A stretch of 64,000 nucleotides of DNA from Azolla caroliniana (taxonomy: Eukaryota; Plantae; Polypodiophyta), in assembly GCA_043228905.1 (NCBI GenBank), contig JBHGNT010000015.1, forward strand, positions 17,422,001-17,486,000, given 5' to 3'. The position numbers were made by a program, and so were the translations under genes. Positions 1-64,000 of the stretch are shown here, piece by piece. Under the pieces are notes generated by a model, which had not been told where the DNA came from, ran no database searches, and saw only the letters and a program-made list of their open reading frames with translations. Numbering within the stretch: the stretch's first letter is position 1; the number at the start of each line of letters is the position of its first letter.

Positions 1-1847
1 TTTCATTGACAAGACAAGCAAGAGTGAGTGCCAATCACTCCCAAGATACTTGTGTGTAGGCTATCTAGAACAACAAACTCTAAAAATCCTACTTTGCGAC
101 TTTATGAACCTTGCAAGATTAATTAAACACTTAACCATGTGAGGCTTTACTATAGCGGGAGCACTCAATAGAAATGATGACAAGGTGAAAATCACCAACA
201 TAAGCATAGTTTCCACCAATTGTATGATGATTACAAATATTAGGCTTATAACTGATAATTAAGGAACCGATTAACGATAACGAGGCTCAACCTATTACAA
301 ATTATGTTTGACAAATTGGGGGTAGAAAAGTTCAAACATATTATCTTTGTACCCCATTACAATATCAAGTTCTCCTTGTTTATTGCCCCACTTCTACAAG
401 CAATTTTTGTTGTATCCTTAGACCATAACATCAAAGGTGAGATGTGTGTTGTCTCAAGGTGCACACCACCGAGAGCACGCCTATTTATCTACGATGTTCT
501 ACCTCAACATTGATGTTGTGAACCAAAGGATTCAAACCACCATAATCCCTTTTGGTAGTGAACCCGGCAAGAATGGTTGTCAATCACTCCGAGCTCTAGT
601 TGTGCAACCCTAACCTCATAAACTCTCACTCACACCTCCTCGTGTTAACCCTCATTAAAGAGACTATGTAAGTCCTAAGAAAAGCTTAAAAAGTACACAT
701 ACACACATATAAGTAAAGACAAACAATATATGTGTTAATCATGACCCCGTCTCAATCAATATAAGAGCCTACAACACACATGTAAAAAGAGGAGTGATTA
801 AGGCATAATTAATCAATTAAACTTTATCACTCCATTCACTTAAGTGAAAGATTAAGGAAATGAGAAAAGAGAGCTAAAGATTAGGTTATAAGAGGAGAGA
901 AAAATCATGAGGGAAGAAGAGTTACAAAAATCACCAAAAGTTAATATTGTAGCTTTTTATAATGAAGTTTTGTCTCTTTCACATTAGGGTAGCCATTTGC
1001 CCTAGAGCTTTGATGGGAATTTTGTCCTATTCCTCTTTTCTCAAATCTTCAGTTGAGCTTGATGTTTATGTTGGTGACAATGTCTTCATGAATCATATTA
1101 CATACGCCAAGTACTTAACAAGATGTTATAAAGAGCTTTGTAGAAATGTGCAAAATCTTTGATCTTAATCGAGTGACATGTTACGACGAGGGCATGGGTG
1201 AGGTGGATATTAGATTAGATATTTTTTAGCGTCCATAGAAAGGCCAATATTGGCCCATGGGGCCTAAGTACAGAAGTTCTCTTGACGCGTTTCTCCTTCC
1301 TAAGAAGGGATACTCATACTTTGAAGTTTGAAGCACAAAGTCTCGATTTGTGAATAAGAGATACACATATGAGCTCAACCTTCTAGGTGTTCTCTTTAGT
1401 TTGATACTCAAGTCATCACCCCATCTTAATATGTCATCATAACTTTCATGAATTGCACTATTATCTTTATCTACGAACTTAACTAGTTATCTATTATGAT
1501 GATTAGCATTTTATTATGAGTTTTTAAGATAATTTATTATTTATTGATAGGTGTATGACATATGCCTATTGCATTTAGGATTTAGTTATTTGTTTACTTA
1601 TTGATTGATTGATTTAGTTGTTGTTACATATACATCTATAGATAATGTGGGTGAGGTATCATGGAGAGTAGTGGGGGCATGTTGGTTGGTAAAAGACGTA
1701 CATCCGAATGGGGAGGAGGTTGAGGTAGGAATGATGGACCCAGAAGGTTAGGGTGGAGGAAAGGTTGGGAGAGAAAGTGACTCGTGAGGGTAAACAAGAA
1801 AAATAGTAGGGCAAAAGAAGCAAGAGCGTAATGGATGATAAAAGGAA

Positions 1848-2646
1848 ATCTTGGTAGGGATTGTATGGAGGGGTGAGAGAGAAAGAGAAACAAAATGGAC
1901 CGTAGGTTAAAAGGTATGCACGAGAACTCATGAAAATTAGCGGTAGCTACATTTTGACATGAAAGAAGGATTGGACGCACAAGCATTACAAGTTACAACT
2001 AAACCGCGAAGGCTTTTCTTGAAGGTTTTTGGTGTCTTATTGATAAAAAGTACACTTAGATTTAACAATGCATAGTATATTCTACTTTCACTCAATTGCC
2101 TTAAATTCACATATCATCTTGGTAGGGATTGTATGGAGGGGTGAGAGAGAAAGAGAAACAAAATGGACCGTAGGTTAAAAGGTATGCACGAGAACTCATG
2201 AAAATTAGCGGTAGCTACATTTTGACATGAAAGAAGGATTGGACGCACAAGCATTACAAGTTACAACTAAACCGTGAAGGCTTTTCTTGAAGGTTTTTGG
2301 TGTCTTATTGATAAAAAGTACACTTAGATTTAACAATGCATAGTATATTCTACTTTCACTCAATTGCCTTAAATTCACATATCATCTTGGTAGGGATTGT
2401 ATGGAGGGGTGAGAGAGAAAGAGAAACAAAATGGACCGTAGGTTAAAAGGTATGCACGAGAACTCATGAAAATTAGCGGTAGCTACATTTTGACATGAAA
2501 GAAGGATTGGACGCACAAGCATTACAAGTTACAACTAAACCGCGAAGGCTTTTCTTGAAGGTTTTTGGTGTCTTATTGATAAAAAGTACACTTAGATTTA
2601 ACAATGCATAGTATATTCTACTTTCACTCAATTGCCTTAAATTCAC
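1848..2646. repeat. Near-perfect tandem triplication of a 268-bp unit
   Basis: ATCTTGGTAGGGATTGTATGGAGGGG... starts at 1848, 2116 and 2384 (period 268); copies nearly identical, third ends at ~2646. Confidence 0.95.
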
Positions 2647-5352
2647 GAATTATGGGAAACTAACCACACAATATGCCATTCTTGTGGACATACACTTGAG
2701 CACACAAAGCACTTCAAAAAATTGACTAGATACATTTGTTCAATGAATATATGTAAATGGACATGCATGTGAAGACACAAACATACTTCCTAAAACTTGA
2801 CTAGATACAGATGGAAAATACAAAAACATCTTTCCAAAAATGGACCAAATAAACCTATGCAATCAATATAGATGGCCACATCCTTGTTTATCACACCAAA
2901 ATGGATCAGAAATACACCGATGCAATGAATATAGATGGACATTCACTTGAAAACAAAAAACTTTCAAAAGAGCATTTTGCCTTACACAATATAGAGGGCA
3001 CAAGAAGACTAAAACGACCATACCAAGGATGACTACGATGGCATGTTAACCAACTAGCCGACACATATGTGTTTAATCAAATTTGTTACCCATTGATGGT
3101 ATCTTCAATAAACTTTATTTAACAAATAAGCATATTACATAAGATGCATTTCTACATGTTGGTATAACTAGGCCGTGTACATCATTATACCTTCTATCGA
3201 GTACTCCAAAGCTCCATACATACACATTTGTGTTAGTTACGCAAGCATAGATTTGTGCATCTTTAATACATCAATAACAGTATCTGATTTTCGGGACATG
3301 TATACTCTTGGTCACATGTGAACATGGGCCATAAGAATTTCTCGTTTTGATCTATTATCAAAGTTTTGAAACCACTAGGCCAACAACCTATAGACATGAC
3401 ATACTGTAGATAAGCCTAAAGCTACATCTTCATCTTTGAGATATCTAAAATTTGGCCTATATGAAGACATTATATGCACATTCTTTGACCCATACATAAT
3501 GTATCACACAAATGAAAAATAACATTATATAAAATTGCCCCTATTTTTAATACCGTCCAAATTGAAAGATTCATATGTTATACCGGGTTTAAAAGTGATA
3601 GATACATTTGTGGATCAAATTCTAGGACAAATAGTGATCATCTTCGAGTCCCAACTTAGAGCAATGCACAACCTTGAAGATGACCGGAGAACATTGACTT
3701 TTTAACGCATCATTAACATCATTATGAAGTGTTGCATTCTACGTAAATGCCAATAGGGCAACTCTCATCATGGATGATGCAAATGTGTGCATTATTCTAC
3801 AATTACCATACTCATAAAGGCATAAATGATAAGGGGAGGCTTAAGTAGGCAATGAGAAGATAGGGCTAATAGGGCCGTCCATATCCAACTTTAAAAATCA
3901 AATCTCTTATTGTTTGTTTTATTTTTGTAATCAACCCACCTTAGTAATAAGATATCCAATCCCTTTGTCTCAAATATTGAGTTTCACCTAGATATATTCT
4001 CTTCTAATTTTACTAGATACAATTACAGAATGTAGGGGTTCGAACATATGATCTTCTAGTTTCTGCATTCTTTTTCTCTCACAATCATAGTGGTGTACTC
4101 TCAATAGCTACATGCATCAGTAATGCTCATGAACATCGGAAGTCACTTATCATTTTCACATGTATTGCATGAAATTATTATACTTTTGGTCTCATAGGTC
4201 ATATTTGACTTCTAAAGACAATAATAAGATGTGGACAAACTGTTGGATTGTAATACCATATTCTGGATATAGATGAAGTAAATGCGATGAATAACTTTAC
4301 TATCTGGCTGGAGTTTTTAGCTCCAAACAAGTGTGGACAAACCATTGAAACTAGTTGTCAAATGTATTTGTGAAACAAAGATCGGACCACAATGTCATAC
4401 AATATAGATGGGAGTAAAAACAAAGAGATATCAATGAGTAGAAAGTAGCAATTTGAAGTACAAACTACTGTATCTTATCACTTTTGGCAAAAGGAAATTC
4501 TATTCACAACATCACTTTTGATATGAGAGAATTCTGTGTTCCAATCAACTCAAACTCACGACACACTTACCATCTAACAAGCTTTGAACATGTTAGGGAA
4601 AAGTAAAATAAAGGAAAACATCACTTTTACCATGTTTGGAAAGTCGTCACTCTGTAAAACCTAGGGAAGGCTCCAAAGTAACGTCACTATTAGCATTCTA
4701 GGAGATGCTTGAAAAGCAAGATGAGAGGATAGGACCCATCGTATATCGTCATTGCAATAACCCGTCGAAAAAGTATAATGGGAAAGTGTGATACTCTTCT
4801 TGACTTTATCTTGATCAAGAGATGCTAATATGTTCTCTTGACATCGACCACACACACACACACACCCAAACTAACTATCCATGTTTGTGTGCGTCTCTCT
4901 CTCTCTCAGATGTTAAAATACTCTCGATTGGGAAAAACAACGTAATAATGTGCCCAAAACATAAGTTCTCGAGGAATGGATTGAGTGGTTTATGTTCTTA
5001 AATTTCCACTTTCACATGTAGGGGAGGGATGGATCTAGAAATTTTGTGATTTAAAGAATACATTCATTTCCTCTTCTTTTTATTATCATCAAAAAAGCAT
5101 AAGTTGATCACTATAAATTCACAAGACCTATTTGTAGAATAGGGTTTCCCTTGAAAGAGCATCATTTGTATGAATATATGGGACGTGGTATACCTAAAGG
5201 CACTCCTACCTTTGTTCAACTTATTGCCAAAAGAATTTCTTGCTTATGAAGTGGTTTCCAATGAATCCATTGATTCTCGATCCCCCCCACCCCCTTGGCG
5301 TTGGCACGAATGTCTCAAAGGCAAGTGTCGGGCGGGTTTCCAAAACTTATTA

Positions 5353-7988
5353 TTAGCAAGGCATTTCGAAGCCCATATAGTCTCCTTCCTTCAACTGAAC
5401 CCATGCATCCCACGATCCGAAGCCTGCCATCAATATCGCGCTAATCCCCATTACGGTACTCACGGAAAACACAATCAACGAGACGCGCCCATATCTTACG
5501 ATAAATGTTTGAACCAAGTGGAGACCAATGACCGAGAAAACCAACGCCACAGCCGCAGAGACGAGCGCATACAACTCGGGGATTCGTCCCAACAACCAAT
5601 ATTGGACCACAGACAAGGAGGACGAGAAGAAAACCACATATGAGCATGTGGCGGCGGTCACCTGTCCACATTCAACATTGAAAGGCACCAAGGTTTTTGG
5701 TCATGCACCAAGTTTCACGAAGGCCCTCTCTCCACAATACAATAATGATAAGCTTAAGGACATAAATAATAAATCTTAAGATGGGCTCTCTCTTTAGAAG
5801 AAGACTTAAGGAATTTATTTTTACCTGGGGGTGCATGCCCATCTCTATGAGAAGAGGACTAATGATAGTACCCCCTCCAAGTCCAAGCATTCCTCCTAGG
5901 AACCCAGCACCTAGAGCAAATGCTGAAGTCACAACCATTGATTTCACATCTACCACGTATCGGCGAAGATCATCCAATGGTTCTTCGTCGTCCTCATCCT
6001 GGGATGGGAAGCACAAATGTAGGTGAAGATTGATGATCATAACACACACCATTCATTCGCATCACGAACCGTGGGATTATTAAGACAAATTGGGGTGTTT
6101 TTTGTGTATGTAATATATCATATATCAAGAAAGGCCATGGCCATAAGGTACCTTGACAAATTGGGGTGTTTTTTGTGTATGTAATATATCCTATATCAAT
6201 AAAGGCCATGGCCATAAGGTACCTTGGTATGGGCCAATGACTCCTCCAATGCCAGCTTCCGAAGGTATACGATTGTAACCAAAGTGACGATGATCGCAAT
6301 GGGAATTTGGGATGATGTGATGATCCAATAGGCAGTGCCACATTGTTCTATGCCAAATAAGTTCTGCCAAAACATGGTGTTGTTAATCATATTCCTCATC
6401 AATGTTAATGTTAAACATATTCCTCATCAATGTTAATGTTAAACATATTCCTCATCAATGTTAATGTTAATCATATTCCTCATCAATGTCAATGTTAATC
6501 ATATTCCTCATCAATGTTAATGTTAAACACATTCCTCATCAATGTTAATGTTAAACACATTCCTCATCAATGTTAATGTTAATCATATCCATCATCAACT
6601 CAATAAGAGATCTCTAGTGGGAACCAAAGCATGCCATGCCAAACACACGATGTTATTTCGGATGACCGGCATTATACCTGTCCATCCGAGCTCCCTCGGA
6701 GGAGCTGCAAAGCAAGGAAGGCGACCCAAATCAGGGTTAACATCGTCAGCTCGAAAGGAGGAAACTGAGGATGCTTCTTCTTCTTCGTTGGTGTTGCGGG
6801 TACGGGGGGCTCGAGTAGGGGTTGTTCAAGATCTTGCTTGGTCTCATCATCATCGTTATATCGTGGTTGTCGTGGTGATGATGGTTGGGAATGAAGGCCA
6901 TTATGAGGATGATAATGCCCATTCTGGTGGGTGTGAAGATCACCCGCCAAATCATCCTGAGGATTCTTCTCAGGGGGAATCTGGATCTTCCTCACATTGT
7001 TGATTATGTCGGATTCCTTTTGCCAGCGGAGGGCCGCGCTCCGGCAGCTGCGGAAGGTCATGAGGAAGAGGACTACGATGAGGATGGCCGTAACAAGCCA
7101 TCCGGGGGACATGACATTGCAAATGACCCCCCCACTTATGCCCAGCAGGACATTGGGCAAGAAGAGGAGCGCGATTTGGTAGTCGATGAGGGGCTTATCA
7201 TCATTACCATCATTACGATCTTCTCTTCCGGGGACTTCTCTTTCGGGATTGCCCGGTTTCTTCTGGAATGAGTACCAGATTATGTTCACAATGATGCCCC
7301 CCAATATCATGCAGCTCGACAAGGCGGCCGAGGTCTTGGAATCGAAGCCGAGGAGGAGGTTGAAGATGGGCACATAGAGGCCCCCCCCTCCTACCCCGCC
7401 CGCGCTCGACAGACTCGCGGCAGCTGCCCCGCATATAATGCCGGCTATGGTCCTCCAGCTCGACAGCTCCACGCTTGTCGATGCGAGCCCGGCATTGGGC
7501 CAGAACCGCGGGTATGTTAGTTTTCCTCCTCCGTCGGATCGGAATGTTCCGGAGAAGATCGATGCCCATGAAACTGTGGTCTGAGGATCAGACAAGAGCT
7601 TATGGTAGCCCGCGGGAAATTGTGTAGTAGAATTGGTTGGATCGGATCGAAATGTCCGGATTCCGGTAGAGAGAGGTTCGGACAAGAATAGGGGGCTTCT
7701 GCCATCATCATCATCATCATCATCATCGAGGATGTAGCTGGATCGGGATATGCTGGCAGAATCGATGCCAGTTGGGACTGAATCCTCGTTGATTGGGGTG
7801 GAAACCTCCTGGATTAATCCGATGAAGTCTTCTTTCCCGAGGACACGAATCGAATCTTTGTATGTTGATCTGGTTGAATCTCTGATGGCGATGGAGGAGG
7901 AGGAGGAGGAGGAGGAGGCGAGAGGCAATAGCAGCAATGGAAGGGAGAGTAGAAACAACAGAGTAAGAGCAAAAGTAGGGTAAAGCAT
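5353..7988 (-). CDS. Sulfite exporter TauE/SafE family membrane protein; exons 7988-6678, 6363-6223, 5998-5825, 5661-5353
   Basis: Motifs SSAGGVGGGGLYVPIF, PLIDY..ALLFLPNVLLGIS.G, GGMLGLGGGTIISPLL, HPQVTAATCS..VFFSSS; three phase-0 GT-AG introns join the pieces in frame; first in-frame ATG at 7988 (ORF track starts at TTG 8039). Confidence 0.9.
6084..6225. repeat. 71-bp tandem duplication in TauE intron 2 that includes the splice donor
   Basis: GACAAATTGGGGTG...CCATAAGGTACCTT at 6084-6154 and 6155-6225. Confidence 0.9.
6380..6598. repeat. 28-bp minisatellite (~7.5 copies) in TauE intron 1
   Basis: CATATTCCTCATCAATGTTAATGTTAAA recurs at 6388, 6416, 6444, 6472, 6500, 6528, 6556, 6584. Confidence 0.95.
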
Positions 7989-8641
7989 GGTGTTGTGTAG
8001 GGAAGCAGCAGCAGAAAGATAAGGATATGGAAAGAGCAAAGAACAGGAATAGGGTTTGAAAGAATCAGAAGAAGAAGAAGAAGAAGAAGGAGAAGGAGAA
8101 GAAGAAGATGGGATTGATTGAAGACAAGAGGAGGCTATGGAGGAAGGGAAGGTTTAAAATATGATGGGCGATACAGAATGGAGGGGTTAGGAATCGAGCC
8201 ATGGCGGATGTATTTGCCCTAGAAGGCGGCAGAGAAACAGATACGCTCAAAGCACGATGGGATGAAATCGGCCCCCCCCCTTTCTTCTTCTTTCTTCTTC
8301 TTCTTCTTCTTCTTCTTCTTCTTCTTGTTGCACCTTCTGAGTCATCCATGCTTCCTTCCTGCCTCATTCTTGTTAGAGAGAGAGGCCTGACCATAGCCAG
8401 GAAACAGGCTGGCCCTCAAAGAGGCTCCACTATCCATTTCCGTCCAAATTTGCTTCCTCATTCATTGATTCCAAAAATGAACATACAAGAAAAGTGAATA
8501 ACACTCTTCTCTGTCTGATCAGACACACACACACACACACACACACACAGAGCCTGAGGAGAAAGACAGAGATGGATGGACACCCCCCATGGATCCTCTT
8601 GTTCTCTCTATTGGTCAGGTCTTCATTTTCCAATGGATCCC

Positions 8642-9350
8642 GGACAACCTATGGATGGCCATCCATAGATTGTCCTGTAGAGCCCATATGGCCATCCATA
8701 TAGGTTGTCAGATAGAGCCCAAAAGGCCATCCATAGGTTGTCAAGTAGGACCCAGAAGACCATAAGTAGGTTGTTTGGTTGAGCCCAGAAGGTCATCCTT
8801 AGGTTGTTCGGCAGAGCCTAGAAGGCCATCCATAGGTTGTCCGGCAGAGCCCAAAAGGCCATCTGTTGCTTGTCTCGTAGAGCCCAAAAGGCTATCCATA
8901 GGTTGCCTGATAGAGCCCAAAAGGCCATTCGTAGGTAGGTTGTCAAACAGAGACCCATAAGGCCATTCATAGGTTGTTCGGCAAAGCCTAGAAGGCCATC
9001 TGTAGGTTGTTCGGCATAGCCCAGAAGGCCACCCGTAGGTTGTCCAATAGAGCCCAGAAGGCCATCCGTCGGTTGTCTCATAGAGCCCAAAAGGCTATCC
9101 ATAGGTTGCCCGATAGAGCCCAGAAGGCCATTCGTAGGTTGTCAAGCAGAGACCTAGAAGGCCATTCGTAGGTTGTTCAATAGGGCTTGGAAGGCCATCC
9201 GTAGGTTGTTAGACAAAACCCCAAAAGGCCATCCACAGGTTGTTTAGCAGAGCCCAGAAAAAAGGTCATCAATAGGTTGTCTAATAGAGCCTCGAAGGCC
9301 ATTGGTTGTCAAATAGAGACCTAGAAGGCCATTCATAAGTTGTTTGGTAG
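8642..9350. repeat. ~33-bp tandem array (~20 copies) upstream of TauE, headed by a 34-bp palindrome
   Basis: Consensus GGCCATCCATAGGTTGTCCGGCAGAGCCCAGAA; palindrome GGACAACCTATGGATGG|CCATCCATAGATTGTCC at 8642-8675. Confidence 0.92.
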
Positions 9351-10318
9351 ATACCTAAACCCCATGCATCCAACCAGATACCCCCTCCCACTCAAGGGCC
9401 TTGCGTTTGACAGACAAGTTTGCAACTTGGCCACTAGGGTAAGTTTATTACGTTCGATATATTCGGTAAAAGCCAGTCTAAATCAAATGTCCGACATTGA
9501 ATCCCCCCTTTGGCACAACATCCAACTTGGATTGCTTTGAAAACATGACCTGTGGTAAAAGAGATTGCATTTCTCCATACAACACTCTTGATTTAGACAA
9601 ATGTGTAGGTCCGTAGATTTATCCGTCCTCCCTATACTCTAGATTGCTTGAGTTTGTCTTGGAAAAACGAAACAAAGTGAAGAGAGTTTGTTTTCCATGC
9701 AACTTTCCCCCCATATAAGGACAATGATCGATTGACAAGTCCACATCTCATAAACATAAAACCCATAGTTCTTCCCTTAAAAGTTTTGCTAGATCAAAGT
9801 CTACTTCTCGTACCTTTGAAAATCTTTACCATGTAGGAAATGATATTCCACAAATGCAAGAATGCGTAATCCGCTTTTCTTCGTAATTTAGAATTTTTTC
9901 CCAATACATATATATATTGTATACTTGGTTTGGCTTTGCAACTTGTGAGGCTCAAAATTTTCCTTTATCTGTATACGTAAATGGATGGATAGATAACTTT
10001 GATGTATAAATGTGTGTGTATGCGAGTAGATCGTACGTTTGAATGCCTTTTTTTATGCAACATTGCACAACCTTGCACACTCATATTTATTCCTCCAAGA
10101 GAAAGTGAATTGCATTGCACTAAAAAGAAAACATCTTGCCAAGGAACTTTCTTCCTTTACTAGAATATATGCATATAATACTATTAATACAAAGATTCTT
10201 GAATCTAGACATACCGTACATGACATGTACATGTGCGTTGAGACGTAAAGAAAGCGAAAAAAGCAAGGGACAATGTCAAAAGTGCTCATCGTATATAGGG
10301 TAATATCAAGTCTGGCCC

Positions 10319-10530
10319 CCTTGTAGTTCTAGGAATATCACCATGTATGCTCGATCAATTTCATGGTTTTTAAACCTTCTCCTTGTAGTTCTACGAATAT
10401 CAGTATGTATGTTTAATCAATTTGCCTAGTTTTTATATCTAACCCTTGAAGTTCTTGGAATATAAGTGTATATGTTGATCGGTTTCTTGGTTTTTAAATC
10501 TACCCCTTGTTGTTCTAGGAATATCAATAT
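10319..10530. repeat. Degenerate 62-bp tandem repeat (~3.5 copies)
   Basis: CCTTGTAGTTCTAGGAATATCA-like heads at ~10319, 10381, 10443, 10505. Confidence 0.8.
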
Positions 10531-12559
10531 GTGGCATGCGTTTTTATTATAATTTATGGTAACTTTATGGGACGAATATTGTTCTTTATTTAAAACCTAT
10601 TTAAATGAGGCAAACAAATACAATGCAAACATTTTTATCACAAAACTCATTTTATTCGCATATACTCACATACAACGATCATAAAGTCGGGGGGTTGTAC
10701 AAGCTCCTTCTCGAACAAGAAAGACATAGAAAGAGAGAGCCAAAGTAAATAAAGCTATCATGGAGACTAGAAAGTCATGCATTCAACACCTACATTCTAT
10801 TACATAATCTAGTAAAGTACTCTTAAAGTTATGTAAACATAGTGTGATGCCTATTAGAGATATAATATCTTCTAAGTGATGTAGTAGTGTATTTTGCCTT
10901 TATAAAATTACATATAGTGTCATTTATGAGATATGGTATATTGGATGGAACAATCGTTGTATGATCGACTAATTGCAAGTTCATGGGAGAATACAAGAGA
11001 AAGGTTTTGGACATAAAACGACATTGACATAACAATATACTTAGTAGTCACAATGATTAATCATGATTTTCTTACTATTGCAACTCAATCTTATCAATGG
11101 TAGAGAGAATTACTCTAAGAAAATTATATTCCTAGACTCTAAGACTTAGAAAATTGGACTCATTTTGCTTGTGCAAGATAACACGTGATCCTTAAGGTCA
11201 AGTGTCACACTGTCAAGTTGTAGATGAGCTTGGATTGCCTTTCCATGTATTTACACTACCCTTGAAACTCGATGTGTGACGTGAATATAGGCTTAATGCC
11301 ATTAAAAATTGCCCAAGCTTGTCTACTCCAAGCCCTTTTGGTAAAAATATTCTACTTTTTCCACTTGACTTGGACATTGGGTTTCTTGCCAAATATATAT
11401 GCGAAACTTGTGATGATACAATAGTTGAACAAAGTTGTCAATGTGAATGTCCAAATCTTATAGGATATACTTGAGTCATAACATTACACCTCTATACTCT
11501 ACAACCCGAAAATCAATAGATAGTCGGTGCAACTAGATTGCTTCCTTCTCTACTTCCGATGCTACAATGTACTTTGCCTCTGTTGTAGACAAGGTTATGC
11601 ACTCTTGAAGCTTCGACCTCCATGATATGACAGCCCCGCCATAGGTGAAAAGATAGCCTTCGACTTCGGTCGTATTTGCAAATCCGAAAATTTGTTGTAC
11701 GTCTTCAGTTCCTTTTAGATACCTAAAGACGGCCTCCCAATGCTTTCGTCTTGTGTTCGACATGTATCGGGTGACGACCCCCATAGCGTATGCAAGGTCG
11801 CGTCGCATCGCCATCATAACGTACACGATACTTCCTACCGACGATGCGTAGGGTAACTTTCCAATGAGCTTTCTCTCCTCATCTATCGAAGGAGAGTCTA
11901 TGTCTGATAGACTGATCGACATCTGTAGCGGAGTCGATGCTGGCATCACGTTCTCCATATTGAAGCACCTCAGCACCTTTCGAATGTAGTTGGACTGGGT
12001 GAGCCACATAGCCTTTTTTTCCAATTTCACTTGATCCTCATGCCTAGTATGTGTCGGGGTTGTCCGAGTTCCTTCATCGCGAACTTGTCATGAAGGCTCT
12101 ACTTTAGCTTTTTGATTTCGGCTTGATTGCTCCCTGCAATAAGCATGCCGTTGTCGTATTGGATCAGGGACTCGTAAGCTAGATGTCGAATATACATGCA
12201 TGGGTCGGAGTCGAACCTAGTGGTAGCCAAGTTGCCAAATGTAGGAGTCAAACTTATGGTACCACATCCTCAACACATGTTTTAAGTTGTAAAGGCTTTT
12301 CTTCAATCAACATATGACGCGACCTTCCTCCCCCTTCGCTGTGAAGCCTGCCGGTTGAGACATATAAATGTATTCTTCCAAGTCTTTGTGTAGGAATGTC
12401 GTCATCACGTCCAACTGCTCGAGCTCTAGGTCTTCAGTCGCCACGACTCTGAGCAGGAGCTGAAGGGTAGTCATCTTGACTACTGGTGAGAATATCTGGT
12501 CGTAATTGACCCCATGTTCTTGTTTGAATCCTTTTGTGACGAGTCGTGCTTTGTATTTG

Positions 12560-13386
12560 TGTTACCTGTAAGTAACAATCGGCAACGGTTCGGTTCAGTT
12601 TGAGAGGGTCCAAACCAAACCGTTTAATTTTTTTGAAACCTGAACCAAACCAAACCAAACCGTGAAACCATTAAACCGTAAAAACCGCGGTTTCGTGGTT
12701 CGGTTTCGGTTTTCAACATAGGTCAAATTTTTAATTTTTTAAAATTTATAATATTTCATTATTTAAAATTTTTAAAATTTTTAAGATGTTCCTAAAATGT
12801 GAGAATAAGTTGTAAAAATGAAAAGATTGTTTAAAACAAATTTTAAATTTTTTTAGAATTTTTAGAATTTTTTTAATAAAAAATAAAAACTGTTAAACCG
12901 TTTAAACCACGGTTTTTGACAGTTGAAACCAAACCGAAACCGAACCGAACCATTTAAACCGTTAAGCCAATCTGAGCCGATTGTTCGGTTTCGCGCGAAC
13001 CATTGCCGATTGTTACTCATAAGAATATACCGGGAAGCATAAGGGGTGGAACACGATAATGTGGTTAATGTGTATGTGTAATGTGTATGAGTGTGTGAGG
13101 ATGAGTATGTGAGGATGAGTATGTGTATGAACACAAGCACATTTGTGTGCATGTATAGAAAAGTGAGAGAGTGGGTAAGTAATGTAACTCCCTACTTGTC
13201 TCATTCTTTTGTAACGGTTACCTCTTGTACTATATAAACCCCACCCATGGGGCATAATGGAATATAGCTTTTTCCCTCTCATTTTGTATTTGTCTCATTG
13301 TTTCTCTTTCCTTCTCTTTCCCTCACATGTAACCCCCTTGGGAGGGGGGTGGATCTATTCTAGGCTTCACCCCCCACCCAACAACA
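12560..13386. mobile_element. Solo LTR inserted in the Copia remnant
   Basis: Begins TGTT, ends AACA; 5-bp TSD ATTTG at 12555-12559 and 13387-13391; removal restores the Copia EKPKYKARL frame; TATATAAA inside at ~13231. Confidence 0.8.
12573..13015. mobile_element. hAT-like MITE nested in the solo LTR
   Basis: 20-bp TIR TAACAATCGGCAA(C/T)GGTTCG; AACCG/CGGTT-rich subtermini; degenerate 8-bp flanks CCTGTAAG / CTCATAAG (compatible with an ancestral CCCGTAAG TSD). Confidence 0.8.
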
Positions 13387-13949
13387 ATTTGGGCTTCTCT
13401 GAACCGGTGACATTTATATCGGAAGACCCATTTGCAAGGTAGCGGCTTCCTTCCACTTGGTAATTTGACTAGCGTCCATGTTTGATTCTAATGAATCGAG
13501 TCCATCTCGGATTTCATGGCTTGTAGTCATGTGTTGGCATTTGGCGCGGCTATGGCTTCCTTGTAGGAGCTCGGTTCGCCTACATCCGTGTCATTGACGT
13601 AGTCAAGGCTCGGTTGATAAAACTCTGTTGGCCTTCGAACACATCTAGACCTCTTGGGTGACGATTTTGTTGGTTTGATTTCTTCAATTGGCTCCGGCGG
13701 CCGATCTATATTACTTGAACCGTCTTCAGGAGTCCTGTTGGATGATTCGCTCCTGCAATAGGATTTCAGCGATGTCAAGTCATCCTCCCCGTTTTCAGGA
13801 GTGATTGATGGAGGGAGTTGTTCCTAGTTCAGTTCGGCTCGGCCTCTTGGCACCTTAGCCTATTTGGGCGAGTTGGTCATATTGACTCTATGGGTTTCGT
13901 GTCTTGTCAATCTCGTAATGTATAGAATGTTGGAGACGATTTATGTCAT

Positions 13950-14940
13950 TGCCAATACAAGATCAAGCCAACATACTCCATGGAATCAAGGGCGAATGAA
14001 CTGTGAGATCGAAAATTATTAATGCTCTATTGCTTAGGGAAGTTGCTAACCAAAGGACGACAATGAAGAAGTGGATAACCTACGAGAAGGAGGGCCCTTT
14101 GATCCCAAGAGGTAGGGAAACATTTGATAGGATCGAAGGCCATGAGGTATGAGACAATGGGACACCAACATTGAATATGGCAATTCGAGTACTTTCATAC
14201 ACTGGTCATAAATGGATTGTAGATCCCGCTCTGATCAAAGTACAACCAAAATGGCACATATGTACTCATGAAAAGACATGGCTACGTAAGTTCAGTTGGG
14301 ACGCTTTGCGATGGACGTGGCACGATCCTTATGTGGGTCAAGGAAGCAAAGTCATCCATTTCTTCCAATTCACAACTAGATTAGGTCACCACACTCTAGC
14401 CACTCAAACCGTCCGAGAGCCGTTTGTTGCAAAGGTATGACACACATATCATGTTCCTAATACAATTATCACTAAGTTTTGGTAGAAAATCTGGAAACAA
14501 CAACACACTAGACGAATTACCACGTTCCAATGGTTATTAATACATAGGTCACTACCGGTTGGAGCGTGGCAGCGCGGGAACCTTAGCTCTTCTAATTTTG
14601 TTGCGTGCCCAAATGCAACAGAATCAATCCGACATGCTTTGTGGGACTGCCTAGAGACCCGTCGAATATGGCGGGGGTTGGCCACCTATTGCAGTTATGC
14701 TAGGTGCAAGGCACAATCAAGTAGGGAAAATTGCCCAAAATTTACTAAAGATACTAACAAGCACGTCCCTAACACAACTATAGTTCCGTATTAGGATAGA
14801 TCTGATGGTTGGACTGAGGTGGGAAGTAGGAAGACATCTTCACACGTATCTCATGACAAGCTTGAGCACCATGTGTCTATTAATAATCTAAAGGAATTTC
14901 CTCCCTTACAGAATAGGTATTCTGCTCTCGATATAGAAAG
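13950..14940 (+). mobile_element. L1-clade LINE fragments: ORF2 C-terminal zf-RVT region followed by an ORF1-like piece
   Basis: 14470-14670 translates KIWKQQHTRRITTFQWLLIHRSLPVGAWQRG...CPNATESIRHALWDC; 14690-14940 has a knuckle-like remnant, DGWTEVGSRK and LQNRYSALDIE. Confidence 0.65.
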
Positions 14941-14949
14941 GTTTGTAAA

Positions 14950-15348
14950 CGTGGTTTAAACGGGTCGGCGGTTTAGGGTTGCCACTTGATCATTTTCTTA
15001 AATATTTTGTTGAACAACCTCTTTTTATTTTTAAGAATAATTTGGACATTTTAGAAGAAATCTTTAAAATTTTGAAAAATAAAATTTTGTAGTATTGAAA
15101 ATTTTAAAAACTTAAAAAATTGAATATTTGAATTTTCACCTAACTTGAAAACTGACACTGAATCGCGAAACCGTAGCCTTACCGGTTTAATGGTTTAACG
15201 GTTTAATTTTTTTGTAATAGTTTGGTTTAAATGGTTTCGTGGTTTGGCTTGGCTTGGTTCAGTTTAAGTTTAATTTTTTTTGAGTAGTTTGGTTTGAAAT
15301 GGTTTGAGTTTGACAATCTCAAACCGAACCGAACCGTTTTGATTGTTA
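14950..15348. mobile_element. Truncated inverted copy of the 12573-13015 MITE family
   Basis: Ends CTCAAACCGAACCGAACCGTTTTGATTGTTA, matching the reverse complement of that MITE's left end; the other TIR is absent. Confidence 0.7.
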
Positions 15349-17832
15349 ATGATATTATATCAAGTAATGTGTGTGTGTGAAGCAAACATTAAAATAGTTG
15401 TAGAATTACAACTTATATCTACAAAGCATGTTTCTATGGTTGCCATTTGCGTGGTTTAATGATTATTTACTTGTATCCAAAGTTGGGTCAATGCCCTTTG
15501 GAGATCACACAATCCACACTTACAAACAAACATGTTGATTGAGAATCCAATGATTCATTCCATACAATAATACTTCGTTTGTCTCTAATGCACAGAAAAA
15601 GAGAGAAAGTGGTCTAAAACCATCTAAAATGTTGATTTCCCTATGTTATTGTTTATTTTAATGCAAACTCGAGATGTGACATATGCATATGGATAAAAAA
15701 GTGTCTCTTAAAATTCTTACCCATCTTTTGGCTCCCTTTGTTTCATTGGTTGCAATCAAACCTTTACTTGTATGCTTGACACCAATGGATCCATTACAAG
15801 AGCGTCAAACAAGAGATTATTCCTAGATTTGCATTTAATTAAGGTGCATACAAGATCTTGATGATCAATAATGATATAGCCTTCTTGTTGCAATGTCTAG
15901 GACATTGACCGATGGTGTTACCAATACATATACAAAGTTGATCAAACAAACAATATTAGATGATAATTGAAAATTATGCACAAGAGTTAACCACATAAAG
16001 TTTTCTTTCCTAAAGTGTTTAATGAAAGCATCATATTCGATTGCAAAATGCCTTGATTTTGTAGCCTATTTTTTGACAATCATGTTTATCTCTCCACAAC
16101 AAGTGTAGAGTATATGGACTTCGAATGAGTTATGTATCTATACACATAAAAGGATGAAAGCTTTAGTTTAAAAATTTTCAACCAAAGTTTACTCGTATTT
16201 TGAAGAAACTTTTAAGATGTCAACACTTATTTTGATTCAAGGATATGAAGAAACAAGGTTTTATATGAGTTTTATGATGTGATGAGTTGTCCATTGTTTA
16301 TGAATGTATTTTGATGAATCATGAATTAACAACAAAAGCATAAATATTTCTATAATACCTTGTCCTTGAAAACATAAATTTTCACAGGTAGGCTTTAAAA
16401 AACAATTAGAATATGATTAAAGAGCTAATTAGTCCATGGTTTGTCCCACATATTCTTTAAAGGAATATTCCCCATCCCATCCTAGAAAAGGAGATAGATT
16501 ACTCAAAACTTGAGTTTATACATAACTATCGGCGTCCCTATTCACAATCAACAAAAGCCTGAGATGCATGGCCATGATGCGCGAACATTAATGCATCACT
16601 TCAGATCAACTCTTAAATTGCAATGGTTGTCTTAAAACTAGGGAAAAAAAAAACTAGGAAAAAACATTTGAAACGCTATGAGCAAGAGAACATGAAATAT
16701 TTGAAAAAGGATTTTGAATCTCGTCAAAATGCTCCTATTTTGTTGTGCCTTCCATGGAAGTATTGTACTTATTGTCAATATAATGGTGAATGGAAATTGG
16801 AACACCAATACAAAAAGCCTCCTTGTATATGTTGTTGGAACTGGCACTTTCTTGCCTATTTATTGCATGTTGGATAGTTCTCGAACATTCTAAATTCAAT
16901 GGCCACTTTCATGTCTATCTACCCAGGAATAATTTCATGTCTCCTTCCAAAGCAATGTATGTGAGATGGCATGTTGGCCAATAAATGGACTCCCTTACCC
17001 AAAAAGAACTCACAAAACCTAAAGTCTCTTATGTATCTATACCATACCTAACTTATTAAAAATGGCAGTGTCAATATCTATTAGGAGATGTGGAATCCAA
17101 ACTTCTACATAAAATGGCCACTAATTGCAATAGTATATTCCATGCCATCATTGACATGAGAGTTTCCCCAAAAGTAGTAGACATAAAATTCATAGAGAAT
17201 AAAAGTTACTCGACCCCATCATGTGCCATTCGTCTTACATGCTTCCTTCAATCATTATCTATATGATAATACAAACAAGTGTTCCACATGCCATAAAAAC
17301 AATGTTATGGTTGTGAGTGAGATACAACATTATGCTACAAAAGTCTTAGACAATCATTTAAGCACATGATGTACTAGTTATAAAGTCAAAACAATTATGA
17401 GTTTGCATTGCTTTGAAACTATGTGATATCATATTGCAAAACCTTATTGCAAGCTGAGGAGATGTAGAGATAGCAAGTTTAAGGTCAAAGAACGGGAGTT
17501 GCAAAATCACATTTATATTTCATATGCCACTTATAAAGTCAACTACGACATCTTAATCCCACTTAGGGTTCATGATTTGGCCCTCGTTTTATCCACAATG
17601 GCCTTATAATGTCACCCCAAGTCATGAATCAAAGTGACATTAAAAACTTTATTCTCCACCTTGTGGCCTCTCCACCACCATTCACAATGTTGATATCTCT
17701 GTATCCATGATGATCATATAATCCTAGCCCTTGTCATCAATCAAAGCAACACCACACATTAAAGACATCTTTCTCCATCCATTTCTCCTGATCCCTTGGT
17801 GGACTCTTTCAATCCCATAAAGATTTGCAATC

Positions 17833-18198
17833 TCCACTAAGAAAAAACATTTTGGTGTTAAAGTTCCCATTGTTGTTTATGATTGTTCAACATTGACTAC
17901 AACATTATGACTCTTTAACACTGTTGTGGCATTCATATTTTTCAGTATACATATCTTTAACAAACAATACTTGCCTGGAAGGCCTGGTTTACTTCAAAAT
18001 GTCCACTAAGAAAAACTTGGCGGTATTAAAGTTTCCATTGTTGTTTATGACTATACAACGAGGACAACAACATTATGACTCTTTAACACTGTTGTGACAT
18101 TCACAAATTTTCACAATAGATTGTCTCATATCATCCACGACATGGCAACTAACAAATCTTTAATAGACAATACTTGCCCAGAAGACCAGGTTTACTTG
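17833..18198. repeat. Imperfect tandem duplication (~170-200 bp)
   Basis: TCCACTAAGAAAAA...ACAACATTATGACTCTTTAACACTGTTGTG...ACAATACTTGCC...GGTTTACTT at 17833 and 18002. Confidence 0.85.
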
Positions 18199-18854
18199 AC
18201 AGTCAAAAACCTAACTTATTTTTATGTTTGAAATAAGTATCAGAAGATTCCCATATAATTAATTTACACTTGTTTGCCTGTATAATTAGTATACAATTCA
18301 GATGCCAAAAAATACATGTTTTTCTGCGACATAGATTTCTCAGTATTTTTGATGACATGATTGAAGAGTTGTTCCTCTATAACAGAAGGGCAATCTGCAT
18401 ACAAAAACCCCGCAATTCCACTCAATCCTATTCTTTACTCTCTGCTGGGATAAAAAGCTTTACATAGTTCTATATAATACGCATTCTTAACCCATCCTGC
18501 AAGGATATATTAGTAGCGGTTAACACAACTATAGAAAGCTCTCATGTATACATCATGGTGTTTAGGATGTTAAATAAATTTTGTGCAAGAAACCAATGTC
18601 AGACTCCTCTCCATTCTATTAACAAATGTTTAAATGTCTGTACGAGCTTGAAATAGATCAGTCTCCAATTACTCAAAACAGATTGCAAAATGAACAACAT
18701 GGCCAGAACGCATACCAAGAAGAGTGTCAACCGATTCGCTCATTCATAGCATAATCAATCATTGAAACCCGATTTAGAATGAACTTGCATGTAACATCCC
18801 AAGTGATGGGAAGAAGTTTGCATACAAAGATCATTTTTGTTTTGTAATGAATCA

Positions 18855-21800
18855 CTATTCGAACTCCTTGAGTATTAGATTTACAAGGAGTGGTACTGCA
18901 ATCTCAATGGAAAAAACTGAATTTTATCAGTTAAAACCCCTGAAAGCTGTAGGAAAAAAATTGTCGAGCAAAAAACTGGAAAACATTACCACTATCAAGT
19001 CTTTCCTCAACAGTAGGACAGGGAAGAGATCTTGAATTAGAATAATCATTGATTATCCTTTCATTATTTCCCGAGCTTAAAGGGAACAAGCCAGTCTGAG
19101 CATCATTTCTTGGTGTTGGCATTATGTCTTTCTGACTGCCATGTTGAACCAAACCTTTCTTACATAGTTGGCCTGAAGATGAGGAAAGGCATAGAGAAGG
19201 AACCTGTACATGGGTTAATACTGTCCTATTTTCCATGGTTTCACTATGTTCAGATAGCATATCATGGTCAATGGCATCTCCACCTTGTTTATCAGTTGAT
19301 GATATTTCAACTTCACTCTGGCTTACTTCGCCAGAGACAAGATTCACATTGCAACTATCAGTACATTCAGCAGATATTACCATAGCTTCCGAGGGCATAC
19401 TAGGTCTTTCCATAGCAAAAGCAATTACTGGCAAATTCGATCCATTTGGATTGCCCTCAGCATATGCCGTCATAGTATTTCCTTGTGATTGTTCCACCAC
19501 CAAGATTGAGTTATCTGTTTCATAAAACTTTTCTTCCTCTGCTTGAGCTACAGATTGTAACATCTCCAAGCTCGATGGATTTTGCTCTTCTGAACCTATA
19601 TCTTCTTCATCTGAGTCACTAAGGACAATGACATCTATATCATCTATTTCTGTATCTGAATCTTCGATTGTGAGGCTCATAGGTATAACTGAATTTACTT
19701 CATCATCAGTTGTACCACATGTTAGAAGCAATCCTTCCAGTTCTTGACAATTTTCTTTTTCATTCATATTGCTGCTAAAATTGTAGACCCCACTTCCCAA
19801 CTTTGATGAATCACTCTCATGGCTAGCACTTTTAGATGTTGAATTTGGATGATAATGCACTTCAGTTTGTTTCACTTTCCATCTACCATCTCGTCCTCTC
19901 TTTATTCCAATTTTAAGTGGAGAATTACTTTCAACTGTCTGAATTTCCTCTAACTTAATGGTTTCTATAATCTCTTCTCTATTTATGTGGGTTGCATACA
20001 TGCTTTTTAAACCAGATGAGCCATCAGGTGAGCGCCAGGGCTCCTTAAGTCTAGCTTCACCACCTAATTTAGGTCTCCAATGGCCATCTGGTTTCATCTC
20101 AACTTCAGTCACTTCTTCACCATAAGTTTTCATCTGATTGCAATTTAAGAAAATTCAAACAAACATGTCAGTAGAAAATAAATACCAAGTTATGTGCAGC
20201 GGTTAAACACAAATCATGAGGGAAAAACTCTGAAGTATCCCTGGATTTTTGTTACTTCCTCAGATGCCCCAGAATTTAAACTTTAACTTAGTTGTGCAAA
20301 CACCCTTGGTGTACCCTTGACTGAGAAAACAGGGATGCATTGAACATATGATTCCTCACTTAGCACATAGAATTGAGAAAATGAGAATGAATTGACCATA
20401 TCATTAATCAATTACTTCTCTGTGAAGGGTTGACCAAGGGTATTGGGGAAATAACAAAAGTTGGGGACATTTAAGAAGAAAAAATAACTCGAGAGTATTT
20501 TGAAGTTTTCGGCTAATTACAATCCTCTTTCTTAGATCAACCATGCTAATCTGAACATTCAACCAATTAGATCATAGACAACAATAATACTCACTATGTT
20601 CACTATCCGATTCAAGAAAGGATCAATAATAAGTTCACCCAATGAATAGTTTGTCAAGCAGATTGGACACTGCCACTAAAACAAAGCAGAAGAGCTGGCT
20701 TAAAACACTAGATTCTCTCCTTAGCATGAGCTGCAAGATGAAATTGAAGAAAATGGCTATAGAGAGAAGAAACTGTAGAGTACATTCAATGTGTATCGAG
20801 CACAACCTTGCGTGTCCTTTGATTTATCTCCACAAAAGTATGTAGATCAAAACAACCCATATGTATACAAGGTCTAAACCTTCCAGCTACCTTCATCCGT
20901 GAACCACTCATCTATATGCAGTACAAAGATTTCAACATAACTTAGTATGAAACGAGCCTCATAACATAATGAAAATATCATTTGTAATGATTAAACCGTG
21001 TACAGATTTCCTGAAATTATGAAAGACAAAACTCTTAAATACCCTTGAGTTAGGGTTTAGGGGTCACTGAGAATAATGCATGGAAATACTTACTGGGCAA
21101 CGAAGGTTTACTGAGATGCATTCAGATATTATTTCAACACTGTCACTGTCATTACTATTGTCCATATCATCACTACCAATAATGCTACGGCGAACACGAG
21201 CAAGAGACATGTCGAAGGGCTCACCTTCATCTTCAGATGGTATATGCGTCATAACCTAGTGAAATATTGACCATCATCACTTCAAACAATGTATTTGTTG
21301 TTTCCGTACATTATTACCACTCTTGCACAATTCAAAAGTTTTTGAACCATGATTTATCAAACTGGTGTATCTCTAGAAGAAGCATACAATATGACAAATA
21401 CATCTCAGGAATTCATACACATGGTTCATCAGGAGGTTTCAAACAGGATAAACTCCATAGTCAAGCTATTTACTCAGTTACAAGCTAAAAAGAAGTGAAT
21501 ATGATGAATTGGAGGTCAGTTACAATGTGGACAAAAAGAGAATAAATTAACCATCTAGAGAACTAGAATGAGAGCAACAGGGAAACAAACTATGCAAGTT
21601 GGATTCCTGAAACAGACCGAGAAGAAAACGAGGAGATAACCATGAACAACGGGTTCCTGATCATGTAATTAAAAAGCCACAAAACACAATGTGTAAGATT
21701 GACATGCTTCATCTTTGTGCAAGGACGTGATGACATGTTGGCTGAAATGTATGTATACAAAATATTAAGACACATACAGTGATCAAAGTTTCCAACTGGA

Positions 21801-24800
21801 AGAACTATATCATTTGTTGGATGAAATGTATACTACATAGACTCAGATTGATGGAATTAGAATCCCTTAAAAATTCTTTGTTGCATGCGTCCTAACCAGC
21901 TTTTAGTTGGATTGTGCGTTAAATGCCACATTTTCTTGGTATGCATTGGACACTGATATATGATTATCAATTAAGTAAAGAGCATAAACCTGCTGTAAGG
22001 TCAAAGATTGTATCAGTCGAACACCAATGCAGAATGGGCGTCCATCAGATGTTGACATAGACAGATGGTTCCTTCCCTCCCTTACATATTTTGAAATCTG
22101 CAGAAAATGATACTTTTTCGAGGCTCAAATAAATAATATACATCACAGTAGGTTCATTCAGCTGTTTATAACATATATACCGACGCTCCATCATCACGAC
22201 CATTTATCCCAAGATCCTGATGGCCTGGTCTAGCAGTTGCACGTACAGGACAACCTAACTCAATCATAAATAAAAAGACAAAGCTATTTACAAAAAAACT
22301 TCAACCATTTTATGGCCTTCCCTGGTGTAATTTATAGGCTAAGGATAGTACACACCATTCAACCCCAATTCTGTATGTAATGGCCAGTGCATTCGAAACA
22401 TGACTTTATCATTGAGCATTATACTCCAAACCTAAGTGGTGAAAGGCACATAAAATTCGTTAATGTGTTAGCATGCTTTTTTCTGTTAGTATCAGTTCAT
22501 GTTTCAGCATGCCTACACACATGGAAATTAATCAGTATCTTGACCTGAAGATCATATTGTTTCTGGTGCAGGAGGTTCATATCGCTGCCGGTGAGCATAA
22601 ATGTTTTTTCTACGTTCTGTAACACCTTTGACCTGTACAAAATAATCCACATTAATAAGATTCTGGAAAAATACACAACTAACAATCAACATATTTGAGA
22701 ATACTCTGAAATACCCCAGGATTTCATTATTTCACAAAACAGCCTTGGACAAGTCATGAAAGAGACAAAAAGGGGATGAATATGCACAAACAATCGAGGA
22801 AAGAAGATGAATTGAATATATAATTACTCAAATAGCACATGTATTGCTCTTTCTGGGGAAACGAGAATGAATTGCACATAGAGTTGGTTGCGGATGTTTA
22901 AAGAGATACAGAAAGCATAGAAGTATTTAAAAGTTTTTCCCAAATTACGATCTTCAATAGAGATGGTGCCTCATGGAAATTTGAGGAAATACCCACAAAC
23001 TCAGAGGTTTTTCAGGGTTTTTCCCAAAATATAATCCTCAATGAAGGTAGAGCTTTACCCCTCTAAACCATGAACGGACATGACCATTTTGGTTGGCAGC
23101 AGTGGGTGTGAGACAGCTGCAGAATATCTGAAAAGATAAAGCCAGAACTACACCCTTCAACACATGAAGTGATTAATAAAATTCATAAATGCATTGTCTT
23201 AAGAAAATATGGTTTGATGATTAATTTAAGCTTGAATGCGTCATCATATAAACCTTGAATAGGAGAAAGTTTGATCACCTTATGTCAAAAAAACCTTCCA
23301 TGGAAAGATGCACATCATGACTCTTTTGCAGATATCTTAAACATAAATATGAAACAATGTGCATACGAACAGGGGTATGGATAGATAAATGTCTGTGTTC
23401 AAGATGGTTTTTGTTCTTATAGAAACATGGCCTTATATCAACAATACGAAGAAACCACCAGTATGCCAAGCGACCTAGTCCTCAAGGTTCTCAAAGCATG
23501 ATACATCAAACAACCAATCTACCTTCCTAATACATCAAAAACATGCCGTAAAGTTCACATGGTTGTACATGAAGAGAAACCAATGTTTAGACAAAGCCAT
23601 CTGAACCTTAATATAATTGTGCGTACAAAAATGCATTGGCACACCAGGCTGGATGTAAAAGTTACTTTATAATTATGTTTTGAGATATTTGCACTGACAT
23701 ACAGATATCTCATCATAACAGTCCCTTACAAGGAAGCTCTTTACTTAGCTAAAAAGGCGAAAATAAAAATTTACAACGTGCTACCTTTTATTTCATATTA
23801 TGATGTCAGATATTGTAAACTGTTCCTATAACTCAATGAGATGCCTTAAAGTAAAAACTAAATTACACAAAAAATGAAATTAAGAATACAAATGATTATT
23901 CGCATGAAACTATACATGTTTACAGAACTTACGGATCACCATGTTGTACACGGCATAGCTCACATAAAAAATGCTGATGTTCTCGTTCCAATTCCCCATC
24001 CTCAGGGATACAAACACATGTAGCATGTTGCCATACCATGCACTTAGGATCGCCACACTGCAACCCCTCCAGAAATTAGTTCTATTATTAACAAGGGGAA
24101 TAACTCTAAAATACCTCTGAATTTTTGTTTACTTCCCCAAATGCCTCCAAGTTTCCACAAGTGTCAATGGTCAACCACAGGACAAGAGAATTTAGAATGA
24201 ATTAACCATATAATTCATCTTTCATCAAGGGTAGACCAAGGGCATTCGGGGGGAAATGAAAACGCAGGGGTATTCCGGCATTTTTGCTTATATACAATGC
24301 ATTTTTTATACAATTCCATGTATCAAGCCATAGGTGCAGTGGAATATCGAGAAAAAACGCCATAAAAATAAAAGAGAACCTGTTTCATAGGATCAGATTT
24401 CACGTTGCTACCACAAGGGCATTGTATCTTTTCCTCTGGATGTTCAGTAGAGCCTTCAAATGTATTCAGCTGGATTAATGTCCTTGGAGTTGAAATACAA
24501 TCACCTTGTGTTGCTAAATCAAGGGCACCAGAACCCCACATTTTCCTGTGAATATATCACAACAAAAATAGTCAATAATGCATGTATTCTAATATTCAAA
24601 TAGAATATAGACATCCATCGAGAACAAGAAGAAAGAATTGATTATTTATCTGTTAATGCCTAAAGGAAATATTAGTATGTACACATTCATGGGACATTGG
24701 TGTGGGTGGCATTGCCGTTATGGTTAGCATAGGGTAAGAATGGCTAGTCAATATGGCTTATGTAGTAATTAAGTACTTTCCAGAACTCTCCCTGGGTTTG

Positions 24801-27800
24801 AATGCTCGATGATATCAAGTCATAGCCTGACCATACAAAACAGTAACACGATTTATGATATTCTATTTGGTTATATACCTCACCATATACAAGATCAGAA
24901 AAAAGATTGTATCACTATTGGTTCCTCCAGGCTGACGGAATCACTATAACTTGAGATAAGAATTTCTCAAATTGTTCATGATGTGCATGATAGAAGTCTG
25001 CCCCTTAATTTGTGAGAGCAAAGAGAGCACTTAATCTTGATTCTTATTTACCCCATGAACTCCAGTGGCAAGGAAAATCCATCAACTCATGCAAGAAAAA
25101 AGAAATATGCATCTTCAATTGGGGAACTCCCTTTTGCCCTACAGGAGCTAATTAATGTAGCTTCTAAATTATGGGCCCTTTATGAGTAGCATGCATGAGT
25201 GGTTGTGTTCATTGCTACAACCTCTTAAGACCAGACAAATAGTTCTGACTTATTATTCTCGAGAAAGGAGATAAGAAGGAAACTGAAAAACCAGGAAACC
25301 TCAAAGGAAAATATGTAGAAGAAGGAAACTTAAAAAAATAACAAAAACCAAATAAAACATCTCATTAACACGTAAATAAATTACGAATGCAGTCTTCCCT
25401 TTTGAAGTGACCAGCTCAAAGGATAATATATAACCTTCATCTAGCATGATAAAAAAGGTAAGAGATTCCTATCCACGCCATCAATATCCAGATATAACTG
25501 CAAGCAATTAAACAGAACGGAAACTTCGCCTTCTCCCATCATGTATGGTTAGCCTCACATACACATGTTTTGCAGAATACGACTCTGAAAAGTTGGATTA
25601 TTTTTACAGTTTCATGAACTTGTGAGTCATTCGTTTAACATTCACAGCCTAAAATGAGAAGCAGCATATACGTCAGTTTTTCTGTATACACCCATACCAT
25701 TCTTAGTAAATACTAATTGTTCTATAATCAAAATGTAACAAACACTCATGTATACACACCCAGGCATTGATAGTCTGCCACTTGAAATACTTCATGTTTG
25801 GAAATGAAGACTATGGTCTTCTGTTTCTTATCATTTTTAATCTATGCCCCGACAAAGTTCATTCTTACTTGCTTCCATTATACCAGTAGATTTATTGCTT
25901 GCCCAAATAGGTTTATTATCATAAATGTCACATAAGACCAACAAGCATTCGTGCACACAAATACATAAACACATACATATTACAGTTACAGACAGTGATC
26001 TAACTGTAACAAATCCATTATGGACACCAAAACCAGATCTACAATTTTACAATTATTATTTTAATTGACTCTGATAAATTCCTTCTATATTTTACCTGTA
26101 AATATCATCGATCACTTTTGCAATATCTTCTCGGCTCATTGCATATGTGGAAGAGCTAACATACCTCAATCCTAATAGAGATATCATTTTGGCCAATAAG
26201 TTATTATCCTATAAAGATAAAAAAACTAAAAGACTTATACAAAACAAAATCAGATGAACATGACTAGATATTATTGATATTACTAATACACGAGATAAGT
26301 ACAATGGAGTGGCTAATCTAAACATAAAATCAGTACTATCTATTTACCTTTTGGCCCAAATTGCTGCTTTTCAGGTGGCAAGATAATTTTCATTATTCTT
26401 TCAACAAGAACCTGTTATTATTCAACATTAAAAACTTTTGAAATAAAGCTACAACAAGAGACAGCCATAACATGTTTACGAAACAGCAAATTTGACCTGC
26501 TTTCTTCCTTGTTTTGCAGCACAGATTCGTGTGAGTACATCCTTCAACTCTTTGATGCGAAAGGTTTCCAGTTTTTTCTATAACAAACACAGTGGAAAAG
26601 AAAACTTTGTTAAGGGAAGAAATATTACAACAATTTTACATGCAAAACGACTATCACAAATACACTCAATCTCATAACATGAATGGAGGGAGCGGCAATA
26701 GTACCAAATAAACTAGCATTCAAGTTTCGATTTAAAGTATATAAGCCAAAATCGTGATCACAAATACAAACACTTTAAGGTCATGAATGGCATTAGTATC
26801 AACTGGATGAAGTTTCAAGTCCAATTTTTAGATATCTATTGCAACTGTACTCAACTTAGGGGCATAAATAGCAGTAGTTCCAATTTTCGGTAGACAATGT
26901 AAATTGGTGGTCACAATGCTCTGAATCCATGAGGTAATAGTATCAACTGATTAATATCTAAGTTCATATTTTAGGCATATAATGCAAAATGATAATCAGA
27001 AAGTCTCTCAATCTAAGGGATTGAATGAAGGTTGTGGCAATGGCGACAATCGATTAAAATTCAAGTTCAAAATGTATGCAGTTTGAAAGAGCGGTTCCCT
27101 CAGGTTCTTTCTCTTGTTTCTGCATTTTTTCTTATGCTTCTTAGTTCTTTGATAGGGTGGTAATTGAGTAAAGCATTGGTAGTAATTAGAATCAAGTTAA
27201 GATTAAAGTTTAAAAAATCATGAATGTAATTGGCATTGTAAATTAGTGGATTATAAAAAAACATTCTCTTGCTTATCATAGCATCAACTTTAATAGAACA
27301 TTTCATTTCTCTCGCTTACATACTTCAGTTCTTCAAAAGTATGCCATGAGACTTAGATCAAAGTTTCCATCAACTTGAATTACTTTCTGCTTTCTTATGC
27401 AACACAATCAGATTAAAATAGAAGTAGATTTTTTTGGTGCATATCATGCAATTTGAAAAGTCTTCTTCACTCGAAATTTCTCTTTTCTTAGAGAAAACTA
27501 TAAAGGCATTCATGGAATAGAAAGATTTATTTCGCTCTATATATTTATGCAAAAAAGTCAGATTAAAGTTGAAGTTGAAGTATTTAGGTATCTCATGCAA
27601 TGTTGAAGTTTGCGCTTAATAGATAGACTTTAAAAACTTTGGTATATCATTACATGATAAAGGTTTCCTTCACATAGATTGTCTCTTCCCTATGCATCAC
27701 AGTCACATTAAGTTCAACGTTTCAATTTTCTTGGAGTTTATGGACATAGCTGTTTGCGTCACTCAGATCCTTTCTCATTCTTATACGCAATAAATATAAA

Positions 27801-28188
27801 TCAAATCTTTAGGTTTAACATGAGATATAAAGGTTCTCAGCTGATACCCTATCTTTCTTATGAAAAACAGTAATATTAAGATTAAATCTCAATATTTTCC
27901 AAGTATATCATGCAATGCAATTTCCTTCACTCGGTTTTTATTCTCTTTCTTATGAATAAGTATATCAATGGAATGTAAAGGCTTTCTTTTCTCGCATTCT
28001 TCCTCCTACTTCTCCATAACAGTAACAAAATGCAGCTTTCCAGAGACATGACATGACGGAATCTAAAGGCTTTTCTGAAGTGGTATTTCTCTTTCTTTGT
28101 TATGGAACCGTCTCCTTTATTCCACGACAAGCTAACTATGAGACAGAACGACAATAAATACCTGGCAGACAGCAGACAATTCATCCAT
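18855..28188 (-). CDS. SIZ1: SIZ/PIAS-type SUMO E3 ligase (SAP, PHD, PINIT-like, SP-RING, SIM); exons 28188-28162, 26577-26497, 26411-26348, 26171-26096, 24545-24380, 24057-23933, 23127-23059, 22632-22545, 22431-22356, 22254-22181, 22097-21990, 21255-21094, 20911-20807, 20675-20595, 20133-18990, 18895-18855 (alternatively reads through to a stop at 18931)
   Basis: Manual splicing at GT-AG sites gives MDELSAVCQ|[17 protein letters not shown] (SAP), CPCG..|[18 protein letters not shown] (PHD), VNLRCP|[22 protein letters not shown]..|WQCPICL (SP-RING), [11 protein letters not shown] and [11 protein letters not shown] (SIM). Confidence 0.92.
20218..20510. mobile_element. Degenerate foldback MITE in a SIZ1 intron; related copies at ~22695-23025 and ~24095-24285
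   Basis: Shared left arm (AACTCTGAARTAYCCC...), centre (GAGAATGAATTGACCATA-like) and inverted right arm (AAGGGT.GACCAAGGG...RGTATT) in three introns. Confidence 0.6.
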
Positions 28189-28323
28189 CCTTGAAGCATA
28201 TGAAAAAAGGATGCAAAGAAGACTGACGATAGACCAAGATAGAAGAAGAGGAAGGAAACGCGGTGTCCTAGAGCTGCATTTCCAACTCGAGAGTTGTAGG
28301 TCGATGGATGGAAATCATGAGAG

Positions 28324-28360
<37 letters not shown>

Positions 28361-28496
28361 CTACATATCGGAGCAGGAAGCTTCGATCGCCATAGCCACG
28401 GCCATGGCCTGCGAGACCAAAACAGCGGCAGCAGCGAACAACAAACAGAAAGAAACGTTGGTGTATATATTTTGTCTTTACACACAAACACACATG

Positions 28497-28547
28497 TCCA
28501 TTGTCCATTGTCCATTGTCCATTGTCCATATTGTCCATTGTCCATTG
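28497..28547. repeat. (TCCATTG)n heptamer array in the SIZ1 proximal promoter
   Basis: ~7 copies between a TATA-like ATATATA (~28465) and the LINE 5' end. Confidence 0.9.
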
Positions 28548-31039
28548 ACGAAGGTCATAAAAAAATTACAAACATAGGAAATCCATGGACCACACAGTAT
28601 AGCCGAGCACATCATATATGCTCAAGAGTGCCTAGCCCCCTTTCTCACTCTAATCTTCAATTGTGCCCTCGCCGAGGGTTTTCCACCACAATGGACCATG
28701 AACACAGTGGCCCCTATACATAAAGGAGGGGACCCAATGGACCCAACTACATATAGGAACATTATTATAGGTCATACGCTCGCTAAACTATATGGTGCAG
28801 TAATGGACGCGTAGCTCAACGATTATATGGAAACATTAAGTCTTCGAGCACCTGAGCAAGCTAGCTTTAGACGAGCCTTCTCCACTATTTACCATATCTT
28901 CACACTTAGGTGCTTAATTGACCAGACGAAGGCTCGTATGAAGAAACTATATTGTTGCTTTGTGGACTTCCGCAAAGCCTTTGACACAGTTCCTAGGGAG
29001 AGGTTGTTTGATAGACTTAAGAGCTTGGAGATACCAAATGACATTATCTGGGCCATTTATGCCCTATATGAGCCAGTCTCTGGGTGTGTAAGATGCCCAG
29101 GTGGCCTATCCGATTGTTTCACTAGCAGCATTGGTGTAAAACAGGGTTGCCCCTATCACTGACTCATTTTGGGATCTACATTGATGAGATCACTGATTTT
29201 ATTGCTCGTAAGGGAGGCAAGGGAGTAGCTATTGGGGATACACAAGCTAGTCTCTTACTCTACGCAGACGACATTGTCTTGCTCTCGAAGTCGGAACACA
29301 ACCTACAAAAGCATTGTAATGCCCTAGTTGACTTTTGTACACAATGAAGACTGGTAGTGAATCTACCGAAAACCAAAGTCCTTATCTTTCATACATCGTC
29401 CCGAGTTAGGAGTAAATGTCACCTAATCCTCTCTCATAAACTAGTTGAGGTAGTTGGATCATATGTATACTTGGGAGTCACTTTTAGTGCTCTCTCAGGT
29501 AAATTCTTGATGACCCAGGCAACCAAAGATAGGCTAACGAGAGGGTATGCATCCCTCTCACTCTTAGAGAGACAATGCCACTAGGCATACTTTCAAGAGC
29601 CACGGACTAAGGGATGGCTCTTCGACTCATTAGTGACCTTGTCCCTCTTGTATGCATCAGTAGTATGGGCTCCAGGTCTACCATCTTTCATGTGGACGCA
29701 ATTAGAGAGACCTTTGGTGAAGATGTTATCACGTCAATTATGAAGCAAATAGACAATACCACATGACATTATTAGAGCAGAGTTCAATCTACCCCCGATG
29801 TTAGTAGAAGCATTTTTTCAAGTGGTAGTTTTTATTCATTGGATACATAGTCAACCACAAGATAGGATATCCCGTCGAGCCTTTGAGGCATCCTGATCCC
29901 TACATGTGTCTGGAGACACTAGTTCTTGGTATAGCATTGTGGTGAGTTGGTTACTTGCAAACGGCATAAACATTAATAGCTTACCTCCCTTAAGTACAAC
30001 CATGGGACTAATCAAACTCTAATATCTCATGAAGACCGTAATAAAGTGATATGCCAAAAAATATGGCAATTTTACACTCGATATAAATGGATCACCCCAC
30101 GAGAGCCACTCCCATCTAAAATGTTGTACTATAAGGAACACTTCTTGCACTTCTCTAACTTGGGTTTTATTACACGACCAAGATATCTAGATACATTCTT
30201 ATCAAATGCACTAAGGGTGGCCATTGGACAACTTAGGATATCATCTCACCAACTTGAGATTGAGAATGGTCGGGCTAATAGAGTCCCTAGAGAGGAAAGG
30301 CTATGTAGGTTATGCCACATAGAGATAGAGGATGAGTATCACTTCACATGCAAGTGCCCAACTTATGCCGAGATACGGGTGGAATACCAAGACATATTAG
30401 GACCCTTTCCCACCCTCTCCAAACTATTAGATACCCCGGATGTAAAGAGACTAGGTAGGTATATCTTAGAGCTAAAACAATATAGGGAGAATAAATTACA
30501 AAGTGTTAACCATAACCCTTTTACTATTCATCAACATGCAACTAGTGTAATTTTTCAGGAACAAGGGGAGACGATGAATGTGGATACACTTACGCCGCCC
30601 GGCCTCTCTCTTGAGGAAGCTGAAATGCAAAGAACAACCAAACGCCCTCGGATGTTGGGCTTCAAAACAAGTCAACACGGAGTAGAAAAGATTAAGAAGA
30701 TAAGGGAACGTGAGCTACGTCGGCTAGAAGCTATGGTTGGGGTACCTTTTACATTGGGACCACGGGCCACATCCACATCGAAACCCTTTGACCTCCTGCT
30801 TCTCTTCGAGAGACTTGGATGGAAATGAAATTAGGCCTAGTATAACATCATTTTCATTGTAGAACATGTTTGTTATTTTACTAGAACTATTTAACTTAAA
30901 ACTCTATTTTTATCTTATTTTTATATTTATTTTTTACTTTCGATGAATGGGTAAATATCTCATTTTTTGTTGTAAACCATTTGTCTCATGGGCCAATTTT
31001 GGCCTTAGAAGACATTAATATATCTTTCTTTCTCTTTCT
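28545..31039 (+). mobile_element. 5'-truncated RTE-X-like LINE (RT and C-terminal Zn finger), pseudogenised
   Basis: PIHKGGD..TYR, EQASFRR..ST..HIFTL, CFVDFRKAFDTVPR, GVKQGCP, LLYADD, YVYLG, LRISSHQLEIENGR..REERLCRLC..EDEYHF..C; 3' GGCCAATTTTGGCC hairpin and TTTC-type tail; no TSD seen. Confidence 0.88.
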
Positions 31040-31228
31040 GGTGAAAACACACCATTATATTAATAAAAGTATGTGAATTCTACTCAGCTCTCACTTATGG
31101 GAAGAGTAGTACACATAAAAAAACAGATATTGCTTGCAACCATGTGGCATACATTGTCACGTTGGATCTTTGACAAAACAGGTATAGTTAGTATAAAATG
31201 TAATATTTGCATATTTCTATGGGCAAGC

Positions 31229-31315
31229 TGTAAAAAGAATAGCGTGCGGAAGCAATAGAAAACTGAACACAGGAACACAAGTTTAATGGAGAGCTTGAAT
31301 ATACACAGTAGTCGG

Positions 31316-31375
<60 letters not shown>

Positions 31376-34300
31376 GCACACAAACTCAATTAAAAAATAA
31401 TACTCAATCTATACATAGGATGTGCTCAGTGAGCACCTTTATACAAGTCCATACGGACTAACAGAAGTACTGACACGTACTTCGATGCTCATAAGTGAGC
31501 TCTACAATAACTCCCAAAATATATTCCTATGTGGAATATCTTTCCAACGGCCTCGCGGTTTACGCACCGCTACAACTTCTCGTTGCGCACCGGTTTACGC
31601 ACTTGGTTTACACACCGGTCCGGCCTAACCGATCGATCCCAACTGATCCGGTTCTTGACTTGCACAACCAATTCGGCCAATGTTGAGCTTGTATCTCAAC
31701 ACTCCCCCTCAAGCTCAACTTGAGGTTCCATCCGCTCTTCCAGATCTACGCTCCGGTTCCTTCTAGCTTCACGCCTTGCTCACGCTCCTCGACCCTTCCG
31801 GTCGGCTTGCATGCTCGCGCGGCCCTTCTCAGCTCCCTTGTTGTCACGGTGTTGGCGCTTCTTCTGCCGTCTTCTCTTTCGCTTGGCCCTCAGTTGATTC
31901 AGCGTATTCGAATCAAACATCCGAATTGACTCGGCTTCCTCCGATCGGTTTTCGCTTTCGTCTGAGTTGGTTGTCTCCAACTCGTCTTCGATCTTCCTTC
32001 CCTTGATGGCTTCGTCTCCCCCACGCTTGGTTGGCTTCGACTCTTTCTTTCGACTGCTCCCCTTATGTCCATTTTCGGAATCTTCCGCAGATCCGCCCTC
32101 GGCTTCTTCAGCCGATCCGAAATCGAATTCATCATCTGACTCAGCGTCGCGGTCTTCCAGAACTTCTCTCCCCCTTCTGTGGTCATTCGGGACGTCTCTC
32201 CCCCTCAAGTTCAGCACGTCGAGGTGACACAACCCAAGTGCACCCAAGAATTTCCGCAACTTGTCCAGACCAAGAGGCTTGGTGAAGATGTCGGTGGTCT
32301 GCCGATCCGTCAGAACATACTAAAGTTCGACTTCACTAGAGAGGACACGCTCACGGATGAAATGGTAGTGCATCTCAATGTGCTTAGTCCGGGCGTGGAA
32401 GACGGGGTTCTTTGCTAGCTGGATGCTGCTGAGGTTGTCGCAGTAGATTGTCGTTGGATCAAATACCTCCACCTGCAGATCCTTAAGTAGCCGCTTCAAC
32501 CATATGGCTTCGCATGTTGCGACAATTGCTCCTCTATACTCGGCTTCGGTGCTCGACAACGCAACTGTTGGCTGCTTCTTGCTACTCCACATGATCATGG
32601 CACTCCCAAGAGAGAACACGAAACCGGACGTGGATTGGCGATCGACGACATTGTCGGCCCAGTCGGCATCGGTGTAGCCGACCAACTGCGTGGCTGTACT
32701 GGTCCGATATAGTAGCCCCCGGTCCTTAGTGCCGCTGACGTACCGCAGTACGCGTTGTGCACATTGAAGGTGCTCATTGGTAGGTCGCGCCATGAACTGA
32801 CTAATCACCCCGACTGGGTCGCTGAGAACTGGTCGGGTGATGGTCAAGTATATAAGGCTTCTGACTATCTGTCGGAACCTCGTCAGGTTGCATACCTTTC
32901 CAGAATCGGGGCGAAGCTTGACGGTTCTATCCAGAGGAGTCGAGACGGACTTACAATCTGCCATCCCAAATTTGAAGAGCATACTCAACACGTAATGCCG
33001 TTGGCTGATCAGTATGCCTTTAGGGGTGCGGATCACTTCGATCCTGAGGAAGTAATGAAGGTTCCCCAGATCCTTCATGTCGAATGATGCTGCAAGCTGG
33101 AGCTTTACGCGGTCAATTTCACCTAGGTCGGCGCCGGTGATGACCAAATCATGAACATAAAGTAAAATACTAACTGGCCCGAGTTGACCTTTCCGAATGA
33201 ATAGTGAGGAGTCCGATTTTGACGTTGCAAAACCCATCCCGACGCAATCGTTGCGTGATCTTCACGTTCCAGGCACGCGGGGCTTGCTTTAGTCCGTAAA
33301 GGGACTTCTTCAACCGGCACACTGCCGAAGTGTTCGTTCCGGAGTGAAATCTGGGGGGCTGTATCATGTACACCTGTTCCTCAAGCTCACCTTGCAAGAA
33401 CGCATTCTTTACATCCATCTGATGTAAGTGCCACCCCTTCGCCGCAGCTACTGTGAGCAAAGCGCGGACGGTCGTCATCTTCACGACCAGTGCAAACGTC
33501 TCATCGTAGTCGATGCCGTGTTGCTGTCCGTAGCCTTTCGTTACTAACCGGGCCTTGTATCGTTTGACCAAGCCGTCAGTGTTGTACTTGACCTTGTACA
33601 CCTACCTACATCCGATCGGCTTCACATCTTTCGGTGCGTCAACCAGGTCCCAGGTTTCATTCTCCACTAATGCGCGCATCTCTTCCTCCATTGCAGCACA
33701 CCAATTCGCGTCCTTTGCCGCTTCTGCGTAGCTCTCCGGCTCACGCACTTCCGCTACACGGGTCATGTACGCATAGTGATGTGCCATGTACTCATTGTAT
33801 CCGAACCGCACAATAGGGTTCTTCTAGCAGGTAGATCGGCGTAATTGCTCATTAGCCGATGTTGAGGCTTTCTTGGCCGACGCGGGCTTCGCTCTCAAAG
33901 ACCCGTCGTCACTTCCCTCGGAGTCGGACTCACATCGATCCGACTCGTTCCTATCCGTGCCGTAATCTGACACCTTCTTCTTCCCTTTTTCTTTGCATGT
34001 AAGCCGTCTCCTCGGCTTCTTGCGTGGGGAATGCACGACCGAGTCTCCACTACTTGCCGGCTCTTCTTCGGACTGGTCAAACCGACTCAGTCGCTCATAC
34101 GGTCCACTTAGCCGAAATGAAATCGGACTCTCATTGAGGGTCTTGATTTCGTGGTCATCTGGAGGCACTTCAGCCTCGCTGACCTCATCGTCAGAGCTTG
34201 AATTGGAGTTGAGGTCCGGAGTTGGAGGCAAGTACCAGGACACGGACTCGTCAAACACAACGTCGCGGCTCATGCGAGCTTGTTTGGTTCGGGGGTTATA

Positions 34301-36611
34301 GCAGTTATAACCCTTCTGCTCGTTTGAATAGCCAACTAAGATACACTTCTCAGCTTTTGCATCCAACTTCCTCCGTTTCTCCTTTGGCACATGCACATAC
34401 GCAATGCTACCGAAAACTCTCAAGTGTCATAGATTCGGCTTCCTTCCGAAATACAGCTCATCGCCGACACTTTGTCTCCGATCCGATTTTGGATGTAGAC
34501 TGTGGTTCATACCGCTTCGGCCCAATAGAACATGGGCAAGCTCTTTTCTTCCAACATTGCCCAGGCCGCTTCCACAACCGACCGATTCTTCCTTTCGGCC
34601 ACGCCGTTTTGTTCCAACGTATATCTACAACTAAATTCGTGCCGAATTCCCATCTATTGTAGATACCCGTTGAATTGACCAGAAAAGTACTCTTTTTCGC
34701 CATTCGACCGCAGGCACTTGATCTTTCTTCCTATTTCCCTTTCATCGAAACTCTTGAGGTCCTGGAAACAGTCGAAGACTTCACTCTTCTTCTCAATGAG
34801 GTAGATCCACGTGTGCCACATATAGTTGTCGATGAATGAGAGGAAATATCGACTCTCGCCAATACTAACGTTTTGTGTCGGCCCCCATACATCGGAATGT
34901 ATCAAGTCGAGCTTGTTCCGGCTCCGGTTACGCTTGTTAGGGAAAGGAAGTCAATGTTGCTTCCCTAGCTAACAGGCTTCAAAAATTTGTGCCTTCCAAC
35001 CACTAAATTTGGGCAATCCGAACACCACCTGTTTCGATTGCAGGTCCTGAAGCCGTTGATAGTTGACGTGGCCTATCCACTTGTGCCATAAGTCGATATC
35101 CGACTCGACTTTATATCCTTTCGCGAACATCCTCCCGTCTCTGCGCCCTTGCGCAATAACTCAGCCTTCTTCCTCAATGAAGCACTCGAGATGCATAAAC
35201 CAAACCTGCATCCCCTGGTCGACGATCTGTCCGACCGACACCAGGTTCTTCGTGATTGTTGGAACGTGTAACACATTCATGAGTTTCCCTTTTTGCCCGA
35301 CATGGCTCAGGGGAACTTCACCGACATTCGCGATCGGATGCAGAGTGTCGTCTCCGATTGCGACTACTCCCGATTGCATCGGTTTCTCAAGGTATGAGAA
35401 CCACTCCTTGTGGCACGTCATGTGGTTTGATGTGCCGGAGTCGATGTACCACACCTTGTCCGATTTCGGGGTGGACTTCTTCATCGAGTTCGCGTCGTGT
35501 CTCGTCACAAAGGCTGATCCTTTTTTGGCTTTTCCGAATCCTTCATCGTAGTGCGATCACTGCCGATTACCCTTGTCGGTTTTTCTAGAACTTGATCCGA
35601 ATCCGGTCCTCTTCGAATCTGCGCGTTTCTTCCAACACTCGCTCTCCTTGTGGCATTTCTTGCCATAGTACCAACATTCCGCGGCGGATTTCCCTTGTTG
35701 GTTCTCGTCGCCTCGACTCCCCCTGGTTACGGAGGGTCCAGAATCGTTGTCGGCATCACTTCGGTGCCTCTTTCCTCGGTCCCGTCAGCCATTTCCATTG
35801 CGCACCGACTCGCCTTGTCCGCCATGACCACGGGGCCTATCTCCCTCCATGTACAACATCTTGTTGTCGACATGCGTGCTCGTCGACGTACTCGTGTGGT
35901 TCTCCTCTATAAGGAGCATCTAGTGTAGGTCGAAATACGATGACATAATCTCCCGTGTACACACAATAGTTCGGAACGCTCCGAATTTCGACGCCAGTCC
36001 CCCAAGACAGATCTACACAATCTCGCCTTCCTTGACGTTCACATCGATAGAGGCTAAGGAGTCGCATATCTCTTTGATCTTCGAGGTGTAATCAGCCACC
36101 GACAAGTCGTGTTGTCGTAAGTTGCTCGCTCCTGTTGGAGTTGAAGCTTCTTGGTTGTGGTGCTTGCGGCGAAAATCTTCTTCAGATTTCGCCAAGCATC
36201 TTTCGGTGTTTTCACATCCCGAATGTAGCTTAGAAACTGTTCGCCCACATAAGACGCGAAGTAGTAGAGGACTCTGCTTGCCAATTGTTCCCACGCTGGG
36301 AAATCTCTGTGCGTCAAATTGGGTGTTGTGTCATTTGCTCCGTTGACGTAGCTCTAGTAACCGTGCCCGAGCAAGTACTAGTGCATCTTGTAGGACCAAG
36401 ACGCATAGTTGTTTTTGTCAAGCTTCTCGGTTGGAAGCGAGCTAGCCATGCCTCTATCCATTTTGTTTTTCCTGTTCTTTACGAAGGTCGACTGCAGAGG
36501 TTCTCAACCCTCGCGCTCTGATACCATGTAAAAAGAATAGTGTGCGGAAGCAATAGAAAACCGAACACAGAAACGCAGGTTTAATGGAGAGCTTGAATAT
36601 ACACAATACTC

Positions 36612-36647
<36 letters not shown>

Positions 36648-36970
36648 CACACAAACTCAATTAAAAAATAATACTCAATCTGTACATAGGATGTGCTTAG
36701 TGAGCACCTTTATACAAGTCCATACGGACTGACAGAAGTACTAACACGTACTTCAATGCTCATAAGTGAGCTCTACACTAACTCCCAAAATATATTCCTA
36801 CGCGGAATATCTTTCCAACGGCCTCACGGTTTACGCACCACTACGGCTTCTCGTGGCGCACCGGTCTGCGCACCGGTTATGCACCGGTCCCGCCTAACTA
36901 ATTGATCCCAACCGATCCAGTTCTCGGCTTGCACAGCCGATCCAACCAATGTTGAGCTTGTATCTCAACA
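31229..36970 (-). mobile_element. Full-length Ty1/Copia LTR retrotransposon (defective gag-pol)
   Basis: LTRs 31229-31701 and 36527-36970 (TG...CA); TSD CAAGC at 31224-31228 and 36971-36975; PBS TGGTATCAGAGC (tRNA-iMet) at 36515-36526; PPT at 31702-31718; order protease (WYIDSG), integrase (HSDVWGP), RT (YKARLV, MDVKNAFL), RNase H. Confidence 0.97.
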
Positions 36971-39900
36971 CAAGCAAATCGCAGGGTAAAGTGGCAACCA
37001 AAGTTGCATGGAAGAAAATAACATGATGCAAGAAAGAAGGGGGAACTTGGACCCATTGATCTAGAAACTAGGAGCAAAGCATTATTCAATTGGGCGATTT
37101 AGTAGTAAGGAGTCTCCTCCTTGGCAAGGAAGTATGGAAAGTGTTGATAAGGCGTAGATTTGATATGTGGTCTCCTAGAACAGGAGGCAAGTGGGATACA
37201 AGCTCAAAGAACTTGACATGGGATACAGTGGAACTAGGATGGAAAACTCCGAAAGGTAATATTCAGTTTTTCCATTATTCATGTAAGCTATTAGAGGCAT
37301 GAACTAATGTAAGCATTAGATAAGGATAGAATATAGATCTAGATAGAAAAGAGAGAGAGAGAAAGAAGGGTGCTGATCCACCCGACCACCCCCGAGTGAA
37401 GGGATCGAGATGGACTCGAGCCTCGATGCGCGTCCCATACCACCGTCGTGGCGTTGAGTCGTACCTAGTGCTCGCGCACTCGCTACAAGAGTTGACCCAC
37501 CACAAGACAGAGTCTCAACATAGTCAACAAGATGATCAAATGAGGGTAGCTAGGCCTCTTATTTATAGCGATACCCAAGGCCCCCAGGCAAGTTCACACT
37601 TGGCCTAATGGGTTGTCTCAATCCCGAGGATTAAAAGTAATCCTCCCCTTCTTTACACTCTCGTTTAACCCTCACACTTATCCACATGTATAGAATGCTA
37701 CGGTAAATTCTCACCACGGGATATTATATGGTCATGCTCGTAACATACTCCCCCTCTTTAAAACATTGCACTCTTGCAATGGAAAATTAGGGACGTTAGT
37801 TCTGAGAGTATTTTCGCGTTCCCATGTGGCATCTTTTATTGATTTATCCATCCATTTTATTTTAAATTCTCGGATTTCTTTAGTACGTAATTTTTTTGTT
37901 ATAATATCGAGAATTCTTTATGGTACATGTGCTTTAGAAGATAATTCTTCAGAAGTAACCAGAGTTTCAGTTGTAACTGTCTTGTCGCCAAAACCTAGAA
38001 GTTCTTTTAGACGACTCACATGAAAAATTGGATGAATTTCAACACCATCGGGAAGAGCGAGACAATAGGTTGATGACCCAATGCGTTTGAGGACTGTAAA
38101 AGGGCCACAAAACCGTGGGGCTAACTTAGCGCACTTACCCTTAGACAATGTCTTAGAATTGTGAGGTACACGTAAAAATACCTTTTGTCTAGGGTTGAAT
38201 ACACGAGGTTGCCTATGATGATCGACATAAAAACGCGCTCTATCTTGAGCTGTTTTTATATTATCTCGTGCAATATGAAACATATCTTGCATATCTCGAA
38301 GAAAGTTTTGCGTACTTCGCAACTCATCATGATGTATATTAACATCAATCGGGGCTCGTGGCTGAAAACCATAATCAACATAAAAGGACTATATCCCGTC
38401 GATGTATGCTTGGAGCTATTAAAAGCAAACTCCAAAATTGGGAGATAACGTTCCCATTTTGTTGGTTTTGCACCAATGTATGCTCGAAGCATGTCCTCAA
38501 TAATTTGATTTACTCGTTCTGTTTGTCCATCGGATTGAGGATGATCCGTGGAGCTCATGCTCAATGTAGTTTCTAACTTCTTGAAGACTTGCGTCCAGAA
38601 GTCACTAGTAAACTTTGGATCTCGATCACTCACGATATCCATCGGTAACCCATAAAAACGAAATAACTCGTCAACAAATTGGTAAGCCAATTTAGGAGCT
38701 GTTACCGTGGTTTTAGTAGCAATAAATCTGGCCATTTTAGTTAGTCTATCAACCACAACCGAGATGGCATCATGGCCTTTTTGGGTGCGAGGAAGGCTAA
38801 CAATAAAATCCATGGATATACTTTCCCACTTATTCTTGGGAATGTCCAAGGGACATAAAAGTCATGCGACTTTAAGTCGCTCGGCTTTGTTAACCTGACA
38901 TTGGTGACATTCAGTCACATAACTATGTATGTCAGGGCGCATCTTAAACCAATAGAATTGAGTGGAGATGGGAACGAGTGTATGATGTATTCTAAGGTGC
39001 CCTGCTGAGGGTGCATCATGGCATTCAAAAAGAATTCTCTTTTTGACCTCAGGCAAATCTAGAACACAAACCTTCCCATTACGGTAGAGCAGACCATTAG
39101 CAATGTGGAAGTATTCCTTTGAGGATGTGGTGGTGTCGGTTCTAGACTCAACTCTTGCCCAGTATTTTGCGAAATAACTGTCATCAGGATACTTTCCTCG
39201 AAGGTGATCATAAAGATCTGATGTTATTTCAGTGAAGCTAAGCATGTTAACTTCACGGATGCGACTTAGTGCATCAACGAAAGTGTTCATGGAACCTTTA
39301 CAATATCGTATGGAAAAATCAAAGGGTCGAAGCATGCTACGGTGTACCAACTTTTGGCCAAAAATCTAGTACTAAATCGAAGAAGAAAATAAACATTAAA
39401 AATTGTAAATAAATTTCAAAAAACAAAAAACAAATTCATTACGTCACACTCGTATGCACAAAGATATTATACATCACACTCGAAATGTCCCTAGGCCATA
39501 TTTAATACATTAATTGTTGCCCCAGTCTCCTAGGTAGAGTTGTACGAAAGCACACCTGGAGAAGGTATCCATTGTGATAGTTGGTCAGTCTCAGTATCTC
39601 TCTCTCTCTCTCTCTCTCTCTCTGGTATGGGTAGTTGAACGTGTCAGTTGGTATGTCTCTCTCTCTCTCTCTCTTCTGTCTCGAAGTTGTCAGACAGACA
39701 GTGGCAGAAAGTTAAAGAAAGACGACATATCTATTACAGGTCTATCTCTCTCTTTCTCTCTCTCACTCCACCTTCGAAGCTCTATTTCTTTCTTTATTTT
39801 TATTTCTCTCTCTCACTCCACCTTCGATTCTCTGTTTCCCCGCGTAGCTGTTCTTGTGTTCCCCTCTGTGCCAAGTTCGATCTCTGAACTCTGTATACGC

Positions 39901-40714
39901 AGAGATTTTTGTTTCCCCTGCTCGTTGTATGTGTTGTTGATTTTCCTTCCTTGTGTATGCTCGTTTGTCTCCTCTGCAGCAGCCTCGTGAACAACCTCTT
40001 GCATATAGGTGATTTTGAAGGCTTGGTGTGCTCCCAAGGTGTCGAAATCAACACGGTGTGGTACCTCTGCAAGTTGTACGACCTCCAGGTATTCTCTGTG
40101 TTGCATGCCCAACTGGTATGTTTTCTTTTTTTGAATGTTTCCTGTCTGTCTGTTTTTTATTTGCATGTGTATGGCCATTTTTAGGTTTTGATTATTCATA
40201 GTCTATGTGTTGCATGCCCAACTGGTATGTTTTTGTTTTCTTTGTGTTTCTCTGTGTTTCTTTTAAAAATGTATGACAATATTTTGATCGAGGTGGTTGT
40301 GTGTTAGACATGTTTGTACATGCAACGTAAATGGAGTTGGCTATGATGAGTTGCTATGTTTTCGTTTTGTTCTTGTTTCCTGTCCATCTGTTTTATTTTG
40401 TGTGAGTTTGACATGGATGAGTTTTTTTCCGACTATTTTGGGTTTTTGTGTGTTTGACATGGCTTGTACATGCGATGTGATGGAGTTGGCTATGATGATT
40501 TAAAATGTTTTAGTTTTCTTTGACTTTCCTATCCGTCTGTTTTTATTGTCTGTGTTTGACATGGATGAGTTTTTTTCCGACTATTTAAGGTTATTGTGTG
40601 TTTGACATGGTTTGTACATGCAATGTGATGATTTGCTATGTGTTGATGGTAATTGCTTGAGTTTTCTTCTAGTACATGCATATTCATTCCCTGAGAATTG
40701 AGTTGACTAGGACA

Positions 40715-43700
40715 ATGATGAGAAGGACACCCATAAAGAAGACATTGATGAAGGAGAAAGTGAAGACACCAGTGAAAGAAGGAAGAAGGACACCCATGAA
40801 AGAAAGCAAGAAGACACCCACAAGAGAAAGGGTGATGAATTCATCAACACAGAGAAAGAAGATGTACCACTCCATCAGTCGAGACACACCTCTTGGATGG
40901 AATTATTTCCTTCGAGCACGACCTGACATTTATCCAGAGCTGAGAGAGTGGTTGTTAAAAACCTGGGGGTCAGCACATCCCGACACAAGGCGAGGATTCC
41001 ACATAAGTGGTTTGAAGAGGGAATACATGAATTGATTGAAGACGAGATACGAACATGTTTATGATACAAATCAAATCACTAACAATGAGGTGGGTACTAT
41101 TTTTGCACGTGCTTTTGCATGTGAAGTTCAAGGTGGCATCGACGTAAATTGGGAAGATTTTAATCGGCACCGGTCAGAACATTACAAAGGGTCCTCCAGT
41201 ACCAACACTGGCTTGAAGTCATCTGGAACCTCTCATGTGGATATTCCAGCTACAACACCTGTCCACCAAGTTCTAGAGGCAAAGGTACAGGCCACAATGA
41301 CTGAAAAGCATGAACAAATGATGGCCGGTTGCATAGCTTCTATGAGCTCAAGAATACAAGCACTACTTGCTGATTTGGAAGCAGTTAAATCAGCTGAGAT
41401 ACAGGTAGAAAAGAAATTTTCTTCAATAAAAACTACATATGAATGGATTGCATCGACAATCCAAAATTCAGAAAGTGAGGTGTTGAAAGAGGAGTTGAAG
41501 AAAGAGCTGAACAATATGGGCACTCAATTAGGTTCACAGATGAGAGACCTTGATACTTGCAGGAATGCACATGAAGAAATAGATAATAAGTTGTCAGCCT
41601 TAAAGTTGCATTCTGAGAACCTTGCATGCTTGATGCAGGATTTAAAACAAAATGGTTCTGATACTTTGTGTCCATCTGTAATTGAGCACCCAAGTGGTAT
41701 AGAAAGTACCATTACTAGTATAGCTATATCACGGTATTGTCTTTAAAAGTTATTTATTTCTACTTCTCTGGTATAAATAAGTGAGTAGCTAATATATTAT
41801 AACTTGTGTTTGCAATCTTCCAGGTGTATATTTTGTGGCCTCGGATTCAAGCTGGAGGCTATGGATGTTGTGATTACACCATGTTTGCACACATATCATG
41901 TGCTATGTGCTAAGTATCATTTTGAGAAAGAGAATACATGTATGGACTGTAAAACTACAATTGCGGCTGAGTGGTACTATGCTTGGGGTTTAAAAGTACA
42001 CCCGTACAGTATGTGGCTCTACTATTCTATTGTTTGTATTATATGATGTCAATTAACATTTGGACTAGAACTAGTGTATGACACAATTCATACTTCAAAT
42101 TTAGTGTAATCTCTAACAACTATTATGTGGAACCCTAATTATGTGGGTTAGTATTGGCAGTACTCTTAATATATAATTGGTATGTGTAGTTCAAGGGATA
42201 TTTTCCAGAATTAGTAGTACTAAAAGGGAACCAGGTACAACATCGTCCAATCTATATTGCAACTTGCCTAGTATTAGTTTAGTAAACACTATACTTATAG
42301 TACACTGTTGACTGTTAGTATTGTTTGTGTAACTTGGGAATTAGTACTAGTAATGTAATTTGGGAACAAGGTGTATAGTAAATTGCTGAATAATAGTACA
42401 GTTATTGTAATTTGGAAATGAGGTGTGTCAAACACATATCACGTTTAGTACTAATACTGTTCAAGATTAATACTATTGGTGTAATTAGTACAAGTTATGT
42501 AACTAGGTGTGTAGAACACATATCACGTTTAGTATTACTTGTGTGCAAAATACCAATCTACATTTGTTGGATTAGTACTTAGTAAGTACTACATGGTTCA
42601 TGATTAGTACTATTTCTATACTTTGTGAACTAAGTTACTAGTACATTGCTCATGATTAATACTAGTTTTGTAATTTGGGAACTGAGTAGTACTTTGTTCC
42701 TTATTAGTACTAGTTTTGTACCTTATTAGTACTAGATCAGTAATCTAGAAAATAAGTGAGTAGTACATTTTGTAGGATTAGTACTAATTGTGTAATTTGA
42801 CTAAGTCAGTGGTACATTGTTCAGGATTAGTATTCCTTGTGTAATTTGGTAACTAAGTGAGTAGTATATTGTGCATGATTAGTACTACTTGTGTAAATTG
42901 GGAACTAAGTGAGCATTACATTGTTCGGGATTAGTACTCCTTGTGTAATTTGGTAACTAAGTGAGTAGTATATTGTGCATGATTAGTACTACTTGTGTAA
43001 ATTGGGAACTAAGTGAGCAGTACATTGTTCGGGATTAGTACTAGTTCAGTGATTTAGGAAATAAGTGAGTAGTATATTGTGCATGATTAGTACTACTTGT
43101 GTAAATTGGGAACTAAGTGAGCAGTACATTGTTCGGGATTAGTACTAGTTCAGTGATTTAGGAAATAAGTGAGTAGTACATTGTTCAAGATTAGTACTAC
43201 TTATTAATTTGACTAAGTCAGTGGTACATTTTTCGGGATTAGTACTTGTGTAATTTGGTAACTAAGTGAGTAGTATATTGTGCATGATTAGTACTACTTG
43301 TGTATATTGTGCATGATTAGTACTAATCGTGTATATTGGGAACTAAGTGAGCAGTACATTGTTCCTTATTAGTACTAGTTCAGTAATTTAGGAAACAAGT
43401 GAGTAATACATTGTTCAAGATTAGTACTACTTTTTAATTTGACTAAGTCAGTGGTACATTGTTCGGGATTAGTACTCCTTGTGTAATTTGGTAACTAAGT
43501 GAGTAGTATATTGTGCATGATTAGTACTACTTGTGTAAATTGGGAACTAAGTGAGCAGTACAGTGTTCCTTATTAGTACTAGTTCAATAATTTAGGAACT
43601 ATGTGAGTAGTACATTGTTCATGATTGGTACATTGTGTAATATGGGAAGCAGCTCTTGTGACCTACATTATATATTTTAGATGATGGTACTAACATTCAA

Positions 43701-45153
43701 GGTTTTTTTGTTTCTTGCAATGAATGTTGTAGTGTCAAGCAACTCCACGCCAGGGAAGGTAATGGAACAACCAACCCCTGTGCCTAAACCCTCAATATCT
43801 ACTGCACATTCCAAGGTTCAGGGACCATCATTACCAATAACCTATGATTTTTATGATGAGGATGAATGTATGAGAAGGGCCATTGGAGCAGTGGAACATA
43901 TGCTTCTACAAACAAATTCCCCAAGCTCCGGTCAACATCAAGAAATAGAGCCCACTAAGAAGAGAAATGCAGTTTCTTTACAAATAGAGCCCAGTAAGAA
44001 GAGAAATGCTGCAAGAATGTTGTATGGAAACGGCAAGAAAGGCAAAGTTGAATGCAATGGTGAGTCATATAAGTTCTCACCTGTCCGGAGCATTGTCAAC
44101 CTAATCCATTGTCTAATACCATGTACTTGTGTTACTAGCTGATGACGAAATGATATTTGGTGATGGAGATACGAGTCCAAAACCTGATCGTGAAGACGAA
44201 TTTATCACACTCCCAGGTACACGTCAAAAGCCAGACTTTGAAAACAATGATTTAGCTCATAACAACCCTATTTTTGTTGCTATTATAGATCATAACAACA
44301 TTGTTGAGCACCTAGATGTTGTGGAGAAGATGACCGAGCCCACCACTTGCAATGGGGTATCTACGGTTGTACAGTATGACGATGTAACATTAGGTAAAAA
44401 TGTGGCCCTAAACCCTATGTTCATTGTTTGCAAACTTTTGAGTATGTGAGTTGATACTAATATTCTTTGGAATCCCATTAATTAGGTTTACAAGAGCAGT
44501 CTGATTCCCAACTGCAATCAAATGAATCGGGAACTTCATGGAGCACAAGTGCAGAGTCAGATTCTGGTTAGAGTCAGAATCAAATTAACCTTTGCACGGA
44601 GGCAGACTCTGGAAGCACATCTTCCACACATGAGGATTGTGAGAAAAACGAAGCATTCATATGTGAAGAGCAGCTGGCATGTACAAACAATAGTATGTCT
44701 AATGAAGCCTATGAGGAGTGTGGAAAGAATATGGCAAGTACTGAAGAGAAGATTGAAGCCCATGAAGAGTGTGGAAAGAATATGGCAAGTACTGAAGAGA
44801 AGACTGATTGTACTGATAATGTGGCAAGTGCTGAAGAGAAGACTGATTGTACTGATAATGTGTTAGTAGTGTCTACTGATAATGTGCTAGTACTGTCTAA
44901 AGATTCCCATGAGGATCATGGAAAGAACATTGCTAGTAATGAAGAGGAGCTTGATTGTACTGAGAATGTGCTAGTAGTGTCTTGTGAAGCCCATGAGGAT
45001 CGTGGAAAGAACATCGCTTTCCTTGAAGATAAGCCTGATTGTACAGAATCCCATGAGGAGTGTAGAGCGAACAACGTTACTAATGAAGGGGGGCCTGATT
45101 GCACACCACAATGTCTTTCCTTGTTTGCACACCACAATGTAGTAGTCTTCTAA
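40715..45153 (+). pseudogene. Transposon accessory gene: basic TP-rich N-terminus, helical domain, coiled coil, RING-H2, acidic repeats (~830 aa); exons 40715-41733, 41824-42008, 42190-42234, 43733-44059, 44139-44393, 44486-45153
   Basis: All GT-AG junctions are phase-compatible (total 2499 nt); RING-H2 CIFC..CLHTYHVLC..CMDC; in-frame stops at 41033-41035 and 44569-44571 are transition-type; the 45-nt exon is the least certain. Confidence 0.75.
42330..43640. repeat. ~52-bp tandem array rich in AGTAC(T/A) in an accessory-gene intron
   Basis: Unit GGAACTAAGTGAGCAGTACATTGTTCGGGATTAGTACT...; heads at 42901, 42953, 43005; degenerates leftwards. Confidence 0.93.
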
Positions 45154-48100
45154 ATCTTCATTCTGAGGAAATTTGAGCACTGCAAAATGATCTCCAACTT
45201 CCAATAAAACTGCCAAGTCTTGATTTTGGTTGTAGTATACAATATTGTTTGAATGCACATTCTCTTCAATATCATCTTGTCGTTCAGGCTCAAGCTTCTA
45301 CAGCTTCCAGGGCTCCACGATTGATAGGTTGATGCATTTATCCCAAGCTTCATCTAGACACATGGAACAAAAGCATGATAAACTACGGAGTAACAATTGT
45401 GTTGTGTCCTTGCGGCTAAACCCTAACACACAATGGGTGTTGCGTGTGCCTTTCACGGTTTTACAACCATATGATTTAGTTCTATTGACCTCATCAGCGC
45501 GAACTTCAACAAACAATCTGTTCTTACCATCATTTGACATCTTCCATGTTAGCCACTGCACAACATCATGTGCATTTTGTAACTTAGCACCATTATTATC
45601 CAACTGCTCACTTGTAAGGGCACGTTTGATCACAACCCCCGCGCCATCATGCTCTCCTTTTCCATGTCCAGACCCGAAGTAATTCCATTGCATATGAATA
45701 TTGAATAAGGAGAAATACCTGCTTTGGTATCTCAAGTTTCCAACAAAATTAGTACTATGTTGTCAATTGAGAGTACTACACTTCCATTAATACTGATTTA
45801 GTACAAATACAAAACAAAGCATAGCACAACGTATCCATTGAGAACACTCTACACTTATTAAAAGATAAATAGTACTATGTTGTCAACCAACAGTACCTGG
45901 CATCCATTTAATACTAACTTAGTATGGATATAGCACAAAGTATAGTACAATGTGTTCATGGAAAGCACTCTACATGTATTAACAGATAAATAGTACAAAA
46001 TGTTCAATATCGGATAGTACAGTACAATGTGTCCACAGAGAACACGACCCTCCTTAGAAGATCATTAGTACTACAAGACATGTACTTTACATCCCCCAAT
46101 AAACACTGATTTAGTATAGATACAACACATAGTACAATACAGTGTGTTCATGGAGAACGCTGAACATTGATTAATAGATAATCAGTACCACACAGTGTGT
46201 TTAAAAGATGAGTACAATACTATGAGTACAACATGAGTAAATACTGATTTAGTACAATTCTCTGAAGGACGGACAATACTATGAGTACAAGATGAATACT
46301 TTACATCCTCCTGTAAACACAACATAGTACAGATACAACACACAACATAGTACAGATACAACACACAACATAGTACAATGTGTCTATGGAGAACCCTTCA
46401 CATGGATTAAAACATAATTAGTACAATTCTCTTAAGGACGGACAATACTATAAGTACAAGATGAGTACTTTGCATCCTTTTGTAAACACAACATAGTACA
46501 GAACCAACACACAACATAGTACAATGTGTCTATGGAGAACCCTTCACATGGATTAAAACATAATTAGTACAATTCTCTTAAGGACGGACAATACTCTAAG
46601 TACAAGATGAGTACTTTACATCCTTTTGTAAACACAACATAGTACATAACCAACACACAACATAGTACAATGTGTCTATGGAGAACCCTTCACATGGATT
46701 AATCGATACTTAGTACAATTCTTTTAAGCACAGACAATACTATGAGTACAATATGAGTACTTTACATCCTTCTATACACACAACATAGTACAGATACAAC
46801 ACACAACATAGTACAATGTGTCTATGGAGAACACTTCACATGGATAAAAAGATAATTAGTACAATTCTCTTAAGGACGGACAATACTATGAGTACAAGAT
46901 GAGTACTTTACATCCTTCTATAAACACAACATAGTACAATGTGTCTATGGAGAACACTTCACATGGATTAAAAGTTACTTAGTACAATTCTCTTAAGGAC
47001 GGACAATACTATAGAGTACAATACAAGTACTTTACATCCTTCAGTAAATACTGATTTAGTATAGATACAACACATAACATAGTACAAACAAAATTAGTAT
47101 GCATGCATCCATTCACAAGTGCAAGATTCGAATAGTTACAAACATAATTAGTATGCATCCATGTGAATAGTACTGTTTATTAATAGTTAGAAACATAATT
47201 AGTATGCATCCACTAACACAAGAATTACTTCCTTACACATTGCATGATAAGTACTAAACATATGGATTAAAAATTACCTGGCGATAAAGTAGAACGATCG
47301 TGCCGCCTTAAATTGCGAGGCAACACCATCAGACCAAACCCAATGACGGTTAAAGGTTAACCCTAGAGAAAATAAATCTGCATGGTGAAGCTTAAAACAA
47401 TGTTGAACAAATAGTGTATCATGCTTTTTATCATCTGAAATGTAAAATATTGATTTCTTATGTAACTCACCGTCTTGCCTCCAATAGCAAATATGTACAA
47501 GTATTGTACATTGATCATTGTACCAATGCATTGATTGAACCTCATTTTGAACTTTAAATGTATAGTTTTCTGCAAAATCAATAACGGATACGATGACACC
47601 TGTTGGTAAGTTATTAATACATTCCTTGAATTGTGAATTTTGCCAATAACTCCAGAAGTTATGTGGAATGAACTCCCTAAGTTGTTTCTTAAATTCTGAG
47701 ACAAGGGTAGCAGCACATGTCTCCTTATATACTTCCTTGATACGCTTAGTTATAACTCCCTTGCCAATATTTTCAATCACATACTCCAAATATTTCCATT
47801 TCACGATATGACTATTTCCCAAATCAAGCTCCTGCCTACAAAATAATGGTAGCGGACAAACCTTACATGTTCTTAATAGACATGTACGACGATGCCACTC
47901 ACATGATGGTTCTTTTTCACAAACACAAGACCTCTATAGCTCAGAAACGGATGCATAAGTCATGTTTCGTGCATTACACCTATTATCCTCCCCATTTGGT
48001 CTACAAATCTCACAAGTGCAGACACATAATTCCCCGTGTATACCCTTAGAATCAGTACGCATTGCATTCACTGCTAGCCTTAACATGTCCATCTTCACAT

Positions 48101-48925
48101 GGTACACACAACAACATGTATTCCTCTCATTTAATTTTCTAACATAAAATGGTTTCAAACCTTGGAACTTGCGGAATCCAACAGTCAAGCGTGGATGTTG
48201 GTCTTTAAAGTTCATGTACAATTCAGCCTACATCAACCAATATATATAGCAAACATTAATATACACTTGGTCAAAACACAAAGTTATGGAATGTGAATTG
48301 ATATAAAAAAATGGAATACCTCTGTCATCTCCAAGAAGTGTCTAGGGTGAATCTGGTACTTACCCTGACTTATTCGTTGTCTACACATGTCCTTCTTATT
48401 TGGTGAGACACGCGTATTTTTGGCCCAAAATGAATCCACTTTCTCAATAATCTCTTGAGATAAGGCATCACATCGTCGTCTACGTCCCAACCCCAGCCAC
48501 TTGAATTTGCTTGAGTGTATATTTTGGCGATGTTTCCTCAAGTTCCTTCTTTGAATACCTAGGGCTAAGGCAACTTTAGTATCACTATATTTTTTTTCTC
48601 TCGCACCGTTCACAACCATGTGTAGGGCTGCCCTCTTTGCAGCAAGTTTGTCTAAGCTCTCTACACCTTTCACTAAGTCTAGGGATGACTTCATAGACTC
48701 CACAATCTCTTCTGAAACACATTGGTCCCTAAATTTTATTCTCTCCATGTCTTCATTCAAACTTTGATGGTGTAACACTCTACAGATAATATCCCTACGA
48801 TCCTCTTCACTAAATCTCTTCGTTATTTCTACCAAATAACTGACTATGTGAAGAACCACTCGTCTCTTAGTCCTTTCAGATATGCATGAGTTACTTGACA
48901 ACTCACTCTCGTTAGGAACCCCCAT
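44971..48925 (-). pseudogene. Sola2-like DDD transposase (~770 aa); exons 48925-48320, 48227-47278, 45718-44971
   Basis: VIDFAENY, YISDDKKHD, WSDGVASQFK, YFGSGHGKGEHDGAG, TCCCVYH, LSCFCSMC; GT-AG introns 48228-48319 and 45719-47277 restore the frame; premature TAGs at 47934-47936 and 45298-45300; start codon uncertain. Confidence 0.85.
46251..47085. repeat. ~146-bp tandem array (6 units, variable 23-bp subrepeat) in transposase intron 2
   Basis: AGTACAATTCT heads at 46251, 46420, 46566, 46712, 46858, 46981 (periods 169, 146, 146, 146, 123); older degenerate units extend to ~45750. Confidence 0.93.
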
Positions 48926-51900
48926 TCGGTCACTAGATTTATCCACAAAAATTAAGTGTCTTGCGAAAGTAGTTAATGTTATATAGACTCAACCAAGAAA
49001 ACACAATCAAATGTTTTTAAATGTGGCTTGCAAAGTGAGAAATATTTTGTTTCAAACATTAGAATTACATATCAAATATGACAAATGTCAATTCTAAAAA
49101 TTTAGTACTGAAATATGAAGAAATGAAACATTTTAGTACTGAAAATTAAAAAATGGTTGGAAGGAACCTCCAATGGTGGAGGGAGCGTTGGATATGCCGC
49201 CTCGATTTGGTGGAAGGAGCCCCGATTTGGTGGAAGGAACCTCCAATGCCGCCTCGATTTGGTGGAAAAAGCCCTAAATCACCACGACATCAACTGCAAT
49301 CGGTGGAAGTAAGAAAGTCGTTGTCGAAGAAGTCACTATTGGCTGCTACCTAAACCCTCAGAACAGTCTCTGTACCTCAACCTAAACCCTAACAAAAACA
49401 GAAACCCTAAAAAAATCAGAAATCCTGAACTCAAAGTCTCCAACCAGACATGGATGTCTGAGATTTAGATTGAAGGAAAATCAGAAACGTGACATGGATG
49501 TCTGTGATGAAAAGCTCAGAGGGATAGAGGAAGAGGAGTATGAGGGGAAGCGCCAAAATCGACGTGAGGGGAAAATAGCCCCCAAAATGGAAGAACATCT
49601 CCTCACGTGTTCCCCCCACTCCTTCTACAGTAAATGACACTTGTACTACAGTCACCCCACTCTCCAAAATCTCTAATTTTTTTTCTGAATTATTCAGTAC
49701 TAACAGTATTGAGAGTATTGACAATTTTTGTGGCAAAAAACAGTACTTTTCTGGTACACTGTAGCGTGCTTCGACCCCAAAGTCTTGGTTGAGATCAGCC
49801 CATCGTGCCTTACGACCTTTCAGGTCTTGTTGGTCACAAAAATATTTCAAGGACTCGTGGTCCGTAGTTACCACAAAGCGATTTCCATAAAGATAATGGC
49901 GCCATGTTTTGAGCGCATGTATAACTACAAATAATTCCTTTTCTTGAACGGTATACCGACATTGAGCAGAATCAAGTTTCTTACTCTCGAATGCTATTGG
50001 TTTACCATCTTGATATAAGACAACACATAATGCTATTGGTTTCAACCTCAAAAGGTTTTGAAGGATCGGGTAAAAGAAGTGAAGGAGCCTTGCACACCAG
50101 GTCCTTGAGTTCCTTAAAGGCGAGGTCTAGTGTAGCATTCCAGACAATATGTTTTGTATACTTACGCGTTTGACCTTCTAGAAGATCAATAAACGACATT
50201 GTCAATGGGAGTAATTACGAAGGCATTTTCGCAAAAACCCTACAAAACCAAGGAGTGATTGAACTTCTCGAATATTCCGAAGAGTGGGCCAAAGCTTGAT
50301 TTTCTCGATGTGAGAAGGATCAATTTCAACTCCTCGTTTGGTTATGAGATGTCCAAGATAAGTAATTGATTTCTTGAAGAGCTCACATTTTGAGATCTTC
50401 GCATAAAACTGTTTGTCATGCAATGTTTGTAAAACAAAGCAGACATGTTTACCATGTTCTTGTAATGTACGGCTATAAACTAAAATATCATCCAAGAAAA
50501 TAACAACAAATTTTCCAAGTTGGTCTCAGAAAATGTCATTCATTTCTTGTTGAAATGTAGCCGGAGCATTGGTCAAACTAAAAGGCATAACCAAAAACTC
50601 ATAATGGCCATAATGCGTATGAAATGTCGTTTTAGGAACATCGTCCTCACTTATACGAATTTGATGGTAGCCAATATGGAGATCAAGTTTCGTAAAATAC
50701 CGAGCTCCCTGGAGACGGTCAATTAGATTGTCTGCCCGGGGCAATGGATACGAATTCTTGATTGTCACTTTATTCAAGCGTCGGTAATTAATACACATAC
50801 GCCATGTGCTCTCTTTCTTTTTAACCAAGAGAACAGGTGCCCCCCCATGGAGATTTGCTATAACGTATATAACCCATTCGTAAATAGTCCTTGAGTTGCT
50901 TAGCTACCTCATCCTCTTCTGATCGACTTAAGCGATTAGGAGGTACACTTATTGGTGCAACGCCAGGTACAATATCTATACGATGGTCTATATTACGTTT
51001 AGGAGGTAAACCATCTAGTAGTTCACTCGGAAAAACATCACGAAAATCATTTAAGATTTCATCAAGTTGTTGTTCAAAATATGTTAATTGAATCGAGAAA
51101 TTATCGATATTGTAAACGTGAATGTCCGGATCAAGTACACAATAAAATAGAGTAGAACAAGACAACTCGGATATTGATGGACATGAGGAAACATTCGAGA
51201 GGGATTGTTTTTTGACACATTGAATAAAATGAGTACAATGGTTCAGTACAAAAGTTATTGAATGATGAACCAATCAATAAATAAAGAAGAGTTTTTATTA
51301 TAAAACCAGGGATAACCCAATATTACATCGGTGGTACAAAGATTCATTACATGGAAGTCTACTTCCTCTATATAAGTATCAATAGAAATTCCTAATGAAT
51401 GAATCACCCCGTTGATGTATTGTACTCTTCCATCAACCAAGTGCACCGTGTAGGTGTGATCACTTATTGTGGGTTGGATTCCCCATATTTGAACCAAACA
51501 ATCATTGACAAAGTTGTGTGAGCTTCCCGAATCAAATAAAAATAGTACGGGAGATCCATTGATATACCCGTTTGCATGTAGTAAATCATTGGGACCCAAT
51601 ACATAGTGAGGGAAAGAACATTGAGAATAACTTAAATGATGTGTATAGACATGAAGGACATTAGGAATTTGACCTGTATGGTCTGCAGCTTTAGCTTTGT
51701 TGTCGTGCTCTTTCCATTGGAGCTTTCGACATTGCTCTTTTGTGTGACCCTTCTTTTTGCAGAATACGCAAAAAGGATGTTGTCGCTTACAATCATGATC
51801 CATGAATTCGTTGGGTGTCTTGCGTTTCCCAACGAATTGCGATTGCTTAGTCCCGGACGCTTCATTGGGTTTGTTGTGGTCCTTCTTCGAAGTGCGTTAA

Positions 51901-54900
51901 TAGCGAAGAACTATTTCAACGGCCTCTTCGAAGGATTTTGGATCCTTATCGTGCACTCTCCAGTGATAGTCCGAATTGGGGATGCCATTGACAAAACAAG
52001 CTATTAACCAGTTGTCCCATTCTAGAACCGATTTTTGGATTTGGGTTCTAGCATGGTGGACATAGTCTTCTAGCGAGGAAAATTTCCGACTAGAGAGTTT
52101 CATTAAAGCTTGTGTTGCCTCAGTTCGAGAGGGAGGTTGCAGAAATTGGCCCTTGAAAACTGTGACAAAATCTATCCAGCTATCGGGCATTTTCCCCAAA
52201 GTTCGAAGCCCATGCCACCAGGCGGCGGCCTTACCCCCTAGTTCTCGGCCGACATATGCAATCTTCATACTATCTGGCGTGGGAGAGAGCTCAAAATGAG
52301 ACTCCCATCGGCCCAGCCACGTGCAAATTGCTTCTTCGGTTCTTTCCTTTTTTTGTCCCGTAAATGGCTTAATGACAAATGATGGTTCACCCTATCGCTC
52401 ATCAGGTCTATTAGTCTCACGTTGTAAACTAATGACACGTGCCTCGAGAGCACTTTGAGATTGCCGAAGTTCGGTCATCTGTTGAGCGGTGAAACTAAGG
52501 TATTGGGTTATTTGCGAAAAATACATCTCAATGGACATTTGTCTAGGAGGACTCCCTTGAGTTCCTTCCGCTTGAGTGGATGACATCGGGTCGTTATTTT
52601 GAGCCATTAAATGATTATTTCTGGAAAAGAAATACGATAAGGTCAGACAAATAGTCATAACATCATGTCGTGATGTAAACATATCATGGGCAAACATTAA
52701 TCGATATCATGATCTCATGTCAATACCCCTCTAGACGTATGATATAAGGTTCAAGATCAAGTTACTATGGTAACACAAAGGTGTTTTAAAAACCATGGGG
52801 GTGACAAATTAATGTCTTTCCCTGATCTCTATATCGATTTTTTCATGGTAGCTCCCCGAGGCTCAACCATGTATGTTCGCGTCATGAGTAGTTTATACAC
52901 GAAAAAAATGTTAACAGTAAACTATGTTTCTATGCCCACATATGTGGTTTCGGCTCTTTAAGTCCTATTACGAGGACCCCGAAGTGCACTTAGACCTCAA
53001 GTCTAAACATGTGTTATAGTCATATGTATCAACAATGTTGTATGGTCTTAGTCATATTTGAACTTGAGACCTCAAGAACAAATACATTAAACACTTGAGT
53101 CAACCAAGTAGATTACTCTTCTTTGAATGTTTAATGTTTCATGCGTATAAGAGATATGCAAGGCATTTGCCCATATATGTTTTTTTAAAAGAAACATATA
53201 TGTCAAGAGTCCTTATTTCGCCCTCATTTACTACAACTATGTTGGTACGTTACCTAACCTCAAGTCTCGTAATTACGATGGCATACGCCAAAGTGCAACC
53301 TAATGGTCAAGCCAAATGAGCCCTCTTTTCGTAGTAGGCCCACATGGCCCATCACATGGTCACGTCATTACGAATGCCTCTCGTAAGAATGATCTCATGG
53401 TGGCATCGTATCCATGTAATGAGGGAGGGATGTTGGATACGTGTGTCATAGGAGCGACCTCACATGAAGTGGGTCAAGCCCTACGTACTCAACATCATTA
53501 TGGCTATAGGCGTTTCTTTACATAATGAAATATCGAAGTCACCAACGGGGATTTCAACAATAAAAAATTGTTGAAAAAAGGGATGGTGACAACGCTATTC
53601 TCACAAAAATGTGAGGACAACCACCAAGATCATTTCCCCGAAAAGGAAAACATTCAATTTAAAATCACGTACTAACTTATATACACATATGTATATTATC
53701 ACATATATACGATCAACTACGTATACACGTGACCATATATGCCTATATTAAACAAATCGTTATATTTAATAGCCAAAAATGACATAATCGAGGCATATAC
53801 CTCTACACACACGAGACATCCAAAAATAAGGGTTAATCGTAATACGCAATTGAGGTATTGACCTCTTACGCATATCATTTACAACGAAATCGAGGTATTG
53901 ACCTCATACGCATACGTAACATATGTATGTGAGCGTAATACGCAATTGAGGTATTAACCTTGTGCTCATACGACACTAATCACATATTCAATATATGTCA
54001 AGTGAGTTATTGACCCCATACACATATGTAAACGTTTTATACAACCAATTAATTACCACTTCAACATCATTGAATATATATATATAAAATTACATATTAA
54101 CCATACACATGATTAAATTGGGAGAAGAAAGAATAGAAAAAACAAGAAAGATTACCGAAGTGCTTTTGTTGATCGTTGTCTGGATCAAGGCGACCGCACA
54201 TCAATCAATCACCATCAATCAACAAAACAAAAGACCATAAAAGAAACATTAGCACATTAGCTCTGATACCAACTGTTAGAGACATGAACTAATGTAAGCA
54301 TTAGATAAGGATAGAATATAGATCTAGATAGAAAGGAGAGAGATAAAGAAGGGTGCCGATCCACCTGACCACCCCCAAGCGAAGGGATCAAGATGGACTC
54401 GAGCCTCGATCCGCGTCCCATACCACCGCCGTGGCGTCGAGTCATACCTGGTGCTCGCGCACTTGCTACAAGAGTTGACCCACCACAAGACAGAGTCTTG
54501 ACGTAGTCAACAAGCTGATCAAATGAGGGTAGCTAGGCCTCTTATTTATAGCGATACCCAAGGCCCCCAGGCAAGTTCACACTTGGCCTAATGGGTTGTC
54601 TCAATCCCGAGGATTAAAAGTAATCCTCCCCTTCTTTACACTCTCGTTTAACCCTCACACTTATCCACGTGTATAGAATGCTACGGTAAATTCTCACCAC
54701 GGGATATTATATGGTCATGCCCGTAACATAAGCTTGGTCATAGAACTATATAGAGCAAGAGGGCCTTTCTAGCAAGTGGATCACAGAAGAATTGGATGAG
54801 GATTTCCTAAAACAATACTGGAAACAATTATGGGCCACTAAGATTGTCGAAAAAATAAAAGCTTTCTTATGGTTATGTAGTCATAGATATCTTCCGGTAG

Positions 54901-54959
54901 GCGTTTGGCTGCAGAAAAGGGGAATTGATGGGAAATGCACAATGGAGTATGGTCGCCTA

Positions 54960-55707
54960 TAGGGATGGGCAACGGTTCGGTTTAGGCTTAGCTGGTTTGC
55001 CCTTATCCAAGCCAAACCGGCTAAGCCTAAACCGTTTAAGGATTTTCAAACCTGAACCAAACCAATCCCTAAACCGGTTTGGGAGAAAACAACAATACTC
55101 TTACATTGAATATTGAACTTCATAACACAATTCTATGACAATTTAATATTGAACTTCATAACACAATTCTATTACAATTTAATATTGAACTTCATAACAC
55201 AATTCCGTTACAATTTATCATTGAACAATCCCCCTCTTATATGCTCCAAATGTAGAATGGTTAGAAGGCTTAGAGAAAAACAACAAGAAAACATAAAATG
55301 AGAAATGCACTCTCTGGGTTGATGGACCGGTCACTATTTGTGTCGAGAGTCCTATTACCTAAGTCGTCACTCTAGAGTCTATGTGCAGAAAATAGACTAG
55401 TGACTCGTGATTAGTTAGAAGTTAGAACTTAGACTTGAGTCACCACTACTTAGACTTGAGTTAGGACTTTGACTCGTGACTAGTTAGAACTTAGAACTTA
55501 GACTTTAGTAATAAACTATAGTAATTACTAATTAAATAACTTAAACGGCTTAGACGGCTTGAGCCGGTTTGGTGAGGCTCAAGCCAAGCCGAGCCGAGCT
55601 CAAACCATTAAGGCAGGCTCAAGCCTAAACCGAGCCGAGCCGCTAAGCCACATTAAGTCGGTTACGTTAAACGGTTTAGGCTTGAGCCGAGCCGTTGCCG
55701 ATCCCTA
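54960..55707. mobile_element. hAT-type non-autonomous element (MITE)
   Basis: TIR TAGGGAT(G/C)GGCAACGG; 8-bp TSD GTCGCCTA / GTCGCCCA; AACCG/AGCCG subterminal repeats; internal 36-bp x3 repeat at 55110-55220. Confidence 0.9.
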
Positions 55708-58285
55708 GTCGCCCACTAACTACACTACATGGGTAGTGGAACATGTTGAATTGCCAACAGGCAAGACTAACACTCCACCAAGGAAACAATTTCCACTTGC
55801 TCCAATAAAGAAAATTGCCACATTAGTACTCCCGGCAACTTTCGCAGATATGCTTTCACTCCATGCCTACCATCAAATACAAAAGCATCACGCATATCCG
55901 GGGCATATCCCAATTATGAAGCAATCCCCAAAACTTGAGAAATAGGAAAACAATCTCCATCTCTGATTTTGGGTCAACCTATGTATGTGCAAACACCCAC
56001 TATTTAAGCGTCAAATAACACTGATAAAACTTGCCAAATTTGAGAAATGTAACTCCAAATCTAACAAGCAATTGGACATTGTATAAAATGATGAGTACTA
56101 TATTCTATTTGAACGGTGCAAAAGAAGCAATTACCCGTTGCTCATCCATGACGCTTTAGAGCTAATCCTGGAGGCAATCCTCCAATCAAAACTCTCCAAA
56201 TGTGTGTGTGTGTGTGTCTTTTACTAAGATGAGACTAGCGATGTAAAATCTCTTGTCTGGCCTTATAGCCTATAGGCCATTTTGGCCTCTTAAAAGACTT
56301 TAGTTAATATATATTTCTTTCTTTGTGAGTTTGCATATGGTCGGGTTGGCCACACACGTTGGTCTCTCCGTGAGACGTTACATTGCAACCTCCTCCTTGT
56401 TTAGGTTGTCTATCCTCCTCGTCACGTCATGATGTCTCCCAGCAGCATGTAGACCCTCCCCCTTTAGCCCTATGTCGTCCACCACACTATCCTCTCCCTT
56501 TATGTATCCTCGCTTTGTTGCCATTCTCCTCATCGAAGCCAAGCCCACTTTGCAAGTCAATTTGTAGACTACCCGAATTGACAAGGAAATATATTTGTCT
56601 CTATGGCCAGCTGTTTGTAGTATATAATGACCATATGTTGGGTATGATGTGTGGGGGTTTTGGGTTCAGCAACACGAGCTACTTCAGAGAATTGGAATTG
56701 ATTTAAGAGGTCACGGCTTTTATATACTAAACCCACTTCTCCACGTGTTGCAAAATATTTGTCTTGTGGACTGATGGGTTTACTATATAAGACCATATTT
56801 TGGGTATGATGTCTGGGGGTTTTGGGTTTAGCAACATAGGCTACTTCAGAGAACTGGAATTCATTTAGGAGGTGGCGAAAGGAGGTCACTTTTGGTGTTA
56901 TTTTAGAGAAAGCCGCCCATATCTTTTCCTTGGGAAGTTTTATACCCATGTAAATATCTCTTGCATTCATGCTAATTTGATTTCTCAAAGTCTAATGATA
57001 TTGAGCATGTGCTTGATATAACCTTCATTGATGCAATAGGTGATTTAATCTTGTCCCTTGATAACGAAACAAATCTACTCAAGAAATGCAAATGGAAGCA
57101 AAAATATCAACAAAATGTATTTTCATGTGGATAGAATGGCATTAGCTGTGGGTTTGGCCAGATGGTATGCCCACGAAGGATGATGAAATATGCTGAGTAT
57201 AGGTTCAATCAGATGCAAATCAAGGAATATGAAAAATAGGAGCTTGCATTACTTTTGCACTCCCATAAAGCCAACACTTGGGACATATGCATGAAAGTCA
57301 TGGTTCGCATGGAATTGTCTTATCCCCAAGTCATTTTAAGCAAGAAGGCATTTAAAAACGAATCTCAAAGACACCTAACTAAAGATAAGAATCTACACCA
57401 CTGTTATTAGTACTGTCTTAGGAGTTATGTATGTCAATGGCAGTCTATAAGTAGCTGAAAAGAAAGAAATAATTGAGATTTTGTGCAATCTCATTCGAGA
57501 CTTATTTTTTGGTTTGGTGATATCAAAAGAAATTATGGCATCATGGCGTATTTGGAATTCTGCCTTCGTACAGTAGGAAAAGGATAAGAAGTGAAATCTA
57601 AAAACGGGATTTTGAACATGATCTTGTAATCACTAAAATGCTAAATGATACATATGCAGAATCCCATTTCTTCTTATGAGATGGATGGAGTCATTGAAAT
57701 AGGTGGAGGGGGATGCTCTTATGTATGCATTCATAAGAAGTCAGTTTCTTTTTATGTGATGGATGGTGTCATGCAACACCGTTGATGTGCAGGCAACATG
57801 AGGAAGGTTATTAGATGCATATAAACTGTTCGAAGGGCTGAGATCCCTTAAAGTGGGTGTTGATCACATGGTTGTACATGACAGCATGTTCATACATGCT
57901 AGAATCATGGATCGAGGCATACAAAATGACCTCTATACCATAATGCTTTGATTGAGTTTTACATTGAATATGGAAAATAGAGGATGCTTGGTCATTGTAA
58001 ATATGGGGGTATATTGGATGCATGTGATGACCCAAAGGTGGTATCGGGAGATGTTGAATATGAACATGATGAGGAAGATTGATTTGGTTTGAACATATGC
58101 AAATTCATGGTATGTTTCAACTATTGAGGAAGTGTTCAATCAAGTCTATCAAAAGAAGCATTCATGGCTAGCTATTGTCTTACACAAGACGGGTTGGGGA
58201 AGGATAATCATCTCCTTTCCATCATTTTGTATTTTGTCGCTGATATGGTTTTTTTAAACTAATGGAAGGATATGTTTTTTATAAA

Positions 58286-58336
58286 AAGAAAAAAGAAAAG
58301 AAAAGAAAAGAAAAGAAAAGAAAAGAAAAGAAAAGA
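58286..58336. repeat. (GAAAA)n microsatellite
   Basis: Direct observation. Confidence 0.9.
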
Positions 58337-59771
58337 CTCTACACCATCACCTTAGCTAGGAGACTAATTAGGATCAAGAGAATCTCATACTACCATATGA
58401 GGCATTCATCACTATCCCACAAATGCACCAACCAAGATGAATATCTTCTCATGGTCCTTCTAGGTCAACATAGGACATGTTTTATGGGCTCCAAGGAGAT
58501 TAAAGAAGCTTTGGTATCATAATCTCTCCCTCTCCCTTTGAACAATTTCCCCTTTAACAAAATCTTGTAACAATAAAACTAGCCAAACCATTTAATTTCT
58601 ATCATAACACTCTTTTACTGCACAACTAAATTGGGAATAAAAAGCTTGGCATGGAAATTCTCTTCTTTTTTAGATGGGATCAAGGACGATTGAGATGACA
58701 ACCAATGTAGTCCATAAGTATGCGAGTAAAGTGAAAATATGGACATTGATCACTTAGTCACATCACACCTGAAAGGCATGCCAAAGTTAAGTGGCAACTT
58801 TCATACCTGGCAAACTATATGATGGAGAATAAAGAGGGTTGCAAATACAAATGAAGTTAACTAACAAAAACCTATGTATGAGTACAATTGGCCACACCCA
58901 CATGTTCAATCAGAATTGAAACCATTTGCAATACATGAACTCTAAATACACTTCTAGGAGGTACTAATCCATACATGGATCCTATTATGAAGCAATACAA
59001 CCAAAAGAACTTTGACAATTGCTTGATGTGTCGATGCAATAAACCAATGGTAGAAAGAAAGCACACCCACCTCTTTCATGTTATCATGCATATTCCATAA
59101 ATGCAAGAATGATACATTGTACACATGTAATCAAGGAATGCAAGAAGCTACCTACTCTTGGTTTGGTCAAATTGAGTGATTTTGGAACGTGGGATTCAAA
59201 TACACTTAATAATCACCACCTTTTGCAACCGTCGTCATTTGCGAGCTTCCATGTAATCTACCACATAATTAGTTTAACTATTTCAACTCATAGAAGTGGG
59301 ACGAAGAAATTCTACCGGTATGCAATAGCGAGATCATATGCACTGCCTTATAAAAGGTAATGCAATTGTTTCCACTAATTGTGTTGTGGCAACAATTGTC
59401 ACTGTCCCTATGGTAAAACCACTTTTCTGTGCAAAAATCTATTATGTATGATTCCAAAACACAATCAAAATTTGTTTTTGACCATTACTTGAGACCTGAA
59501 TCAAGTACCTTAAATGTTGAAAAGTGTATTTATACAACAATGTTTCATTAAAATTTAGAGAGGTCTACAATGCACTTTTTAAGAAATGGTTTGTCAAAAA
59601 ACAAATATTAGGTAGGGTAGTAAAGAAACTAAATTCATATACAGTGCGGGCATCATCACCTTCATTATCTATAGGAATGGCATGTATAAAAGAAAAAAAC
59701 GAAAGAAGCTGGAGCGGAAGAGGATCAATTAATCTACAAATAAACCTTTCTATATACAAGAAAAACCATTT

Positions 59772-62700
59772 CTACAAGCTGACCATCTTGAAAAGCTCAG
59801 CCATGTCGGCTGATGATGGACTCAATGCTTCATTTGGGTAACACTTCGCAAGAACAGCTTCCAACCCTTCATACTTATCAAGAAAATCTACCTACAAAAG
59901 CACTCACCCAACAGCAAATATCACCAAAATAACACATATCTATGTATTCAATGAAAATGTATGATTCCAATATTAGTGCATACCTTGCACTTCTCCCACA
60001 AGGAGGGCAGCAATTCATCAGATGTTATTTGCTTTTGTATTTTTTTGTACATCGCAGACAAACTCTTTTCAACCTGCAGGAAAGAAATATATTCAAATGT
60101 AAAGCTATATAATATAGAATTGGAAACAGAATACAAGATAAATGTTTGACAAAAGAATAGAACATGATTCCATACCCCAGCAAGGCTTGTTTTTACCACT
60201 TTCTTCATGTCAGATTTAGAGGTTCCAAGAGAGAAAGGCACCTAGATAACCCCCCAAAAAAACCATGGAAGTGATGGTTAATGTTTCAAATACTGACCAC
60301 GAAGGATGGACAGAGAACAGTATTTGCAGGCATTATTTACTACCCCTTTTGTTATGTTAATATTTGAAAAAATGATCTGCATGGTAAGAAAAATGCGAAG
60401 GCAATCATAAACATATATTCATACCCAAACACATAGCTTTCTTCTCTGTTTGTGACCATTGTATGCAAGGATAGTTTTGATAAATAGTTAAAACTAACTT
60501 ATCTAAATTTTGTCGCAAGACCACAAACCTCTTCTGGTTGTACTGTATACAGAAGGCTTTCCACTTTCTGACCAAACTGGAAAAGCTTTTCGAATTGCTG
60601 TTGCAAACATACCATTCGATGACATCAATGAGAAACAATGGAGACTTTGTAAAAGGTTACTAATTTTACAAACAAAACACAGTTACATGATTAATGATGG
60701 AATTTATGTATCTGGTTCGAGCTTGCTCATAGTTATCACTCGCATTCTGATAGAATTCACGTAGCGTAGGAACTACATTCGCTAGTTCATACATACTGCA
60801 GAAGAACACATAATTGCTATTAAGTAATATTACTCATTGCAAGCATGCATGACCGAGATCAGATAGCCACACCAACCTGTTCTGAAATGCTGCATAATTT
60901 TCTAGGAGTACAATATCTGAATGCTTCGGATCCATTTGAGCCACTTTTTCAAAAACACTAAACATGGTTTTCACCTGCACTTAACAAAACTACAGCATAT
61001 CAAATCAAGGTTGATGCAAAATGATAACATTCTACTGTTACAGCCAATCCTTGATTCATTTGTCTTAATGTTAAATTTACTTCTTCTAGCAGTAAAATCT
61101 ATATTCGAGTCTCAATTGCAATTTGCACTTAAGGTGCTGGTCACATATAAGTCAAAGCAGATTGGAAGTATATTCAGACAGGTGGACAATGGGAGTTAAG
61201 GAAATACAGTCTAGTATTTTTCTCAAATCTCACAAACACTGAACCCTAGGAACTGATCTTTCAATACTCATGCAAATATAGAAAACATATGTAAACATCA
61301 GCAGAAACTAGGTCCTTTTTATATGATTAGTTATTTTTCCTACTGAAGACAGTTTTCATGAAATTTATTTGAATTGATAATCCAAACCAAGTGTTCAAGA
61401 TAGAAACAACAAAGAACTCATTGAAGAATAAGAGGTCTGGATGGCCTATACTTCTGAAAACGTCCTCATCCTGGAGAATAAATCAATAAAGTAGAAATTC
61501 CTAACGTACAATCAGCTGAACAGTTGGGACATTTGATGAGCTTTTGTGAAAAATGTAGATATTCTACACAGACAGGTGAGTGAGTGGTTCAATATGGAAC
61601 GGCGTATATAACTTCCATGCGACGATGGTTACTCTCTCCACAACATAACCAGAAGCAACATCTTGTAAATTCATCATATGTACTCACTCTTTCACACACT
61701 CCTGATCATGACAGCATGAAAATATAGCCATTTGATCCTCAGATCCAATGAAAGAAGGGACAAATAATATGCTTACCAACTTTTTATAGGCTGCATCAAC
61801 CATGTCTCTTGAATTACCATGAACCAGACTTTCCATGCGTTGTGCCAAAGTCTCAAACCTACCAAAAATGTTAAATGTGAAAGTTAGCCCTGCTCCATAC
61901 AAAACAAGGTCGTAAAATGTGAAGTATAAGACAGGTCAATTGAGTGTAATCTGCTTAGGCAAAAAGGAAAAGAGAAATACGGATACATCGTGTTTATACT
62001 TGCATCTAGAAAATGTATTCTTCAAGAACTTCCTTGGAAAAGAAATCATTCACGTATTTTATACCTGGAGATGTATGTGAGCACACCAATCTGCCTAAGA
62101 TTACCATGCTTTTCAATTTGATTGCACGCCTCATCAACGAACTATAGAGACAAGAAAATGTGAAAATTAGAGTCATGTATATGAGCTGCATGCTTTTATC
62201 AATAGAACACCTTTAGAGAAAGACATTTAAACAGCAAACATACTCTGTTAAAGCATTGTGTGATCCTAGATTGCAAATCGACCAAGAGACGCCGAACAAA
62301 ACCAGCAGCATCAGCTTTCTGGCTTGACAGAAAGCGTTCGGTTGCCCCTTGCATGGAGATGCATCTTAAAGGGTCTGACTTATATGCCCATTCTACTACC
62401 GCATAAAAGTCCTCCTAAATTGAATTTCTTATGAAAGTTTAAAATATGCCATGTGATGGAAATCTACGATCCTCCTGACATTTGAACTAAAATATACCTG
62501 AATGCCATCCAGGAGCTCCTCCAAAGCTTTGTTAAGGGAATCAAGTTCTGACGAGTCCTTTCCAACTGCACAGAAAAAGTTATAATGAGCAGTCAAACCA
62601 CCCATTCATCAAACCAATTGAACCTGAAGTGATATCACACTTAACGACCATTGGTAGGAGAGCCTGGACTATTTTCTTCATCTTCATCAGAGACCCTTCT

Positions 62701-63820
62701 ATCATTTGGTCCAGGTGGCACAAGAGGCAACACATCAAAGCACATGAAAGATGCAAAGAATGTGCTCTGTAAACAGAAAAATGAAATACTCAATAGAACT
62801 TCTAGAACAGAAAAAAAAACCGCAGAAAAATATGTTCACCTTCACTATCTGCTGGGAAAACTAAATCAAGATCTCAATGAGAAATAAAGGTAAATAAAGA
62901 AAATCAGCAAAGGAAGTAAATGAAAAGCCAGAGGTATATGACAGCGAAGAAATATAGCAAGAATCTTAAATGTGTCAGGATCTCAGCATTAGTGGGGGCC
63001 AGATTTTGGCTTAGAACCAACCTTCAGACACTACCTGATTGCACTTGCGGCTTTCACACTATTTTGCATTACTTCAAATTTTCAGTCCTATTTCAGGTTC
63101 TGAAGATTTCAAAAACTGTATATCTGGATTTATGTCTTAAATAGTACCTAATAGTTAGATTTGTAGTTATATTTAATGTCTGAATTTTAGGATTTCAGTT
63201 CTGTTGTAGATGCATTTTGGTTTTATTCTTCAAGCACTCTTGGCAACCACAATTTTCTCAGCTTTTCTTCAGTCAGAGGTATCACAACCACTGAAAAGGT
63301 GTTCCTTCAACTGTACAATGCACAGCAACAGCAAGAGGGTCTCAATTCTCAAAAGACATTCATTGTTTCCAACCTCTATTCTTCATAAACAAAGGTCTGT
63401 CACATCATTGAATGTGTAACCTATTGAAGAATTACATTTTCAGATATATGAAGATTAAAACACGATATATTTGTTTTCTATACTCAAGTCCAGCATTGAA
63501 TTAAACCTGGGCAAAACATTTTAGTGTACTGTTTATACACTCCAGATACAGTAATTTCTCAAGATGGCAATACAAACTGAGGGTGAAGAGCAGAAGAAAA
63601 TGCCATATAGAAGATGAACCATAATCTTAATAAGTTTTTAAACTAAAATAACCTCATCAACCAACAAAGGTATGAATATTCGAAGCATTTTCGCATAGGC
63701 ATCTGAAACTGTAGATGTATCCATACTGCCAGCCCCTTGTCCTTCTAACCATGCTCCCCCTGGATTTAAATTTCGGTTTACCTTGGTGCTTGCCCTTAAT
63801 TCATTCCCAAATTCTCTAGC
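59772..63820 (-). CDS. SEC3: Exocyst complex component SEC3, 3' exons (gene continues beyond the window)
   Basis: Exons encode [109 protein letters not shown]...; stop at 59772-59774. Confidence 0.93.
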
Positions 63821-64000
63821 CTGATAGTACAGAAAACAAAACAAAACAAAACAAATAAACAAATATTATTCAGTCGGTGTCTAAATTATTATTTCATTGA
63901 GCTTAAAATATCATGTTGGCATTCATATTCTCTTGCTTATATAAAGAAATTCACACCTCACGTCTTAGTAGGAAATTTAAGGAATGGCAATATGCCTTCC

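Follow-up and report, generated by a model that had tools for sequence, protein, structure and literature searches.

We find that a Sola2-type transposon of the fern Azolla caroliniana carries, in addition to its transposase gene, a second gene whose product combines a conserved N-terminal domain, a coiled coil and a RING-H2 module. The element occupies positions 39324-49777 (10,454 bp) of the window, by which we mean the whole 64,000-nucleotide stretch of contig JBHGNT010000015.1 that was analysed, and its two genes face each other inside the terminal inverted repeats (TIRs). This two-gene variant is real, belongs to an ordinary class of transposon and is undescribed in the literature searched, which contains no report of a fern Sola2 or of RING cargo of this type and excluded Repbase and most subscription journals. 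Likewise, nothing on the element or its cargo appears in the available portions of PMC5751038, PMC9387920 and 10.1101/2021.09.26.461848. We tentatively read the cargo as a maintained second Sola2 gene whose protein would dock on intron arrays of the motif AGTAC and the palindrome TAGTACTA and would shield the element from silencing, a reading to which we give somewhat less than an even chance.

That the gene is carried by a transposon, as proposed in the initial annotation, is borne out by the TIRs, a 4-bp target site duplication (TSD) and an empty site, represented by a contig of run X19 that skips 10,458 bases. The element sits inside a Ty3/Gypsy retrotransposon, whose RNase H-integrase frame is restored once the 10,454 bp and one CAAA are taken out. 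Since the paired Gypsy LTRs are separated by a K2P distance of 0.048, the Sola2 insertion is at most a few million years old under usual plant rates, which are assumed here. The present copy is dead, with one stop in the cargo and two in the transposase, and neither protein can be made intact from it.

TIR termini of the form G-R-G are the rule for Sola2, and the 26-bp repeats of this element run from GGG to CCC. CAAA is present on both flanks, in agreement with the 4-bp TSDs given as a feature of Sola2 (PMC3627910). The transposase contains the motifs DFAENY, EVQSMHW, SDG, QFK and GHGKGEHDG together with three acidic catalytic residues, a series that follows the published Sola2 alignment (PMC3627910, Additional file 10) when compared by eye rather than scored with a profile. 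Judged by TSD, TIR termini and these motifs, the host element is a Sola2; its TIR sequence has no match among viral contigs. Searches with the transposase returned 29 longer relatives at E<=1e-10, which have a C-terminal part that the window protein lacks. Contigs of X3 with loose ends, 4 at 45101 and 5 at 45110, suggest that both genes run on in other copies. The 892 X3 contigs on 3.5 kb suggest many copies, although this summed contig depth is not usable as a copy number.

Table 1. Features of the Sola2-type transposon and its insertion target, in window coordinates
Feature	Position	Strand	Basis
Ty3/Gypsy retrotransposon, insertion target	37288..54730	-	LTRs 37288-37747 and 54273-54730, 95% identical; TSD TAAGC
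Left TSD copy, CAAA, 4 bp	39320..39323	.	sequence
Left TIR, 26 bp, GGG start, GTAC core inside	39324..39349	+	92% complementary to right TIR
148-bp tandem repeat 5' of cargo start; GTACA enriched (6 copies), AGTAC absent	40297..40668	+	sequence
Cargo exon A, basic head, aa 1-52, four [ST]PxK/R sites	40715..40870	+	translation; head of P0060 has low pLDDT
Cargo exon A, conserved N-terminal domain, aa ~55-156; broken by TGA at 41033-41035	40877..41182	+	profile, alignment, model
Cargo exon A, heptad/coiled-coil region, aa ~190-312	41282..41650	+	heptad count; two long helices in P0060 model
Cargo intron 1, 90 bp, GT..AG	41734..41823	+	RNA reads of relative cross from RING exon start to exon A end
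RING-H2 exon, ligands 41825-41950	41824..42008	+	lacks Trp at ligand 6 + 4 and the Pro that would follow ligand 7
Predicted cargo intron 2, with 52-bp tandem array rich in AGTAC/TAGTACTA	42009..43732	+	splice sites predicted; junction absent from reads
Predicted cargo exon 3, in frame with RING exon, contains DEDECMRRAIGAVEH	43733..44059	+	sense-strand reads of relative match 43856-43887
Probable further cargo exons, acidic, repetitive	44139..45150	+	sparse sense-strand reads
Sola2-type transposase gene, three exons	45110..48925	-	introns 48227-48319 and 45719-47277; stops 47934-47936 and 45298-45300
Predicted transposase intron 2, with AGTAC-rich 121-bp and 146-bp tandem arrays	45719..47277	-	splice prediction, repeats
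Right TIR, 26 bp	49752..49777	-	sequence
Right TSD copy, CAAA	49778..49781	.	sequence

The cargo gene was initially taken to end at 42008. This boundary is probably wrong, as the gene appears to continue past a splice donor at that position into additional exons. Stranded reads from a relative subfamily, roughly 90% alike, cover the cargo on the plus strand and the transposase on the minus strand; they derive from three polyA runs of one study on a differently labelled organism, and the two transcripts may stem from different elements. Reads that join the RING exon start to the exon A end (P0007/P0050-type letters) number 17 in X21 and 6 in X23, which confirms intron 1 in that relative, and 7 reads span the first transposase intron. 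No RNA runs were found listed for the exact window stretch. Exon 3 includes an acidic-RAI motif that is kept in the expressed relative and that we take to be UIM-like, the UIM serine being absent.

The basic head carries a net charge of +14 over its 52 residues, and its four full [ST]-P-x-[KR] sites (TPIK, TPVK, TPMK and TPTR) substantiate the (R/K)(R/K)TP repeats originally likened to CDK sites. At least four such sites were reached in 1 of 100,000 residue shuffles, a result that overstates the excess because a 24-bp DNA repeat (40762-40830) supplies part of the multiplicity. Three or four of the sites are kept as SP/TP in the divergent relatives P0008, P0009, P0053 and P0070, and sites of this type are absent from P0060 and P0063. 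Modeling of P0060 predicts that its head is disordered.

The N-terminal domain was initially described as unrecognised and as containing FARAFACEVQGGIDVNW. That sequence is indeed present within it, and the domain is conserved, folded in structure models and lacks a Pfam assignment. Searching 1.84 billion representatives with a 104-position profile gave 13 proteins at E<=0.001, one of which (P0064, E=5e-4) is a repeat artefact and was dropped. These 13 matches include no named host protein beyond hypothetical proteins of Adiantum, and three hypothetical proteins of Adiantum nelumboides are the sole cargo relatives that bear an organism name. By sequence identity, the domain is the most conserved part of the cargo in distant relatives, reaching 55-60% in P0008/P0009 compared with 28-34% for the coil and 17-22% for the head and linker. 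Two of the profile matches, P0060 and P0063, are single open reading frames with the same domain-coil-RING-H2 order at about 21-23% identity. Their alignment with the window type has an hhalign probability of 98%, the RING is 40% identical, and GF and a terminal W are common to both. Persistence of this order at ~22% identity indicates that the three parts are one old unit. No relatives of P0060 were found in viral or prokaryotic contigs.

An AlphaFold2 model of the domain from a 98%-identical intact copy (22 rows) has a pLDDT of 90.2 and a pTM of 0.84, and consists of five helices and short strands in an order that recurs in the P0060 model. Comparisons of this fold with structure libraries gave a best E=1.3 with Foldseek against the PDB (116-aa domain model), a best Z=3.0 with VIA-align against 48,161 chains (rmsd 3.3, 74 aligned; best Z=2.7 in a second look) and a best E=0.75 in BFVD. 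Fold searches thus covered the PDB and BFVD, and misses there do not make the fold new. The domain has 0 matches to PDB sequences at E<=10 and no usable match in the ESM Atlas, where P0060 found only generic RING clusters under 0.9. Pfam searches at E<=10 with six stretches of the domain and with seven cargo proteins gave no assignment for the domain and matched no DNA-binding family, DUF1985 and PMD included; Myb, SANT and trihelix domains were likewise unmatched in the cargo by Pfam. A possible resemblance to the C-terminal segment of the DUF1985/PMD/Transposase_32 domains lacks Pfam support and remains a lead. The domain has a net charge of zero (14 K+R, 14 D+E), so its composition cannot show DNA binding. 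The score of 0.00 from a homodimer prediction for the domain plus coil, in which the alignment went unused, speaks neither for nor against a dimer.

A low-complexity linker joins the domain to the heptads, in which 50-90% of a/d positions are hydrophobic versus 4-20% elsewhere. The heptad-like region was therefore correctly noted at the outset, although its length is about 120 residues rather than ~90. The RING that follows was described as canonical C3H2C3, and all eight ligands are in place (C-x2-C-x15-C-x-H-x2-H-x2-C-x10-C-x2-C, in the order C,C,C,H,H,C,C,C), whereas the residues expected to contact an E2 are not canonical. The position of the Trp found in ATL-type E3s, four residues beyond ligand 6, is His in the window and the expressed relative and Ser in P0060/P0063, while the position after ligand 7, Pro in ATL proteins, is Met in the window and Ile in the expressed relative. 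According to the available text of PMC3161093, all 2132 sequences with the spacing 2-15-1-2-2-10-2 have Trp after ligand 6, and mutating this residue in ATL10 abolished E2 interaction. A standard single-chain E3 is doubtful on these residues; an E3 that depends on a partner, a decoy or an E2 surface of unusual type would fit equally.

Pfam zf-RING_2 matches the window RING with E=2.6e-5 and 24.8 bits, below the gathering cut-off of 27.3, and the P0060 RING scores 27.3 against zf-RING_11, whose cut-off is 27. In the full-length P0060 model, where 3 of 11 rows cover the RING, this part has a pLDDT under 50 and no RING fold, an outcome of little weight given the sparse coverage. All eight zinc ligands are unchanged in the expressed relative, and conservation of the zinc site implies that the RING is needed for something. 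Chapaev transposases and RAG1 contain RING domains (PMC4411706, available part), as do two Mutator cases (PMC6446971). The original remark that RING cargo is unusual is fair, but these precedents make such cargo uncommon rather than unprecedented.

Our first search for cargo relatives yielded 8 clusters of 36-96% identity among 1168 candidates, representing 89 member sequences. We fetched 49 members from the six nearest clusters, and in 33 of them one open reading frame spans exon A, a proportion subject to the caveat that gene callers prefer intact frames, and the family comprises at least four well-separated subfamilies. Seven loci were fetched, two of which (L002 and L005) show the facing layout of RING gene, array and transposase 3' end; these two loci are near-identical and decayed and are therefore not independent. 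L003 holds the RING, array and exon 3, and the other four loci are short or fragmentary. Stops are present in the window copy, L002, L004, L005 and L006. Codon 107 of the window cargo is an in-frame TGA, and the corresponding residue is Leu in 14 of 41 readable fetched relatives and Glu, Thr or Lys in the remainder.

Selection on the cargo was assessed with permutations in which each change was moved to a site with the same base and CG/CHG context. The RING exons of the window and the expressed relative show 19 differences, of which 10 are synonymous where 4.9 are expected (p=0.007; NG86 dN/dS 0.24). Exon A shows 40 synonymous changes out of 108 relative to L002, compared to an expectation of 26.0 (p=0.001), and synonymous excesses relative to L005 (p=0.015) and L006 (p=0.022). 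The excess is not significant for exon A against the close intact copy L001 (p=0.08) or L003 (p=0.14), where the weak signal results from too few differences in close intact copies, nor for the RING against L002 (p=0.12) or for exon 3 (p=0.27). In total, 4 of 8 cargo comparisons have p<0.05 and the other 4 point in the same direction. NG86 dN/dS for exon A is 0.24-0.49, with a value of 0.42 for L004, a locus that appears in the NG86 table only and was left out of the permutation test. Thus a dN/dS near 1 across copies, which the initial annotation had named as evidence that would count against its proposal, was not seen, and the synonymous excess departs from the neutral divergence among copies expected of Pack-type elements. 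These comparisons support purifying selection on a maintained gene family rather than passive capture.

All 23 copies of the palindrome TAGTACTA in the window lie within the element, with 0 in the remaining 53.5 kb, and the half-site TAGTAC occurs 93 times inside versus 20 times outside. AGTAC is the top-enriched 5-mer in each of the 52-, 121- and 146-bp arrays, with 40-45 copies per kb over a background of 1.5 (about 28-fold). Its density remains at 31 and 22 per kb outside the arrays in the two introns, whereas the four arrays that lie elsewhere in the window have 0, 0, 0 and 3.8 copies per kb. The longest match between the cargo and transposase introns is 19 bp, and therefore a single amplification cannot explain both. 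In comparison with L002, whose array aligns at only 67%, 71 of 82 motif columns are kept versus 411 of 538 other columns. The two internal introns together contain about 119 copies of AGTAC, compared with 11 close to the ends, where motif copies lie at 39367-39374, 49643, 49697 and 49743. A reading of the motif as a branch point (CTAAT) was rejected, as the transposase-intron copies do not keep CTAAT on the sense strand.

This pattern, in which tandem repeats build up a motif within the non-coding sequence of the element that carries it, resembles that of VANDAL21, in which VANC21 binds YAGTATTAY in tandem repeats located in introns and at the ends (available part of PMC5735166); binding of the present arrays by the cargo is putative. 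The sequence TAGTACTAC is one base away from YAGTATTAY, a likeness that may be due to chance for an AT-rich 9-mer. The arrays were absent from the initial annotation, and they lend circumstantial backing to the chromatin role that it proposed for the cargo.

If the cargo protein shields the element from silencing, the N-terminal domain would read the AGTAC/TAGTACTA motif, and the basic head with its [ST]PxK/R sites would add non-specific DNA contact, possibly under the control of cell-cycle kinases. The coil would space or oligomerise the protein, and the RING would serve as the effector, bringing the ubiquitin system to bear on a silencing factor at the element, whether as an E3 of non-standard or partner-dependent kind or as a decoy. 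A more specific version, in which a new DNA-binding fold reads the TAGTACTA arrays while the non-standard RING tags or traps host silencing proteins on site under control of CDK-type sites, strikes us as unlikely.

Another arrangement, which we judge improbable though a serious contender, is that the arrays are read by the transposase or by a host GTAC-binding factor. The cargo would then act through proteins, with its domain picking the RING substrate (a silencing protein or the transposase). GTAC is present in both TIRs and at subterminal sites, and so the transposase is equally available as a binder; SBP-box/SPL factors bind a GTAC core. The neutral charge of the domain and the retention of the exon 3 motif also accord with action through proteins. 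However, transposase sites are normally clustered at element ends, unlike the largely internal copies observed here, and the location of arrays within the cargo's own intron fits the VANC pattern instead.

The cargo might also assist transposition, much as the Harbinger Myb-like protein or En/Spm TnpA does, by binding the motif and helping to load, import or time the transposase while leaving silencing unaffected. En/Spm TnpA is a precedent for such a cofactor. The two-gene layout, the motif copies near both ends and the conserved [ST]PxK/R sites, through which CDK-type phosphorylation could for example set S-phase timing, all suit this role, and the Harbinger DNA-binding protein binds both the TIR region and the transposase (available part of PMC5339849). 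Nevertheless, the bulk of the motif copies lie kilobases away from either end, loading does not need a RING, and the Sola2 elements in the alignment of PMC3627910 are described by transposase alone, making a cofactor role rather unlikely in our view. Passive capture of a host RING gene in Pack-type fashion, with the arrays as neutral tandem repeats, could draw on a RING spacing shared with the large plant ATL class, on the chance that P0060 and P0063 are host genes and on the stops in several copies, but is very unlikely given the synonymous excess, the largely intact exon A, the existence of at least four well-separated subfamilies, the dearth of named host proteins among the profile matches and the single motif that tops three arrays of different period.

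The anti-silencing reading bears on a question that the available part of the VANC paper (PMC5735166, 2017) left open, namely the route by which a motif-bound transposon protein lifts silencing. The cargo pairs a candidate DNA reader with a ubiquitin-system domain in one chain, which permits a direct test of one route. If this reading is true, the design of motif arrays plus accessory gene also evolved in ferns, within a second transposon superfamily. The more specific and unlikely version, with a new DNA-binding fold and a non-standard RING, would make the cargo an anti-silencing system of separate origin from VANC that unites reader and effector in one polypeptide, and would offer a lead to the removal of silent marks. 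Whether or not the mechanism is right, the 100-aa domain is a compact, unassigned module with a confident model and the element represents a well-delimited plant Sola2 family.

Among known systems, published Sola2 elements (PMC3627910, Additional file 10) share with the fern element the 4-bp TSD, short TIRs and the transposase series DF(A/S)ENY..EVQS.HW..SDG..Q.K..W.(F/Y)F...HGKG..DG.G..(I/V)KR..GTR..H. In contrast, that alignment consists of animal and amoebozoan elements, and the amoebozoan Sola2 cargo is Fanzor, whereas the present cargo is a spliced domain-coil-RING gene. The remaining comparisons are with the available portions of the papers cited. A large Sola of Ectocarpus, Sola1-1_Ec32 (PMC12477816), also has an opposite-strand accessory gene proposed to act on its own DNA, but its cargo is a ParB-methyltransferase, not a RING protein, and the present element is a Sola2.

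Chapaev and RAG1 (PMC4411706) provide the parallel of a cut-and-paste element that encodes a RING, which in RAG1 is an E3, although there the RING is part of the transposase chain and the present one is encoded by a gene of its own, opposite in strand to the transposase. The RING-H2 proteins of the plant ATL class (PMC3161093) have the same ligand spacing of 2-15-1-2-2-10-2, but the present protein has His for Trp and lacks both a membrane helix and the GLD motif. Harbinger elements (PMC5339849) likewise carry a second gene of basic or DNA-binding type, the Myb/SANT-like protein, beside a DDE/DDD transposase; unlike it, the present cargo has no Myb/SANT match, has a RING and a coiled coil, and is accompanied by a mostly internal motif.

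The closest parallel in organization is with VANDAL elements and VANC (PMC5735166), which also place an extra gene in a DNA transposon and amass a short AT-rich motif through tandem repeats, in introns and at ends, such that the repeats diverge between subfamilies while the motif persists. There, however, the element is of Mutator type, as opposed to the Sola2 motifs and 4-bp TSD found here, and VANC contains DUF1985 and DUF287 with no RING described, whereas DUF1985 is not matched by the present protein. For VANC, binding and demethylation have been demonstrated; for the present cargo they are putative. From these sequence comparisons, the fern cargo is VANC-like in layout and is not VANC by sequence or by host element.

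The RING-H2 cargo gene and the transposase gene of the Sola2 insertion face one another, and their 3′ ends converge at window positions 45101-45133. Internal deletions appear to recur at this meeting point, because loose ends of contigs from sequencing run X3 fall at 45101 and 45110, and at two fetched loci carrying relatives of the element, L002 and L005, position 45133 is joined directly to the 52-bp tandem array of the predicted cargo intron 2.

The same two loci are unevenly related to the window. The transposase 3′ end (L002:3115-3775 and L005:4252-4788) is 92-95% identical to the window sequence, whereas identity is lower in the cargo gene (85-88%) and in the array (67%). This contrast would reflect either faster change in the cargo or swapping of modules between subfamilies. 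At another fetched locus, a 1.7-kb cargo fragment (L001:1590-3283) immediately adjoins a gene on the opposite strand that looks R2R3-MYB-like by eye from its sequence.

Within predicted cargo exon 3, DEDECMRRAIGAVEH (window 43840-43900, + strand) is conserved in the expressed relative, with divergent flanks. We take this segment to resemble a ubiquitin-interacting motif, but one lacking the serine.

The Sola2 insertion splits a Ty3/Gypsy element within its RNase H region, and this host element carries several frame breaks. Elsewhere in the window, the 407-aa exon has a DGHW motif, by which it looks like the tail end of a SUMO ligase of the SIZ1 type. The triple repeat and the 33-bp array served only as controls for motif enrichment (AGTAC counts in tandem arrays).

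Annotated features of the window surrounding the Sola2 insertion
Feature	Position	Strand	Details
Host gene, sulfite exporter TauE/SafE family	5356-8153	-	Pfam E=5.6e-5, main exon
407-aa exon	18931-20154	-	Pfam: no match
LINE-like reverse transcriptase fragments, decayed	28815-30828	+	
Copia element	31229-36971		LTRs about 85% identical
Ty3/Gypsy element, full-length	37288-54730	-	LTRs 95% identical, TSD TAAGC
268-bp triple repeat, near-perfect, and 33-bp tandem array	1848-2646 and 8657-9351		

The upstream side of the cargo gene contains (CT)n tracts (window 39597-39770), and that of the transposase gene contains two AAACCCTA teloboxes (window 49384-49409). In Arabidopsis, (CT)n tracts and teloboxes are Polycomb-recruiting motifs.
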